DNA of 64,000 nucleotides from Candidatus Omnitrophota bacterium (GCA_018830005.1 JAHJTE010000003.1:7674-71673); one strand, 5' to 3'. Positions 1 to 64,000 are shown, counted from the first letter of the stretch. Program-made: numbers and translations. Notes: generated by a model not told the origin, from the letters alone.

Positions 1-10
1 TGCCATAGTC

Positions 11-1090
11 TCACAAGAAAGAGAAGAACTCAACTATCTTCTCTATCACTTTATATCTAATTAAATCGTTATAGAAAACAAATGCGACCAGAACAAGCAA
101 AAGGGCCAAACTTGCTCTATTTAACAACTCTTCGGTTTTATCTGAGAGCGGCTTTTTCCTTATGCGCTCGATAAGTAGAAATAAAAGATGTCCTCCGTCT
201 AAAAGCGGTATGGGCAGGAGATTAAAAATTGCTAAACTTACTCCTAAAACAGCAACTACATGCAGTAGTGCAGCTGGCCCAAATTCGAAGGCCTTATTTG
301 TGGCAAAGAATATTCCCAAGGGGCCTGTGACTGACTCCCTTAATGAGAGGCTACCCAGAAGCATCCTAGATAATGCCTGAAGCGTCAAAGAGGTTATGTC
401 AAATAATCTCTCTGTTCCTTTAGCCAATGCAGGAAATAATCCGTAACTTACTTTTACAGTCTCTTCCGAAGGACTTATTCCAATAAGCGCAATAGTTACT
501 TCTTCGCCCAATAAATTTTTTGTTTTCTTAAATTCAGGCCCTACTGTTAGATTAATTTCTTCTCCATCCCGAACTATTCCTAAATTAACTACCTCGCCTT
601 CTTCTTTATCATGGATAATCGAAGCTACATCCTCCCAATATTGGGTATCCTTCCCATCGATAGAAGTAATAATATCGCCAATTTGTATGCCGGCATGTTT
701 TGCCGGCATATCCTCTAATAATCCACCCACGCTTGTAGTTAAAACAGGAAAGCCGATAAAGAAAATACACCAAAAACAAAAGAAGGACATGAGGTAATTA
801 AACAATGGCCCTGTAATTATTACCTTTGCCCTGTCTTTTAGAGGACGTGCGAGAAATTCATAGCGTTTCCCGCTGTAACTCTCGCGGCTATCTCCAGCCA
901 TCTTTACATAGCCGCCAAGAGGAATAAGGCAGATTACATATTCTGTCTGTTTTCCCTTTATGCTAAATAATTTGGGACCAAACCCCAAAGAGAATCTTTC
1001 TACGCGTATGCCGAGGCATCTTGCAACAATAAAATGACCAAATTCGTGAACAATAATCAATACACTCAATACAGCAAGAAAAATCAACAT
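11..1090 (-). CDS. rseP: RIP site-2 zinc metalloprotease (RseP family)
   Basis: HEFGH zinc motif near the N-terminus, multiple TM segments, central PDZ-like region; classic position downstream of dxr/cdsA/uppS. Confidence 0.9.
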   Translation of the reverse strand: MLIFLAVLSVLIIVHEFGHFIVARCLGIRVERFSLGFGPKLFSIKGKQTEYVICLIPLGGYVKMAGDSRESYSGKRYEFLARPLKDRAKVIITGPLFNYLMSFFCFWCIFFIGFPVLTTSVGGLLEDMPAKHAGIQIGDIITSIDGKDTQYWEDVASIIHDKEEGEVVNLGIVRDGEEINLTVGPEFKKTKNLLGEEVTIALIGISPSEETVKVSYGLFPALAKGTERLFDITSLTLQALSRMLLGSLSLRESVTGPLGIFFATNKAFEFGPAALLHVVAVLGVSLAIFNLLPIPLLDGGHLLFLLIERIRKKPLSDKTEELLNRASLALLLVLVAFVFYNDLIRYKVIEKIVEFFSFL

Positions 1091-1104
1091 GGCCTATCTT
1101 CCTT

Positions 1105-2259
1105 TCAATATATTTTCTTTATAAATTCACGGCTGCGTTTGCGGGTAGAGAAATCAATATTCTCAATATCCTCTAATCTTAAAGAATTGGTCCCCTTATG
1201 ACTTTTGAGTGCCTTTTCTACAACCTTGGGAATACTTGCAAAGTTTAATTCTGAACGCAAGAATGCTGCTACTGCCTCTTCGTTGGCTGCATTTAATACA
1301 GTGCCTGCACTTTGCTTCATTCTAGCTGCCTGATATGCTAAAGACAAACAAGGAAAACGCTTCATATCAGGTTGTGAAAAATCTAAATTCTTTATCTTAT
1401 GAAAATCAAGACTAGGCAAAGGTGACTTAAGACGCTCTGGATACGAGAGTGCAAACTGTATCGGGATTCTCATGTCAGTAATTGATAGCTGTGCTAAAAT
1501 CGAACCATCAATAAACTCAACCATAGAATGCACTGCTGCCTGAGGATGAATCAAGACCTTAATTTTGGCGACATCAACACCAAATAACCATTTTGCCTCA
1601 ATCACCTCTAGTCCCTTATTCATCAACGTAGCTGAATCCACGCTAATCTTTTTGCCCATTGACCAGCGCGGATGACTTAAAACATCTTTTTTATCTACCT
1701 TCCTAAAATCCTTTCTTTTAAAATAAAGCGGCCCCCCGCTTGCTGTCAAAATTATTGATTTTAAGATTCCTAGATTATCTTCCTTGGCTAGACACTGAAA
1801 GATGGCGCACTGTTCACTATCAATCGGAACTAAAGTAGCCTTATGCCGTTGAATTTCCCTCTTAATAATAGAACCAGCGCTTACCAACGCCTCTTTATTA
1901 GCTAATGCAATCTGCTTGCCCGCTTTAATCGCTGCCAGCAACGGATATAAAGCGCTGAATCCGCTTGTTGCAACAAGTATAATATCAGCATTTTTCAAGC
2001 TTGCTAGCTGCTGGATGCCCTCTATGCCTGCAATAACCTTTGTTTTAGAAGGAACTTTTATTTTAAGCGCCTTTACTAGATTATAATCTGCACAAGCCAG
2101 GACCGGGACCTTGAATCTTCTGGCCTGGGAAGCCAAAAGTTCAACATTACTACCAGCAGAAAGACCTACAACAGAAAAGTCTCTTGGAAAACTCTTAATA
2201 ACTTCTAAAGTGCTTCTTCCGATACTACCTGTCGAGCCCAGAATGACTATACGTTTCAT
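1105..2259 (-). CDS. dxr: 1-deoxy-D-xylulose 5-phosphate reductoisomerase
   Basis: N-terminal ILGSTGSIG NADPH-binding motif, 384 aa, conserved uppS-cdsA-dxr-rseP synteny. Confidence 0.93.
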   Translation of the reverse strand: MKRIVILGSTGSIGRSTLEVIKSFPRDFSVVGLSAGSNVELLASQARRFKVPVLACADYNLVKALKIKVPSKTKVIAGIEGIQQLASLKNADIILVATSGFSALYPLLAAIKAGKQIALANKEALVSAGSIIKREIQRHKATLVPIDSEQCAIFQCLAKEDNLGILKSIILTASGGPLYFKRKDFRKVDKKDVLSHPRWSMGKKISVDSATLMNKGLEVIEAKWLFGVDVAKIKVLIHPQAAVHSMVEFIDGSILAQLSITDMRIPIQFALSYPERLKSPLPSLDFHKIKNLDFSQPDMKRFPCLSLAYQAARMKQSAGTVLNAANEEAVAAFLRSELNFASIPKVVEKALKSHKGTNSLRLEDIENIDFSTRKRSREFIKKIY

Positions 2260-2314
2260 TAAAATAAATATTTTGTGATTAGAGTGATTTTTTTAAGAGA
2301 TTAAGGACCAAACT

Positions 2315-3115
2315 CTATTTAAACATAACGCTCATGTAAAAATAAATCGCAGGGGTTGTGAATATAAGACTATCTATAACATCCAATACACCGCCTAATC
2401 CCGGCAAAGCACTACTTGCATCCTTAATGCCACAATCGCGCTTGATTAAAGACTCTGAAAGATCTCCAAACAGAGATAGAACGCCAATAAACACAGCAAG
2501 AAAAGCAAGATGCCAAAAACTAAACATTGGCAGCATTAGTTTACTCAAAAGGCAAAAGACGATATTGAAACCAAGGCCAGCCAATGCCCCTTCAACTGTC
2601 TTTTTAGGACTAATGCGCAAGATAAGTGCATGCCTTCCAAAACGAGAACCTACTAAATAAGCACCTATATCTCCTGCCTTTACTGTAAGAATAAGCATGC
2701 CCACAAGGGCTGGACCATGCGGCAGAAAATACAACTTTATCATAAAGCTGAATAACCAGGAAACATAAAGAATACCAAATAAAGTAACTGAAAGAGAAAC
2801 AACTGAAGTCGTTGCTTCTTTGCGGCTTAATTGCAAAAGGAATAAACAGATAAAGGCAAGTGTAATAAATAATAATTCCCAACTTTTTGTCAACTCAAAC
2901 TTAAAGAAAATCGATATAGGGATGACGATTCCGATTAAGATGCCAAAATAACGAAAGACCTTTACCCCTTTTGTCTCTACCATTTTAAAAAATTCATTTA
3001 AGGCTAAGGCGATTAAGGTAGTCACAACTATGGCAAATAGCCATGATATACGAATAGCTATAACGGTCAGGACAACAAGCGCTAAAGTACTAAAGATTCT
3101 TTTTGTAATTTGCAT
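2315..3115 (-). CDS. cdsA: phosphatidate cytidylyltransferase (CDP-diglyceride synthase)
   Basis: 266-aa polytopic membrane protein between uppS and dxr; C-terminal CTP-transferase signature region (GDLxES-like). Confidence 0.85.
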   Translation of the reverse strand: MQITKRIFSTLALVVLTVIAIRISWLFAIVVTTLIALALNEFFKMVETKGVKVFRYFGILIGIVIPISIFFKFELTKSWELLFITLAFICLFLLQLSRKEATTSVVSLSVTLFGILYVSWLFSFMIKLYFLPHGPALVGMLILTVKAGDIGAYLVGSRFGRHALILRISPKKTVEGALAGLGFNIVFCLLSKLMLPMFSFWHLAFLAVFIGVLSLFGDLSESLIKRDCGIKDASSALPGLGGVLDVIDSLIFTTPAIYFYMSVMFK

Positions 3116-3159
3116 ATAAAAATATTGATTTTAGATAAATCGAGATTATCTAGATAGAT

Positions 3160-3876
3160 CTAGATTCCCCCGAACCTTCTTGAACGTTCTTGATAAGCGC
3201 AAAGCGCGTTGATAAAATCTTTTTGAGTAAAATCAGGCCAGGGCTTCTGACTAAAGTAAAGTTCACTGTAAGAAATCTGCCAAAGCAAGAAATTGCTAAT
3301 CCTTTGTTCGCCGCTTGTACGGATAAGCAAATCAGGATCAGGTAATCCTGCACTATAAAGGTATCTCTCAAACATCGGCTCGTCAATGGAACCTGCCTTT
3401 AACTTATGACTGATCTTATCATGAATAATTTTATTCACAGCATCAACTATCTCCGTGCGCGATCCATAATTTAAGGCCAGATTTAATATCATTCCTGTGT
3501 TCTTTTTGGTTTTTTCTCTTGCCTCTTCAATTGCCTTCAGGAGCACGGTAGGAAATTCTTTAATTCTGCCTATGCATTCAAAGCGAATGTTATTCTCATT
3601 AAAATTCTTTATCTCCTTAACCAAGAGCATCTTTAAAAGCTGCATCAATAGCCCGAGTTCTTTCTTTGGCCGTTTCCAATTTTCTGTAGAGAATGCAAAA
3701 AGAGTAAGGACTTTTATTTTAAGCCTTGCTGCCTCCCTGACTATTTCCCTGACTCTTGCTACGCCCTTTCTGTGGCCTTCAGAGCGCGGTAGATTACGCA
3801 TCTTGGCCCAACGACCATTACCATCCATAATTATGGCCACATGCTGAGGTATTGATTTCAGATTAAGGCTCTTCAT
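3160..3876 (-). CDS. uppS: undecaprenyl-diphosphate synthase (cis-prenyltransferase)
   Basis: HVAIIMDGNGRWA motif near the N-terminus, 238 aa. Confidence 0.95.
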   Translation of the reverse strand: MKSLNLKSIPQHVAIIMDGNGRWAKMRNLPRSEGHRKGVARVREIVREAARLKIKVLTLFAFSTENWKRPKKELGLLMQLLKMLLVKEIKNFNENNIRFECIGRIKEFPTVLLKAIEEAREKTKKNTGMILNLALNYGSRTEIVDAVNKIIHDKISHKLKAGSIDEPMFERYLYSAGLPDPDLLIRTSGEQRISNFLLWQISYSELYFSQKPWPDFTQKDFINALCAYQERSRRFGGI

Positions 3877-3892
3877 ATTAATGCTGTCTCAC

Positions 3893-3921
3893 TTAACAAA
3901 ACGGGGGATTAGATATCCCCC
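3893..3921 (-). terminator. rho-independent terminator candidate after the OmpA-like gene
   Basis: GGGGGAT-5nt-ATCCCCC hairpin (3903-3921) followed on the minus strand by GTTTTGTT. Confidence 0.5.
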
Positions 3922-4009
3922 AAAGAATTGGTACAGAGCGTATTAAAAAATCTAGTAACAATACTAGCTCATAATTTTAACCCTTCTGAATTTGCTTCTA
4001 TACAAAAAT

Positions 4010-4651
4010 CTACTTCAGATTTAGAGCAGGCTTCTTCGGACTAGCCTTTTCTGATTTAGAAATTTCAGGTAAAATTACTATTTCAACGCGTCTATTTTTA
4101 CGCTTTCCTTCTTTAGTCTCGTTGGTATCTACCGGCCTATATTCTCCGTAACCAATTGCAGCCAGCCTCTGAGGCGCTATACCTTTTTTATCAATAAGAT
4201 AATGAACAACGCTGGTAGCTCTTGAGGTAGATAACTCCCAGTTAGACTGCCAGCGAGAATGTTTTATCGGCTGGTTATCAGTATGGCCTTCCACGCCTAC
4301 ATCTAAATCAGGCACAACCTCATTTACAACATCAGCAACCTTATCCAGTATAGGCATAGCGTCTTTCTTAATTTTGGCCTTACCTGAATCAAAGAGAATC
4401 TCAGCTAGAAACGTTACTACCAATCCACGTTCAGCCATTTCTAACTTTACTCCTTTATCTTTAATCTCTTTTGAAAGGCTCTTTCTTAAAGCAGCCCTTG
4501 CTCTTTCTAAATCTTCAAGCTTACTCTCTAGTTCTCCAATCTTCTCTACATCAGAGCGCCTACCTTTTTGAAAAATCAAGGTGCAACCAGTAGTTGCAAA
4601 AGCTATAAATAATACAGTAAAAACAATAATAATGCCTCTTATCTTTATCAT
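4010..4651 (-). CDS. OmpA/MotB-family peptidoglycan-associated (lipo)protein with coiled-coil region
   Basis: Signal peptide with possible lipobox (TTGC), coiled-coil segment, C-terminal OmpA-like domain (TDNQ...NRRVEI). Confidence 0.8.
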   Translation of the reverse strand: MIKIRGIIIVFTVLFIAFATTGCTLIFQKGRRSDVEKIGELESKLEDLERARAALRKSLSKEIKDKGVKLEMAERGLVVTFLAEILFDSGKAKIKKDAMPILDKVADVVNEVVPDLDVGVEGHTDNQPIKHSRWQSNWELSTSRATSVVHYLIDKKGIAPQRLAAIGYGEYRPVDTNETKEGKRKNRRVEIVILPEISKSEKASPKKPALNLK

Positions 4652-4809
4652 CTCGCTCCTCCTTTTTTAACTATACCTCATCTTCACGCACAACTCATGT
4701 GCGTCTATCTATAATAGCTAATTTATCAAGTCTTGTCAATTATAATTGTATCTATAATCAATTGAAAAAGTTGCGATCTCTAGACTTGGCTGTAAGCTAT
4801 AATGATTAA

Positions 4810-5547
4810 CTATTTGCCATGCCAAATTCTAATTTGAAAGATATTAAAAAACATTCTAAGGGAATCTGTCAGGACATTGACCTTCGAACCTCTGACATGC
4901 CTCCATCTTATAGGCACTTCTTTGATTTTGTATCCAAGTTTATTTGCTAGGTAAAGAACTTCCATATCAAAACCAAATCCGTAAATTTTGACTTGAGAAA
5001 ACAAGGGTTTTATGATTTCTTGCCTAAACATTTTAAAGCCACATTGGGTATCTCCTATCTCCTTTAAGAGAAATCTATGTACACAAAAGTTAAATATCTT
5101 TCCCATAAGCCGGCGGTGAATCCTTGCCTTTATTAATTGCTTTTTACCTTTAATGTTCCGGGAACCAATAATAATATCGTAGCCCTCCTGGAAATAGCGG
5201 ATATTACTTTCGATTTCATCAGGAAGGGTTGAACCATCAGCATCAATAAATAAAACAATGTCTCCTCTGGCCCTAAGAATTCCATATTTTACTGCAAAGC
5301 CTTTACCTCTATTGCGCTTTAAGGATGGGACTTGCAGACTAAGATATAGCTTCTTTAGCTCTAGTGCCTCCTCATAAGTCTCATCCGTACTGCCGTCATC
5401 CACTACGATTATCTCATATTTTTTTGAACTCTTATTGCAATAATCAAAAACTGCCATTAGAAAACGTGGCAAGCGTTTAGCTTCATTTTTAGCTGGAATT
5501 ACAATTGAGATATCTATCTTTTCCCTATGAGAGTTTCTGATTGACAT
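4810..5547 (-). CDS. family 2 glycosyltransferase (DPM1/polyprenol-phosphate sugar synthase-like)
   Basis: N-terminal IVIPAKNE...VVDDGS(T)DET GT2 motif, 245 aa, stop/start adjacent to downstream polytopic membrane protein. Confidence 0.8.
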   Translation of the reverse strand: MSIRNSHREKIDISIVIPAKNEAKRLPRFLMAVFDYCNKSSKKYEIIVVDDGSTDETYEEALELKKLYLSLQVPSLKRNRGKGFAVKYGILRARGDIVLFIDADGSTLPDEIESNIRYFQEGYDIIIGSRNIKGKKQLIKARIHRRLMGKIFNFCVHRFLLKEIGDTQCGFKMFRQEIIKPLFSQVKIYGFGFDMEVLYLANKLGYKIKEVPIRWRHVRGSKVNVLTDSLRMFFNIFQIRIWHGK

Positions 5548-5551
5548 TTAA

Positions 5552-6955
5552 TTACCCTGCTAACGCCTTATGTTGAATCTTTCCTGGAAAATTTAACAAT
5601 ATAATAAGAATGACGGCCAATGGAAAGAAATGTAAAATGAGCCTGGAGAGAGTAAATACTTCTAAGATATCATTAAAATTTTTTGTAAATAACGCAACTG
5701 AAAAATGTAAACCAAAAAATAAAGCTAAACTTAGAAGTAGTATCTGAATAGTAAAATTTTGCCTTACTTTTTTTAATTGTATTATAATTCCTAAGAGAAG
5801 AATAAACCAGATTATATTCCAATTAGAAGTCAGAAAAACTTCCTCTATAAACCTTATTAATATCGTCGGGAGTCGGGCAAAAGAAGCTAACTTAAAATCA
5901 AATTGCCACTTCTCATTAACACCTATATTGGCTAATAACTTATACCCAGCATAAAGAGAATAAATTCCAAAGCTGGGAATTACAAATTTAATAAGTTTAG
6001 AAAATGCTTCTTTAAAAACATTGAATTTTTTATGTATAAGAATAAATATCAATAAGATTGTGTGGATGATAAGATATGCTAAACCCTCTAACTTTAGAAA
6101 GGTCCCAAACCCTGAACACAAAGATGCCAAAATCAAATAGCCATCTTGCTTACGATCATTCCATATGAGTAAAAACATTAAACATAAACAATTGTAATAA
6201 AGCATGGATAAATCTCTCATTGAAACTGTCGCATGTTCAAGCAATAAATCCGAAGAAAAAAGCAAAAGACAACCTAAAAGAGCCCACTTCTTATCAGTAT
6301 AAGACTTAAGAAAATGATAAAATACGGTTAGGAAAGAAACAAATGTCAAAGGGAAGATTATCTTTAAATATTGGTCGTTCCATTGGCCAATATTAATTGC
6401 AAGCCAGGTTAAAGAAAATGGAATTTGAAGCGGGAAAGAAGCATGGGGAACATATGCTAGATTATCTAAGGATCGCTCGTAATAAAATACCTTGGCATTA
6501 AAGGCAGCTGTGGCAATAGAATCCCAGGCATATATGGGCAGCGTCAAGCTTCGGAATAATATGTAAAATATGCCGTAGGATACATAAAGGAGTCCTAAAA
6601 CTAAAAAGATGCATTTTAAAAAATTAAAAAGTCCTGTACTGTTATCTTTATTTGACTCTAGAATCCGATCATCGAAATAGGTATATTCTCGAATCGGCTT
6701 ATTTTTGATAAGTATATAAAAAAACAAGCAGAATATTAATACTGCGAGATTTATACTTATTACATTAAATTGTATGCCTAAAGCTGCCAAAAAAAGCATG
6801 CAATGTGCTAAAATTGCCATACCTAAACCATAGGAAACTGCAAGAGACACAGCTGTGCTTATCTTTATCCCTGAACATACATAGCAAAATAGTAAGTAAC
6901 CCGAAATAAAAGGCAATACTAATGCCAAAAAAATCTTTATTCCAAAAAGAGACAT
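5552..6955 (-). CDS. polytopic membrane protein, possible GT-C fold glycosyltransferase (ArnT/PMT-like)
   Basis: 467 aa with more than 10 predicted TM helices; immediately follows DPM1-like GT2 (4-bp gap). Confidence 0.45.
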   Translation of the reverse strand: MSLFGIKIFLALVLPFISGYLLFCYVCSGIKISTAVSLAVSYGLGMAILAHCMLFLAALGIQFNVISINLAVLIFCLFFYILIKNKPIREYTYFDDRILESNKDNSTGLFNFLKCIFLVLGLLYVSYGIFYILFRSLTLPIYAWDSIATAAFNAKVFYYERSLDNLAYVPHASFPLQIPFSLTWLAINIGQWNDQYLKIIFPLTFVSFLTVFYHFLKSYTDKKWALLGCLLLFSSDLLLEHATVSMRDLSMLYYNCLCLMFLLIWNDRKQDGYLILASLCSGFGTFLKLEGLAYLIIHTILLIFILIHKKFNVFKEAFSKLIKFVIPSFGIYSLYAGYKLLANIGVNEKWQFDFKLASFARLPTILIRFIEEVFLTSNWNIIWFILLLGIIIQLKKVRQNFTIQILLLSLALFFGLHFSVALFTKNFNDILEVFTLSRLILHFFPLAVILIILLNFPGKIQHKALAG

Positions 6956-7710
6956 CAGTTCCCCTTAACTCTTGAGCTTAACAAGCTCTCCTCGTCTAAT
7001 TTGTATCTTATAATCTCACCCTCAGGAACAAAGGCTCCTGCATTATCTTTTTGATAAAATACATGGACATCAACGGCTTTATGAGGTGGGTGTACTCTTA
7101 TATCAATGGGATATAGGAAATAAGCTAGTCGTCTTTGAGTCGTCATACCAGGATCCCTATCTAATTTCAAATCTGTGTCAAATTCTGCAACATGCATCCC
7201 AGGTAAATATCGCCTGCATTGCATTGCAAACGCATAAACAGAACCAAATAGAAAATATCTTTTTTCAAAAGAACTCATAGACCTGAATCTAATATCCTTG
7301 CTCAAGAAGTTATTTATATTATGAATTGATTGAACGCTTATTGTAGAAATAAAAACTATCATAGCAATTATAAATGGCCTGTTTAAATAAGAACCTAGCA
7401 ACTCTTTATCTTTTCTTTTACAATTTTTAAAGCGAAAATTAGCAAGGATAGCTATTAAAGAGGAGAAACTAATAATTAAATAGAGATAGAAATAAGGATG
7501 CCTATCGTTGATTAGTTTGCTATAACAGCTATTATAGGAACGCTCTACTTGTAGATTTTTAAAAAATATTAAAATTATTTCTAGAAAAGGAAGTTTCAAA
7601 TGCTGGGCTAATAAAAGGAGTAAAATTAATGAAGTGATTAAAACAATAGAAAAACAATAAAAGACTTCTAATAATAAGGTCTTCCCGGGAGCCTGTCTAG
7701 AAATAGTCAT
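6955..7710 (-). CDS. hypothetical membrane protein
   Basis: 251-aa ORF with N-terminal TM helices, translationally coupled to downstream gene; no recognisable motif. Confidence 0.5.
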   Translation of the reverse strand: MTISRQAPGKTLLLEVFYCFSIVLITSLILLLLLAQHLKLPFLEIILIFFKNLQVERSYNSCYSKLINDRHPYFYLYLIISFSSLIAILANFRFKNCKRKDKELLGSYLNRPFIIAMIVFISTISVQSIHNINNFLSKDIRFRSMSSFEKRYFLFGSVYAFAMQCRRYLPGMHVAEFDTDLKLDRDPGMTTQRRLAYFLYPIDIRVHPPHKAVDVHVFYQKDNAGAFVPEGEIIRYKLDEESLLSSRVKGN

Positions 7711-7767
7711 ATTTAAATTTTATATAATCGGTGTGGGTAGGAATTTTTTGTATGAAAGTGCTATCGG

Positions 7768-9861
7768 CTATTTGAAAAGAGTGTATTTTATAATAAAGGC
7801 CGTAAATACAATAGAAACCATGGACATAAGCTTTATCAAAATATTAAGCGAAGGTCCGGAAGTGTCTTTAAACGGATCTCCGATTGTATCTCCTACTACT
7901 GCTGCCTTATGGGCAGGTGAACCTTTTCCGCCCAGATTGCCTTCCTCTATAAATTTTTTTGCGTTATCCCAGGTGCCGCCGGCATTAGCCATCATAACCG
8001 CTAGAATGAAACCAGAAGCTAATGCGCCCATCAATAGTCCCAGTTCAGCTTCAAGCCCCAGTAGTAAACCAACAATTATAGGAGCACAAATTGCCAAAAG
8101 AGACGGCAGGATCATCTCCTTCTGCGCTGCAATAGTTGCTATCCTTACACAAGAGTCGTAATCAGCACACGCCTTGCCGCTCATAATTCCTTTTATCTGT
8201 TTAAATTGTCTGCGCACTTCAACCACAATCTTTCCTGCAGCATTTCCCACTGCCTTCATAGTAAAAGAGCAGAACAGAAAGGCAAGCATTGATCCAATAA
8301 AAATTCCACACACAAGACGAGGATTCAGAAGGCTAAGATCAATTTTCCCACCTAGAATTTCTATCTGTTCTTTATAGGCAACAATTAAGGCAAGGGCAGT
8401 AAGTGCAGCTGAACCTATAGCAAATCCCTTACCAGTCGCAGCTGTAGTATTGCCTAAAGTATCCAAGCTATCAGTGCGTCTGCGCACCTCTGGTGCAAGA
8501 GACGCCATCTGAGCATTTCCACCAGCGTTATCAGCCACAGGTCCATAGGCATCAGTAGCTAAGGTAATTCCCAACGTACTAAGCATGCCTACGCTTGCAA
8601 TGCCAATGCCGTAAAGTCCTAGGCTAAAATTCCAGGCCCCTCCAGATAAATAAAAGGCACTTAATATACCAACTACAATGAGCATTACTGGAATTGCGGT
8701 AGAAAGCATTCCCACAGACATACCTGCTATAATAACTGTTGCCGGGCCTGTCAGAGTAGCATTAGCAACTTTGATAGTAGGCTTATAGCGGCTGGAAGTA
8801 AAATATTCAGTAGAAAGGCCTAGGAATATACCCACCAGCAACCCTACGATTACGGAAAAATATACACCCAGATACTCTCTTCCTAAACTTTTAGTTATAA
8901 TAAAGTAAGAAAAAATCGCAATAAGAATAGCGGTAATAAAGATTGCTCGCCTTAGTGCGTTTAATAAAACTGCTTGGCCTGCTGCCTCTTTTGTCTTTAC
9001 CAAAAATATACCGATAATCGAGGCGATAACGCCGCAGGCTGCCATAGTCATGGGCACAACTACTCCTTTTACTCCCAAACCAGCTGCTACAGCTAAGGCC
9101 ATTGTTGCCACAATTGAACCAACATAAGATTCATAAAGATCTGCCCCCATTCCGGCAACATCACCAACATTGTCGCCTACGTTATCTGCAATAACTGCAG
9201 GATTTCTCGGATCATCTTCAGGAATGCCTGCCTCGATTTTACCAACTAAATCTGCGCCAACATCAGCGGCCTTAGTAAATATACCTCCTCCCACCCTGGC
9301 AAAAAGTGCTTGGCTGCTTGCACCCATTCCAAAACAAAGCATTGTAGATGTAATTGCGCTTATCTTATCAGTTCCAATAGGAATCGGATGGGTTGAATAA
9401 AACCAATCTAGAAAAAAATACCATATAGATAAATCTAGGAGCCCTAAACCAACAACAACAAGACCCATAACTGCACCAGAATTAAATGCAATTCGCAGGC
9501 CTGAATTAAGACTCTTAATTGCGCCATTAGCAGTGCGATTTCCAGCACGAACTGCAATAGATAATCCAATAAAGCCAGCAAGCCCTGAAAAAAATCCACC
9601 TGACAGGAAAGCAAAAGGAACGAAGATAACTAGATGACCTTTGCTTACCAAGAATAACAACAAGAAAAAAACAATGAAGAAAAATATACCAACTATCTTG
9701 TATTGCTGCTTTATGTAAGTATAGGCGCCTTGACGCACATATCCAGCAATCTCAATCATCTTGCTATTGCCTTCAGGTTGCTTAATTATCCAGACAATCA
9801 AGGCAAATGCTACAAATAAAGCAAGTAAAGAACCGACCGGTGCAAGAAAAATTAAACTCAT
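7768..9861 (-). CDS. hppA: membrane-bound proton/sodium-translocating pyrophosphatase (H+-PPase)
   Basis: 697 aa, about 16 TM helices, characteristic GDNVGDNVGD(V)AGMGADL motifs. Confidence 0.92.
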   Translation of the reverse strand: MSLIFLAPVGSLLALFVAFALIVWIIKQPEGNSKMIEIAGYVRQGAYTYIKQQYKIVGIFFFIVFFLLLFLVSKGHLVIFVPFAFLSGGFFSGLAGFIGLSIAVRAGNRTANGAIKSLNSGLRIAFNSGAVMGLVVVGLGLLDLSIWYFFLDWFYSTHPIPIGTDKISAITSTMLCFGMGASSQALFARVGGGIFTKAADVGADLVGKIEAGIPEDDPRNPAVIADNVGDNVGDVAGMGADLYESYVGSIVATMALAVAAGLGVKGVVVPMTMAACGVIASIIGIFLVKTKEAAGQAVLLNALRRAIFITAILIAIFSYFIITKSLGREYLGVYFSVIVGLLVGIFLGLSTEYFTSSRYKPTIKVANATLTGPATVIIAGMSVGMLSTAIPVMLIVVGILSAFYLSGGAWNFSLGLYGIGIASVGMLSTLGITLATDAYGPVADNAGGNAQMASLAPEVRRRTDSLDTLGNTTAATGKGFAIGSAALTALALIVAYKEQIEILGGKIDLSLLNPRLVCGIFIGSMLAFLFCSFTMKAVGNAAGKIVVEVRRQFKQIKGIMSGKACADYDSCVRIATIAAQKEMILPSLLAICAPIIVGLLLGLEAELGLLMGALASGFILAVMMANAGGTWDNAKKFIEEGNLGGKGSPAHKAAVVGDTIGDPFKDTSGPSLNILIKLMSMVSIVFTAFIIKYTLFK

Positions 9862-9888
9862 TTTTTAATCCTTTCTCCTTATTGACTG

Positions 9889-11163
<1,275 letters not shown>

Positions 11164-11184
11164 CTAAATATATTCTTTACTAAA

Positions 11185-12432
11185 TTACGGTTTCATTGAA
11201 AATATCTTCTTAGCGATATTCGGATGACTAGAGATAAATTTTAATTCATCTTCGGTTAGCGGCTTTTGATTATGGACATTGGCATAGCGAACAAGTTCCA
11301 GAATTTTTGTTGCCTCTTTATCATTTTCGAATTTTATCTCTAGTCTTTCGTAGACATTGCGGAATCCTTTGATGCCTGAGTATTCTCCTGCGGTGATTTT
11401 TCTGCCTGTCTCAACTATATCTGGCTCGCCTCTTCCCAATTCCTCAAAATCAAACAATTCATAGTTGCGTCTGTCTTTTAATGCGCCGTCGGCATGAATT
11501 CCGGATTCATGCGCAAAGGCATTTGCCCCAATCCCCGGCTGATTTATAGGAATCGGAACCCCTAAGGCATAAGAGGTATAAGTGCAAATCTTCCAAGCCA
11601 TTTTTAAGTTAATACGCTCATCCAAGACATATTTTCCTGAAATACCGTTAGCGTATTTAATAGCTAAGATTATACTCACAAGGTCAGCATTACCAGCGCG
11701 CTCTCCCATGCCGTTAACACAGGTATTTATATAAGCGTCAACACCAGCATCAATTGCTGCCATAGCTCCTGCAACTGAATTAGCTATAACCATTCCTAGA
11801 TCATTGTGACAATGTACCTCGATTGGCATCTTAACTCTGTTTGCAATTAATTTTATTCTATCATAAATAGTAAATGGCGATTCACAACCTAACGTATCAC
11901 AATAGCGTAAGCGCTCCGCCCCTGCAGCCTTAGCCGCCTGTGCAAATTCTAATAAATAGTCTATATTGGAACGTGATGCATCCTCAGCATTAACACCGAT
12001 ACTTTTAGCGCCTAATTGCTTTGCGAGCTTCACTGATTTGACCATCTCGGTTATTACGCCTTTATGGTCAAGTTTTCCCCTGAACTTATGGATAATCATC
12101 TGATCACTTGTTGAAATAGAAAGATTAACATAACGCAATCTGGGGATATTGCCAAACGCAGCCCTCACATCAGAAGACGTTGCCCGTAACCAGCCGCTAA
12201 GCCGAATAGGAGATAGAACCTGCGAAGATGCTAATTCTAAATTTGCACTTAGATAATTCTTTTCATGATTTGTAACCGGAAAACCGAATTCGGACTGAAA
12301 TACTCCTATCTGATTCAGATAAACATTAATCATTGTCTTCTGCAGCTTAGAAAGACATATGCGCGAAGTCTGCACGCCATCACGATTAGTCACATCAATA
12401 ATATAAATTTTTGGCTTTTTCATATCCATCAC
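11185..12432 (-). CDS. HMGL-like 2-isopropylmalate/homocitrate/citramalate synthase family protein
   Basis: IIDVTNRDGVQ N-terminal motif, HxH metal ligands, 415 aa without the LeuA C-terminal regulatory domain. Confidence 0.75.
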   Translation of the reverse strand: MMDMKKPKIYIIDVTNRDGVQTSRICLSKLQKTMINVYLNQIGVFQSEFGFPVTNHEKNYLSANLELASSQVLSPIRLSGWLRATSSDVRAAFGNIPRLRYVNLSISTSDQMIIHKFRGKLDHKGVITEMVKSVKLAKQLGAKSIGVNAEDASRSNIDYLLEFAQAAKAAGAERLRYCDTLGCESPFTIYDRIKLIANRVKMPIEVHCHNDLGMVIANSVAGAMAAIDAGVDAYINTCVNGMGERAGNADLVSIILAIKYANGISGKYVLDERINLKMAWKICTYTSYALGVPIPINQPGIGANAFAHESGIHADGALKDRRNYELFDFEELGRGEPDIVETGRKITAGEYSGIKGFRNVYERLEIKFENDKEATKILELVRYANVHNQKPLTEDELKFISSHPNIAKKIFSMKP

Positions 12433-12450
12433 CTGTAATGAAGCGCCTAA

Positions 12451-14031
12451 TTATAATTTGATGAGGCGCACTTTTTTAATATTTTTATTTTTCTTAAGTT
12501 GTGAGATTATTTTATCTGAAATCGGGCTATCAATATTTAAAACAGTAATTGCCTCACCACCGGCTGATTCCCTGCCGAATGTCATGGAGGCTATGTTTAT
12601 ATCATTCTTTCCTAGAATTGTTCCGACCGCACCTATAATGCCTGGTCTGTCGATATTATCTATTACAAGCATAAAACCAAAAGGTGAAATCTCAACATAG
12701 AAGTCCTTTATTATCACAATCCTTGGTTGCGCATTTTCTGAAAGCGTACCAGAGACCTTTAGTTGACCCTTATCCGTTTTTATTGCCACTTCGATTAAAT
12801 TAGTAAATCCTTCAACGCGATTAGATTTTGTCTCATTTATCTTTATCCTGCGCTCTTGGGCTAATGTTAAGGCATTTACGAAATTAACATTGTCTTGTAA
12901 GACCAAAGAAAGAATCCCCTTTGCTATTGCTAATGTCAATGCCTTCAAATCATATTTTACAATCTCACCGCTGTAGGCTATATTTACTTCTTTTATTCTC
13001 CCCTCTACCATCTGGGCCGCAAAAGAGCCTAATTTCTCAGCCAGGATTATGTAAGGATTCATTACCTTGCATACCTCAGCCTCTAGACAGGGATAATTAG
13101 CAGCATTGCGAATTCCGCCTCCGCATAAAGTATCCCTTACCTGCTCAGCAATTTGAACAGCAACATTAACCTGTGCCTCAGCAGTTGAAGCGCCTAGATG
13201 AGGAGTAAGAACGCAACCATCTAAATTAATAAATTCTTTATTGTCTGGTGGCTCTTTTACGTAGACATCCAAGGCAAAACCGCCTATTTTACCTTCTTTA
13301 ACTGCCGTAATAAGTACCTTCTCATCAACTATACCGCCTCTGGCACAATTAATGATTCTAACGTTTTTCTTCATCAGCTTTAAAGATTTAGCTGAGATAA
13401 TATTTCGAGTCTCATCAGTCAAGGGCGTGTGTACGCTAATGTAATCGCTACGGGAAAATAGTACTTTTAATTCTACTAGCTCAACCCCTGACTGCCTTGC
13501 CACCTCTTCCGATAAAAATGGATCGTAGGCAATTACTGTCATCCCAAAGCTGAGCGCTCTCTTGGCAACCTCACTTCCAATCTTACCCATACCAACAAGC
13601 CCTAAGGTCTTGCCGTAAAGTTCAATGCCCATAAATTTGGAACGATTCCAGTCACCCTTTTTCATAGAGGCATCAGCAGAAGCTATATTCCTAGATAAAG
13701 AAAGTATGAGACTCAACGTATGTTCAGCTGTCGAGATGGTATTTCCGGCAGGAGTATTCATAACAATGATACCTTTCCTATTGGCAGCCTGTAAATCTAC
13801 ATTATCAAGACCCACGCCGGCTCTACCTATTACTTTAAGTTTTTTGGCTGCATCAATAATATCTTTGGTAACCTTTGTAGAACTTCTTACAATCAAGGCG
13901 TCATAATCTTTAATAATGCTTTTGAGTTCCTTTGGAGAAAGGTCTGTTTTAACGTCAACCTTAAAGCTTTTTTCTGAATTTAAAATCTTTAAACCTCTTT
14001 CAGCAAGTTTATCGCTGACTAAAATACGCAT
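12451..14031 (-). CDS. serA: D-3-phosphoglycerate dehydrogenase with C-terminal ACT domain
   Basis: 2-hydroxyacid dehydrogenase NAD-binding GxGxxG (GLVGMGKIG), 526 aa with ASB/ACT tail. Confidence 0.9.
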   Translation of the reverse strand: MRILVSDKLAERGLKILNSEKSFKVDVKTDLSPKELKSIIKDYDALIVRSSTKVTKDIIDAAKKLKVIGRAGVGLDNVDLQAANRKGIIVMNTPAGNTISTAEHTLSLILSLSRNIASADASMKKGDWNRSKFMGIELYGKTLGLVGMGKIGSEVAKRALSFGMTVIAYDPFLSEEVARQSGVELVELKVLFSRSDYISVHTPLTDETRNIISAKSLKLMKKNVRIINCARGGIVDEKVLITAVKEGKIGGFALDVYVKEPPDNKEFINLDGCVLTPHLGASTAEAQVNVAVQIAEQVRDTLCGGGIRNAANYPCLEAEVCKVMNPYIILAEKLGSFAAQMVEGRIKEVNIAYSGEIVKYDLKALTLAIAKGILSLVLQDNVNFVNALTLAQERRIKINETKSNRVEGFTNLIEVAIKTDKGQLKVSGTLSENAQPRIVIIKDFYVEISPFGFMLVIDNIDRPGIIGAVGTILGKNDINIASMTFGRESAGGEAITVLNIDSPISDKIISQLKKNKNIKKVRLIKL

Positions 14032-14192
14032 TGCATCCTCCGCATCTTAAAATTTACAATGAAAGACCCTAAATCTATATCGTATCCAAGATATTCTACG
14101 ACAATTCAGAAGAAAAAGCAACAAAATCAGTAAAATTAGTTCTAGTGGATTGAATTAGTAACGGAATGATCAAAACCAGGAAAGTCGCCTAA

Positions 14193-14699
14193 TCAGTTAG
14201 ACTCACTTTTAGAAGACGTCCTTTTTGATTTCAATTTCCTCATTGCCCCAATCCTTCTATACCAAGGAAGATAATCAATTAATAATCTCCCCTTTAGATG
14301 ATCAATCTCATGCTGTATAACTACGGCCAAAAGATCTTCTGCAGAAAGCGTAATCTTCTGATTGTGTTCATTAAGGGCTTTGACCTTGATTTTCTTTGCT
14401 CGCTTTACCTTGACTCTGATTTCCGGCAAGCTCAGGCATCCTTCTTCTATTGATTGAGAGCCTTGGGCCAGGCAAATCTTAGGATTGGCTAATTTCAATG
14501 CCTTATCTCCTAAATCGACCACTAACATCTGTTTATTTAAACCTACCTGGCAGGCAGCAAGGCCCACGCCGCCTGCTTCACGCATCAAGTTGACCATCTC
14601 TTGGAAAATGCGCTTTTCCTCATCTGCCACCTCTCTAATCGCAACGCACTTTTTGCGCAAGATGGAATCACCGTATATCTTTATCTGCATAACCATCAC
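14193..14699 (-). CDS. def: peptide deformylase
   Basis: GxGLAAxQ, EGCLS and HEIDH motifs. Confidence 0.93.
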   Translation of the reverse strand: MMVMQIKIYGDSILRKKCVAIREVADEEKRIFQEMVNLMREAGGVGLAACQVGLNKQMLVVDLGDKALKLANPKICLAQGSQSIEEGCLSLPEIRVKVKRAKKIKVKALNEHNQKITLSAEDLLAVVIQHEIDHLKGRLLIDYLPWYRRIGAMRKLKSKRTSSKSESN

Positions 14700-14787
14700 C
14701 TAATATAAGACTCTTTATAATATCACTCTTTTAGTATTAGCACAATGGGAATAGCTAAAAAGGAAGGATATAACTCTTCATAACAAG

Positions 14788-17700
14788 TTAGCCTTGGGAC
14801 TTATTATCTTTTGAGTGGTTCGCCCTTACAGTAGCATGGTGGACTAACCTTAAAGTTATATCATCAACAATGGCATAGATACAAGGCATAACAATAAGGG
14901 TAAGAAAAGTAGCAAAAAGCAGACCCCAGGCCATTGTCAACGCCATGGGTTTTAGAAATGGGTCAGATCCGCCGATTCCATAAGCAACAGTACTTAAACC
15001 TGCTACAGTGGTCACTGTAGTAAGGATAACTGGCCGTAAGCGCAGGCTTCCTGCCTCCATAATAGAAATACGTCTGTCTACGCCTTTCTTCCTCATCTTA
15101 TTGATTACATCCACAAGGATTATGGAATCATTTACTACAATACCAGCCAAGCCTACTAACCCGAGTAGCACAAAGAAACTAAATGGCTTTCCATGAATAA
15201 GAAGCGCAACCACTACCCCAACTATACCATAAGGAATAGTAAGCATGACCACAAATGGCTGGATCAAGGAATTAAACTGTGTTGCCAGAATCAAAAATAT
15301 GAGAAAGAAGGCAATCCAGAATGCCTGCATGAGGCTATGCATAGATTTCATGGTCTCTTCAGCCTCACCGCCAAAGACTAAATTATATCCCGGATATTTA
15401 TTAGATATTTCCTTGAACCTCTTGGCAACTAATTCGTTTGCCTTGCTGGAAGTAATATTTTTATTATCTACTGCCGCAGTTACTGCTATATTGCGCCGGC
15501 CATCCAAATGCGTAATAGTACGCATCCCCTTTTGTCGGCTGACGCTTGCTACAGCAGAAAGCCTTACTAATTTACCTTTTTCATTAACTACAAGGAGGTC
15601 TTTAAATACATTTAAATTATTACGTTGTGCTTCAGGCAAACGCACCAATACCTTTATTTCCTCCTCGGCCTTTGAACGGGTAATCGTCGAGGCCAGTCCG
15701 CCGCCAAAGGCATTGCGTATACTTTCTGCAACCTGACCTAGAGTTAAATCTGCCTTAAGTGCCTTTTCTTCATCAATGCTAATCTGTAACTCATTTACGC
15801 CTAAATCATAACTGTCATTAATATCATAGACGCCTTTTAAGGTCCCTAAGTACTGTTTGATCTCGCTAGCTATCTCTAAAAGTGAATGGTAGTCATCTCC
15901 ACGAATGCTGATATCAACTGCCTTTCCTACAGGAGGGCCTTCCTTAAGCTCTCTGAAATATAACTTCTCTAATCCAGGCAGCTTTTCTTTCAACTCCTCC
16001 AACTGAGGCCGCAGACTCTCAACAATCTCTTTAGCAGTCTTATCGCGCTTTTGCGCTGCTGTAAGATAGACCATGATTTGAGCTAAGTTAGTGCCCTCTT
16101 TTTGCTGTGGATCAAATCCGCTCTCTTCAGTAAGGACACCGATCTGGGTCTCGTAAGTATCCAAATATTCCTGCGGCATCTGGCTAACAAAGGCCTCAAC
16201 TGGCTGGATAAGATCCTGCATACGCTCTAAAGATGTTCCTTCCGGTGCCTCCGCCCGAATCATAAACTGCTCAACTCCTTCTGAACCAAAAAGGATAAAT
16301 GGAACAAAGAACTTAGCAATGACTAGGGCACTAATAAAGACTACAGCCATGCCTATGGCAACCTTATAGCGATAGACAAGTGCCCTAGCCAAAAGTCCCT
16401 TATAACTCTTTAGTAAGAACTGGAACCATCTCGAATCTTTTTTTGCCGCAATTTTACCCTGTTTATCTTTTTTAAGCGGCCTCATAAAATCACTCAAATG
16501 GCTTGGCAAGATTAAAAACGCCTCAATCAGGCTTGCGCTTAAAGACAGGATGATTACAAGCGGTATTGCCCTAATAAACTTACCTAATATTCCAGTCATA
16601 AATAAAAGGGGCAAGAATGCAGCAATGGTAGTCAATACAGTAGCGGTGACGGGGGCTATGACCTCACTTGTTCCTTTAATCGCCGCCTCTTTAGGAGGCA
16701 TACCTGCTTCAATGTAGCGATAGACATTCTCTGAAATTATTATACCGTCGTCTACGAGTATACCTAAGACAAGAATTAAACCAAACATGGTGATAAGGTT
16801 AATGCTCATACCCAATAAATTCATTATCCAGAAAGTAGCAAGCATTGCAATGGGTATGCCCATTGTGGTAAAGATGGCTGTGCGCGGATGCAGGAATAAA
16901 AAGAGTGTAAACAGGACAAAGAAAAATGCGATTATGCCGTTTGACCGAACTACATTAAGACGCCTTCTGATATAATAGGAAAGGTCATAAAAGGTAGAGA
17001 CCTTTACATTCTCTGGCGCATTAATCGCAAAAGCAGTAATTTCCTTCTTAACATCATCCACAATATTTATCGCATCTGCGCTTTCACGTTTTATAACCGT
17101 TAAGGTGATTGCGCGACTGCCCACTACCCTATTAATCTCGCGTTCATCTTCAAATGTATGGCGTACCTCGGCAATATCTTTAACCCGCAGCCAGTTTCCT
17201 AAATCATTAGCCCTGATAACGCTTTGCTCGATTTCACTTCTGTCTTTAAATTCTGCATCGGTCTTTATGTTAAACTCTATATCGCCATCAGTGAGCCTAC
17301 CTGCGGGCAGGGTTACGTTGCGCCTGGCAATAGCGTCCATAATCTCCTCAAGCGAAATATAATATTCTTTCATCTTGGAGATATCTGGTTCTACCCAGTA
17401 TTCCTCATCGCGCCATCCTAAACGCGAGACCTTAGCCACGCCATCAATATCCTCTAATCTTTCTTTGAGTTGATCAGCCGCTTCCCGAAGCTGAAATTCA
17501 TCTTCCGGGCCGCTTAAGGCCACCTTTATTACTGGAATCTGCTTACTGGAAATCTCTACTACCTGGGGATGTTGATCAACAGCTTTGGGAAAATCACTAA
17601 CCCTATCTACTGCCTTCTGGATATCATCAACCACCTTGCTCTTATCCGAGGCATCAGGAGAAATCTCAATGCCGATGATTGAGGCGCCATCGATTGAACG

Positions 17701-17946
17701 CGAGCTGATACTATGCACGTTGTCGACCTCTTTAAGCTCCTTCTCTAACTTGCTAGTCAGGAGCCTCTCTACCTCTTTGGCCCCTGCGCCTTTATAGAAG
17801 GTACTAACAATAACAGTATCAAAAGAGACCTCTGGAAATGCCTCACGTCTTAAACTAAGAATCGAGAAGGTCCCGGCAATCACAAAAAAGACAGAAAGTA
17901 GATTCACAAACAAAGAATGTTTTACTGAAAACTCAGCGATTTTCAT
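14788..17946 (-). CDS. RND-superfamily efflux transporter (AcrB/HAE-type)
   Basis: 1052 aa, 12-TM layout with two large periplasmic loops; 1-bp stop/start overlap with upstream TolC-like gene. Confidence 0.9.
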   Translation of the reverse strand: MKIAEFSVKHSLFVNLLSVFFVIAGTFSILSLRREAFPEVSFDTVIVSTFYKGAGAKEVERLLTSKLEKELKEVDNVHSISSRSIDGASIIGIEISPDASDKSKVVDDIQKAVDRVSDFPKAVDQHPQVVEISSKQIPVIKVALSGPEDEFQLREAADQLKERLEDIDGVAKVSRLGWRDEEYWVEPDISKMKEYYISLEEIMDAIARRNVTLPAGRLTDGDIEFNIKTDAEFKDRSEIEQSVIRANDLGNWLRVKDIAEVRHTFEDEREINRVVGSRAITLTVIKRESADAINIVDDVKKEITAFAINAPENVKVSTFYDLSYYIRRRLNVVRSNGIIAFFFVLFTLFLFLHPRTAIFTTMGIPIAMLATFWIMNLLGMSINLITMFGLILVLGILVDDGIIISENVYRYIEAGMPPKEAAIKGTSEVIAPVTATVLTTIAAFLPLLFMTGILGKFIRAIPLVIILSLSASLIEAFLILPSHLSDFMRPLKKDKQGKIAAKKDSRWFQFLLKSYKGLLARALVYRYKVAIGMAVVFISALVIAKFFVPFILFGSEGVEQFMIRAEAPEGTSLERMQDLIQPVEAFVSQMPQEYLDTYETQIGVLTEESGFDPQQKEGTNLAQIMVYLTAAQKRDKTAKEIVESLRPQLEELKEKLPGLEKLYFRELKEGPPVGKAVDISIRGDDYHSLLEIASEIKQYLGTLKGVYDINDSYDLGVNELQISIDEEKALKADLTLGQVAESIRNAFGGGLASTITRSKAEEEIKVLVRLPEAQRNNLNVFKDLLVVNEKGKLVRLSAVASVSRQKGMRTITHLDGRRNIAVTAAVDNKNITSSKANELVAKRFKEISNKYPGYNLVFGGEAEETMKSMHSLMQAFWIAFFLIFLILATQFNSLIQPFVVMLTIPYGIVGVVVALLIHGKPFSFFVLLGLVGLAGIVVNDSIILVDVINKMRKKGVDRRISIMEAGSLRLRPVILTTVTTVAGLSTVAYGIGGSDPFLKPMALTMAWGLLFATFLTLIVMPCIYAIVDDITLRLVHHATVRANHSKDNKSQG

Positions 17947-19427
17947 TATAATTCATCCTTCCAGTATTTATCCAGTAACGTATTGCAAGCAACATCTAGA
18001 TCTATCAACTTTTCTTGGTAGTCGTAGATAGATTGCACCAGAGATAATTTGGCATTCAATACGTCTTCATGATAACTAATTAATGTATCACTATCAGACC
18101 TTCCAAAGCCAAAACGCAAATTTTCTGCTGCCAATTTTTTTGCCTCTAAACTAACAATACGTTTGCTGGTTATGGTCTTGCCAATGGCAATATTGACCTG
18201 CTTTACCTTATCATGTAGTTCGCTTACTATCTTCTTCTCTACTTTCTTAAGTAGGACAATCTGTTTTGCCTTCTCTAACTGGGCCTGCTTTAATTTTCCT
18301 CTAGCATCTCTGTTCTCTAAAGGAAGCGAGAATGAAATGCCAATAAAGGATTCCGGGTTATCTTCTTCTCCTATTAGCTTTGCTGCTGTGCCGAAATTGC
18401 TATCTACGCCATTTCGCTTGAATGAAGCATCCAAGTCGATCTCTGGCCATAAATTATTTTTTTTCATCTCTAAATTTATGTCTTTCTTTTCCAAGTGAAC
18501 CTTCTCTTCTTTGTAGTCCCGCCTGTTATCAATCGCAATTTTCAAGGCCTGGATAAGATCTTTTTTTTCAGGCAAGAATAACAATTCATCCTCTGTCCTG
18601 ATATCCATATCAAAGCTCTCATCATCAGCATTAATCTCAAGTAATAAATCGTCTCCAGCCAGATTAAGCAAATCATAGGCAGTCAATAGATCTGATTCTC
18701 GCTTTAAGACAAGGGTATCTATAGCAAAGATTTCCGGATCCTCCACTAAACCAACGCTATATTTGTTCTTATAAATAGAGGCTAGCTCTTGCGCCTTTTC
18801 TAGCATTTCCTTTTTTATTCTCAACTCTTCTTTTCTTAACACCAGTTTCCAGTAAGCCTTTTGCGCGCTAGATAAATATTGCTCAATTTTACCCAGGCTG
18901 GAATAATCAGAGGCCTTTATTTGCAATTTAGTTATCTTGACATCACCTCTATCAATAAGACCAAAGAAATTCTTTCCTAAAGACTGCTTAATAGAAAACT
19001 CCAGGCTCACATCATGGGAAGGATTAAGGCTGGCAAAAGTAGAATTACTAAAGCTGCGTACATCCTCTGCCTCTATACCCAAGGTGGTTCCAGTAGGCAA
19101 TTTCTTCTCCAGGCCTATATTTTTTTCTGAGGTTATTGCCTTAGAGCCAAAAATGGTACTTGTTCTTCCAAGTTGATCATCTGTATATCTAATATGGCCT
19201 GAAAGTATAGTGTCAAATATGGATTGAGTAATCATATCATCTGCCCGCTTGATATATGCATCTAATCTGGCAATCTGGATATCAAGATTATTATATAAGG
19301 CCAGGGCGCTGACATCTTCAATTGAAAGGTATAGAATATCCCTTATCTCCTCAGTCTCATCTGCACGAGAAGACAAAGAGAATATATGAATTACTGCCAA
19401 TGTTATAATAAAGATATTCCTAATCAT
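17946..19427 (-). CDS. TolC-like outer-membrane efflux protein
   Basis: Signal peptide, 493 aa, two coiled-coil/beta repeats typical of OEP family; operon position between marR and RND pump. Confidence 0.8.
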   Translation of the reverse strand: MIRNIFIITLAVIHIFSLSSRADETEEIRDILYLSIEDVSALALYNNLDIQIARLDAYIKRADDMITQSIFDTILSGHIRYTDDQLGRTSTIFGSKAITSEKNIGLEKKLPTGTTLGIEAEDVRSFSNSTFASLNPSHDVSLEFSIKQSLGKNFFGLIDRGDVKITKLQIKASDYSSLGKIEQYLSSAQKAYWKLVLRKEELRIKKEMLEKAQELASIYKNKYSVGLVEDPEIFAIDTLVLKRESDLLTAYDLLNLAGDDLLLEINADDESFDMDIRTEDELLFLPEKKDLIQALKIAIDNRRDYKEEKVHLEKKDINLEMKKNNLWPEIDLDASFKRNGVDSNFGTAAKLIGEEDNPESFIGISFSLPLENRDARGKLKQAQLEKAKQIVLLKKVEKKIVSELHDKVKQVNIAIGKTITSKRIVSLEAKKLAAENLRFGFGRSDSDTLISYHEDVLNAKLSLVQSIYDYQEKLIDLDVACNTLLDKYWKDEL

Positions 19428-19894
19428 TGTGTCTTCTTGTTTTCTTTTCGATGTTCTTCGGAAACAATAACGCTAATCTTCTCTAATATCCTCAAATATT
19501 CCTGCCGGTCTTTTTGGTCTAATTTGGAAAAAATACTCATAACTGCTGCCTTCCTTTGCTCCCTGATTTTCTTCACTAAATTCTCTGCCTTAGGAGTTAA
19601 TGCGATTCTGATAATACGCCTATCTTTTTTATCAAAAAGCCGTTTTACCAAGCCTATTTTATGTAATCTATCGACTAAGCCGCTCATTGCCGGAAGACTT
19701 ACCCCGATATGTATAGCTAATACGCTCATCTTTAAAGAGCCATAGCGAAAGATTAAATCTAAGACTATAAATTGAGGCAGGCTAACCTTTCCACGGAATA
19801 GATCATCTTTCTGTGTGCGCATTACTCCGCGCATGACCGCAGGCATAAGCTCTACAAATCTGCTTACAACTTCTTGTGTACTAAGAGTTTGCAT
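19424..19894 (-). CDS. MarR-family transcriptional regulator
   Basis: 156 aa winged-helix (LDLIFRYGSLKMSVLA...GLVKR), overlaps downstream tolC-like start by 4 bp. Confidence 0.85.
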   Translation of the reverse strand: MQTLSTQEVVSRFVELMPAVMRGVMRTQKDDLFRGKVSLPQFIVLDLIFRYGSLKMSVLAIHIGVSLPAMSGLVDRLHKIGLVKRLFDKKDRRIIRIALTPKAENLVKKIREQRKAAVMSIFSKLDQKDRQEYLRILEKISVIVSEEHRKENKKTQ

Positions 19895-19926
19895 TTTAAG
19901 CCCCTACTATAATTAATATTGCTAAT

Positions 19927-19959
19927 AGTTAATATCCTTAATTATTCTTGATATTAACT
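19927..19959. promoter_or_regulatory. candidate MarR operator: 9-bp inverted repeat AGTTAATAT-N15-ATATTAACT upstream of marR
   Basis: Perfect inverted repeat read directly in the sequence 33-65 bp upstream of the marR start in an AT-rich intergenic region. Confidence 0.4.
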
Positions 19960-20048
19960 ATACCTTATAGATGCCAAATTGTCAAGTCCTAAATTGGCTA
20001 TTTGTTTTTTTAGTTAAATTGGCTTGGGTCCAACCCAGAGGAAAGAAC

Positions 20049-21269
20049 TTAAGGAAGGTTTGAACTTAAACCTATATTAAGACCTTTAAAGACTCTTTCG
20101 AGTCTTGGCAAACTGAGGATATTCATATCTACTAAAACCTGACCTAAATGCATATTAGTATTCCAATGCCTTAAGAGCGCACTTTCCAGCTGTCGAGGAT
20201 TAATTAGTTTTTTATCTAATAATATCTGACCTAATGGCTTATAGCTCTTAGCCTTATTCTTGAGACGATTAGTTCGATGACTAGGCACCTCTTTATCTTC
20301 ATCAAAATTTTGTGCTTGTTCTTTGCTAGCTGTCTTTCTTCTATTGACCAAACTTCTGCTATGTTTGTGCTTTTTAAGATAGCTTTTAATCTCAAAAGCA
20401 ATCTCAACGAATTCAATCAAATTATTAATATTTCTATGTAAATTATTTACGATAGCGATAGATAACCCCATGAGGGGAAAATTGATTATCTTTCCTAATC
20501 TGTCCTTGATTCTTATAAAGCCTTTGTTTCTATCCAGGACAGAGTAGTGAAAAAGGATAAGCTTATCAAATTCATCAATAATGAATCGTGCAATATTTGT
20601 TTCGCGCTGCGGCTGCGTTATGACAACAAAATCATCGCCGCCAATATGAAATAGGAAATCCTCGCCCTGGCCAAATTGCTTAACCGCGGAAGTGATAATA
20701 TGAACTGTCTGCATAATAACCGCATCTCCCAACTTGTAACCATACTTATCATTAAATGATTTAAAATTATTTATATCACAATATAGAAAAGAAAGCGTCT
20801 GTTTAGCCGCTAATTTGCCCTGCACAGTCTTCTCCAACATTCTACTGCCTGGTAATTTTGATAAAGGATTGGCGAAAAATTGATGCTCCGTCCTTCGCAA
20901 GGCCATCTCTATACGCACCTCTAGATCAATTGGATCAGGAGGTTTAGTCAGATAATCATCAAGACCCTGCTCAATCTGTAAAATATCCCGACGCACATTC
21001 TTTTTTCTGATCATCAATAAGAGTGGTATGTGCGCATTATGATAATCAGATTTTAATAACTTAATAACTCCAAAGCCATCAAGACCAGGTAAATCACAAT
21101 CAATGATAATCAAATCAGGTGCAACTCTTGATATAAGCTCGAATGCTGAGGTTCCATCTTTAGTCCAGAGGACATCATATCCCCAACTCTTAATTAACAT
21201 GATAATAATCTCAGCGCAATTGGTATCGTTTGAAGCTAATAGAATTTTTTTACCTTTTGACTCTACCAT
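20049..21269 (-). CDS. response-regulator receiver + GGDEF-family domain (GGDDF variant) + C-terminal MshEN/T2SSE_N-like domain
   Basis: N-terminal REC (DLIIIDCDLPGLDG, phospho-Asp context), central GGDEF fold (DPLSKLPGSR..., HIGGDDF at about 20621-20645), C-terminal tandem LGQILLDKKLI...QLESAL / LGQVLVDMNIL...RLERVF motifs resembling the c-di-GMP-binding MshEN N-terminal domain of GspE/PilB ATPases. Confidence 0.7.
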   Translation of the reverse strand: MVESKGKKILLASNDTNCAEIIIMLIKSWGYDVLWTKDGTSAFELISRVAPDLIIIDCDLPGLDGFGVIKLLKSDYHNAHIPLLLMIRKKNVRRDILQIEQGLDDYLTKPPDPIDLEVRIEMALRRTEHQFFANPLSKLPGSRMLEKTVQGKLAAKQTLSFLYCDINNFKSFNDKYGYKLGDAVIMQTVHIITSAVKQFGQGEDFLFHIGGDDFVVITQPQRETNIARFIIDEFDKLILFHYSVLDRNKGFIRIKDRLGKIINFPLMGLSIAIVNNLHRNINNLIEFVEIAFEIKSYLKKHKHSRSLVNRRKTASKEQAQNFDEDKEVPSHRTNRLKNKAKSYKPLGQILLDKKLINPRQLESALLRHWNTNMHLGQVLVDMNILSLPRLERVFKGLNIGLSSNLP

Positions 21270-21291
21270 AATTAAATTAATGGATTTAAAA

Positions 21292-21576
21292 TCAAGAGAT
21301 TGCTTGTAATGAAGAAATTAAATTCTTTATATCCGGCAAATGAGTAAACAGAAAAGAACAAACAAAAATAATATAAAGCGAGGATAAAATAATAGCAACA
21401 AATGCAATTTTTCTTCCTCTTTGACTATTCTTTTCTTTAGAACGAAGGGCGAGAATAGCAAAAACAATGGCAACTAACGCCTTCTCAATCCCGAGAAGTT
21501 GTACAAATGAGGCAAGTGCAATAACAAGAGAGGCTTGAGCGAATTCATTTACCTTGATATTTCCTGTATCAATCAT
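21292..21576 (-). CDS. small hydrophobic membrane protein (hypothetical)
   Basis: 94 aa, three predicted TM helices, located between two REC genes. Confidence 0.4.
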   Translation of the reverse strand: MIDTGNIKVNEFAQASLVIALASFVQLLGIEKALVAIVFAILALRSKEKNSQRGRKIAFVAIILSSLYIIFVCSFLFTHLPDIKNLISSLQAIS

Positions 21577-21596
21577 GATCTAGGCCTTCCTATTTT

Positions 21597-22016
21597 TTAT
21601 TTATTGGGTTCTTTTTTTGCCTTAGCAAAGAAATGCAAAATGGACTTTATAATATGATCAGCTTCATAAAAATCCTTTGACTTATCAAAGAAGGCATTTG
21701 CCTTTAGCCGATATGCTGCATCTCGGTTCTCTTCTGTGCCGTAAGCAGTGATCATAACCACTGGCAGCTCATCATCCATCTCTCTGATACGACGTAAGGT
21801 TTCAACCCCGTCCATCTCCGGCATACTTATATCCAGAAAAACTATGTTTGGTTTTTGCTGCTTGATAATATCAAGCGCGCCCTTGCCGTTAAAAGCTGTA
21901 CGCACCTTATAACCTTGACTCTTAAGCCAAAATTCCATTGTAGCTACAAAATCCTTTTCGTCATCCACAATAAGTATCTCGATATCTTTATTATGGTTTT
22001 CTATTTTCTTCTCCAT
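21597..22016 (-). CDS. single-domain response regulator (CheY-like receiver)
   Basis: ILIVDDE...FLDISMPEMDG...K receiver motifs, 139 aa, no output domain. Confidence 0.85.
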   Translation of the reverse strand: MEKKIENHNKDIEILIVDDEKDFVATMEFWLKSQGYKVRTAFNGKGALDIIKQQKPNIVFLDISMPEMDGVETLRRIREMDDELPVVMITAYGTEENRDAAYRLKANAFFDKSKDFYEADHIIKSILHFFAKAKKEPNK

Positions 22017-22029
22017 TTGACCTCCTTAT

Positions 22030-24357
22030 TTAATCCTTTACCTCTTTTTTCTCTTGAGTAGAAAATTTCTTAGGAAGTGTAAAACTAAAAGTACTCCCCT
22101 TTCCAATCTCGCTTTTAACCCAAATCTTTCCTTTGTGCAGCTCGACAATTTGTTTACAGATATGAAGCCCTAGGCCTGTGCCGCCTACACCGGCAGGAGA
22201 GATCAAGCTCACCTGCTCAAACTTATCAAATATTCGCTGACAATCCTTCTCCTCAATGCCTATACCATTATCAGTGATACCTACTTCAACAGCCTCAAAA
22301 CTGTTGCCTCCTGAGCCTGCTGTGATATTCTTGCAGGAAATTATAATTTTGCCTTTCTCGGCTATAAATTTAAGCGCATTGCCTATCAAATTAGTTAATA
22401 CTTGATTTATCTTGTCTCTATCTGCTTCTACATCAATCTCCTTCCCGCCTAAACTTAGATCAATTCCAATTTGTTTATCCTTAACCCAAGTATCTAGAGA
22501 TTGCATTACCTCTTGTATAAGTGTGATTAAGTTAAAGGTTGCAGGATTAATACTTATCTTGCCAGCTTCTAACTTAGAAAAATCCAATATATCATCAATC
22601 AGGCGAGAAAGTCTTGAAAGATTAGAATTAGCAATATTTAAAAACTTGTTTTGATCTTCATTTATATCTCCGCAAGCCTTAGAAATCAGAAGCGAAAGAG
22701 ATTTTTTTGTGGCGATTATCGGGGTACGCAATTCATGGCTAACATGTGCAACAAAATCTGACTTCATCTTATCCACTTGCTTTTGACGCGTTATATCACT
22801 AAGCATCATAACCATACCTACGGTATTGCCATTTTCATTCTCTACAACCGCGGTGCTGGCACGCAGAATGCGTTTGGTTTGTTCATCATTACTGCTAAGC
22901 TCAATCTCTTTGCTAACCGCTTCTGCCTCATCAGCCAAATTACCTTTAGCCAATGCAACCAACTGATGGCTGCCTAATCCTTCCTGAAGAAATTTACCTA
23001 TCTTTTCCTTCTTATCTATACCTAATAATTGCTCGGCAGCAGGGTTTATCATCATAACCTTACCTTGTTTATCTACAACAATCATGCCATCAGCAAGATT
23101 TCGTATTACTGTATCAACACGCTCTTTTTCGCCGGCAAGGCGCTTATTTTTTCTTTTCAAATCTTGTGTTGCTTTAGCAATCTCATCGAGCAAAGTCTTG
23201 TCAAAAAGCTTGGCCTTATTTTTGAGTTCTTCATATTCTCTCTTTGCTATGCTAATCTTCTTTCTAGATTCTATTGCATCTTCTAATCTTGCCAGGAGTA
23301 CATCAGAATCTGCTTCCTTTGCGCCCTTTTCTATCAATGCCGCCTTTAGATCTGGAGAAACTCTATTTAATTCTTTACTATCAATTATCAATCTCTTGCT
23401 GCGCTGCAGGAATTTGTTAAGATTAGGTTTTGTTACTTCATAAATCTTAGCTAACATATGAATTTTTAAATTATCATCAAATCCAGATATGATCTCATGC
23501 AGATTATCGATTTCCTTCTTGATCTGGCTGGCACTACTATCTGTATCGATAGACTTTACAATAGCGCGTTCTAGACTAGCAAGTATCCTATCTGGCTTGC
23601 GTTTCTTTTTTATAAGTTCATCACTAAACTCATCGATAATACATTCCCGCAGTTTAGCCAAGACCTTTGCTAGGCTGCCACAGGCAACAGCTGCCTGAAC
23701 AACGATATTGGCAAGCTGGCTAGGTTCAGATAATAGTTTTGAAATAACATCTTCTTTGTGTCTTTCTAAAATTTCTCCTGTTACTTGGCCTTGTAGATAT
23801 TGTTCAAGAATAGCCAGTTCACCTTCATGAGGAACATCCTTTTTGATCTTTTCTTTCTTCTCTAGGAATGCCTCTGCATCTTTCGTCACAGATGAAGTAA
23901 CCTTTTGGCCTTCTTCAACTTTTTCATAATGAACAACATTGGCCTTGATATGACTAAAACCATTGCTTAGAAAGGTTGTTTTAAGCTTCTCTTCATTTTT
24001 ATCCAATTTCTTGCCAATGCTTAGCAGGCTTAATAAATCAGCTAATTCTGATAATTCCATACCTTGCTTAAAAGATATGCTATCTATCTCCAATTCCCTC
24101 ATTTTATCAACCAATTCCTTAGATCCCGCCAATGTAGAAGACAGAGAGATGTCGTTTAAAATAAGTTCTTCTCCTCCAACAAAAATAGTCACCTGGGAAT
24201 TCTCTTTGAGTAGTATAGTAAGATGCTGGTAAAGCTGATTTAGCGACTCTTTAACGATAGGATGTTTTTTGGAATAAAGTGCGATTTTTTTGCTAGTTAT
24301 AAGAATTAACTTGGCAACTTCTAAGTAGACTTTATCTTTTTTGTCTTTATTCGGCAT
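22030..24357 (-). CDS. cytoplasmic PAS-domain sensor histidine kinase
   Basis: 775 aa, no N-terminal TM, PAS-like segment, H-box SHELRTP, G-boxes GGTGLGL in HATPase_c. Confidence 0.85.
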   Translation of the reverse strand: MPNKDKKDKVYLEVAKLILITSKKIALYSKKHPIVKESLNQLYQHLTILLKENSQVTIFVGGEELILNDISLSSTLAGSKELVDKMRELEIDSISFKQGMELSELADLLSLLSIGKKLDKNEEKLKTTFLSNGFSHIKANVVHYEKVEEGQKVTSSVTKDAEAFLEKKEKIKKDVPHEGELAILEQYLQGQVTGEILERHKEDVISKLLSEPSQLANIVVQAAVACGSLAKVLAKLRECIIDEFSDELIKKKRKPDRILASLERAIVKSIDTDSSASQIKKEIDNLHEIISGFDDNLKIHMLAKIYEVTKPNLNKFLQRSKRLIIDSKELNRVSPDLKAALIEKGAKEADSDVLLARLEDAIESRKKISIAKREYEELKNKAKLFDKTLLDEIAKATQDLKRKNKRLAGEKERVDTVIRNLADGMIVVDKQGKVMMINPAAEQLLGIDKKEKIGKFLQEGLGSHQLVALAKGNLADEAEAVSKEIELSSNDEQTKRILRASTAVVENENGNTVGMVMMLSDITRQKQVDKMKSDFVAHVSHELRTPIIATKKSLSLLISKACGDINEDQNKFLNIANSNLSRLSRLIDDILDFSKLEAGKISINPATFNLITLIQEVMQSLDTWVKDKQIGIDLSLGGKEIDVEADRDKINQVLTNLIGNALKFIAEKGKIIISCKNITAGSGGNSFEAVEVGITDNGIGIEEKDCQRIFDKFEQVSLISPAGVGGTGLGLHICKQIVELHKGKIWVKSEIGKGSTFSFTLPKKFSTQEKKEVKD

Positions 24358-24463
24358 TTATTGATTGACTTTATTGAAGACCCCTGTGACCCTAAAGAGG
24401 AGTCGCTTAAGGTGTTTACGCTAGGTAGGCGTCTTAAGACATATGCGAAGGCGGAATTATAAT

Positions 24464-25198
24464 CTACCTCTTAAGCTGACTGGTCAAAACAATCGCATCT
24501 GCTATTTCGCGCATTGATCTGCGTGTATCCATGCTTGTTTTCTGAATCTTACGGAATGCATCCTCTTCGCTTAACCCTTCCTGGCGCATTAATATGCCCT
24601 TAGCACGCTCTACAACCTTTCTCGTAGCCAGCTCTTCTTTGATGATGCTAGACTCTACTATGACCCTGGCATGTTCAATGGCAACAGCTGCCTGATTAGC
24701 CACAGTAGTCAGGACCTTTACTTCAGCATCACTAAACTTGCGGGGCTTTGACGTGTATAAATTAATTACTCCGATGGCCTTATCTTTAATGCTTAATGGC
24801 ACACTTAAAAGAGAGCATAGATTTTCAGTCTTAGCAATATCACGATTGAGATAACGCTGATCTTTCTTAACGTTATGTGCTATTATCGGTCTGTTTTCCT
24901 TCGCCACCAGACCAGCTATGCCTTCACCAAGTTTTATATTCGGCTTCTTGTTATATAAAGGGCTGATTGATTGTGTGGCGCGCACTACCAATTCGCTCCT
25001 AGATTCGTCTAAAAGCATCAAAGAACAAATCTTCGAATTCATAATCTCCGCCGTTACCGTTACAATCAATCGTAAGATATCTGTCAGATAGAGATGTGAG
25101 GTAATAGCCTGGCTTATTTCAGATATTGCCTTTAAGGCTTGAGGGCTTACTGCGGAACTCCTTGTAGATTTTCTTTCTTTTCGGATTCTTCTTCCCAT
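24464..25198 (-). CDS. GAF-ANTAR RNA-binding antitermination-type regulator
   Basis: N-terminal GAF domain, C-terminal ANTAR helix motif (RAKGILMRQEGLSEEDAF...IADAI); overlaps upstream PilP-like gene by about 50 bp. Confidence 0.75.
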   Translation of the reverse strand: MGRRIRKERKSTRSSAVSPQALKAISEISQAITSHLYLTDILRLIVTVTAEIMNSKICSLMLLDESRSELVVRATQSISPLYNKKPNIKLGEGIAGLVAKENRPIIAHNVKKDQRYLNRDIAKTENLCSLLSVPLSIKDKAIGVINLYTSKPRKFSDAEVKVLTTVANQAAVAIEHARVIVESSIIKEELATRKVVERAKGILMRQEGLSEEDAFRKIQKTSMDTRRSMREIADAIVLTSQLKR

Positions 25199-25689
25199 AG
25201 TCTCAGCATAAATTTCTCGCCACCACTTTCAAGCACAACAAAATTAGCTCTAATATCTTTAATGGTAAATCCGGAAATCTTATCACCCGCTTTTAAATTT
25301 TCTTCGTTAATTACAGCTATTGAATCTTTAGGATTATCTTCAGAAATAATCATACCCGAAAGTTCCAATTTTGAAATTTGTTCCATTTTTGCTACCCAAT
25401 TCTGATCTGAAGAACCGCCGAGACTCCTTTTATCCAAAACAAAAGGGTCTCTACCCCAGTCTAAATCTTTGACATCATAGACGTCTTCCTTTTTTGCTGT
25501 ATCTTTAACAGACGTCTTAAAATAAACTAATTCTTTGCTTGACTCATCTTTATCTATGACTTGCGCTGGCGCCGATTTGGGACGCTGCGGCCGGCTGCGA
25601 GTAAACTTTTTTATAGTAGCAAAAACAGCAATTATCGCTATTGTAACAACTATCACTGCAATAATAAGTTCTTTTTGTTGTTTATCCAT
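25147..25689 (-). CDS. PilP/GspC-like protein (paralog 1)
   Basis: N-terminal TM anchor, conserved DWGRDPFVL motif shared with the 39780-40202 paralog, C-terminal beta-rich domain; follows PilO-like gene. Confidence 0.45.
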   Translation of the reverse strand: MDKQQKELIIAVIVVTIAIIAVFATIKKFTRSRPQRPKSAPAQVIDKDESSKELVYFKTSVKDTAKKEDVYDVKDLDWGRDPFVLDKRSLGGSSDQNWVAKMEQISKLELSGMIISEDNPKDSIAVINEENLKAGDKISGFTIKDIRANFVVLESGGEKFMLRLWEEESEKKENLQGVPQ

Positions 25690-26342
25690 TATTTTCTTTT
25701 TTTTCTTTTTAAATGCAGATCGACTCCTTTTTCTACATCTGCTTCTAAATTGAGGGCGCCTCCATGCGAAAGGACAAAGGCCCCAAGTAACAACTCAATT
25801 TCTAATTCTGAAGCCGAACCTTTTAGCTTGCTTATCTTTAACTCATCAAAACTAAAGGCATATTGTGTGTTCTCAAACATAACCTTTAAGAACTCTGTCA
25901 AAGGACGATATCCTGCATTCAATTTTAATTTGATAGGCACTTTATTGAAGATAAGGTCGCTTTTGGTATCTGTTTGTGATTCATATCTCATCGCCTTATC
26001 CGGTTCGATAGAGATAATTTCTATATTAAATTTATCTGCCTGATTAAATAGTTCCTGAAACATACCAGGAAGTTCATTCTGAGAAGGGAATTTATCTTGA
26101 AGTTTCGTAACCTCGGCTTGCATTTTGGCGATTTCTTTCTCATAGCCTTCTGCCTTTACCCTGACCTCCTCTTCCTTAATGTTGATATCAAAATCCTTAA
26201 CCTTTTGCAAAATGCTGGTAATATCGCGTCTTTTTGGCAAATATAAGAATTGCCAGAATATAAAAACAACTATAAACATTATTCCGGCAGAAATCAAAAT
26301 TATGACCTGACGTTTATCAATATTAAATTTTGTGGTGTTCAT
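25689..26342 (-). CDS. PilO/GspM-like bitopic protein (paralog 1)
   Basis: Short cytoplasmic N-terminus, single TM, coiled coil then periplasmic domain; 217 aa; translationally coupled to PilMN and PilP-like genes. Confidence 0.55.
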   Translation of the reverse strand: MNTTKFNIDKRQVIILISAGIMFIVVFIFWQFLYLPKRRDITSILQKVKDFDINIKEEEVRVKAEGYEKEIAKMQAEVTKLQDKFPSQNELPGMFQELFNQADKFNIEIISIEPDKAMRYESQTDTKSDLIFNKVPIKLKLNAGYRPLTEFLKVMFENTQYAFSFDELKISKLKGSASELEIELLLGAFVLSHGGALNLEADVEKGVDLHLKRKKRK

Positions 26343-27946
26343 TCTATTTTTGATAGTTCAACCGTTAACTTAAAATCAATGGCTTCTAGTTGGTCTATCT
26401 CTTCTTTTATGGTCAAGAGGAGATTTACATTATTAAAATAAGGCGAATTCTCTAATTTGAGTAAGAAATCAGCGAGGTAATTTTCAGCTGAGTCTCCAGA
26501 GGCAAAACTCAAACCTCTGATAAAAAATACCGCCTCCTTTTTAAAGAATTCCATATCTAAGAATTCAATGGATCTGGGTATGATTCGACTCAATTCTTTG
26601 AGATAAACGAAAAGTTCTAACTCTGTTCCGATGATCTCCTTAAAGAATCTCTGTCTCTCTATAATATTATCCCTTAATGTCCTCAGTTTTACAAGATTAC
26701 TGTAATAATCATTGTAGGAAGTAAGTATCTTCTGGTAGCGCTTTAATTGTACTGTCATTGAAAGAAAACTAAATATCATCAACACCAACAGGACAGGAGC
26801 GATAATCCGTAATATCTTCTGTTGTATGCCAATTGTCTTTTGAATCTTTACTGATTTAGGCAAGAGATCTACTGTGTCACCTTTTCCTAAACATACACCA
26901 ATACTAGCAGCAAGTGTTGGTAGGATATTCGATAAATCTTTACCCTTAGGAATCTTAGAGGTAATATTGCTGGGCAGGGTTATAAGCTTAGTAGGAATGC
27001 CACCTAAGCCATCACTTACAAAATCAGTCAGATTTTTCAAGTTCGCCCCACCGCCGGCTAGAAAAACCTGATCAATTGCATCAACTTGGAATTCCTCACG
27101 GAAATATCTAAAAGAGCTGCGTATGTCAGTTAAGAGTCTTTCTAAAATCGGCCGCATCAAGACTGAAATCTGCGATAAGGGTATATCCTGAAAACTCGAG
27201 TTGACTTGTGATTTTGCTGGAATGCCGCATTCTCTTTTTATTTCCTCTGCCTTCTTTGCATCCAGCTCTATTTTTTTAGGAAAGGTAACCACAACACCAC
27301 TTAAGGCGCGAGTAAAGCTATCCGAGGCTGTGGTAATCTTTCGAATAAATTGCAGTGTCGCCCCTTTAAAAATTAAAATATTTGTCTTATTTAGACCGAT
27401 GTCAATAACTGCACTTACCTTCTGCACCATTTCCTGCTCTTTCTGCGCAATAAGGTTTGCCAAAGCGAAATGACTTATCGTAATAAATGCTGGCTCAACA
27501 CCTGCTGCTTGCAGCGATTTTACGTGCCTGTCAATTAACGTATTATGAACCGCTACCGCTAATATCTCATTGCGTTTTATTCCATCGCTGCCAGTAATAG
27601 TGTTTAATATTTTTAAGTCAATTTTGCTCTCATCTAAGTTAAAATTTGTCACTTCCTTTAATGACCAGCGCACTGCATCGCGTAAATCTTCCTTGGGCAT
27701 AAAAGGAACAATGGAACGCTTTAAAACTATGTCCTGGCCAGAGACTAAGGAATAAACTTGCGATTCTGCAGTTCCTAATTCTTCTAATACTTCCTTCAAT
27801 AGCGATTGCTTAACTTCGTCGCTAGATTCAGAACCAAACTCTTTAATCACAAAATCCAAGATATCGATTCGGCCATCGCTTCTTTCAATCTTTACGGCCT
27901 TAATTGAATATTGACCTATATCTATACCGATTAAGTATTTTTCCAT
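26339..27946 (-). CDS. PilM-PilN fusion (GspL-like architecture), paralog 1
   Basis: N-terminal actin-like PilM domain (IGIDIGQYSIKAV...), TM helix at about residue 380, then PilN-like periplasmic tail; 535 aa. Confidence 0.7.
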   Translation of the reverse strand: MEKYLIGIDIGQYSIKAVKIERSDGRIDILDFVIKEFGSESSDEVKQSLLKEVLEELGTAESQVYSLVSGQDIVLKRSIVPFMPKEDLRDAVRWSLKEVTNFNLDESKIDLKILNTITGSDGIKRNEILAVAVHNTLIDRHVKSLQAAGVEPAFITISHFALANLIAQKEQEMVQKVSAVIDIGLNKTNILIFKGATLQFIRKITTASDSFTRALSGVVVTFPKKIELDAKKAEEIKRECGIPAKSQVNSSFQDIPLSQISVLMRPILERLLTDIRSSFRYFREEFQVDAIDQVFLAGGGANLKNLTDFVSDGLGGIPTKLITLPSNITSKIPKGKDLSNILPTLAASIGVCLGKGDTVDLLPKSVKIQKTIGIQQKILRIIAPVLLVLMIFSFLSMTVQLKRYQKILTSYNDYYSNLVKLRTLRDNIIERQRFFKEIIGTELELFVYLKELSRIIPRSIEFLDMEFFKKEAVFFIRGLSFASGDSAENYLADFLLKLENSPYFNNVNLLLTIKEEIDQLEAIDFKLTVELSKIE

Positions 27947-27953
27947 ACTAGCC

Positions 27954-28343
27954 CTATTTCAATAACTCGTTTATTTTCTCTAACAAAGTTTCTGGTCTTT
28001 CTGATTTTACTATATAACAATCTGCACCCATATCTTTACCCAGTTGTCTATCCTCATTCTGGCCCCTGGCAGTAAGCATAATAATCGGGATCATACGATA
28101 TTTCTCATCAAATTTTAGAAATCTGCACACCTTATAACCATCCATCTTAGGAAGCATTAAATCCAGAACAATCAAATCAGGTTTTTCGCTCCTTGCCACA
28201 TTTAAACCTTCTTGTCCGTCAATAGCAACTAAGACAGTAAAATTATTTGCCTCAAGCATTGCCTTAATTGCCATTAAAAAATCAGGCTCATCATCAACAA
28301 CAAGAATTCTTTTTTTGGTATTTCCTTTATCTTCTGTCATCAC
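27954..28343 (-). CDS. single-domain response regulator (CheY-like receiver)
   Basis: ILVVDDEPDF...LDLMLPKMDG receiver motifs, 129 aa, 4-bp overlap with upstream histidine kinase. Confidence 0.85.
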   Translation of the reverse strand: MMTEDKGNTKKRILVVDDEPDFLMAIKAMLEANNFTVLVAIDGQEGLNVARSEKPDLIVLDLMLPKMDGYKVCRFLKFDEKYRMIPIIMLTARGQNEDRQLGKDMGADCYIVKSERPETLLEKINELLK

Positions 28344-30049
28344 TTGCCCTCTTTCTTCGTTAATACCTTATTCGCCTCGTTCACTAGCTCGGTCTCGTTA
28401 AGCGCATCATCAGGATAAGTTACAACACCAATCTCAAAATTTAATTTTATTCTACCGCTGGAGGTATTAAACTCAGGCTTTTCCAAAGACTCTCTTACGC
28501 GACCCGCTAAGGCATATGCACCTTCCTTATTGGTATCGGCTAAGATTGCTAGAATTTCTCCTTTTTTGAATCTTATCACAACATCATTAGGCCTGCGCAC
28601 TGTTTTCTTGACAATTGCCTCTAATTCAAACATAAGCCCTAAAATTTCGTCACGTGATAATCGTGTCTTAACTTTAGAGAAATTCTCTACAGCTAATACT
28701 ACCAATGATAAAGAATTATGTTCAGAGCGTGCGCGATTAATCTCATCAGAAACACGTTCAAAGAAATGCTCCTCTTCGTTGAAAATCGGCAGCGTAAAGA
28801 AAAAACTACTTCCCTTATTTAGTTCAGACTCGGCCCAGATCTCACCCTTATGAAGCTTAAGGATCTCCCGGGAGATTGCCAGCCCTAATCCTGTGCCTTT
28901 CTCTCTCTGAGGCAGGTCCCTGTCTAGCTGCTCGAATTTACTAAAAATCTTTTCAATGCTATCAGGCTCAATACCTTTACCAGTATCAGTAACTTCTACC
29001 CGCAAGTATTTTCTCTCTTGGCCCTTTGCTATGGATTTGCTAATAGTCTTTGCGTCTAACAAGACCTTACTGTTCTTTGGGCTGAATTTTATTGCATTAC
29101 CTATTAGATTAGTAAAAACCTCTATAATCCTTTCCCTATCCGCATATATATCGGGTGTTTCTTTAGGAATCCTATTTTCAACATCTATTTGCTTCTCTAG
29201 TAATAATCCCTCGAATGTACGCAAGACCTCAGTTGAGAGATCTGCCATCTTAATCTTTAACCTTTTTAAATCAAATCTACCAGCTTCGATACGAGAGAGT
29301 GAAAGTAAGTTATTAATTAAGCGCGTAAGTCTTTCAATATTAGAATCCATCAACTGCAGGTAGTCTCTCTGCTGTTTATTTATTGCTCCTGCTGCCTCTT
29401 TCAACATTAAAGAAGTAAAGTATCTGCAAGTAGCTAAAGGCGTTCCTAATTCGTGAGAGACATTAGCAACAAAATCAGATTTTAGGAGGTCCAGTTCTTT
29501 CAGCCGCTCATTTGCGCTTAACAATTCCTGGTAAAGACGTGCATTAGAAACAGCTATCGAGGCCTCATTTGCTAAAGCACTTAAAAGCTCTAAATCATCC
29601 TTAGTAAAAATCCTCTTGCCGCGCTTGTTATTGACATTAAGAACGCCGATTACCTGGTCTCTCGCCTTCAAGGGGACACTTAATAGCGACTGGTTATAAT
29701 ATTTACCCTTTTCGCGCGGCCGAAAGCGTCGATCTTTTGATATATCATTGATAAGTAAAGGTTTACCTGTTTTTGCCACCCAACCAGAAACGCCCACACC
29801 TATTTTAACTATCGCCTTTTTTATAACCTCTCTGCTTATACCCTTGGCATACTCTATCCTCAATTCTTTCTTTTGCTTATCCAGAAGCATTAAAGATGAA
29901 CGCTCCACATTTAAGACTTCGACGGTATTGTCAATGATCGATTTAAGGCAACGCTTTAATCCTAGATTAGAGTTTACCTCCTTGGCAATCTTAAAAAGGA
30001 TTTCCAGCCACTGAACCTTATTCTTGAGGTTTCCTTTACTCTTTGGCAT
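28340..30049 (-). CDS. cytoplasmic GAF sensor histidine kinase with C-terminal degenerate GGDEF-like domain
   Basis: GAF domain, H-box SHELGTP, HATPase_c G-boxes (GTGLGLAI), C-terminal about 150 aa with GGDEF-fold spacing but KKGEIL in place of GGDEF. Confidence 0.75.
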   Translation of the reverse strand: MPKSKGNLKNKVQWLEILFKIAKEVNSNLGLKRCLKSIIDNTVEVLNVERSSLMLLDKQKKELRIEYAKGISREVIKKAIVKIGVGVSGWVAKTGKPLLINDISKDRRFRPREKGKYYNQSLLSVPLKARDQVIGVLNVNNKRGKRIFTKDDLELLSALANEASIAVSNARLYQELLSANERLKELDLLKSDFVANVSHELGTPLATCRYFTSLMLKEAAGAINKQQRDYLQLMDSNIERLTRLINNLLSLSRIEAGRFDLKRLKIKMADLSTEVLRTFEGLLLEKQIDVENRIPKETPDIYADRERIIEVFTNLIGNAIKFSPKNSKVLLDAKTISKSIAKGQERKYLRVEVTDTGKGIEPDSIEKIFSKFEQLDRDLPQREKGTGLGLAISREILKLHKGEIWAESELNKGSSFFFTLPIFNEEEHFFERVSDEINRARSEHNSLSLVVLAVENFSKVKTRLSRDEILGLMFELEAIVKKTVRRPNDVVIRFKKGEILAILADTNKEGAYALAGRVRESLEKPEFNTSSGRIKLNFEIGVVTYPDDALNETELVNEANKVLTKKEGK

Positions 30050-30144
30050 TAAAGGAGTTAAATCAAAGATTCAAAAAATACAATACTAAAACTACCTATA
30101 GACTATGTTTTGAATTTATCACAGGCAGAGGCAAAAGTCAAGAT

Positions 30145-32193
30145 TTACTTGAAATCTGGAATCCGCAGTTGCTTCAAAAAGTTCGGATCAACTTTATACC
30201 CATATTTTAACGCCAGCTTTGCGTGTTTTCTGGCTAAATCATTTTCCGGAGGTTCTAAGTTTGCATAGGTCACTGCAAGATTGTTATGCGCTGCTGCAAA
30301 TTTAGGCTCTAAACTAATGGCTTTCTTAAAGGCCTCTACTGCTCTTTTATCACCCAGCTCGCCATAGACAATACCAAGTTTATAATAATCTAAGGCACTG
30401 CCATTTAATAGCTCCAAGGCTCTACTTTTAAAGTAAACAGCTTCTCCTAAATTGCCTAATTTTTCATAAATAAACGCCAATCCAATATATGGTTTACTGT
30501 AATCAGGATTCACCTTTATTGCTGTTTTTAATGTCTCTATTGCTAGATCAATTTCCCCTTCATAATAATATGAAACTCCTAAATTATTATAAGCCAAAAC
30601 AAAAGAAGGATCTAATTCTATAGCCCGCTTAAGATGGTAAATTTCTTTGTCTCTCAAGCCTTTCTTAGCAAAAAGAAGGCCTAAATTATTATGTATTTCA
30701 GCTATATTTGGATTAATAGCCAGCGCCTCTCTAAGATGCTCTTCTGCTAAATCAAAATCATCTTTTTCTAGATACGTGCTAGATAAATTCAGATGAAGAC
30801 GAATCTTTAAAGCTCTAGGAATTATTGGTCTCTTCTTAATCTCTTCCAATGCTATAATAAAATAATTCTCAGCCTCATTTATCTTGCCTTTATTTAATGC
30901 TGCCAGACCTAAATTATTATATCCAGCCATAGAACTCGGCGAGCACCCAACATTATTTAGCCAAAGAGAATATTCATCTTTCCAGATATTATTGCGTCTA
31001 ATTGTCAAAACTGAAAAGAAGATGAGAATGACTGTCGCAACACTAGCTATTAATATCTTCAATGCCTGTTTTTTCCTTGCCTCTACAATATAAAATAACC
31101 TTTCCAAAAATAAAGTAATAGCAATAAATATTCCGATTGCTGGCAAATATAGATGCTGCTCAGCGGCAAGTAGGCTAAGCGTTGCTATAAATTTTGGCAA
31201 AAGATTTACAAAGAACCAAAGAATCGCAAAGCTCAATAACGGGAGTCTTTTATAGGAAGCAATAGAAATAGATATAAGACTAATAATTACTAAGAATGAC
31301 TGCAGGGCATCAGGATTCAACAATGAGCTAAATTCAGGAAAACGTCTTCCTATGCACAAATTGAGAGGGCAGAAAAACAACTTCAAATAAAAAACGCTGA
31401 CATGTAACTGCGTGAAGAAATTTGAATAGAGGCTACGTCGCAGGCCACCGATGTTGGCAATTGCGCCGAAAAGATGGTATTTTAATAAGAGATAAATTAA
31501 AACTACAAAAATAAATAAAAAATAGCGTTTTATAGATGCCTGGGTATCTTTAAGATTATCTTTGCGAAATAAAAAATCATAAACTAGTAAAATAAGAGGA
31601 AAAACAATTATGACCTCTTTGGTCAGTAGGCCTAAGATAAAGACAGCTAAAGAGATCCAGTATGCTTTATCAAAACGGCCAAAGTTACTATGAATGTAGG
31701 AAATTAATCCTACAAGAAAGAAGAAACTCGAAAGCAAAGTTGAGCGACAAGATATATAGATTACTGCTTCAGAATTTATCGGATGAACTACAAACAAAAG
31801 ACTAGTTAAAAATGAAGGCCAAAAAAAGTTATTTTGTAAAAGGGAGCGCAGCAAGAAAAAAACTAAAACAGCATTTAAGAAATGAATAGCAATATTGATT
31901 ATATGATAGCCGGTAGGATTAAGCCTGCCAAAGAAATAATTAAAGACAAATGTCAGCATTAAAAATGGTCGATACATCCCCTTGGCAATCGGAACGGAAG
32001 TCATTTTACCAGATGTAAACAACATATAGACTTTATTAAAATCTTTTATAAAATTATTCTTCACTATCATGCGGCCGTCATCAAAAACAAAAGGAACAGA
32101 CAGGCTTTTAGAATAAAGTACAAAGCATACCAAAAATATAATAATAACCGCAAGGTATTCTTTGTTTCGGTTAAGTAATTTATTTTCCAGCAT
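30145..32193 (-). CDS. polytopic membrane protein with C-terminal TPR repeats (GT-C / PMT_2-like candidate glycosyltransferase)
   Basis: About 11 N-terminal TM helices followed by about 8 TPR units (AxxYNNLG... repeats); 682 aa. Confidence 0.55.
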   Translation of the reverse strand: MLENKLLNRNKEYLAVIIIFLVCFVLYSKSLSVPFVFDDGRMIVKNNFIKDFNKVYMLFTSGKMTSVPIAKGMYRPFLMLTFVFNYFFGRLNPTGYHIINIAIHFLNAVLVFFLLRSLLQNNFFWPSFLTSLLFVVHPINSEAVIYISCRSTLLSSFFFLVGLISYIHSNFGRFDKAYWISLAVFILGLLTKEVIIVFPLILLVYDFLFRKDNLKDTQASIKRYFLFIFVVLIYLLLKYHLFGAIANIGGLRRSLYSNFFTQLHVSVFYLKLFFCPLNLCIGRRFPEFSSLLNPDALQSFLVIISLISISIASYKRLPLLSFAILWFFVNLLPKFIATLSLLAAEQHLYLPAIGIFIAITLFLERLFYIVEARKKQALKILIASVATVILIFFSVLTIRRNNIWKDEYSLWLNNVGCSPSSMAGYNNLGLAALNKGKINEAENYFIIALEEIKKRPIIPRALKIRLHLNLSSTYLEKDDFDLAEEHLREALAINPNIAEIHNNLGLLFAKKGLRDKEIYHLKRAIELDPSFVLAYNNLGVSYYYEGEIDLAIETLKTAIKVNPDYSKPYIGLAFIYEKLGNLGEAVYFKSRALELLNGSALDYYKLGIVYGELGDKRAVEAFKKAISLEPKFAAAHNNLAVTYANLEPPENDLARKHAKLALKYGYKVDPNFLKQLRIPDFK

Positions 32194-32260
32194 CTTCTAT
32201 TAAATTTTCACTAAATTATCTTTCGGGCCCAGAAGGAAACTCGAATAATTATATTTATTA

Positions 32261-33115
32261 CTAGGGATTATTTTCGGTACGATCAAGCCGTAGCTGCGCA
32301 ATCTGTTCAGAGATAAGCCCGAGCATAAATATAGTTATGCTTGATGTAAAAAGTAGAGCAGACATATTAGTAAAACTGTGGAAGGAAATAAAAGTGTAGA
32401 GGTAATTGCCCATCCCCAAAAAAAACAATAAAAAGCTAATCGGAAGAAATACCCTAAAGGGCGAAAAGACTGTAGCAATCTTTGCAATTATCAGTAAAAA
32501 TCGTATACCATCAGATAAGGGCTTTATTTTGCTTTTTCCTTTTCTGGCGAGTGCAGTTATTGGAACATACTTAATACTTCTGCCGCTACGAAGTATTGCC
32601 AAAGTAAGGGTAGTAGGATAAGAAAAGCCATTAGGTAAAAGGTAGAGAAATTTTAAAGCCAAATCTTTTCTTATCACCCTAAAACCAGATGTTAAATCCT
32701 GTATCTTAAACCTTGTTACATAGCTTGCAAACCAATTATAAATTATGTTAGCTGTTCTGCGAGCTGGTGCATGAGAATCTTTACTTCTTGCTCCTACAAC
32801 CATATCATATTTATCAATATATTCTAAAATCCTGGCTATATCAGCAGGGTTATGCTGTCCATCGCCATCCATGAATACTAATATGTCTGCCTTGGCTACT
32901 CTTATGCCTGTTTTTACGCTAGCGCCATTACCCATACGATAGGGATGGCTTATGACAAGTGCTCCAGAATCTCTAGCAACCTTGGCGCTATTATCAGAAG
33001 AACAATCATCTACAACTAAAATCTGGAATTCCTTTTTTATACTATTTTTTATTTCTTTTATAACCTGACTAATGTTCTCTTCTTCGTTAAAGATTGGTAA
33101 AATTATATCTATCAT
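32261..33115 (-). CDS. family 2 glycosyltransferase, GtrB/ArnC-like polyprenol-phosphate sugar synthase
   Basis: N-terminal GT2 motif (ILPIFNEE...VVDDCSSD), DxD, two C-terminal TM helices typical of GtrB/ArnC. Confidence 0.8.
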   Translation of the reverse strand: MIDIILPIFNEEENISQVIKEIKNSIKKEFQILVVDDCSSDNSAKVARDSGALVISHPYRMGNGASVKTGIRVAKADILVFMDGDGQHNPADIARILEYIDKYDMVVGARSKDSHAPARRTANIIYNWFASYVTRFKIQDLTSGFRVIRKDLALKFLYLLPNGFSYPTTLTLAILRSGRSIKYVPITALARKGKSKIKPLSDGIRFLLIIAKIATVFSPFRVFLPISFLLFFLGMGNYLYTFISFHSFTNMSALLFTSSITIFMLGLISEQIAQLRLDRTENNP

Positions 33116-33148
33116 CTTTAGCTATTACTTAACTTCCTTTATTCTAAC

Positions 33149-33176
33149 AAAAAGGGGAGAAAAAAACCTCCCCTTT
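33149..33176 (-). terminator. rho-independent terminator after pilin gene (bidirectional-capable)
   Basis: AGGGGAG-8nt-CTCCCCT hairpin flanked by an A-run and a T-run, located 60 bp beyond the pilin stop codon. Confidence 0.6.
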
Positions 33177-33235
33177 TATCTTCAAATTAAAAATCCGTTC
33201 GCTCTAAAACCAAAGCAACATAACTAAATAAAAAA

Positions 33236-33592
33236 TTACGGCCAGGCTAAACCACCGCCAGCAGTACCTATTGTACCGGTGGCAGGATTGTAAGTCCAAT
33301 TAAATGTGCCGGCTGCAACCCCTGTGCTAGCTGTCAACTGAGTTAAGTCCGTATCTAACTGAGCGATTAAAGCAACATCACTAGCAGGAAATACAGGATT
33401 ACCCGCAACAGCGCCAGAGGCATAGAATAATTGGGCTGAAGCGCGCAAAGCACCCAATTCGGCCATTGCAGTTGCCTGTCTTGCATCATCAGCCAAGTTA
33501 ACAAATCTTGGAACAGCAACAGCGGCTAAAATTGCTAATAATGCCAGGACTATAACTAATTCAATTAATGTAAAACCGCTTAATCTATTCAT
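33236..33592 (-). CDS. type IV pilin (major pilin paralog)
   Basis: Class III signal MNRLSG|FTLIELVIV (Gly-1, Glu+5), hydrophobic alpha1 helix, Thr/Gly/Ala-rich C-terminal tail; N-terminus near-identical to the pilin at 45084-45533. Confidence 0.85.
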   Translation of the reverse strand: MNRLSGFTLIELVIVLALLAILAAVAVPRFVNLADDARQATAMAELGALRASAQLFYASGAVAGNPVFPASDVALIAQLDTDLTQLTASTGVAAGTFNWTYNPATGTIGTAGGGLAWP

Positions 33593-33771
33593 CAGATCTC
33601 ACCTCCCTCACAAAACATAATTATTACTAACTTAACATCCAAGTAGAAACTTGTCAAGATTTTTTTCTCAATAACATTAATTAAAGTATAGCCTAAAAAA
33701 ATACCTATTGCAAGCAAAATTGTCAATAATTATAACTCGTTGAAAAATAAGGAATTGGAAAAGAAGTTACT

Positions 33772-34542
33772 TTATGCTTGCCTCTTTTTAAATCTTCTCC
33801 TTATCTCTTCTTTTATTAAATCTGAGCCTGTAAAAACACCTAAAAGAAGAGAAAAACCAGTAATTAATATCCTGTCTAAAATAGCTAAAGACAAGGCAAC
33901 GTTAAGGCTAAGGCCGTTTTCCATTAACAGTAAAACCAACCCTGTATCTTTAAATCCTAAGCCAGCAGGTGCGGGAGATAAATACCCCAAGACAAAGGAC
34001 ATGGAGATAATCTTTAAAATATCTAAAAAATGGGGATGAAAATTAAAAAATTCAAAAAGTAAATAATAATAGAGAACTACCAATGCCATATTCAAAATAA
34101 CAAACGGCAGGATGCAAAAAACGCTTTTTAGCTTTTCCTTAAAATATCTTAAGGCCTCTCTTATTGATAAAGCAAGTTTGTGCTTTCTTCTTGCAACTAT
34201 TATCAATAAAAGAATTAATATTATTACAAATGCTAAAGGAACCCTCCTGATGAATCCCGCCCCAAAGTAGGCGCCAAGGAGGAGCCACAATGATACGGAA
34301 AGAAACTCTAGAATAATAAAGGCACTTAAGGCATTGGGGAAGGCTAACTTTTTATGTCGAGAAAAATAACTGCTTACAATATAGCCTGCACCTGTAAAAA
34401 GACATTTATTCAGGGCCCTGGCAAGACAAGTTAATTTAAAGGATTCGCCTAACTTTATCTCTTTTCCAAGCAGGATATAAAAATTTAGGGCTTGAATAAT
34501 GGAAATTAAAAACAGGATTAAAATAATAAAGAATGTTCCCAT
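33772..34542 (-). CDS. polytopic membrane protein (hypothetical; possibly flippase-like / UPF0104-like)
   Basis: 256 aa, about 8 TM helices; lies in the glycan gene neighbourhood. Confidence 0.4.
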   Translation of the reverse strand: MGTFFIILILFLISIIQALNFYILLGKEIKLGESFKLTCLARALNKCLFTGAGYIVSSYFSRHKKLAFPNALSAFIILEFLSVSLWLLLGAYFGAGFIRRVPLAFVIILILLLIIVARRKHKLALSIREALRYFKEKLKSVFCILPFVILNMALVVLYYYLLFEFFNFHPHFLDILKIISMSFVLGYLSPAPAGLGFKDTGLVLLLMENGLSLNVALSLAILDRILITGFSLLLGVFTGSDLIKEEIRRRFKKRQA

Positions 34543-34660
34543 AACAAAGGTTAAAAAATCGAGTCCTTAAACACTCTCAGATACGGAAAGAAGAAATAGT
34601 CCTTTATCTATTATACCATCAGAAAAAGCAGAGTTAAGAAATTTCTAAATAAATCCAACC

Positions 34661-34689
34661 TTGACTACTCTTGTTTAGGAGCCTAAAAT
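34661..34689 (+). promoter_or_regulatory. sigma70-type promoter candidate for FkbM methyltransferase gene
   Basis: TTGACT-17 bp-TAAAAT 50-80 bp upstream of the ATG, with AAGGAG RBS at 34723-34729. Confidence 0.5.
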
Positions 34690-34738
34690 AGCTGTTAGAA
34701 TTAACTAACTACAAGCTTATATAAGGAGATATCATCCC

Positions 34739-35617
34739 ATGCTAGAAATCAGTACAATTAAAGACGCAATATTTATCTTGAAAAGATTTGGGATAAGACA
34801 TGCTTTCGGAAGATTCGAAGATTTAGTCTTAATTAAAAAAGAAGAAAGAAGAAAAAACAAATTATATAAAAAATTAAAGCCGCAAGGAAGATTAAGGAAG
34901 AATATACTTGGAAACACAATGCAATTAGATATGAATGACTTTGGAATACATAGGGATTTATTTCTAGATGGAATCCGAGAGCCGCAGGCTACGCAACATT
35001 TAATGCAGCTCTTAGGTAAAGATGATATAGTCCTAGAGGTGGGAGCCAATATTGGCTATTATGTTCTTATAGAATCTCGACTCTGTAAAAAGATTTACGC
35101 CGTTGAGCCAATAACTGAAAATATAAATAATCTAAAGATAAATATTGAATTAAACCAATGCAGGAATGTAGCGGTATTTCAAACAGCCTTTGGTGCTGAA
35201 AGAACCAAAAAAACTATGTATATATCAAAAAAAAGTAACTGGCACAGTTTCTATCCTAAAAAGAATATAATAAAAAAACTATCTGTTGAAATGGATAGCG
35301 TTGATAATTTTCTTAAAGACAAGGAGAAACCTACTTTTCTACGTATGGATGTTGAGGGATACGAACTGAATATATTAAAAGGCATGCAGGAAACCTTAAA
35401 AAATATAAAAAGATTATTTATTGAGGTGCATGCCGATATATTAGCATTAGAAGAAACGCAAGAATTGATCGAGATCTTAAGAAAAAATTCATTTCGGCCT
35501 GAATTAATAATTAAATATGACCGGCCTAAATTCTCTAAAATTCTACCTAATGATTATATCAATAAGATTTATGACGGAGACAAAGGAGGCTATGAAATAT
35601 TTTTTTCTAAATTCTAA
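34739..35617 (+). CDS. FkbM-family SAM-dependent methyltransferase
   Basis: VLEVGANIGYY SAM-binding motif characteristic of the FkbM domain, 292 aa. Confidence 0.75.
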   Translation: MLEISTIKDAIFILKRFGIRHAFGRFEDLVLIKKEERRKNKLYKKLKPQGRLRKNILGNTMQLDMNDFGIHRDLFLDGIREPQATQHLMQLLGKDDIVLEVGANIGYYVLIESRLCKKIYAVEPITENINNLKINIELNQCRNVAVFQTAFGAERTKKTMYISKKSNWHSFYPKKNIIKKLSVEMDSVDNFLKDKEKPTFLRMDVEGYELNILKGMQETLKNIKRLFIEVHADILALEETQELIEILRKNSFRPELIIKYDRPKFSKILPNDYINKIYDGDKGGYEIFFSKF

Positions 35618-35628
35618 GGCTGACTACT

Positions 35629-36720
35629 TTAATATTGCTTGGCAAGAATATAGTCTACTATCTCTTGGGAAGGCCTGCACTTGGCATCTTGAGGCGTTTT
35701 TCTTTTGAAGTTTTTATAATTATCCAAAAAAATACTTATCTCTTCTGGTGAAAACTTAGAAAGCACTACATTTTCCCCTAATCCCTCCATTCTTTCAGTA
35801 TGATTTCTCATAAGCAGGCATGGCTTGTCTAAATAGAAGCTCTCCTCCTGAATGCTGCCTCCATCGCTAATAATAAACTCGCAATTCTTTAGTAAATGAA
35901 GGAATTCAGAATGTGAAACAACCGACAGGCAATTAATATTATCAAGCTTATCAATCTCTTCATTAAGATGGAATCTCTTGAGTAAATTAACTGTGGGAGG
36001 GTCCTGAATAAAAATTACAGGAAATCTCTTTGCGACTTCCCTGATAAGACCTATCAAAAGTTTCAATCTCTTTTTGCGAAAGATATTCTCCGCCCTATGA
36101 AAGGTTACAAGCACATACTTTTCAAAATCCAATTTTAGTTCACTCCCTTTACTCAGAGTATAGGCGGTTGCTTCAAAGGAAGTATTAGCAGAAAGTAAAA
36201 CTGACTTTTTTTCACAACCAATTTTTCTCAAGTTTTCAAAGGCCCAGGATGAAGGAGCAAATAATATATCAGACCATCTAACAATAAGATTCCTTATAAT
36301 CTCTTCTGGGAAAGGATTGAAATAATTAAAGGAAAACAGACCGGATTCTATATGCGCTACCTTTAATTTTGCTCTTTTGGCTAAATATAAGGCAATGAGT
36401 GAAGAAAGCGGCTCTCCATGAATAAGACAAACGCCAGAGGTGTCTAAGAATATTTCTTTTCTTATGCGTTTGTAAGATAGGCTTTTGAATAATACATCTT
36501 TTAACCACATGAATATTTTCAAAATACTGGAAGCATTCTCTCCTTTTGATAGAACTACAGAGGGACCGTCTAACTCAAATTCTTTTCTTAATTCACTCGT
36601 GATTAGAGAATGCTGGCCTAAGTCTATAAGATTAAACTTAATGCCTCGCTCTTTGAGCCGCTGCATTACTGGCGCCATCTTTATAAATTGCGCTTTTGTC
36701 CCAATAGCTATATGGATCAT
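35629..36720 (-). CDS. UDP-N-acetylglucosamine 2-epimerase-like (WecB/GT28-like fold) protein
   Basis: N-terminal GTKAQFIKMAPV resembling the WecB GTRPEAIKMAP motif; 363 aa. Confidence 0.55.
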   Translation of the reverse strand: MIHIAIGTKAQFIKMAPVMQRLKERGIKFNLIDLGQHSLITSELRKEFELDGPSVVLSKGENASSILKIFMWLKDVLFKSLSYKRIRKEIFLDTSGVCLIHGEPLSSLIALYLAKRAKLKVAHIESGLFSFNYFNPFPEEIIRNLIVRWSDILFAPSSWAFENLRKIGCEKKSVLLSANTSFEATAYTLSKGSELKLDFEKYVLVTFHRAENIFRKKRLKLLIGLIREVAKRFPVIFIQDPPTVNLLKRFHLNEEIDKLDNINCLSVVSHSEFLHLLKNCEFIISDGGSIQEESFYLDKPCLLMRNHTERMEGLGENVVLSKFSPEEISIFLDNYKNFKRKTPQDAKCRPSQEIVDYILAKQY

Positions 36721-36820
36721 ATTAGTTTAATGAAGAATTTCAGGTATAATTTTCAAAGGAAGGAAAGAATGTTTCTTGATGAGGGTCATCATCCTGAATG
36801 TAGCATTTCTTAGATACAAA

Positions 36821-38035
36821 TTATTTCAAGAACAATCTCGACATATTCCACATCGGCAAAAATATCGCAAGGGCTAGACCGAGCACAATCAATGCCAAAA
36901 CAACTATTAGTATCGGCTCAATCAAGGTCGTCATATTCTTTACTGCGCTATCCACCTCTGAGTCGAAATGTTCAGAAATCTTAATCAATAGAGTATCTAC
37001 AGTTCCGCTCTCCTCTCCTGCGCCAACCATATGCACGACCATTGGCGGAAATACCTTATGCAAGGCAAGCGGATCAGCCATACCCCTGCCTTCTTTAACA
37101 TTGTCTCGAACATCATCCAGGGCTTGCATTACAACAACATTGCCTAAAACACTCTTGGTAATATCCAGTGCCTTCAAAACAGGCAGGCCGCTTTGCATAA
37201 GCGTACCTAAGATCCGAGAGAATCTAGCCATAATTGCGTTATTAATTATCTTGCCAAAGACAGGTACCTTTAATATAAATTTACTCCACATAATATTACC
37301 TATCTTGGTACGCAGGAAAAACTTAAAACCAGTTATTAAAAGGATTATCAGAATCAAAAATATATACCAGTAGCTTTGAAATAGTTCATTGATCTTCAAC
37401 ATAACCCTGGTAGGAAGCGGCAATTCTGTATTGAATTTGGCAAAAAGGGCGGCAAACTTAGGCAAGATAAAAGTAGTAATTCCAATAAATACAGCAAATA
37501 TAGCTATAAGCACCACCATGGGATAACGTGTTGCTGTTTTTATCTGCGTGCTTGTCGCATCTTCTTTTTCTCCTAACTCCGCAATCCGCAGTAAGATATC
37601 GTGCAATTTTCCTGAGCTTTCACCTGCACGCACCATATTAATATAAAGGGTAGAAAACACATTCGAAAACCGCCCCAGGGAATCTGAGAATTCACTTCCT
37701 GCTTCTATGTCCTTCTTTATCTTACTAACTATCTCCTTTAATCGCCAGTTCTCTGTCTGATCTTCCAATGCCCTTAATGAAGTCATAATCGGCATGCCTG
37801 CGCCTTCAAATGTAGCCAGCTGCCTGGTCATCATATTAATATCTTTCAAACTTATTGTTTTAAGCCTTCTTTTTAAGTTCAAAATGCCTGTTAGGCCTTT
37901 CTGTTCACTAATCTTTATCGGCGTATAGCCCATATTTTTGAAATACTCAATGAGCATTTCAGTATTTTTAGCCGAGATTACGCCGCCTATTGCCTTGCCT
38001 GTTCTATCTCTTACTTTATAATTGAAATTAGGCAT
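36821..38035 (-). CDS. type IV pilus/T2SS inner-membrane platform protein (PilC/GspF family), copy 1
   Basis: 404 aa, two GspF repeats, 3 TM helices, conserved C-terminal LIEPILIVVL...F motif. Confidence 0.88.
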   Translation of the reverse strand: MPNFNYKVRDRTGKAIGGVISAKNTEMLIEYFKNMGYTPIKISEQKGLTGILNLKRRLKTISLKDINMMTRQLATFEGAGMPIMTSLRALEDQTENWRLKEIVSKIKKDIEAGSEFSDSLGRFSNVFSTLYINMVRAGESSGKLHDILLRIAELGEKEDATSTQIKTATRYPMVVLIAIFAVFIGITTFILPKFAALFAKFNTELPLPTRVMLKINELFQSYWYIFLILIILLITGFKFFLRTKIGNIMWSKFILKVPVFGKIINNAIMARFSRILGTLMQSGLPVLKALDITKSVLGNVVVMQALDDVRDNVKEGRGMADPLALHKVFPPMVVHMVGAGEESGTVDTLLIKISEHFDSEVDSAVKNMTTLIEPILIVVLALIVLGLALAIFLPMWNMSRLFLK

Positions 38036-38047
38036 TGTATTTTTGGC

Positions 38048-39757
38048 TTAGGCCTGTGTCTGTGTCTGGGTTATGCGCAAAATCTCCTCAATAGAAGTCA
38101 AGCCCCTTGTTGCCTTCTCTAGGCCATCGTCCCTTAAGGTTATTAGGCCTCCCTTTCTTGCCTCGCGCATTATTACATCACTTGAGGCCTTGGCAACTGC
38201 TATCTCTCTGAGTGCCTCATCCATTAACATTACCTCAAAGACTGCGATTCTCCCCTTATAGCCGATATTAGAACAGTGACGGCAACCCACAGCCTTAAAG
38301 AATTTATAATCTTTATTCTTTTCTAATCGCAATTCTGTCAATAGCTGCTCACTGGGAGAATAGGCCTGTTTACAATTATCGCAGAGGACGCGCGCCAGCC
38401 TTTGAGCTACTACACCGATTAAGGAAGATGAAATCAAAAACGGCTCAGCCCCCATATCGATCATTCGCGTTATTGCTCCGGGGGCATCATTGGTATGCAA
38501 AGTTGAAAATACGAGCTGGCCAATTAAAGCAGCGTGGATTGAAATCTCAAGTGTCTCTAAGTCTCTAATTTCACCAACCATAATTACATTTGGATCTTGC
38601 CTTAATATCGAACGCAAGCCTGATGCGAATGTAAGGCCTGCCTTGGGATTAACTTGGGACTGTCTAATCAATGGCAATTTATACTCAACAGGATCTTCCA
38701 AAGTAATAATATTCTTGCCAATTGTATTTATTGTCTGCAACGTTGAATAAAGCGTAGTTGTTTTTCCGCTTCCAGTAGGGCCAGTAACAAGAATTATGCC
38801 GTAAGGATTGCGTATCATCTCTTGGAATTTATCAAGCGCCTGTTTAGAAAATCCTAAATCCCTAAGACCAATAAGAAGGCTACTTTTATCTAGTAGCCTC
38901 ATCACTATATTTTCACCATGGATAGTGGGAAAAGAAGAAACCCTTAAATCCACTTCAATCTTGCCTAATTTAAAAGTAAAGCCTCCATCCTGGGGTCTTC
39001 TTTTTTCTGCAATATCCATTTTAGAAAGAATCTTTACGCGCGAGATTATACCACTCATCAAGAATTTTGGCGGAGACGGCTTCTCATAAAGGATACCGTC
39101 TATACGAAAACGTATTCTTAATTGCTGTTCATCCGGCTCGATGTGAATATCAGAGGCCTTCTCTTTTATTGCCTGGACAATAAGAAGATTAACCAGGCGT
39201 ATCAGGGGTGCTTCTTCAGCCAATTTGGAGGAATCCTTTATATCATCTACTCTCTTGAGCTTCTCAATCATCTTATTTATATCTTCCTCATCAATATCTT
39301 CCACAATCTGTTCAATATCACCCTTGACACCATAATAAGAATCAATAGCAGTGCCAATTAACTGACCAATACTCAAAACCGGATCTATGTCACACTCGCT
39401 CTTTAAACGTACTTCATCAATAGCGATAATATCAGAAGGATCAGCCATAGCCACAGTCAGGCTATTGCCGACTTTAAACAATGGAATAAGCGTATACTTA
39501 CTAGCTACTTCTTTAGGAATTAGCTTTAAGACTTCTTTATCAATTGTATAATCAGCCAAGTCAATAAAGGGCACGCCAATTTCTTTGGCAATTATTGCTG
39601 CTATCTTTTCATTATTAACCACGCCCTGCTTAATCAGAACCTTCTCCAGAGAAAGGGCATTCTTTTTTGCTTCTTCTTTGGCAAGCTTTAAGCGCTCCTT
39701 GGAAATCAACTCCTCATCCAGAAGTATCGCTTCTAAAATCTTCTTACCTTGCGTCAT
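38048..39757 (-). CDS. type IV pilus/T2SS assembly ATPase (PilB/GspE family) with N-terminal MshEN/T2SSE_N domain, copy 1
   Basis: 569 aa, Walker A GPTGSGKTTTL, Asp box, His box, tetracysteine CxxC...CxxC, N-terminal T2SSE_N domain. Confidence 0.92.
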   Translation of the reverse strand: MTQGKKILEAILLDEELISKERLKLAKEEAKKNALSLEKVLIKQGVVNNEKIAAIIAKEIGVPFIDLADYTIDKEVLKLIPKEVASKYTLIPLFKVGNSLTVAMADPSDIIAIDEVRLKSECDIDPVLSIGQLIGTAIDSYYGVKGDIEQIVEDIDEEDINKMIEKLKRVDDIKDSSKLAEEAPLIRLVNLLIVQAIKEKASDIHIEPDEQQLRIRFRIDGILYEKPSPPKFLMSGIISRVKILSKMDIAEKRRPQDGGFTFKLGKIEVDLRVSSFPTIHGENIVMRLLDKSSLLIGLRDLGFSKQALDKFQEMIRNPYGIILVTGPTGSGKTTTLYSTLQTINTIGKNIITLEDPVEYKLPLIRQSQVNPKAGLTFASGLRSILRQDPNVIMVGEIRDLETLEISIHAALIGQLVFSTLHTNDAPGAITRMIDMGAEPFLISSSLIGVVAQRLARVLCDNCKQAYSPSEQLLTELRLEKNKDYKFFKAVGCRHCSNIGYKGRIAVFEVMLMDEALREIAVAKASSDVIMREARKGGLITLRDDGLEKATRGLTSIEEILRITQTQTQA

Positions 39758-39779
39758 CTTATAACCCCCGCGATTAAAA

Positions 39780-40202
39780 TTATAGTCTCAATTCAAATTC
39801 CTTTTCGCCATCATGTAGTATAACACGATCTTTAAGAATATCCACTACTTCATTGCCTTCGACTCTATCTCCAACTCTCACTATTTCTTCGTTGATAATA
39901 GCCTGAGGAGAATCAGCGTCCCAAAGGATACCTATGAGATTTAACCCAGTCACAGCGGTTATCCCCTCAGCCAAAACAAAAGGATTTCTACCCCAGTCTT
40001 TAAACTCGCTATCATTTCTCTTTTTGATCTCTTTCTTACCCCAGAAAACGAACCTGCTTGCAATATCTTCTTCTCTGGAAACTGATGCTGCTTCACCAGG
40101 ATAGGTCTTCACTCGCCTAACATTCTTAAATAAAGAAACCCAGACAAAAATCATTATTATAATTAAAATTCCTAAGATTATATTCCGGATATTTTTACCC
40201 AT
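39780..40202 (-). CDS. PilP/GspC-like protein (paralog 2)
   Basis: N-terminal TM anchor, DWGRNPFVL motif shared with 25147-25689, C-terminal beta domain; 140 aa. Confidence 0.45.
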   Translation of the reverse strand: MGKNIRNIILGILIIIMIFVWVSLFKNVRRVKTYPGEAASVSREEDIASRFVFWGKKEIKKRNDSEFKDWGRNPFVLAEGITAVTGLNLIGILWDADSPQAIINEEIVRVGDRVEGNEVVDILKDRVILHDGEKEFELRL

Positions 40203-40203
40203 G

Positions 40204-40725
40204 TTAATCAGATCTTAAATATATACCCAATTCCAAAGACGCCTTTAAATTAGGCAGTGACTCTTCAGCTCTGGTAATCTCCAATTGTTTAAGCACAACA
40301 ACACTCTTCTCCAGGCCTTCTAAAGCTCCCAAGAAGCTACCCAAGGCCTTAAAATCGCAAACTGATTCGATAGCTATAGGTAAAATCTGATAATCCTCTC
40401 CCAGGCTTATTATCTTCTCTGGTTTTACAGAATCTAAATTAATACCTAATGTACTTGCTACTTTCGTCAATTCATCTAGGGCCCCTAGTTCATCCTCAGA
40501 ATAAGAAATAATCCTTGCCTTTATCTTATCGCTGAGAGCAATTTGCTCTTTTACCTTTAGGAGTTCTCCATACTGCTGGTTATATCGTGCATTCAATTCA
40601 CCTAGACTCTTAGCTAAAGGAATATAGATAAAAATAAGGGAAAATATTAAAATAATAAAGAGGATTCCAGTAATAATGATAAATCTGTTATTTATAAATA
40701 TCTTCTTTAGGCTAAACTTAGGCAT
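40204..40725 (-). CDS. PilO/GspM-like bitopic protein (paralog 2)
   Basis: Single TM then coiled coil and periplasmic domain, 173 aa, between PilMN and PilP-like genes. Confidence 0.55.
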   Translation of the reverse strand: MPKFSLKKIFINNRFIIITGILFIILIFSLIFIYIPLAKSLGELNARYNQQYGELLKVKEQIALSDKIKARIISYSEDELGALDELTKVASTLGINLDSVKPEKIISLGEDYQILPIAIESVCDFKALGSFLGALEGLEKSVVVLKQLEITRAEESLPNLKASLELGIYLRSD

Positions 40726-40734
40726 TGGAAAGAA

Positions 40735-42438
40735 TTACTCCACCTGACATTTTAATTTAAATTCTACTCTTGGAAATTTCTCATCCTTTACTCTTTTGCT
40801 CTGGATGAGACTAACATTTTTAAAAATTCCTTTCTCTAGAGAAAGCATAAAATCAGAAAGCACATCTTCCGTGCTTTCAATCTTAGAGATAATCACCCCT
40901 TCAAAGAGCAATTCTTCCTTATCATAAGAAAGGCGCTCAAGATAAATATTCTTTGGAATGACATTGCTTATTTCACGAAAGACTTCCATCCAGCGCGGCT
41001 CTCGCGCATAGATCTGGCCCACTATTCCTTTAAGCGAGGCCTCTTTCTGTCTATAGCGCTGGCTGTAGATTTGAGCCTCAATCGCACCCAGACGCCTAAT
41101 CATGCCGCTATGGGCAAACTTCATTCCGAGAAATATTACCAGAGCCATTATAACAAATAACGTAATAATCAACTCAGAGGTTAATCTTTTTATAAATAGC
41201 TTATTCTGCTCTTTTATCTCTTCTGGCAGCAGATTGATCTCTGGGGTGCCGGTTTTAAACTGATTTATCATGCTTTTGGCAGCACCAATACAGGCAAAGA
41301 AAGTTACTGCTTTATTTAGCTCCTCTTGGCTTCTGTAGTCTGAACTAGGAACTTGGCTAAAAGGATCGCCTAGCTCAACCAGAATGCCCAAACTCTGTGC
41401 CAGGAAGGCATCCACGCCTTTAAGATTCGCCCCTCTGCCAATTAGGACGAGGCGGCTTACAGAAGATGCCTGAAACTCCTCATAGTAATAATCAAAGGAA
41501 TGCGTAATCTCGCTAGCTAATTTTTCTATTTCTGGACGGATTAACGATAGCACCTGACTGCAGGTTATATTTTTACCTGCAATTGACTCACTCCCTGCTT
41601 TGGGTATTCCGCACTCTTTCTTAATCTGCTCTGCCTCGGCGAAACTTAAGGTAACCCTCCCCTTTTGTGTTTCCAAAACTGTAGTCATTGCCTTTGTAAT
41701 ACTGCTTCCTGTAACTGGCAGCTGACGAGAAAAAACAAACTTACTGCCTCTATTTATAATCAGTTGCGTATGAGACGTTCCTAGATCAACAAAGGCCACT
41801 GTCTCATCGCCTGCTGTATCAGGCTTCAATAAATTATACTCAATACAAGTTGAGAGACTCACAAATGATGACGGAGTTACCTTGACCTCTTTAAAAAGGT
41901 ACAGGTAATGATTAATCGTATCTTTTGAAAAAGCAACAGTGAAAATTTCATCTTTAGTCTCACCTTCTACATCTACCTTACCAATAATCTTAAAATCAAT
42001 ACAGGCTTCTTCTAATGAAAAATTAATAAAATCCTTCATCTTCCAATGTATTGCCTGTTTAAGCTCATTATCGCTAATTAAAGGAGTAAGGATTCTTTTT
42101 TCAATACCCTTAATATCGCCCACCACGCAAATCACTTTTGTCCTTTTAAGATCCTTATCCGCAAAGACCTTTTTTAGGGCCTTTATTATCTCCTTATTCT
42201 TTTCCTTATCTGTCTTATCGTTACCTCTTGTAGAAGAAATAGCTATCATCTCAGAGCTTGAAAGATACCAATCGCCTCCTCTGCGCTGCCTCTTAAACTG
42301 AACAACCTTTATATCTTGGCATCCAATATCTACAGCCACAATCAGCTCTACCTCAAGGCCTACAGGAAGAACCTCACCCAGCAAGCTTATAGAAGTCGCC
42401 TTGATTTTACTAACTAATTTTGCAACATCAATCTTCAT
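40735..42438 (-). CDS. PilM-PilN fusion (GspL-like architecture), paralog 2
   Basis: Actin-like PilM/FtsA-type N-terminal domain, TM helix at about residue 420, PilN-like C-terminal region; 567 aa. Confidence 0.65.
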   Translation of the reverse strand: MKIDVAKLVSKIKATSISLLGEVLPVGLEVELIVAVDIGCQDIKVVQFKRQRRGGDWYLSSSEMIAISSTRGNDKTDKEKNKEIIKALKKVFADKDLKRTKVICVVGDIKGIEKRILTPLISDNELKQAIHWKMKDFINFSLEEACIDFKIIGKVDVEGETKDEIFTVAFSKDTINHYLYLFKEVKVTPSSFVSLSTCIEYNLLKPDTAGDETVAFVDLGTSHTQLIINRGSKFVFSRQLPVTGSSITKAMTTVLETQKGRVTLSFAEAEQIKKECGIPKAGSESIAGKNITCSQVLSLIRPEIEKLASEITHSFDYYYEEFQASSVSRLVLIGRGANLKGVDAFLAQSLGILVELGDPFSQVPSSDYRSQEELNKAVTFFACIGAAKSMINQFKTGTPEINLLPEEIKEQNKLFIKRLTSELIITLFVIMALVIFLGMKFAHSGMIRRLGAIEAQIYSQRYRQKEASLKGIVGQIYAREPRWMEVFREISNVIPKNIYLERLSYDKEELLFEGVIISKIESTEDVLSDFMLSLEKGIFKNVSLIQSKRVKDEKFPRVEFKLKCQVE

Positions 42439-42454
42439 ATAATTCTTCTGACCC

Positions 42455-44095
42455 TTAAGGGATTTCTCGCCAGTATTTCTGCAAGTTAGAATCTTCTAAA
42501 AATGTATCTAAATACTTATTGCCGTCGTCTTTAATCACCATCTTCACGCGTCGGGAAACATTGCCTTTTTTACCTACAGCATCTATCAGGAAACTATTTG
42601 TATAGTAGGAAAATTCCGTTGAGTTACAATTTACATAGGTATCTGGCATATCTGCTCTGGGTGCTAACCAAGAGCTATCAGCATAATTTAATATCCTATT
42701 CTTTTGATCATCAGTTAAGGAAAGTCCCATAATAAAATCATAAAAATCAGTAGTTACTGAAGAATCGGAATTGTAAAAACAGGTGAATGGAGCGATATTT
42801 CTTTTATTGATAATTTCAGTAGCCAAGGTTCTGGATAAGGTTGTCCCGAGAAACGTATCAAATATTGCCTCTAAGACTAGACTTGAAGCGGTATTGATAT
42901 TAACCGGCGCCCTAGCAGCGTCTCTTTCGAATCTATTGCTTCCCAGATCAGGACGACGTACAGCGTAACCATTTACATAGGAATAGACCGTAATATAATC
43001 TTTAATTTGCTCAAATTCTGCCTGGCTCAAAGCAGGATCTAGAGATATATTTTTTATTTCTTCGATTGAGCCAAAAGGTTTATCATCTGAACCCAGCCAA
43101 CCCAACTCATCTGTCTCGTCAGTAAATCCATCTGCATCGTCATTAACACCAGCTACACCAGGCCGTAGATCTGGGCCGTTTCGGTAAGCTACAACTGCTG
43201 TGGCAATATTCGCTGCTCGTGTTGAACCTATCCCGGCCTTTCTGAACAGCCATTGCAAAAAAGCGATATTACCATAACGCGAAGCATAATTTATATTCAC
43301 CTTGCTTGATTCGTCAATTATATCTACGGATTCTATTTCACCCTCACTTAAAGTAATATTATTGAATCCCGAATACCAATCTTCAGTATTGGTATCTATC
43401 TCATATTCCACTCTTAAAAAGAGGTAATCCAGCTCTACATCCCTATTGCTAGAACCACGCGCCAAGGCCCTTATTCTAAAATTTGGACTGTTTATAATCG
43501 ACCAATCCCAGCTCCTGTCGCGAGTTATATCTACATATCCAAAGCTATAAGAGGTTGAACTAACCTGAAATCTACCAGTTCTATTTCCTGGTTCTGGAAA
43601 TACACCTGTTGTTGTATATGATATATCTAACCTTGGATTTTTTCCTCCACTAGAACTCTTTCTAAATCTTACTCCAATCTCCACATTTTTTATGCGCGTG
43701 CCCAAATAATTTCTATCAAAATCATAGACTATTACATCAGTGCCCGGATTTTGCGCATCCATAGTAAGATATCCATCAACTGTCTCTGCATAGTAGCGCA
43801 CGCGATTTCTTTCTGCCTCATCTGCCCCTGCAGAACCTTCTGTTCTGACTCCTCTTAAATCCGCAGTGCCAGTCTGAGTAGTAGTTAAGACATCATCTCG
43901 AATCTCTCTTATGCCCTGCTCTATTCCTGCCTCAGCCAAGGCAAGTGCCTTAGCATAATCAAGATTGTTAGCTGCCTGGCGCATTTCAGTAGTAGCAATA
44001 AACAAATACACCGCAACAATAACAGTCAATAAAACAAAGAACAAAAGGATTGTAATTAGTATAAAACCGCTTCGGTTAGCGGAAGGAAAATACAT
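42455..44095 (-). CDS. PilX-N-terminal-domain pilus-associated large protein (PilX/PilY/GspK-like minor pilin or tip protein)
   Basis: N-terminal RSGFILITILLFFVLLTVIVAV hydrophobic segment typical of the PilX_N domain, 546 aa mostly beta-rich extracellular region. Confidence 0.55.
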   Translation of the reverse strand: MYFPSANRSGFILITILLFFVLLTVIVAVYLFIATTEMRQAANNLDYAKALALAEAGIEQGIREIRDDVLTTTQTGTADLRGVRTEGSAGADEAERNRVRYYAETVDGYLTMDAQNPGTDVIVYDFDRNYLGTRIKNVEIGVRFRKSSSGGKNPRLDISYTTTGVFPEPGNRTGRFQVSSTSYSFGYVDITRDRSWDWSIINSPNFRIRALARGSSNRDVELDYLFLRVEYEIDTNTEDWYSGFNNITLSEGEIESVDIIDESSKVNINYASRYGNIAFLQWLFRKAGIGSTRAANIATAVVAYRNGPDLRPGVAGVNDDADGFTDETDELGWLGSDDKPFGSIEEIKNISLDPALSQAEFEQIKDYITVYSYVNGYAVRRPDLGSNRFERDAARAPVNINTASSLVLEAIFDTFLGTTLSRTLATEIINKRNIAPFTCFYNSDSSVTTDFYDFIMGLSLTDDQKNRILNYADSSWLAPRADMPDTYVNCNSTEFSYYTNSFLIDAVGKKGNVSRRVKMVIKDDGNKYLDTFLEDSNLQKYWREIP

Positions 44096-44167
44096 TATCT
44101 AAATTCCAAAATCCCTGCTCTTGAGAACAGACAGGCAAATGGTAAAATTCACTTAATTTTTCTTGAT

Positions 44168-44692
44168 CTATAAATTCCTCAACTTAACATTAAACCGTAA
44201 TTTAATAACCTCATCATCAATCTGGCTTTGGATATCAACCTTAAGCGCTCGGATCAAAGATAGAGTTATGGGCTGGCTAAGAGGTTGACTATTCTGATCA
44301 AAATAAGTGATTGAAAAAATATCTACATTTTCTAAAATTTCTTGATTTAAACCAGGACCTTGACTGCGATAAAGCCCATCTCCTGCTAGGCCTGACCAAG
44401 AAAAAGCTATATCTTCTAGAGCTGTCTCTTTCAGGCCATTGTCATTTAAATCTTTCCAAAAAGTAATTTGATTATCACCCGCATCACTAATCTCAAGGCC
44501 AGCTCTTAACTCCTTAAGCATGCTTTCAACTACATTTGAAGCTGTAAGCCTAGCCTCAGTATGGCCAGATTCAACTGGCCAGGAGCGAAAAAGCGACATG
44601 CTTATCAGAGTTACGGCTGAAATCAAGACGCTAATCAGCCCAACACTTACAAGCACCTCAATTAAGGTTAAACCGCGATTGGAAATAGACAT
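44168..44692 (-). CDS. prepilin-type minor pilin/pseudopilin (PilW/GspJ-like)
   Basis: MSISNRG|LTLIEVLV class III signal with Glu+5; 174 aa. Confidence 0.75.
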   Translation of the reverse strand: MSISNRGLTLIEVLVSVGLISVLISAVTLISMSLFRSWPVESGHTEARLTASNVVESMLKELRAGLEISDAGDNQITFWKDLNDNGLKETALEDIAFSWSGLAGDGLYRSQGPGLNQEILENVDIFSITYFDQNSQPLSQPITLSLIRALKVDIQSQIDDEVIKLRFNVKLRNL

Positions 44693-44707
44693 TTTGCGAC
44701 TTTGCTA

Positions 44708-45064
44708 TTAAATATCCGAAACGTAACTTGCTAAACTAATGCTAACCTCACCGCCCTTAGCCTGCCAGAAAACATCTATTTGGACTTCTTTCAATCCTGA
44801 CTGTATTGCCGAAACCTGCACTTCTCGTTCGTAATCAGAAAAGTCAGGGACCTGGGCTCTAGTCTCATTAGCTACGTTGGCAAAGGTGAGATTTCTTATA
44901 TCTTCTAATTTCTCCTCAAGCAAATTCTTTGCTTGCGCAAACTCCTTTACCTGAGTGCTTTCTGAAAGACCGATGGAAAAAGAATTTACTAAACCCACAA
45001 GACCTATAGAAAGCAACACTGTTGCCAAGAGCAATTCCAGGAGACTAAAGCCTTTTTCTTTCAC
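44708..45064 (-). CDS. prepilin-type minor pilin/pseudopilin (PilV/GspI-like)
   Basis: MKEKG|FSLLELLLATVLL class III signal with Glu+5; 118 aa. Confidence 0.75.
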   Translation of the reverse strand: MKEKGFSLLELLLATVLLSIGLVGLVNSFSIGLSESTQVKEFAQAKNLLEEKLEDIRNLTFANVANETRAQVPDFSDYEREVQVSAIQSGLKEVQIDVFWQAKGGEVSISLASYVSDI

Positions 45065-45083
45065 TTCTTGAATATCTCAAAGA

Positions 45084-45533
45084 TTAAGGCTTAGTACCGT
45101 TTGTTGCATAGACATCATCGCCAATAGTACCTGCGATTACACCAGTTGCTGAGCTTATGCCAGTAATGGTTGAAGTACCATCCGGACCATCAGACCATAT
45201 TACATAGAATTCTCCTCCTCCATCAGTGTCAAATTTATATTCAACACCAGTATTACTAAAAGGGTCAATAAGTTCACTTTCGATAAGCTGTGGGCTTGTT
45301 GCTACTAATTCATCCTGCCAGTCATCTGCGTTGGCATCATCAGGAAACACGCCATGGTGTATCCTATATGCCTCAACCGCAGCCTTTAAAGCAGCAGTTT
45401 CTCCTGCTGCCACAGCAGTATTTGCCTCATCCCGCATACCCAGGAATCTGGGAACAGTAATCCCTACGAGAATTGCAATAACCGCAATGACAATTAACAA
45501 CTCAATCAACGTAAAACCTGCTAACCTTCTCAT
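45084..45533 (-). CDS. type IV major pilin (PilA/GspG-like); likely true start at internal Met (MRRLAGFTLIELL)
   Basis: Class III signal MRRLAG|FTLIELLIVIAVIAIL, Glu+5, C-terminal Ser/Thr/Gly-rich tail; ORF track extends 12 codons upstream with no pilin-like leader. Confidence 0.85.
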   Translation of the reverse strand: MRRLAGFTLIELLIVIAVIAILVGITVPRFLGMRDEANTAVAAGETAALKAAVEAYRIHHGVFPDDANADDWQDELVATSPQLIESELIDPFSNTGVEYKFDTDGGGEFYVIWSDGPDGTSTITGISSATGVIAGTIGDDVYATNGTKP

Positions 45534-45600
45534 AAAGCCACCTCCATAAGATTTAGCGCCGATTGTCATCTGATCGAACAGATGACCTTAATCGACGAAT

Positions 45601-46830
45601 TTAATGTTTTAGGGCCCTTATTACCTTCACCATATCAAATACAGGCATTAACATCGAGGCCATAATAAAAGCAACTATACCGCCGATTATCAACAAAAAC
45701 AAAGGCTCAATAAAACTAATCAACCGTCTCAGATGATAATCGATAAGACGCTCGTAATAATCAGACAGCTTAAAACACATTTCAGCTATGTTTCCGCTTT
45801 GTTCGCCCGCTGAAATCATCTGCAAGACATCAGCAGGAAAATGACCGCTCATCTTCAAGGACTCAGAAAGCATAGCGCCTTCTTCTACTAATCGCATGCT
45901 TGCCTCAATTGTCCTTGAGATCACTACATTACCCATCACCTCCTTTGAAACCTCCAAAGACTTTAATATCGGTACACCACTTGCTTCCATGGTTGCCAGT
46001 GTACGGCTAAAACGAGAAATACTTAAACGTCGAAAAATAGATCCTAAAAGCGGCAGTTTTAATTTTAATCCATCAAAATAAATTCTGCCTTTTTTAGTAT
46101 TAATAATCCATTTTAACACAAAGATTAAAATAAAAATAGCAATTAAAAACAATAACCAGTGACTTCGTATAGAAATGCCTACGTTATTCAAGATTCTAGT
46201 AGATAGAGGCAAGTTAATATTTGCCTTTTGAAAGATTGTAATAAAATTTGGAACCACAAAGCTGGTGATGAATATTATTAACGCTGCGCTGGCAACAGTT
46301 AAGAGCGCAGGATAAAACAAGGCTGATTTAACCTTGGAACGCAGCTCGAAATCTGACTCAGCAAATTGAGAAAACCTGGCTAAGACGTCAGACAACTTTC
46401 CGCTTGTCTCCCCTGCCTTAACCATATGCACTAGAAGCTTGGGAAAAACTCGACCTTGATTATCTAGGGCCTTGGATAGGCTCGAGCCAGATTCGATTTG
46501 CCGAGCAATATTTTCTAATACAGCTTTAAAACGCTTATTTGTAATCTGTCCGGCCAAGGTAGTGAGTGTGCCTAAAATTGGAAGTCCAGAATGAATAAGA
46601 TTCGCAAATTGAATATAAAATATAAGTTTCTCTGTTTGGCTGATAGAGGAAAACCTGTTGAACCAATCATTGATATTGATTCCAGCTACGCCCTTAGCCC
46701 TTAAATCAATGACTAAATAATCCATCTTATGCAGTTTATCAATCGCCTCATTCTGCGACTCGGCCTGGAAATTACCCTTTATTAAATTGCCTTTTTTGTC
46801 TCTAGCTTTATAAACAAAAACTCCTGACAT
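45601..46830 (-). CDS. type IV pilus/T2SS platform protein (PilC/GspF family), copy 2
   Basis: 409 aa, duplicated GspF domain, 3 TM helices, diverged from copy 1 but same architecture. Confidence 0.88.
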   Translation of the reverse strand: MSGVFVYKARDKKGNLIKGNFQAESQNEAIDKLHKMDYLVIDLRAKGVAGININDWFNRFSSISQTEKLIFYIQFANLIHSGLPILGTLTTLAGQITNKRFKAVLENIARQIESGSSLSKALDNQGRVFPKLLVHMVKAGETSGKLSDVLARFSQFAESDFELRSKVKSALFYPALLTVASAALIIFITSFVVPNFITIFQKANINLPLSTRILNNVGISIRSHWLLFLIAIFILIFVLKWIINTKKGRIYFDGLKLKLPLLGSIFRRLSISRFSRTLATMEASGVPILKSLEVSKEVMGNVVISRTIEASMRLVEEGAMLSESLKMSGHFPADVLQMISAGEQSGNIAEMCFKLSDYYERLIDYHLRRLISFIEPLFLLIIGGIVAFIMASMLMPVFDMVKVIRALKH

Positions 46831-46854
46831 AAATCTCCTTTGGCGGTATTTATA

Positions 46855-48549
46855 TTATTCTTCCGTAACCCTCATTATTTCTTCAATAGTGGTAATACCA
46901 GAGGTGATTTTGTTTAAACCTGCTTCTCTTAAACTACGCATGCCTAATCTTGCAGCAGTTAGACGGATAGCACTGGTAGATACCTTATTTATAGCGAGGT
47001 CTTTAATCGCCTCGTGCATAATAAGCAGTTCAAAAATCGCTGCCCTGCCGTGAAAACCAGTATCAAAACACTTCTTGCAGCCCTTTGCCTGATAAAAATT
47101 CTTTGTAGATAACTCTTTTTTCTTTGGAATATTAAGACTTGCCAGGACCTTATCAGAAACATTATAGCTGGCTTTGCAGTCCGGACAAAGCCGCCTTACC
47201 AACCTCTGCGCAATTATACCAATAACTGATGAGGCGATCAGAAAAGGTTCTATGCCCATATCAATAAGGCGCGTTATTGCTCCTGGCGCGTCGTTTGTAT
47301 GCAAGGTCGATAACACCAGATGCCCTGTTAAGGCAGAATGTATGGCAATCTCGGCTGTCTCTTTATCGCGAATCTCTCCTACCATTATTATATCCGGATC
47401 CTGGCGTAAAATCGAACGCAATCCATTTGCAAACGTAAGATTTACCTTTGGATTGACCTGAATTTGACGTACTCCTTCAAGATGGTATTCTACAGGATCC
47501 TCAATAGTAATAATATTCTTATCCGCAGAGTTTATCTTACTTAAAGAGGCATAGAGCGTAGTTGTCTTTCCACTACCTGTTGGTCCTGTAACCAGAATAA
47601 TGCCGTGGGGCCTTGTGATTAATTGGGAATATTTTTCCAGTTCCTCATTTTCAAAACCTAAATCTGTCAAACTAAAATTTAGCTGTGTAGTATCAAGTAA
47701 TCTTAAAACGATATTCTCCCCGAAAACAGTAGGAACAGTCGAGACCCTAATATCAATGCGCCTATTTTCAAGTTTTACCTGAAAGCGGCCATCCTGAGGA
47801 ATTCTGCGCTCTGAAATATCAAGATTGGCAAGTATCTTTATGCGAGAAATCACTGCCTGCTGCAAGTGCTTTGGCGGAGACTCTACTTCATGCAACATGC
47901 CATCAATGCGATAACGCACTCTTATCGTATCTTCTTCTGGCTCAATGTGGATATCGCTTGCCTCTTCTTTAATTGCCTTCATTACAAGAAGATTTACTAG
48001 TCTAATAAGGGGCGGTTCCTGCGCCAGATTCTGGAGACGTTTGACTGAGACTTCTTTACCTGCCTTTAAATCATTTTCTACTTGCTCTAATTCTTCTACA
48101 ATCTGATCAATGCTTGTCTTGGCTCCATAGTAAGACTCAATCGCCTTGCGGATATCGGATTCCTTAGCGACTACAGCCTCAATAGTAAGTCCAGACATCA
48201 TGCGAATCTTATCCTGGGCAACAATATTTAGTGGCTCGGCCATAGCGCAGGTTAGAGTGTTGGCGATTTTAAAAACCGGCATAAGTTCATATTGCTGCGC
48301 AACCTCTCTGGGCACAAATTGTAATATCGCAGGGTCAATCAAATAACTGCTTAAATCAATACTGGGAATCCCTAAATGCGAACTTAAAAAAGAGACAAAA
48401 GAATCTTCATCTATAAATTCCAGCTTAAGAATTGCTTTGCGCAGGGAAATACCAGCTCTTTTTGCTTCTTTTTCAGCCTGTTTAACCTGTTCTTGAGTAA
48501 TCAGTCCTGTCTGGACCAAACTCTGTATTAAAGACTTCTTTTCCTTCAT
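46855..48549 (-). CDS. type IV pilus/T2SS assembly ATPase (PilB/GspE family) with N-terminal T2SSE_N domain, copy 2
   Basis: 564 aa, Walker A GPTGSGKTTTL, tetracysteine motif, N-terminal MshEN-like domain; paralogous to 38048-39757. Confidence 0.92.
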   Translation of the reverse strand: MKEKKSLIQSLVQTGLITQEQVKQAEKEAKRAGISLRKAILKLEFIDEDSFVSFLSSHLGIPSIDLSSYLIDPAILQFVPREVAQQYELMPVFKIANTLTCAMAEPLNIVAQDKIRMMSGLTIEAVVAKESDIRKAIESYYGAKTSIDQIVEELEQVENDLKAGKEVSVKRLQNLAQEPPLIRLVNLLVMKAIKEEASDIHIEPEEDTIRVRYRIDGMLHEVESPPKHLQQAVISRIKILANLDISERRIPQDGRFQVKLENRRIDIRVSTVPTVFGENIVLRLLDTTQLNFSLTDLGFENEELEKYSQLITRPHGIILVTGPTGSGKTTTLYASLSKINSADKNIITIEDPVEYHLEGVRQIQVNPKVNLTFANGLRSILRQDPDIIMVGEIRDKETAEIAIHSALTGHLVLSTLHTNDAPGAITRLIDMGIEPFLIASSVIGIIAQRLVRRLCPDCKASYNVSDKVLASLNIPKKKELSTKNFYQAKGCKKCFDTGFHGRAAIFELLIMHEAIKDLAINKVSTSAIRLTAARLGMRSLREAGLNKITSGITTIEEIMRVTEE

Positions 48550-48576
48550 AGGATCCTTCCTTTAACCGCCTTTTAA

Positions 48577-50700
48577 TTAATCCGCAGCCTTGGGTACCGT
48601 AAACATTTCATCAATGACGCTATCAATATCTCTCTGCATACCTCTTCTATACCATCCGGGAATCCTGCGCTCAAGTGAGCGCTTAAAATCATTTCTGACC
48701 CAACTCAGTCTGGGAGTATGTATCGTGCCTCTTAAGGTAAAAGGAAACTCTACAAATGGTGAAACATCTCCAATTACCTTAAGTAATTTCTTAAATTGAG
48801 CCGATTCTGCCAAGACCTCCTGACTAAATTGCGCGCTAAAGTAACCAGAGACCTGATTATCATTATTAATATGCATATTTGTTTTTAAAATTGCGTCTTT
48901 TCCCCAGCTCTTGAGTCCATATCTGTAAATTCCTTGTTCTAGAAATGAAAAATTTAACTGCATTCTATCAAAATCAATAACCTTTAAAGATTTAATCTTC
49001 ATGTATTCTGATAAACCTAATAAAATAGCTGTTTCTTTAAGCTGGCCGTCTTGTATTAATAATACACCTTCGCAGAATTGATTGCCTTGCGAACGGACAA
49101 ATAACTTTGCAGAGACTTCACCTAAAAGATTGTAGGGCAAATTAAGGCTGGTCTGAATCTCGGCAGCATTGATTCCTTCTGCATGCAATCGTAATGTATG
49201 CTTATAGACTGGAGAGGATTCAATATTAAGATCGCCGGAAACCTTACCGTTAAAACCAGAAAGAAGAATGTTTTTAATCTCAAGGCCTTTTTCGTTAAAA
49301 TCCAGATTAGCAGACAGATTAGAAAAATTCAATTGCTTATCCTTCTCCCCCTCTGCCTTCTTAGCCAGGACTGAAAAGATTATTCCATTGATCGACAATA
49401 AACCTTTATCTTCCTCCTGCGAAAACTTAAAATCCTCAATCTTCAAAGAATTTAAATTGTTATCTGCTGACTCAAAAGTAACCTCTGCGTTGCCTAGAAT
49501 ACAAGGACCCTTCTTCTTGAAAAGAGCCTTTGCCTCTATTGAACGCGGCAAGAAGGCAATGGCCTTATCAGGGTCTTTTATGATGATATCTGCGGTTAAC
49601 TTTATTATATCTTTCTTTTGGCGAATTTCACTATTTAATCTAAGCGGTATATCATTGACAATGAAGAACAGATTATCTACTTTTAGCCCCCTATCTGTCA
49701 AATAGACCTTTCCTACAATATTTTTAACTAATGGCAAGGGCGCATAATGAGAACTCGCACCCAAGAAATTTAAGGCTAGGACAAATTTCAAATCATCAAC
49801 AGGGCCTCTGACATTAGCAGCTAAATTAAAGGTACCATGTGTGCCAAAATCCTTAACTAGAGATTGTATGTTCTCAATAGAAAGATTGCTGGAATTGATA
49901 ATGACATTAATCAAGGGTGTCTTGCTTTTAAAATTTTTAACCAGGGCATTACCCGTAATATGATCATAGCCTAGGGACAGATCGAATCTCTCAACAAGAA
50001 ATTCGTTATCTTTCAAATTCGCCAAAAACTCATAACCTAAATTCTGAACTAATAGCTCCCTTCTAAAAAACCGCGCAAACGAAGAATCTGGTAAAAACTT
50101 ACACTCTATAGTAAGCGAACCTTGAGAGAATATTTCCTCCTTACGGATAAGAATACGCCCCCCAAGTTTAGCAAGCCATACCCCACCTTGGTCTTGCGAA
50201 CTATCAATAAAAATAAACTTTAATGCCTTAACAATAACGTTAGGATTTTTAAAATCAACCTCTAAAGGGATAATCTGATTTTTTAAAAATTCTTCGTAAG
50301 CTGCCTTGGCGATTGCTGCTAATCTATCCAGGCTCTTGAAATCCTTGTCTACATAGACAGCCGCGTCTTTACATCTTAATCTATTAACGTTGAGCTTCTT
50401 AAGGAAAACATCAAAGGCGTCAAAACCAAAGCTGAGCCTCTTGGCCTTAAAGAGCAGTTTTGGCGGAGTGGAATTATCTATTACTGCCAGGTTATGAAGG
50501 GTTATGCCGCTTACAACATCAAAAGTAACTGCAGAAAGATAAATCTTACCCAGAGACTCATCGATATTATTATTTATCTTGCTAGTATAGCGGAAGAGAA
50601 ATAAAGACAGGTAGAGCTGAATTATAATAACGAAGCAAAGGAGGAAAAATATTATGCTTAATATGCGTTTAGGGCGAAACGCTAAGGAAAAGTTTATCAT
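48577..50700 (-). CDS. large N-terminally membrane-anchored periplasmic protein (AsmA-like? hypothetical)
   Basis: 707 aa, single N-terminal TM, long beta-rich region; directly downstream of pilB copy 2. Confidence 0.35.
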   Translation of the reverse strand: MINFSLAFRPKRILSIIFFLLCFVIIIQLYLSLFLFRYTSKINNNIDESLGKIYLSAVTFDVVSGITLHNLAVIDNSTPPKLLFKAKRLSFGFDAFDVFLKKLNVNRLRCKDAAVYVDKDFKSLDRLAAIAKAAYEEFLKNQIIPLEVDFKNPNVIVKALKFIFIDSSQDQGGVWLAKLGGRILIRKEEIFSQGSLTIECKFLPDSSFARFFRRELLVQNLGYEFLANLKDNEFLVERFDLSLGYDHITGNALVKNFKSKTPLINVIINSSNLSIENIQSLVKDFGTHGTFNLAANVRGPVDDLKFVLALNFLGASSHYAPLPLVKNIVGKVYLTDRGLKVDNLFFIVNDIPLRLNSEIRQKKDIIKLTADIIIKDPDKAIAFLPRSIEAKALFKKKGPCILGNAEVTFESADNNLNSLKIEDFKFSQEEDKGLLSINGIIFSVLAKKAEGEKDKQLNFSNLSANLDFNEKGLEIKNILLSGFNGKVSGDLNIESSPVYKHTLRLHAEGINAAEIQTSLNLPYNLLGEVSAKLFVRSQGNQFCEGVLLIQDGQLKETAILLGLSEYMKIKSLKVIDFDRMQLNFSFLEQGIYRYGLKSWGKDAILKTNMHINNDNQVSGYFSAQFSQEVLAESAQFKKLLKVIGDVSPFVEFPFTLRGTIHTPRLSWVRNDFKRSLERRIPGWYRRGMQRDIDSVIDEMFTVPKAAD

Positions 50701-51253
50701 TCTGGAATATGTCTATTTTATCTACATATTCTTTTAATAGATAAGTGTTGCCAAGTAGTGAGGTTATGCTTTTCTCTTTAAATTCCGAGAAGACAAAAAA
50801 GACTGGACTTGCAAAAAATTCATTCCTGATTTCTTTTATCAACGCTTGCGTCTTATCGCTCTTCTCCCATTTGACATCAGAGATAATCTTATAGAGGATG
50901 CTCTTAGTAAAAAGGCTCAATTTACTTTCTGGATAAGAATTTAGAAGATCAACCAATTCAGGAATGGCCATTGAAAACTCTGACTTCAAAAAATAATATT
51001 CGGCTATAGCGAATTTAGCCTCGGCAGCATACCTGTACTCAGAATCTTCTCTTAAGAGTTCAGTCAAACTCAAAAAAGCAAAATCCTGCCTTCCCTCCTT
51101 GGCAAAATGCCGAGCGTCATTATAAAGAGCATCAACAGAAGTAAAAGAAGCACAGGATGTTAAAACTCCTAAGCAGGAGAATATCAAAATAAATATCACA
51201 ATCCTTGGTTTCAATTTACCCCCTCCAATAGCCTTGCCTCTTGCCTTAGGCAA
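50669..51253 (-). CDS. lipoprotein with TPR-like helical repeats (hypothetical)
   Basis: Signal peptide with lipobox LTSC, 194 aa helical; overlaps downstream gene by 32 bp. Confidence 0.45.
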   Translation of the reverse strand: MPKARGKAIGGGKLKPRIVIFILIFSCLGVLTSCASFTSVDALYNDARHFAKEGRQDFAFLSLTELLREDSEYRYAAEAKFAIAEYYFLKSEFSMAIPELVDLLNSYPESKLSLFTKSILYKIISDVKWEKSDKTQALIKEIRNEFFASPVFFVFSEFKEKSITSLLGNTYLLKEYVDKIDIFQNDKLFLSVSP

Positions 51254-51314
51254 GAATACAGCAAGTTCATTTGGCCTTATTTTTCAGTTATTATAACACC
51301 TTACTTGCGTTAAA

Positions 51315-51731
51315 TCAATAAGTTAAGTATTTACGTAGGAGCTTCCATGTATTACGGCCAACCTTGCCATCAACCAAAAGATCATGCGTCTTCTGAAAGG
51401 CCCTGATAGCCGCTTTTGTCTTTGGGCCTAACTTGCCATCAATTTTATCAACATCAAAACCAGCGGACTTTAGGGCCTTCTGTATCTCTTCCACATTGCC
51501 AGGGAGATTTGACTCAACTTCCTGCTGTATTTGTTCAGGGGCATCTTTCTCTTCTTCCTCCTGCAACTCCTCGGCTAGAATAGAGGCATTAATCGTTGAC
51601 ATATCCACAATAATCTCAGGCACATCAGACTGCGCACCTATAAGTGTTTGCTTTCTTATATTAAATATAATCTGCAAAATTATAAATATAATAAATACTG
51701 TAATTAAGCCTGACCAGAATTTTTTAGACAT
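51315..51731 (-). CDS. membrane-anchored peptidoglycan-binding domain protein
   Basis: N-terminal TM, acidic linker, C-terminal PG_binding_1-like motif (DGKLGPKTKAAIRAFQ...DGKVG). Confidence 0.6.
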   Translation of the reverse strand: MSKKFWSGLITVFIIFIILQIIFNIRKQTLIGAQSDVPEIIVDMSTINASILAEELQEEEEKDAPEQIQQEVESNLPGNVEEIQKALKSAGFDVDKIDGKLGPKTKAAIRAFQKTHDLLVDGKVGRNTWKLLRKYLTY

Positions 51732-51757
51732 TATTTCCTAGCAATTAGTGATCTTGA

Positions 51758-52024
51758 CTACTTATGAATCTTTTTCTCCTTAATCTTGCCTATATTTATT
51801 ACTGTTGCTGTTCGCCTCGTCTTGTAGGTAGCCCTCCGTTTCGTAAAATACACCTTCCCTGTTTCTAATGCATAAAGGGTACCTCTACCACCAACATGAA
51901 TACCCGGTTTCCACTTTCCGCCCTCGCGAGTAAGAATCGCACCCTTTCTGACTTCTTCACCAGAACTCACCTTTAATCCTCTAGTCTCTTTATAATTTAT
52001 ATGAGACAACCCGCCTTTTCTCAT
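51758..52024 (-). CDS. rpmA: divergent ribosomal protein bL27 homolog
   Basis: Core GEEV.KGAIL.R..G.K...G.HVG.GR..TLYA...GKVYF aligns with the bL27 consensus; 88 aa; N-terminus lacks the canonical AHKK. Confidence 0.55.
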   Translation of the reverse strand: MRKGGLSHINYKETRGLKVSSGEEVRKGAILTREGGKWKPGIHVGGRGTLYALETGKVYFTKRRATYKTRRTATVINIGKIKEKKIHK

Positions 52025-52045
52025 CCAAGCCTCCTGATTTTGATT

Positions 52046-52915
52046 TTATTCACAGTTTTCATCACATGGCTCCATGTGGATTACGACATCGCTTACTCCT
52101 GCAATCTCCTTCTTGATTTTTTGTTCAATAAATGAACTCAAATCATGGGCATCAGCAAATCTTGTGCGCTTATTGATTAGAACATGTAAATCCATATGGA
52201 CATCATCAGCCCTGCCGCGTGTTCTAATCTTGTGACATTTTATTACGCCCGGCACCTCAAGACAAATCTGTTCAATCCTTTTTGCCTCAACAACAGTAGT
52301 ATCGCATAGCACCTTTGAGGCCTCAAGAATTATCTCAACTGCAACCTTTCCGATAAAAATACTGATCATTAAAGCAATAATGGGATCTAACATTACCATG
52401 CCCATCTTCACAGCTAAAAAACTAAAAAGAACTGACAAAGACGTAAAGATATCTGCTCTCGTATGCATGGAATCCGAAATCAGTATATCACTAGCAAGAC
52501 GCTTTCCTTCTCTATGCTCATAAATCATAACTCCTAGATTAATTGCCAACGTCAACAGCATCACACTTACGCTGACAATATCAATGTTGGGCGTAATTGG
52601 ACTGATTACCCTTTTTAGACTTAAAGAAATAATATTAAAACAAGCCAAAAAAAGCAATAAGGCTATGCCGATTGAAGTAAGTGTCTCGTATTTCTTATGG
52701 CCATAGGGATGATCTTTATCAAGAGGCAGATAAGCAATCCAAACCCCCAGTAATCCGATGATATTAGAGGCACTATCTGAAAAGGAATGAAAACTATCTG
52801 CAACCATACTTGTACTGCCTATTTTCTGGCCGAAAATAAATTTAGCCAAGGCCACAGCAAAATTTAGAAACAGGGTTAAAATAAGCACCCTCTTGATTTG
52901 GCTACCCTTTCCCAT
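52046..52915 (-). CDS. cation diffusion facilitator family metal efflux transporter
   Basis: 6 TM helices, HSFSD/ADSFH motifs, C-terminal cytoplasmic domain; 289 aa. Confidence 0.85.
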   Translation of the reverse strand: MGKGSQIKRVLILTLFLNFAVALAKFIFGQKIGSTSMVADSFHSFSDSASNIIGLLGVWIAYLPLDKDHPYGHKKYETLTSIGIALLLFLACFNIISLSLKRVISPITPNIDIVSVSVMLLTLAINLGVMIYEHREGKRLASDILISDSMHTRADIFTSLSVLFSFLAVKMGMVMLDPIIALMISIFIGKVAVEIILEASKVLCDTTVVEAKRIEQICLEVPGVIKCHKIRTRGRADDVHMDLHVLINKRTRFADAHDLSSFIEQKIKKEIAGVSDVVIHMEPCDENCE

Positions 52916-53101
52916 GTCTATCCTTTTTCTACTATAATTAATAAATCCCTATCTTGCCGCTAGGAAGCAAAGAAAAAAATGAATGGAACCTCGCGAGTTT
53001 ACCCTATAAAATGCGCCCTATAATTGTGCAAATTCTGCAGGGAAACATTTTACAGGACTGCTCCAACAAGCTCCATTCAAAGTCCCTTCTATTCAGTCTT
53101 C

Positions 53102-53524
53102 CTATTTTGCTACTTTAAATTTTTCGTTTAATTTCGAAAAGATATAAGAAGATGCTGCGTCCTGTAGGTGGCTATTCAAACAAATTATCTCTACGCTGGT
53201 AAGATTGGGTTTTTCTGCTTTGAAAAATAAACCTACCTCCGTAGTGTCAATTGCGTCTTCAAAATTAATCGCTATAATCTGACCTATCTGGCTATCTTTT
53301 TTAAAGACTTCAGCCTCCATGCTTTCTAAGATTTCCAGGCACTCAGTAAAACAGCCAGAAAAAGAACATCGAAAGGCCGCTACTTCCCCTTGGCCTCTTT
53401 TTCTCTCAAGTGCCTCTGTGGATGAACCCCAGAATTTCTTTCCTGCCTCTTGTAAGTTTGCACAACTTACCAGGGGAATCGAAAGAATACAGATAAAAAT
53501 TAAAGTTCTAAATTTCCCATTCAT
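53102..53524 (-). CDS. lipoprotein (hypothetical)
   Basis: Signal peptide with lipobox LVSC, 140 aa, Cys-containing. Confidence 0.4.
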   Translation of the reverse strand: MNGKFRTLIFICILSIPLVSCANLQEAGKKFWGSSTEALERKRGQGEVAAFRCSFSGCFTECLEILESMEAEVFKKDSQIGQIIAINFEDAIDTTEVGLFFKAEKPNLTSVEIICLNSHLQDAASSYIFSKLNEKFKVAK

Positions 53525-53649
53525 TGTTGCTAATTATACCAAGAAAACGTCTCTTTTGCAAATATCTAACTAAACTAACAAGGTGAAGTCTCTTACTAGA
53601 CGAGAAAGGCTTATGGCTCTCTAGAAAAACCCCCTGCCTAGTTTCTGGC

Positions 53650-55035
53650 CTATTTTGGGTCACTGATCAACACTGACTTTATCTTCTTCCAGCGGCCTAT
53701 CTCAAACCAGATCAAAATAAGGATGCCATTTAGAGCATAGGAAGTAGCAAGTGCCAACCATACTCCGTATAACCCTAAGGAAGTGTACTTAGAAAGGTAG
53801 AATGCTGCAGGTATCAAATACAACCATAAGCTAAAAAGCGCAATCAACATTGGGACCAGTGTATCTCCTGCACCTCCTAAGGCCCTATTTAATACCAGAC
53901 CCAAAGCAATAAAAACATAAAAGGGAGCGCAGGTCTTGATAAACTCAGAACCCAATAGCACAACTTCAATATTCTTCGTAAATACCGAAATAACCTCTTT
54001 TGAGAAATAAAATAAAAGGATGCCGACAATCGCCATAATTATAAAATCGAAACCGGTTGCAACCCAAGCGCTTTTTCTAGCGCGAAGGATCTTTCCTGCA
54101 CCCATATTCTGCCCCATCATAGTTGCTGCAGCCACACCCAATGCAAACGCAGGCATCAATATATTAAAATTAATTCGCATGACAATACCAAAGGCAGCAA
54201 CAGCAACAGTTCCAAAACTAGCAACAATACCAATTAAAACCATGCCCGACACAGACCTAAAGAGCATTTGCAATCCTGCAGGCAGACCAATCTTGACTAC
54301 CTGCCTAATAACTCCAAAGTCAAATCTATAGTTTTTAAAATCAACGCTTACTCGACTCTTTCGGCTGTTAAGAAGTCTTAATGCTAAAAATGCTGAGATA
54401 CCTTGACCAATAATAGTTGCTACCGCTGCACCACTTGTTCCCATTCGGGGTAGGCCAAACCAACCAAAGATAAACACAGGGTCAAGAATAATATTAAATA
54501 TGTTGGCAAGTCCCATAAACACCATGGTCGGCAACACATCACCTGCTCCCTGCAAAACCGAATTCCCCAAAAAAAGCAGTATCAACGTAAAGCTCCCTAG
54601 CATCAATATCTTTAGATAATTCTCACCCTGTAAAATTACCTCACTGCTAGCTCCCAGAATGAATAACAAATTATTTGAGAAAAACATACCTATGATTGCT
54701 GCGATTAACGCAAGTATCAATCCTAAGGCCAATGACTGAATCGCAATAATATCAGCGCCTCTTCTATTCTTGGCTCCGACATTTTTTGCTACTAGAGAAA
54801 TCGTTCCAATTGAAATACCGCTTACTAAAGTAAAAACAAACATCATTACTGTGCTGCTTATTGCAACAGCAGCGATTGAATCCGGCCCCAGACGACCTAC
54901 CCAAAACATATCGACAAGACTTTGCATACCATGCAACAAGGCACCCACCATAAGCGGCAAAGACAAGGCTATAATATTCTTAAGGATACTCCCCTGGGTA
55001 TAATTGTTGTCTCTTGCAAATAGTTTTTTAATCAT
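53650..55035 (-). CDS. MATE-family efflux transporter
   Basis: 461 aa, 12 TM helices, NorM-like N-terminal motif (LSLPLMVGALLHGMQSLVDMFWVGRLG). Confidence 0.85.
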   Translation of the reverse strand: MIKKLFARDNNYTQGSILKNIIALSLPLMVGALLHGMQSLVDMFWVGRLGPDSIAAVAISSTVMMFVFTLVSGISIGTISLVAKNVGAKNRRGADIIAIQSLALGLILALIAAIIGMFFSNNLLFILGASSEVILQGENYLKILMLGSFTLILLFLGNSVLQGAGDVLPTMVFMGLANIFNIILDPVFIFGWFGLPRMGTSGAAVATIIGQGISAFLALRLLNSRKSRVSVDFKNYRFDFGVIRQVVKIGLPAGLQMLFRSVSGMVLIGIVASFGTVAVAAFGIVMRINFNILMPAFALGVAAATMMGQNMGAGKILRARKSAWVATGFDFIIMAIVGILLFYFSKEVISVFTKNIEVVLLGSEFIKTCAPFYVFIALGLVLNRALGGAGDTLVPMLIALFSLWLYLIPAAFYLSKYTSLGLYGVWLALATSYALNGILILIWFEIGRWKKIKSVLISDPK

Positions 55036-55112
55036 GCCTAAATAAAGAAAAATGCTGATGACTTTTTTGCCATCAGCTATTTAAAAGTTATATTTTTTAA
55101 AGGCCTTAAAAC

Positions 55113-56801
55113 TCAAGTCTTAAAAGCAGAATTCTTTTCCAGGACTGCGAAGTCTGCCTTTTTAACCTTATCATAAGAAAACTGCCCCAAGGCAGCTTGA
55201 GCAATATTCGTAAGGTGATCTGCAACCTTCTCCAGATTATTGATAAAATCAACATAAATCATTGCGCTTAAAGGCTCGCATTTCTTCTCGCACAACCTTT
55301 TTGTATGTTCGTCGAAAAACTTAACATGAATACGATTTACCTCACCCTCTAAAACTAAAACGCGCTTGGCGCAATTCTCATCAGAAGTCAAAATAGCAGG
55401 AATAACATTTTCGAACATCTCTTCAATCTTACCGTAGATAGTACGCATCTCAGCAATCGCATTGTTGGAAAATTTTACTTTTTCAGAAACAATCCTTTCT
55501 ATCAACTCGCCTACATTTACAGCATGGTCTGAGATTCTTTCGATATCATTAATCGTATGTAAAAGCGGCGGTAGTTGTTCTGATATATTTAACGTAAGGG
55601 CATCGGTTGAAAGTTTGGCTAAATAGAAGGTAATATCATGTTGAATATTATCAATCGCATCTTCGGTAGTCTTTATATGTTGGATTGTTTTTTTATTTTC
55701 CTCAAAGAAACTCGTCACTGCCAAGGCAAATACCTTCTTTGCCATACCCGCCATATAGGCAATTTCTTTTTTGGCAGCATCAATGGCAAGATGAGGAGTT
55801 GCAAGCAATTTATCCTGAAGATATTTCATCTCTCCGCTAATATAGGCGTCCTCTCCGGAAATAATATGTTTGATAAACTTAGAGGTAATGCCGATAATAG
55901 GGATAAATACCAAGGCATTCACAACATTGAACAATGTATGGGCATTGGCAATGTTTCTTGCGATAGTGTCTGTGTTAATAACTCCCGGCGTAATCCAATC
56001 AACGACTTTAGGGAATATTCCCCAATAAGTAAGAAAACCAAAATAGACCACACCGATAATATTAAATATAGTATGAAAACAGGCCATGCGTTTAGCAGAA
56101 AGTGTCCCGCCAATACTGGCAAGCCAGGCAGTAACCGTTGTGCCAATGTTATTGCCTAATAGTATATAGATGGCTGCCTGAAAATCAATCAGACCTGCAC
56201 CGCTTAAGGCAATTAACATACCTACAGAAGCAGAGCTTGATTGAACCAAACTCGTAAAAATTGTGCCGGCTAAAATTCCTAGAAGAGGTTTTTGAGAACA
56301 TTGGGCAAAGAAATTATGCACCGCGGAAATATCCTTAAGCGGCTTTGCTACTCCGGACATAATTGACAGGCCTAAAAATAAGATACCCAATGCAAGTATT
56401 ACCTGACCCCAAAACTGCGTTTTCATCCTGCGAGAAAAAAGCATCATAAATAAACCCAGTCCTATAGCAGGTAATGCATATTGAGATATCTTAAAGGCAA
56501 TAATCTGGGCAGTAATAGTGGTACCGATATTTGCTCCCACAACTACACTTGCAGATTGAGCTAAGGAAATAATTCCGGCATTAATCAAACCAACGAGAAT
56601 GATAGTAGTCGCACTACTTGACTGGATTAATCCTGTAACTAAAGTTCCTGTGGCAATGCCCTTAAAAGGATTGCCAGTCAAAGAACGCAGTAACCTTCTC
56701 AGCTTAGTTCCAGCAACCTTCTGCAGTCCTTCGGAAAGGAATCTCATTCCAAAGATAAAAAGGCCTAGTCCACCAACTATTCCGAAAATAATATCTTTCA
56801 T
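55113..56801 (-). CDS. Na+/phosphate cotransporter (NptA family) with C-terminal PhoU-like domains
   Basis: Duplicated QSSSAT/QSSSAS motifs typical of the Na/Pi-cotransporter II-related family, then a soluble PhoU-like helical tail; 562 aa. Confidence 0.85.
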   Translation of the reverse strand: MKDIIFGIVGGLGLFIFGMRFLSEGLQKVAGTKLRRLLRSLTGNPFKGIATGTLVTGLIQSSSATTIILVGLINAGIISLAQSASVVVGANIGTTITAQIIAFKISQYALPAIGLGLFMMLFSRRMKTQFWGQVILALGILFLGLSIMSGVAKPLKDISAVHNFFAQCSQKPLLGILAGTIFTSLVQSSSASVGMLIALSGAGLIDFQAAIYILLGNNIGTTVTAWLASIGGTLSAKRMACFHTIFNIIGVVYFGFLTYWGIFPKVVDWITPGVINTDTIARNIANAHTLFNVVNALVFIPIIGITSKFIKHIISGEDAYISGEMKYLQDKLLATPHLAIDAAKKEIAYMAGMAKKVFALAVTSFFEENKKTIQHIKTTEDAIDNIQHDITFYLAKLSTDALTLNISEQLPPLLHTINDIERISDHAVNVGELIERIVSEKVKFSNNAIAEMRTIYGKIEEMFENVIPAILTSDENCAKRVLVLEGEVNRIHVKFFDEHTKRLCEKKCEPLSAMIYVDFINNLEKVADHLTNIAQAALGQFSYDKVKKADFAVLEKNSAFKT

Positions 56802-56856
56802 AATTTCAAAGTTTTCCCTTTAATCCAGTATACAATAACATAAAAAAAAATTAGAT

Positions 56857-57333
56857 TCAAGTTAAATTAAATAACGATTTCTTCTGACACTTCCGGCATA
56901 TATGCACTTCGCTAATTTTATCATTTAGCCTTACATTAATGTGGTTAGCCTTATAAATAGGGCTCTTGCAATAGTCACAGCTAAATTTTTTGAAACAGGC
57001 CCGAGAGTTAACATTCCATTTAGAAATAATACGTATAAATTCGGATTTTAATTTTGCAGGAGGTGATAAATCTCTAATCTTTAAGTTGACTTTTACTTTA
57101 GGGTAGGAAATTTTTAAATTCTTCTGGCAGTTCCTACACAGGTGCAGAGGCGTCTTAAATTGCGCGATATAGAGCCAATGATGCCAGGCGCGCCTTAAGA
57201 CCCTACGGCAGTTTCCACATTTAAAAATTCGATAAACTCTGCCTGGCTTAATATGCCATGTCTTTACTATCTTTAGAAGTTGTTCCTGGGCTATATTAAG
57301 GTTTGCCTTCTGACTTTGACTCTTTTTGTGCAC
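56857..57333 (-). CDS. basic Cys-rich protein with two tandem CxxC...CxxC zinc-ribbon-like modules (hypothetical)
   Basis: KCGNCRR...CRNCQK and SCDYCKS...CRKCQK repeats; 158 aa; start 10 bp after the TreT stop. Confidence 0.5.
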   Translation of the reverse strand: MHKKSQSQKANLNIAQEQLLKIVKTWHIKPGRVYRIFKCGNCRRVLRRAWHHWLYIAQFKTPLHLCRNCQKNLKISYPKVKVNLKIRDLSPPAKLKSEFIRIISKWNVNSRACFKKFSCDYCKSPIYKANHINVRLNDKISEVHICRKCQKKSLFNLT

Positions 57334-57342
57334 CTTATTGAC

Positions 57343-58776
57343 TTAACTATTATTCCTCTTCGACTCCCAGATTGTTTTCACCTTACTTTTTAAATCATCA
57401 CTAGAGAAAGGCCATACAGTGCGGCCATAGAGCGCCTGCCTAATCTCCTGATAGGTCAAATCATTGATCCTAAAAGGCGGGATCTTATTGTCGATTTCCA
57501 AATAATAACGCATTAATATTAAATGTTTTTTCAGCATTTGAGGAAGAAGAAAATTTCTTTTTACATACTCATGAGCCTCTTTTCCCATTTTCTTGCGCAT
57601 CTGACCATCTTCTATTAAGGTCTTCATCCCGCACGCAACAGATTTTCTGTCATCAGGATTAACAAGAAAACCATTCGCTCCGTGTACAACCTGCTTCTGT
57701 ATGCCGCCGACCCTGCTTCCGATAACCGGCGTAGCGTGCCAAAGCGCCTCGGTGACAACAAGCCCAAAGCCTTCCTTGGTGGAAATATGTACAAAACAAT
57801 TTGCAATTGACATAAGCGAACCAATGACAATATCATTATTTTCCACGTTTAGAAGTAGATGAATATCCTTATCATCTTGGGCCTCCTGAGATACCTGGTT
57901 ATACATATCTATTCCCTCGGGGTCATCTGTAGCACTATTACCTACAATTATAAGAAGTGGTTTTAACTTCGCTGATATATTTTTCTTTAGCAGTTTAAAT
58001 GACTGAATTATGCCCTTTTGATTTTTATGAATGTCATAGCGAGAGACGGCGGCAATTATCGGCCGCTGCGGATCGATATTATGCTTATTAAATAAGTCAC
58101 TTAAATTATTCAGCGCTTCTTTCCTGGAAAATAATTTATTCTTAGCCCGCAGTGGATCTATTGAGGGCGTAATTTCATAAATAGGAATCTGAAGATTGCC
58201 TTTAGCAAAATCTTTTGTGCTAAATATCGCTCCTTCGTATTGATTAATATAAGGCAAGAGAAATCTCCAGATACGTCTGCTTGCATTAGAGGTATCAATG
58301 TGGCAGCGCCAGATAATATGTCCATAAATATTGCCGTACATGATGAGCGCTGCTGGCTGCGGGTCGTGGACAGTAACCATGTGACCAACTATTTTTACCT
58401 TTCTCGTATTTTCACTTAGGGTATCTAAATATGCGTGGAAGATTTCCTCTAAGGTTATCGGCTGATCAACTCCCTGAATTAAATTATGGAATTTTTTGGT
58501 CACTGCGAAAAAGTCAGGACTGCCTTCCAAAACAAACCAGCGACAATCTATGCCTAGACCTCTTGCCAAAGGTATAACTCCCTGCAGCATCTCAGCAACT
58601 CCTCCTCCTACAAATGTTGAGTTCACATTAGCCCATACCTTGCCAGAAAGAGGCTCTGCTAACCATCTCAGCTCATCAACAAAGTGCTTGCCTGAAAATT
58701 CTTCATAACGTGAGATATCTACAGGCTTTAAACGAACATATTCGTTCTTAAATTTCCTCGAACGATCATCAAACAT
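57343..58776 (-). CDS. treT: trehalose glycosyltransferring synthase (TreT-like, GT4 family)
   Basis: NVNSTFVGGGVAEML...RWFVLEG, HDPQPAAL and WRCHID motifs match my recollection of archaeal/bacterial TreT; 477 aa. Confidence 0.7.
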   Translation of the reverse strand: MFDDRSRKFKNEYVRLKPVDISRYEEFSGKHFVDELRWLAEPLSGKVWANVNSTFVGGGVAEMLQGVIPLARGLGIDCRWFVLEGSPDFFAVTKKFHNLIQGVDQPITLEEIFHAYLDTLSENTRKVKIVGHMVTVHDPQPAALIMYGNIYGHIIWRCHIDTSNASRRIWRFLLPYINQYEGAIFSTKDFAKGNLQIPIYEITPSIDPLRAKNKLFSRKEALNNLSDLFNKHNIDPQRPIIAAVSRYDIHKNQKGIIQSFKLLKKNISAKLKPLLIIVGNSATDDPEGIDMYNQVSQEAQDDKDIHLLLNVENNDIVIGSLMSIANCFVHISTKEGFGLVVTEALWHATPVIGSRVGGIQKQVVHGANGFLVNPDDRKSVACGMKTLIEDGQMRKKMGKEAHEYVKRNFLLPQMLKKHLILMRYYLEIDNKIPPFRINDLTYQEIRQALYGRTVWPFSSDDLKSKVKTIWESKRNNS

Positions 58777-58921
58777 GTATCCTCCTTGAATCTATAACAA
58801 AAGCTATTAGATTTTATTTTACCTTAGTTTTAAAAAATGTCAAAACACAAATGAAAAATTTAATTACACAGATTATTTCAAAGAAATTTAAAAATAGACT
58901 TTTCTATATTTTTCTAATAGA

Positions 58922-59908
58922 ATGATACCTATGTTAAGAATCAGAAATTTAAAAATAGAGCCTGCGTTAATTTTGGCACCAATGTCAGGCATAAGCGATG
59001 TCCCGTTTAGAAAGATCATGAGGAAATTCGGCGTGCATCTGGCCTTCATGGAGATGCTTAATGTCAGGGCCCTACCATGCGCGAGGCAAAAAATTGATAG
59101 CTTGTTTAAACTTGAAAGTAGTGACTGGCCAGTCGGTATTCAATTATTAGGCACTGAAGAAAAATTTATTTTAAGGGCCTTAGAGATCCTCCATAAATAT
59201 AAATTAAGTATTATTGACTTTAATGCAGCCTGCCCTGTCAGAAAAGTAGTACGGCGTGGCGAAGGCGCAGCGCTTCTAAGGGAACCTAAAAAGCTATACA
59301 GGTTATTGAAGCTAATTAGAAAAAATACAGATTTGGCGCTTTCAGTGAAGCTAAGAACCGGCTGGAGTAAATCTTGCGTTAATGCGGTTGATATTGCAAG
59401 CTATGTCCAAGATGCAGGTCTAGACTGCATCTTTATCCACGGAAGGACAAGAGAACAGAAATATAGCGGTAATGTAGATTATGAAACAATAAAAAGAGTA
59501 AAGAAATCTGTCTCTATTCCCGTAGTTGCAAGTGGTGATATATTCTCAGCAGCTCTTGCAAAAAAGATGTTAGATGAAACCGCTGCTGACGGGCTCCTCT
59601 TAGCACGTGGAACGCTGGGACACCCTTGGTTGTTTAAAGAAATAAAGACGTATCTAGAAAGCGGCGTTGTGCCTAAGCTGCCCTCACTCGCCCAAAAATT
59701 CAAGGTTATCTTCCAACACCTTGATTTTTTAATTGATTTCTATGGAGAAAAAACAGCCTTAATTAAATTTCGCAAATTTATAGGCTGGTATCTTAAGGGT
59801 GAAAAGAATATCCGTGCAATCCGAAAACAAAGTAGTCAGATAAAAACCAAAAAAGAATTATCTAATCTGTTAAATAAATTCAGATTAATAAAAAAGGAGC
59901 TCAAATGA
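58922..59908 (+). CDS. dus: tRNA-dihydrouridine synthase
   Basis: ILAPMSGISDVPFR N-terminal FMN-TIM barrel motif, catalytic Cys (NAACP), 328 aa. Confidence 0.88.
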   Translation: MIPMLRIRNLKIEPALILAPMSGISDVPFRKIMRKFGVHLAFMEMLNVRALPCARQKIDSLFKLESSDWPVGIQLLGTEEKFILRALEILHKYKLSIIDFNAACPVRKVVRRGEGAALLREPKKLYRLLKLIRKNTDLALSVKLRTGWSKSCVNAVDIASYVQDAGLDCIFIHGRTREQKYSGNVDYETIKRVKKSVSIPVVASGDIFSAALAKKMLDETAADGLLLARGTLGHPWLFKEIKTYLESGVVPKLPSLAQKFKVIFQHLDFLIDFYGEKTALIKFRKFIGWYLKGEKNIRAIRKQSSQIKTKKELSNLLNKFRLIKKELK

Positions 59909-60468
59909 ACAAGAATGCGCTGATTATATTAGCGGATGGTTTTGAGGAGATTGAGGCGATTTCAGTGATTGATATACTGCGCCGGGCCTTTATCCACATA
60001 ACTGTCTGCGGCCTAGATAATATCACCCTGACAGGCTCGAGGAATATAAAAGTCCAAGCAGATATGAAACTCGATGACTTTAATGAAGATGTGGATGCCT
60101 TAGTCTTGCCTGGAGGCTCAAAAGGCGCTGATAACCTTTCTAAGTCCAATAAAGTTAAAGAATTAATCCTAAGGCTGAATCAAGAAAATAAGATAATCGC
60201 TTCGATATGCGCTAGTCCAGCGATTCTACTTGCACCACTGGGGATTTTAGATAAAAAATCAGCAACATGTTATCCGGGAATGCAAGATAAATTCTCTACT
60301 AGTACAAAATATGAAGAAAAAGATGTGGTTATAGATGGTAATTTAATAACGAGTCGCGGTCCGGCAACGGCAATTTCCTTTGCATTAAAAATTGTCGAGA
60401 AATTAACTAACGAAGATAGCGCTGAAGATATAAGAAAAAAATTATTGGCTCCTAGATATGCCGGATAG
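59905..60468 (+). CDS. DJ-1/PfpI (ThiJ) family protein
   Basis: 187 aa, nucleophile elbow IASICASP, overlaps dus stop by 4 bp. Confidence 0.85.
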   Translation: MNKNALIILADGFEEIEAISVIDILRRAFIHITVCGLDNITLTGSRNIKVQADMKLDDFNEDVDALVLPGGSKGADNLSKSNKVKELILRLNQENKIIASICASPAILLAPLGILDKKSATCYPGMQDKFSTSTKYEEKDVVIDGNLITSRGPATAISFALKIVEKLTNEDSAEDIRKKLLAPRYAG

Positions 60469-61293
60469 GAATTCGAATAAGCAGATTGAAAGATCCTTAC
60501 TATAGCCGCCTTCTAAGACACAAAATTTTGGCTTACCTAACTTAGCAATCAATTCACCTATTATTCTATAGCTAGTCTTATCTAGCTTAATCCCTCCTAA
60601 GGGATCTCTTGCGTAGGTATCAAAGCCAGCAGAGACAGCTATTAAATCTGGATTAAAGTCGCTTGTAATCTTAAGAGCATTATTGAATACGCTAAGATAC
60701 TCGGCCTCTTCGGTTCCCGCTGCCAGAGGAAAATTATAACAATTCTTATCGCTCTCCAACCCTGTGCCAGGATAGAGCGGGCTTTGGTGCAGCGAAAGAT
60801 AAATAATGTCTTCTGCTCCCTTAAATATATCCTCTGTTCCATTACCGTGGTGACAATCAAAATCAATTATGGCTATTCTCCTGCCCTCACCGCGCATCTT
60901 CTCTACAGCGATTGCAATATTATTAAAATAACAAAATCCACCCAGGCAATCACGTGTTGCGTGATGTCCTGGCGGCCGCATAAGAGAAATTGAGACGCCA
61001 AATTTGATACTGAGCTCTGAAGCTAAAATAGCAGCCCCGGCTGAAAGTGCTGCATATTCGAAGATATTAGAAAATGCTGGCGTATCAGGGTCGTAGAATT
61101 CCCCGCTTTTTACCTCCTGCAATAATTTAGCGCTGTGCACCCTAAGGATATCTTCCTCAGAACAAGAACTAGGTTCAATAAACTTGAAATCCTTGCTCTT
61201 AAGAAGCTCGTAACAGCGCTTTAGCCTCTGGGGAGATTCAGGATGTCCTGCCTGCTCAAATTCAAAGCATTTTTTTGAGAAAATAATTTTCAT
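60442..61293 (-). CDS. histone deacetylase / acetoin utilisation (AcuC/AphA) family deacetylase
   Basis: DFDCHHGNG metal-binding motif, 283 aa. Confidence 0.8.
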   Translation of the reverse strand: MKIIFSKKCFEFEQAGHPESPQRLKRCYELLKSKDFKFIEPSSCSEEDILRVHSAKLLQEVKSGEFYDPDTPAFSNIFEYAALSAGAAILASELSIKFGVSISLMRPPGHHATRDCLGGFCYFNNIAIAVEKMRGEGRRIAIIDFDCHHGNGTEDIFKGAEDIIYLSLHQSPLYPGTGLESDKNCYNFPLAAGTEEAEYLSVFNNALKITSDFNPDLIAVSAGFDTYARDPLGGIKLDKTSYRIIGELIAKLGKPKFCVLEGGYSKDLSICLFEFLSGISRSQ

Positions 61294-61454
61294 CGCTAAT
61301 TGTCTTTGGAAATAAGCTGTCTAAAAAATAAAAGAGTAGCTCTAGATAGTGAAGGATTGCACTACTTCTTTATCCTTGCTACTCTCTTTGCGTCCCGGCT
61401 GGAAATCTTAACTCTTTAGGAGGCTTGCTAGTTAAGACTTCAGGAAGGCATGCT

Positions 61455-61715
61455 TTATTCAGTTACCTTAAAAACAACATCATTCTCGTGAACCTTGCTA
61501 GTAACCTTGATACCAACAGAATCCCCTGCATTTGCCTCAGTTGCATCTTTATGTTCTACCTGCATAGAATCGACTGTCTGCTGGAAATCTTCTGAATGCC
61601 CCTTAATATGGATTGCATCACCTACTTTCAGAGAATCCGTAAGTTCAATTATTGCTACACCTATCTTACTAAAATAATGGCTGATCTTTCCAATCTCTTT
61701 CTCTGGCATATTCAC
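61455..61715 (-). CDS. small hypothetical protein (possible EF-Tu domain-2-like beta-barrel)
   Basis: 86-aa ORF with RBS context, coupled to the hemerythrin-like gene. Confidence 0.35.
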   Translation of the reverse strand: MNMPEKEIGKISHYFSKIGVAIIELTDSLKVGDAIHIKGHSEDFQQTVDSMQVEHKDATEANAGDSVGIKVTSKVHENDVVFKVTE

Positions 61716-61736
61716 CTCCTTTAATAAGCCTCACTT

Positions 61737-62261
61737 CTATAAATCACTAACAAGCTGCCTATATTTTTCATGTAAAATAGCCTGATCAAAATCGCTAAAT
61801 CTTTCAAGTATGATCTTCTGTTCAGACTCACTAAATAACTTAATTGACTTAGGGAAAAATACTGACTCTTCTTTGCCTTCATGCAATTTTAAAAGAGAAT
61901 GGTAATCCTGGATTAAAGAATCCAACTCGTAAGAATCAGCAAAATCGCCTTGCTTAAATTGTTGATAGAAGTAACACATCTTCTCCTGCATCTTCCTAAA
62001 ACCTACATGCTCAAGCTTTAACTCTTCCATTAAATTCTTTAAATCAACTGATAGATTCTTTAATTCACATTCAGCGAAAAGGATTCTCTCTTCCTTACCA
62101 TGATGGCCAAGATCAGCATAAGAACATAAAAAATCGATAAATTGACTTAGGTCTTGCAGGCAGGATTTATCTCCTCGCCAGTCCTTAGATTTATTGAGCA
62201 TTTGAACACCTGCACGCTCAATCAACTTATGTTCGATTACCAGAAATTGGATAGGACTCAT
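61737..62261 (-). CDS. hemerythrin-like HHE cation-binding domain protein
   Basis: H...E and HHGKEERILF motifs typical of hemerythrin-like di-iron domains; 174 aa. Confidence 0.5.
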   Translation of the reverse strand: MSPIQFLVIEHKLIERAGVQMLNKSKDWRGDKSCLQDLSQFIDFLCSYADLGHHGKEERILFAECELKNLSVDLKNLMEELKLEHVGFRKMQEKMCYFYQQFKQGDFADSYELDSLIQDYHSLLKLHEGKEESVFFPKSIKLFSESEQKIILERFSDFDQAILHEKYRQLVSDL

Positions 62262-62404
62262 AGAGACTATTATACTCCTTACTTAAAAAAATACACAAGA
62301 AAAAAATACTTGGCATCTTGAAATATTACTCTGGCTATGGCATACTTTATTCGGAAACAACAGGAGGTATCAAGATAGCGCAAGCTATCAGGTTTATCAC
62401 CTAC

Positions 62405-62436
62405 AAAAAGGCCTCATAATCTATGGGGCCTTTTTT
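62405..62436 (-). terminator. rho-independent terminator immediately after the 62440-62991 gene
   Basis: AAAAAGGCC-13nt-GGCCTTTTT perfect hairpin with flanking A/T runs, starts 4 bp beyond the stop codon. Confidence 0.65.
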
Positions 62437-62439
62437 GTC

Positions 62440-62991
62440 TCATACTAGCTTGGCAATGATTCCTGAAAGGACAGCTACATCTTCCGTAGAAAAAATATCC
62501 TCTATACTACTGTCAAAAAGGATGTTGGCTTCAGCGGGAAATTCCTCATCCTCACCCCAGAGCGAAATCATGACTGGAACGTTTCTGAAGGCCTCAAGCA
62601 CAATAGAACAATCGCTGTATTGTATTTTTTTTCCAGGAAGTCTTTCTAAACAGTCCAGCAGACTACTGGGGGATTTGCCATACTTTCGGATAATCGGATC
62701 AATTGTCCTCTTACGGAATGCATCGTAATAGCCTTTGCCTCCGGCAAGTTGCTGAAAACTAATCCAGTTTTCCTTAATCTGAGGCAGGCCTTTTAATTTT
62801 TGAATAAGATAGTGCAAGATTAAAATGCTTATATACTCGGGAGAGACTGCATTGCAGGATAAAGAAAACACCTTCCTCTTATTGGTGTCTATCTCGTACT
62901 TATCAGCCAGGAATGCCGTATTGATTTTTTCTTCTCTAGTAAGCTGACTTACTTTATCCCAGGCATTCTGAAAAGCTACATCATAACCCAT
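62440..62991 (-). CDS. hypothetical protein (DUF-type, conserved Cys residues)
   Basis: 183-aa ORF ending at a strong terminator; no recognisable catalytic motif. Confidence 0.4.
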   Translation of the reverse strand: MGYDVAFQNAWDKVSQLTREEKINTAFLADKYEIDTNKRKVFSLSCNAVSPEYISILILHYLIQKLKGLPQIKENWISFQQLAGGKGYYDAFRKRTIDPIIRKYGKSPSSLLDCLERLPGKKIQYSDCSIVLEAFRNVPVMISLWGEDEEFPAEANILFDSSIEDIFSTEDVAVLSGIIAKLV

Positions 62992-62994
62992 AGA

Positions 62995-63942
62995 TTATTT
63001 GGGCTCTATCTCTTTTAAATACTTATAATAATCGCTGTCAGTTGTCAGGATTATAGTGCTTTTATCATCAATACTTTCAGAATAGGTCTCCAGCGTCTTT
63101 AAAAATGAGTAAAATTGAACATCTTTATTGTAGGCATCAGCGTAAATCTTAATTGCCTCAGCATCAGCCTCTCCTTTAATGACTTGGGCCTTTTTATAGG
63201 CCTCTGAGGTAATCTGCTTTAATTCTTTTCCAACTTGACCTTCAATCTCTGCCGCTTTACCTTGACCTTCGGAACGATATTCTTCTGCAGCGCGTTTTCT
63301 TTCGGCAATCATACGTTCATAGACCTTTTTGCGCACATCTTCAACGTAATTTATTCGCTTTATGCGCACATCAACCAGCTCAATACCATATTGAGGCGCT
63401 AATTTGCTCGCCTTCATCAAAATCAACTTATCTAATTCTTCTCGTCCAAGTTTAATACGCTCCAGTGCCTCCTCTGGAACAGAGACATCCTCTTCTAGCT
63501 TTTCGCTATCCAGGATACGATTTGTATCTCTGACAGCCTCTACCAAGAGATGACTGGTGATAACATCACGCGTTGCGGAATTGATAATGTCATCCACTCT
63601 AGCATGAGCAGCAAGCTCATTACCAACTGCCTGCAAAAAGTCTAAGGCATTAACTATCTTCCAGCGCGCATATGCATCCACCCAGATATATTTTTTATCC
63701 CGCGTAGGAATCTGATTAGGGTCACCATCCCATTCTAATAACCTCTTTTCAAAATAATGTGCCTGTTGAATTAGGGGTTTCTTAAAATGTAGTCCAGCCG
63801 TAGTTATAGGTTCGCCTACCGGTTCTCCAAACTGGGTTATAACTACCTGCTTTGTCTCATCAATAATAAAAACCAAACCTGTAGCAAATAAACCGATTAT
63901 TAAAATCAACAAAACTCCTGCGATATTAACAAAATTTTTCAT
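62995..63942 (-). CDS. hflC: SPFH/band-7 family protease modulator (HflC-like)
   Basis: N-terminal TM, SPFH domain, coiled-coil C-terminus; 315 aa; probable hflK partner starts just beyond the window end. Confidence 0.8.
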   Translation of the reverse strand: MKNFVNIAGVLLILIIGLFATGLVFIIDETKQVVITQFGEPVGEPITTAGLHFKKPLIQQAHYFEKRLLEWDGDPNQIPTRDKKYIWVDAYARWKIVNALDFLQAVGNELAAHARVDDIINSATRDVITSHLLVEAVRDTNRILDSEKLEEDVSVPEEALERIKLGREELDKLILMKASKLAPQYGIELVDVRIKRINYVEDVRKKVYERMIAERKRAAEEYRSEGQGKAAEIEGQVGKELKQITSEAYKKAQVIKGEADAEAIKIYADAYNKDVQFYSFLKTLETYSESIDDKSTIILTTDSDYYKYLKEIEPK

Positions 63943-64000
63943 TGCTTTGCCTCCCCGATATTCAACAACGGCAAAATAGAAGATTGCTTCGGATCTATTA

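Follow-up and report, generated by a model that had tools for sequence, protein, structure and literature searches.

The DNA analysed here, a 64-kb stretch from an uncultured Candidatus Omnitrophota bacterium that is referred to as the window, carries a type IV filament super-locus of ~31 kb at about 20.0-51.7 kb. The upstream part of the super-locus, about two-thirds, lies at 36821-48549 on the minus strand, and Pfam and NCBIfam searches identified there pilB2, pilC2, four prepilin-type proteins, a PilM-PilN fusion, PilO, a small GspC/PilP-like protein, pilB1 and pilC1, in the order and with the sizes given by the initial annotation. Directly upstream of pilB2 there are three conserved genes (48577-51731) for a peptidoglycan-binding protein, a BamD/CpoB-like lipoprotein and an AsmA-like protein. 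The features of 36821-48549, in order of transcription, are:

46855-48549, minus strand: PilB2, assembly ATPase of the PilB/GspE/MshE type, 564 aa (T2SSE 4.6e-146, plus MshEN)
45601-46830, minus strand: PilC2, platform protein, 409 aa (two T2SSF domains; top NCBIfam match GspF, sub-cutoff)
45084-45569, minus strand: major (pseudo)pilin, GspG-like, 161 aa (N_methyl and weak T2SSG; cleavage site ...RRLAG/FTLIELL)
44708-45064, minus strand: minor pilin, GspI/PilV-like, 118 aa (N_methyl; weak PilV)
44168-44692, minus strand: minor pilin, GspJ/PilW-like, 174 aa (N_methyl; weak PilV and Verru_Chthon cassette C)
42455-44095, minus strand: large GspK/PilX-like minor pilin, 546 aa (T2SSK 6e-4, PilX_N 1.5e-3, GspK 3e-9)
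40735-42438, minus strand: PilM-PilN fusion a, 567 aa (PilM_2 1e-31, PilN 1e-7; Amuc_1101-family PilM-like 3e-34)
40204-40725, minus strand: PilO a (Pfam PilO 3e-6)
39780-40202, minus strand: GspC/PilP/MshK-like protein a, 140 aa, bitopic with a C-terminal HR-type beta domain (no Pfam match)
38048-39757, minus strand: PilB1, second assembly-type ATPase, 569 aa (T2SSE 7e-134, plus MshEN)
36821-38035, minus strand: PilC1, second platform protein, 404 aa (two T2SSF domains)

PilB2 just passes the NCBIfam cutoff of TIGR02538 (PilB; 676.2 vs 675.65) and is also above that of TIGR02533/GspE (649.8 vs 630.25), and PilB1 stays under both (640.7 for TIGR02538 and 590.1 for GspE). PilB2 contains a Walker A motif and four zinc-motif cysteines, PilB1 a Walker A and a CxxC..CxxC motif, and they are 76% and 81% identical, respectively, to their L019 orthologs. 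As read from the sequences, the c-di-GMP motif of MshEN appears degenerate in both, with RLG and the distal L..Q missing. The platform proteins score 351-367 with the NCBIfam GspF model (cutoff 424). In a small NJ tree with long branches, PilB1 and PilB2 are mutual closest relatives, and PilC1 is not grouped with PilC2, its nearest sequence being the PilC of L011. The major (pseudo)pilin reaches 55 bits with the NCBIfam GspG model against a cutoff of 88.85; the 546-aa protein has no Glu at position +5, and its orthologs combine T2SSK with HHH_3. Fusion a is laid out as an actin-like domain, a predicted TM helix at ~414-447 and a PilN domain. The 140-aa GspC-like protein matches its T2SSB-domain paralog, described below, with 27% identity (E 1e-16), and aligns with the GspC-like proteins adjoining Omnitrophota secretins at an hhalign probability of 96.6% (E 4.8e-10). 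Only 22 bp separate its gene from pilB1, so there is no space for a secretin remnant.

The downstream part of the super-locus contains a second alignment set (set b) at 25147-27946 and a second pilin, accompanied by a glycosylation island and sensor kinases:

32261-36720, no single strand: variable glycosylation island around pilin b (Pfam)
35629-36720, minus strand: UDP-GlcNAc 2-epimerase of the island
34739-35617, plus strand: FkbM methyltransferase of the island
33772-34542, minus strand: LPG_synthase_TM-like membrane protein of the island
33236-33592, minus strand: pilin b, short, within the island
32261-33115, minus strand: GT2 glycosyltransferase of the island
30145-32193, minus strand: 682-aa protein, 10 TM helices predicted, TPR repeats at the C-terminus (681-aa ortholog conserved in L016 and L017)
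28340-30049, minus strand: GAF-histidine kinase-GGDEF protein, directly upstream of set b (Pfam; kept in L016 and L017)
27954-28343, minus strand: response regulator, directly upstream of set b (Pfam; kept in L016 and L017)
26339-27946, minus strand: PilM-PilN fusion b, 535 aa (PilM_2 7e-28, PilN 5e-5; 25% identical to fusion a)
25689-26342, minus strand: PilO b (Pfam PilO 3e-7)
25147-25689, minus strand: GspC/GspB-like protein b, 180 aa (T2SSB 3e-7; GspC_delta 2.5e-9; GspC 3.4e-6)
20049-25198, minus strand: regulators after set b, namely GAF-ANTAR, PAS histidine kinase, response regulator and response regulator-GGDEF (Pfam)

At the position of the island, the relatives L016 and L017 have a pilin, GT2, GT4 and a methyltransferase, and the regulators after set b follow in identical order in both. 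From its predicted helices and repeats, we infer that the 682-aa protein is a putative GT-C-type protein glycosyltransferase. The Pfam models PilM_2, PilN and PilO were thus each matched twice in the super-locus, with PilM and PilN fused both times, and TIGR01175 gave 122-127 bits, slightly below its cutoff of 133; the GspL model matched none of the alignment proteins and GspM was faint (17 bits vs a cutoff of 60). GspC_delta matched the GspC-like proteins of the window weakly (2.5e-9 and 0.0023), and GspD is absent from the window. Eight database proteins share 56-63% identity with fusion b. A candidate four-gene pilin cluster is located immediately beyond the right window end (L002).

The PilB and PilC copies had been described as diverged paralogs, and this is borne out by identities of 52% for the PilB pair and 33% for the PilC pair, with 25% for PilM-N, 22% for PilO and 27% for the GspC-like proteins; judged by these values, all five pairs are homologous but old. 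The initial annotation had also proposed one machine with two motors sharing a single PilMN-PilO-PilP complex, in which one ATPase/platform pair would serve for retraction instead of PilT, or a pilus and a pseudopilus would be built. The short distance between the GspC-like gene and pilB1 fits such an arrangement, as does the absence of PilT from the window and its flanks, and motors without PilT have a precedent in the Tad pili of Caulobacter, where the CpaF ATPase works in both directions. However, the idea of a shared complex was based on one visible complex and falls because a second complete PilMN-PilO-GspC/B-like set and a second pilin, 10-20 kb downstream, are conserved in the super-locus. 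Each ATPase also has its own adjacent platform gene, and both are of the full assembly type (N-terminal MshEN domain, Walker A and the CxxC...CxxC tetracysteine motif), which argues against a motor substituting for retraction. We therefore regard a single machine with two motors as very improbable.

The complete gene order, from the peptidoglycan-binding gene through PilB1/PilC1, pilin, glycosylation genes, TPR protein, kinase, PilMN_b, PilO_b and GspC_b, recurs in GCA_040753675.1 (L014 and L016) and in an ENA contig (L015 and L017), and the part corresponding to unit A, as defined below, recurs in the JGI contigs L019 and L020, where the ATPases are 76-81% and the other gene products 42-66% identical. 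Overall, the ~31-kb arrangement has syntenic counterparts in at least three further Omnitrophota assemblies. Given this synteny and these ortholog identities, both copies are judged to be under purifying selection. In our view, the super-locus probably specifies a tandem of two inner-membrane assembly machines, the paralogous units A and B. Each machine would comprise a PilB/MshE-type ATPase, a PilC/GspF platform, a PilM-PilN fusion, PilO, a protein of the GspC/PilP type with a C-terminal domain that would be of the secretin-docking kind, and one or more pilins of its own. Unit A would consist of pilB2, pilC2, the GspG-like pilin, the three I/J/K-like minor pilins as a tip complex, PilMN_a, PilO_a and GspC_a; unit B would consist of pilB1, pilC1, the short pilin in the glycosylation island, the kinase and regulator, PilMN_b, PilO_b and GspC_b. 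Each ATPase would drive the adjoining platform to polymerise its own pilins; for the pore in the outer membrane, the prepilin peptidase and a retraction ATPase, if there is one, the machines would depend on other loci. This pairing of motors with alignment sets is the assignment that we favour from gene order alone. The window holds no minor-pilin set for unit B, which counts against the pairing, and the separation of PilC1 from PilC2 in the NJ tree counts against the two-machine explanation.

A secretin (PF00263), a Peptidase_A24 protein or a T2SSE protein of PilT size was found neither in the 64-kb window nor in the ~8-10 kb past either window end (L001 and L002, which with the window make up about 82 kb). 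Thus, the statement that no secretin, PilT or PilD lies in the 64 kb holds in our ORF scans of the window and in the Pfam tables for both ends, and the possibility that these genes sit just outside the window finds no support within ~8-10 kb on either side. Apart from PilB1 and PilB2, T2SSE is represented by a single protein, a TadA/CpaF-like ATPase of 420 aa that lies just beyond the window and has 60.9 bits for pilT_fam against a cutoff of 319. A phmmer search with Omnitrophota secretins, together with PF00263, gave no match in the window, L014-L020 or L022, and Peptidase_A24 had no match in the window, the flanks or the gene tables of syntenic relatives. All five prepilin-type proteins carry G/F or G/L cleavage sites, so the peptidase must be encoded outside the locus.

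Secretins are nevertheless abundant in Omnitrophota (1937 matches at E<=1e-15, many labelled Omnitrophica/Omnitrophota), and the secretin contexts examined, 3 of 3 (L025, L036-39 and L040-42), are stand-alone modules with an ExeA/MshM-like AAA ATPase (AAA_22), a 207-219-aa GspC-like protein, one or two secretins and TPR proteins, with no PilB or PilC in the ~20 kb read around each of the three. Two of the three modules contain tandem secretin pairs (L025 and L036-38). Since related secretins lie in separate modules and the GspC-like genes of the window are homologous to secretin-adjacent ones, a secretin is most likely encoded elsewhere in this genome, as judged from the related Omnitrophota loci. 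The absences had been taken as odd; the genes are indeed absent from the locus, but the oddness fades given the separate secretin modules of Omnitrophota and the position of pilT/pilU, in Vibrio MSHA also outside the locus.

The MSHA locus of Vibrio cholerae (mshH-I-J-K-L-M-N-E-G-F, then mshB-A-C-D-O-P-Q) shares with the super-locus an ATPase with an N-terminal MshEN domain, a series of PilM/N-, PilO- and PilP-like genes ahead of those for ATPase and platform (comparable to PilMN_a, PilO_a, GspC_a, PilB1 and PilC1), and the lack of retraction genes inside the locus. The Omnitrophota secretins, labelled MshL by some sources, likewise have TPR (MshN-like) proteins and an AAA ATPase of the MshM/ExeA kind as neighbours. 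In contrast to MSHA, the locus here has no genes for the secretin, the AAA ATPase or the TPR protein, leaving an I-J-K-E-G-like order without L, M and N, whose counterparts are grouped at loci of their own in related genomes; there are two ATPase/platform pairs and two alignment sets, and the MshEN c-di-GMP motif is degenerate. These likenesses lead to another partition into two machines with the partners swapped, in which PilMN_a, PilO_a, GspC_a, PilB1 and PilC1 form one unit, and the other combines PilB2, PilC2 and the G/I/J/K-like pilins with the remote PilMN_b set. The former unit may be compared to Vibrio mshI-J-K-(L-M-N)-E-G minus the secretin, AAA and TPR genes. This partition agrees with the documented msh order (I-J-K-L-M-N-E-G-F), with the MshL label of the secretins and with the placement of the L011 PilC nearest to PilC1. 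It also agrees with the Desulfobacterota-like MAGs L011 and L010, which are ordered PilMN, p140-like gene, secretin, TPR, PilB and PilC, an order that has a secretin at precisely the point, after the pilP-like gene, where the present locus lacks one. The partition fits these clusters of other phyla equally well, which counts against the favoured pairing. However, it would place PilB2/PilC2 ~20 kb from their alignment set with another complete unit between, the NJ tree is small with long branches, and L004, another Omnitrophota genome, has a stand-alone unit of B, C, pilins, M, N, O and P without a PilB after P. We consider the swapped partition unlikely.

The mixture of T2SS-like and T4P-like traits described earlier is confirmed by Pfam and NCBIfam matches to both. 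With the T2SS (gspC-O), the locus shares the order E, F, G, (I, J, K), L-like, M-like and C-like, a PilB2 above the GspE cutoff, top matches to GspF (both platforms), GspG (major pilin) and GspK (large minor pilin), weak GspC-model matches of the GspC-like proteins, and an AsmA-like component, as GspN (PMC12802150). It differs from the T2SS in that GspF, GspG, GspK and GspC are all sub-cutoff, the PilM, PilN and PilO models match the alignment proteins where GspL does not and GspM gives its 17 bits, no GspD, GspH or GspO is present in the locus, and the AsmA-like protein has 707 aa and no T2SSN match. The type IVa pilus (pilBCD, pilMNOPQ and pilT/U) is approached by PilB2 reaching the TIGR02538 cutoff, by the PilM, PilN and PilO domains, by the class III signal peptides and by the pilin glycosylation island, and Seymour et al. 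2023 (PMC10066038) counted Omnitrophota loci of this kind as T4aP; here, however, PilM forms a fusion with PilN, the locus lacks PilQ, PilT and PilD, and PilB1 is sub-cutoff. The initial annotation was right in regarding the organism as diderm, since the window encodes these proteins:

17946-19427: OEP/TolC outer-membrane protein
14788-17946: AcrB
4010-4651: OmpA-family protein

Type IV pilus loci of Clostridia, which are monoderm, contain pilB1/pilC1 and pilB2/pilC2, with a PilMN fusion in C. difficile, and thus share with the locus two diverged ATPase/platform pairs, a fused PilM-N and the lack of a secretin in the locus; Omnitrophota differ by TolC, OmpA and the secretins elsewhere in the phylum.

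The three genes upstream of pilB2 are:

51315-51731, minus strand: membrane-anchored peptidoglycan-binding protein, 138 aa, first gene of the trio (TM helix and PG_binding_1, 5e-19)
50669-51253, minus strand: lipoprotein with a BamD/CpoB-like TPR region, 194 aa (32-bp overlap with the AsmA-like gene)
48577-50700, minus strand: AsmA-like protein, 707 aa, with an N-terminal membrane anchor and a long beta-meander (stop codon 27 bp before pilB2)

The first has orthologs at the equivalent position in L014, L015, L019 and L020. The lipobox (L-x-S-C) of the lipoprotein is conserved in the alignment, and its profile matched CpoB (1.8e-5), BamD (2.6e-5) and PilW (0.007) in the PDB; the NCBIfam BamD match (1.7e-6) is sub-cutoff. 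The 707-aa protein alone had no Pfam or NCBIfam match. Its family has 383 representatives, and 17-19 of the 62 members profiled match AsmA, YhdP or DUF748; the family profile matches TamB at 8.8e-5. A TM helix is predicted at residues 10-45, and the AF2 model (pLDDT 87.9) has fold matches that include Vps13, BLTP1, LptD and ApoB as well as outer-membrane barrels. By its N-terminal anchor and its family membership through the AsmA/YhdP/DUF748/TamB matches, the protein is AsmA-like. It was considered as a secretin, and neither the protein itself nor, among the families reported, the 62 members matched PF00263 or PF03958. It was also considered as GspN: T2SSN (PF01203) was not matched, and the 62 members gave only DUF748, YhdP and AsmA at E<=0.01. 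The resemblance to GspN is that of the AsmA-like superfamily only, and GspN, with about 250 aa, is far shorter.

A system truly without a secretin, with a periplasmic filament or another outer-membrane route, possibly via the AsmA-like protein and the BamD-like lipoprotein, has its attraction in the 707-aa gene immediately upstream of the first ATPase gene, where canonical gsp operons have gspD just upstream of gspE. It would also agree with the lack of secretins in about 82 kb of this genome and in the ~45 kb covered in each of two syntenic relatives, and with the best 120 of 1937 secretin matches, none of which could be tied to this genome; the inspection covered only those 120, which tempers the argument. 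However, rather than a pore, the 707-aa protein is a membrane-anchored AsmA-like protein, each unit retains a docking protein of the GspC/PilP type with homologs beside secretins in related genomes, and L025, a compositionally similar relative, has the lipoprotein/AsmA-like pair together with two secretins. We give this explanation very little credence.

The lipoprotein and AsmA-like genes are still paired in distant relatives and adjoin pilin, PilB or secretin genes in 4 of the 5 context types seen; in L023/L029 the pair has no adjacent PilB/PilC, and it may be a mere neighbouring housekeeping module. It is this repeated gene neighbourhood that suggests a tie of the trio to filament machines. 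The AsmA-like protein shares an N-terminal inner-membrane anchor and a long beta-rich periplasmic part with the bridges TamB, YhdP and YdbH and with GspN, and, as YdbH with the lipoprotein YnbE, it is encoded beside a partner lipoprotein, which here differs in being a 180-190-aa BamD/CpoB-like TPR protein. In other lineages the pair is joined by a small third gene, recalling ydbH-ynbE-ydbL. GspN provides the precedent for an AsmA-like component in the T2SS (PMC12802150). By analogy, the trio is most likely an envelope-bridging accessory, its closest parallels being GspN of the T2SS and YdbH-YnbE of E. coli. In a bolder and rather doubtful reading, it would be a dedicated envelope-spanning accessory, a long GspN analogue with its own outer-membrane partner, which in a more extreme version may belong to a clade without any secretin; in the main version it would accompany secretins or lipidated cargo on the way to the outer membrane, and the two machines would each dock onto one of two secretins, as in tandem in L025 and L036-38.

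The region around the two pilB-pilC pairs probably holds two paralogous inner-membrane filament machines in a conserved tandem arrangement, with an AsmA-like protein and a lipoprotein at its head; the outer-membrane and peptidase components, and any for retraction, would be encoded elsewhere. ORF listing and Pfam and NCBIfam scans reproduced the gene list and minus-strand order of the initial annotation, and revealed genes that it had overlooked, namely a conserved trio directly upstream of pilB2 and, downstream of pilC1 on the same strand, a second alignment set (set b) and a second pilin. In order of transcription, the features are:

51315-51731, minus strand, TM and PG_binding_1 protein, 138 aa, preceding the lipoprotein and the 707-aa ORF
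50669-51253, minus strand, lipoprotein, 194 aa, overlapping the 707-aa ORF by 32 bp
48577-50700, minus strand, 707-aa ORF, ending 27 bp before pilB2
46855-48549, minus strand, pilB2, 564 aa, T2SSE and MshEN
45601-46830, minus strand, pilC2, 409 aa, two T2SSF
45084-45569, minus strand, prepilin, 161 aa, N_methyl
44708-45064, minus strand, prepilin, 118 aa, N_methyl
44168-44692, minus strand, prepilin, 174 aa, N_methyl
42455-44095, minus strand, GspK/PilX-like protein, 546 aa, weak T2SSK, PilX_N and GspK matches
40735-42438, minus strand, PilM-PilN fusion a, 567 aa, PilM_2 and PilN
40204-40725, minus strand, PilO a, 173 aa, PilO
39780-40202, minus strand, small bitopic protein (GspC_a), 140 aa, without Pfam match
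38048-39757, minus strand, pilB1, 569 aa, T2SSE and MshEN
36821-38035, minus strand, pilC1, 404 aa, two T2SSF
33236-33592, minus strand, second pilin, between pilC1 and set b, with a GT2 glycosyltransferase
26339-27946, minus strand, PilM-PilN fusion b, 535 aa
25689-26342, minus strand, PilO b
25147-25689, minus strand, T2SSB/GspC-like protein (GspC_b), 180 aa

The motor proteins are diverged paralogs, as had been claimed, with 52% identity between PilB1 and PilB2 and 33% between PilC1 and PilC2. Since each ATPase has a Walker A motif (GPTGSGKT), a CxxC...CxxC motif and an N-terminal MshEN-type domain, both are of the assembly type; neither resembles PilT, and the suggestion that one motor replaces retraction finds no support. 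No control of the two ATPases by c-di-GMP through MshEN is claimed, as the NCBIfam c-di-GMP motif scored 24-25 bits against a cutoff of 38 and the RLG...Q motif was incomplete in each. PilB2 scored above both the PilB and the GspE NCBIfam cutoffs and PilB1 below both, while the top matches of the platforms and pilins were GspF, GspG and GspK, every one of them under cutoff, and the alignment proteins fit the PilM, PilN and PilO models rather than GspL or GspM. The PilMN fusions match in addition the Amuc_1101 family of PilM-like proteins, a name that refers to Akkermansia, which belongs to the PVC group. The mixture of T2SS-like and T4P-like traits first described is thus borne out by the matches of ATPases, platforms, pilins and alignment proteins, and we treat the locus as a type IV filament system whose character is mixed (MSH, T4aP and T2SS) and which belongs to no one class. 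Omnitrophota loci of this kind have been counted as T4aP with "most components" present (Seymour et al., PMC10066038). Promoter and terminator scans of 33.0-52.5 kb gave sites no more numerous than in shuffled sequence, so that operon boundaries rest only on intergenic distances.

Set b is a distant paralog of set a (identities of 25% for PilMN, 22% for PilO and 27% for the GspC-like protein, E 1e-16). The pattern of ATPase, platform, pilin(s), ..., PilMN, PilO and GspC-like protein is therefore found twice in the region, and motors and alignment complexes stand at 2:2, which speaks against the earlier proposal of one machine whose two motors share one alignment complex. We favour a motor/alignment pairing in register, unit A (pilB2, pilC2, the pilins and set a) and then unit B (pilB1, pilC1, the short pilin and set b), because each unit then has its own pilin, and because another Omnitrophota genome (L004) has stand-alone PilB, PilC, pilins, PilM, PilN, PilO and a protein like the 140-aa one with no ATPase afterwards. 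A shifted, msh-like register, with PilMN_a, PilO_a, GspC_a, PilB1 and PilC1 as one unit, would resemble the Vibrio msh order (I-J-K-L-M-N-E-G) and that of two Desulfobacterota-like MAG contigs (L010, L011), on which PilMN, a gene of the 140-aa type, secretin, TPR, PilB and PilC follow one another; we regard it as less likely. A small NJ tree places the PilB1 clade as sister to the PilB2 clade, and PilC1 on a long branch close to the PilC of L011. It is well known from other bacteria that PilB/PilC can occur as multiple paralogs and that components may be encoded at separate loci, and the locus represents no new kind of machine. Taken as a whole, the observation in the initial annotation stands and its interpretation does so in part.

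The interval from pilC1 to set b also contains genes for a UDP-GlcNAc 2-epimerase, an FkbM methyltransferase (opposite strand), an LPG_synthase_TM-like membrane protein, a 682-aa protein with 10 predicted TM helices and TPR repeats, and a GAF-kinase-GGDEF protein with a response regulator. The glycosylation genes differ in content from relative to relative, as pilin glycosylation islands commonly do. Around set b (20049-30049) signalling genes are dense and all syntenic in relatives (a GAF-kinase-GGDEF hybrid, two single-domain response regulators, GAF-ANTAR, a PAS kinase and a response regulator-GGDEF), which suggests that unit B may be under c-di-GMP and antitermination control. About 2-5 kb past the right end of the window (L002:4932-8096) there are four genes of 208, 155, 205 and 471 aa, two with N_methyl motifs, that may be the minor-pilin set absent from unit B.

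Contigs of GCA_043815545.1 overlap the window, and the same gene order occurs in two other assemblies, GCA_040753675.1 (contig JBFMEB010000006.1; L014 and L016) and ENA ERZ21828330 (contig-100_257; L015 and L017). The shared order runs from the PG-binding protein, lipoprotein and ~700-aa protein through PilB2, PilC2, three pilins, GspK-like, PilMN, PilO and a ~147-aa protein to PilB1, PilC1, pilin, glycosylation genes, a 681-aa TPR protein, GAF-kinase-GGDEF and a response regulator, and then to PilMN_b, PilO_b, T2SSB-like, GAF-ANTAR, PAS kinase, response regulator and response regulator-GGDEF. The unit A portion and PilB1 are present in JGI contigs (L019, L020), with identities to the window of 76% for PilB2, 81% for PilB1, 65% for PilC2, 66% for the major pilin, 44% for GspK-like, 50% for PilMN_a and 47% for the 140-aa protein. 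Conserved order and identities therefore indicate that selection maintains the two motor pairs and the two alignment sets and that the arrangement is no assembly artefact. In GCA_040753675.1 an 86-aa GIY-YIG domain gene (L016:11635-11895), found in neither the window nor the ENA relative, splits PilMN_b from PilO_b, apparently through insertion of a small mobile endonuclease; in the ENA relative an RHS/YD-repeat protein of >2040 aa (L017:18582-21617) comes after the super-locus.

As first noted, secretin, PilD and PilT are missing from the window: in scans and precomputed Pfam tables no ORF matched Secretin or Peptidase_A24 and there was no T2SSE protein of PilT size. The genome's own copies were not found within ~8-10 kb past either window end. 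The G/F or G/L cleavage sites in 5/5 prepilin-type proteins of the super-locus imply that a prepilin peptidase is needed, and TolC/OEP, AcrB and OmpA-family genes support the diderm envelope inferred earlier. The locus lacks a secretin at the very place where relatives from other phyla have one (L011). An orphan 420-aa ATPase gene ~1.1 kb past the left end (L001:12160-13422), flanked by ispG (GcpE) and a tRNA synthetase gene and lacking TadB/C or pilin neighbours, was ruled out as PilT by the NCBIfam scan, being TadA/CpaF/VirB11-like (TIGR03819, 2.8e-89, below cutoff). The efflux operon at 14788-19894 consists of MarR, OEP/TolC (493 aa) and AcrB (1052 aa), with peptide deformylase next downstream and no HlyD/AcrA-like periplasmic adaptor gene between or beside them.

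The phylum has no shortage of secretins: with the secretin of a compositionally similar contig (L025) as query, 1937 proteins were retrieved at E<=1e-15; Candidatus Omnitrophica/Omnitrophota is the name on many of these, and several bear the label MshL or GspD. The KJ593 locus-tag prefix was on none of the best 120 of these 1937 matches, 20 candidate secretins shared no NCBI accession block with the window protein (MBU2541600.1, MFH1492821.1), and the tetranucleotide correlation between a secretin contig (L037) and a relative (L019), r = 0.95, equalled the value between different genomes and gave no tie. In 3/3 Omnitrophota contexts looked up, secretins formed stand-alone modules with no PilB/PilC within the ~20 kb read: AAA_22 (ExeA/MshM-like), a T2SSC-like 219-aa protein, two secretins and a TPR protein (L025); AAA_22, a 207-aa protein, a secretin and a secretin-TPR fusion (L036-L039); and two secretins, each beside one of two MerR genes, with AAA_22, a 208-aa protein and TPR proteins (L040-L042). 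Such modules adjoin giant ORFs, one of 8152 aa and one of 4250 aa (L036/L037:19196-22001; L040:15007-21728). Over their C-terminal 60 residues, the two window proteins of 140 and 180 aa and their orthologs match the 207-219-aa proteins next to those secretins (hhalign probability 96.6%, E 4.8e-10), and GspC_b matches GspC models at 2.5e-9 and 3.4e-6. The HR-type domain of GspC and PilP binds the secretin N0 domain in known systems; as GspC-like HR-type domains are kept here, a secretin encoded at another locus of this genome would be the most economical reading.

The 707-aa protein, which NCBI lists as hypothetical under a Candidatus Omnitrophica MAG (KJ593_06835), matched no Pfam or NCBIfam model alone. 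A profile built from five close homologs retrieved 383 representative proteins, mostly of 650-720 aa; 62 members were scanned, and DUF748 was matched by 19/62, YhdP by 17/62 and AsmA by 17/62. Against PDB the profile matched TamB (8.8e-5). The AF2 model (62-sequence alignment, pLDDT 87.9) has a helix at 10-45, a meander of ~35 strands and C-terminal helices, and its Foldseek matches were the ApoB100 beta-belt, the Vps13 N-terminus and LptD. We call the protein AsmA-like on family membership and an uncleaved-looking anchor; a cryptic secretin was ruled out by the lack of a Pfam match, the AsmA/YhdP/DUF748 matches, the AF2 model and the TamB match. The nearest precedent is GspN of the T2SS, recently shown (PMC12802150) to be an inner-membrane-anchored AsmA-like protein that T2SS-dependent surface lipoproteins require.

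The lipoprotein has a conserved lipobox and matched CpoB and BamD TPR regions at ~2e-5 and PilW at 0.007. Its pairing with the AsmA-like gene is kept even at 20-25% AsmA-like identity: the pair is followed in one distant lineage (L022) by pilin, PilB2, PilC2 and further pilins, in another (L031-33) by a 164-aa gene and then a pilin, and in L025 and L035 by two unknown genes and then the AAA_22/GspC-like/secretin module; in L023/L029 nothing pilus-related follows, and an ExeA-like AAA_22 gene lies ~2 kb upstream. This repeated gene neighbourhood suggests that the pair may be linked to filament machines. In several lineages (L025:11291-13571; L024, L030, L034, L035) a conserved ~160-aa gene and a 597-aa gene without Pfam match, neither present in the window, come after the pair. 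The PG-binding gene is preceded on its strand, at a distance of 27 bp, by a ribosomal protein L27 gene (51758-52024; Pfam L27 at only 2.7e-9), likewise in two relatives, and transcription from a housekeeping promoter may therefore extend into the trio and pilB2.

Omnitrophota are uncultured and mostly ultra-small; attachment to other cells or predation on them is assumed, with pili as the foremost candidates for the attachment device (PMC10066038). Two complete, anciently diverged inner-membrane pilus machines per conserved super-locus in some lineages, with the outer-membrane module elsewhere, would give surveys a more accurate parts list for loci that they would otherwise rate as incomplete T4aP, and the dual-motor puzzle dissolves; a relationship of two machines to two secretins is possible. 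The AsmA-like and BamD-like lipoprotein pair near pilin, ATPase or secretin genes extends the GspN/T2SS finding and is testable.
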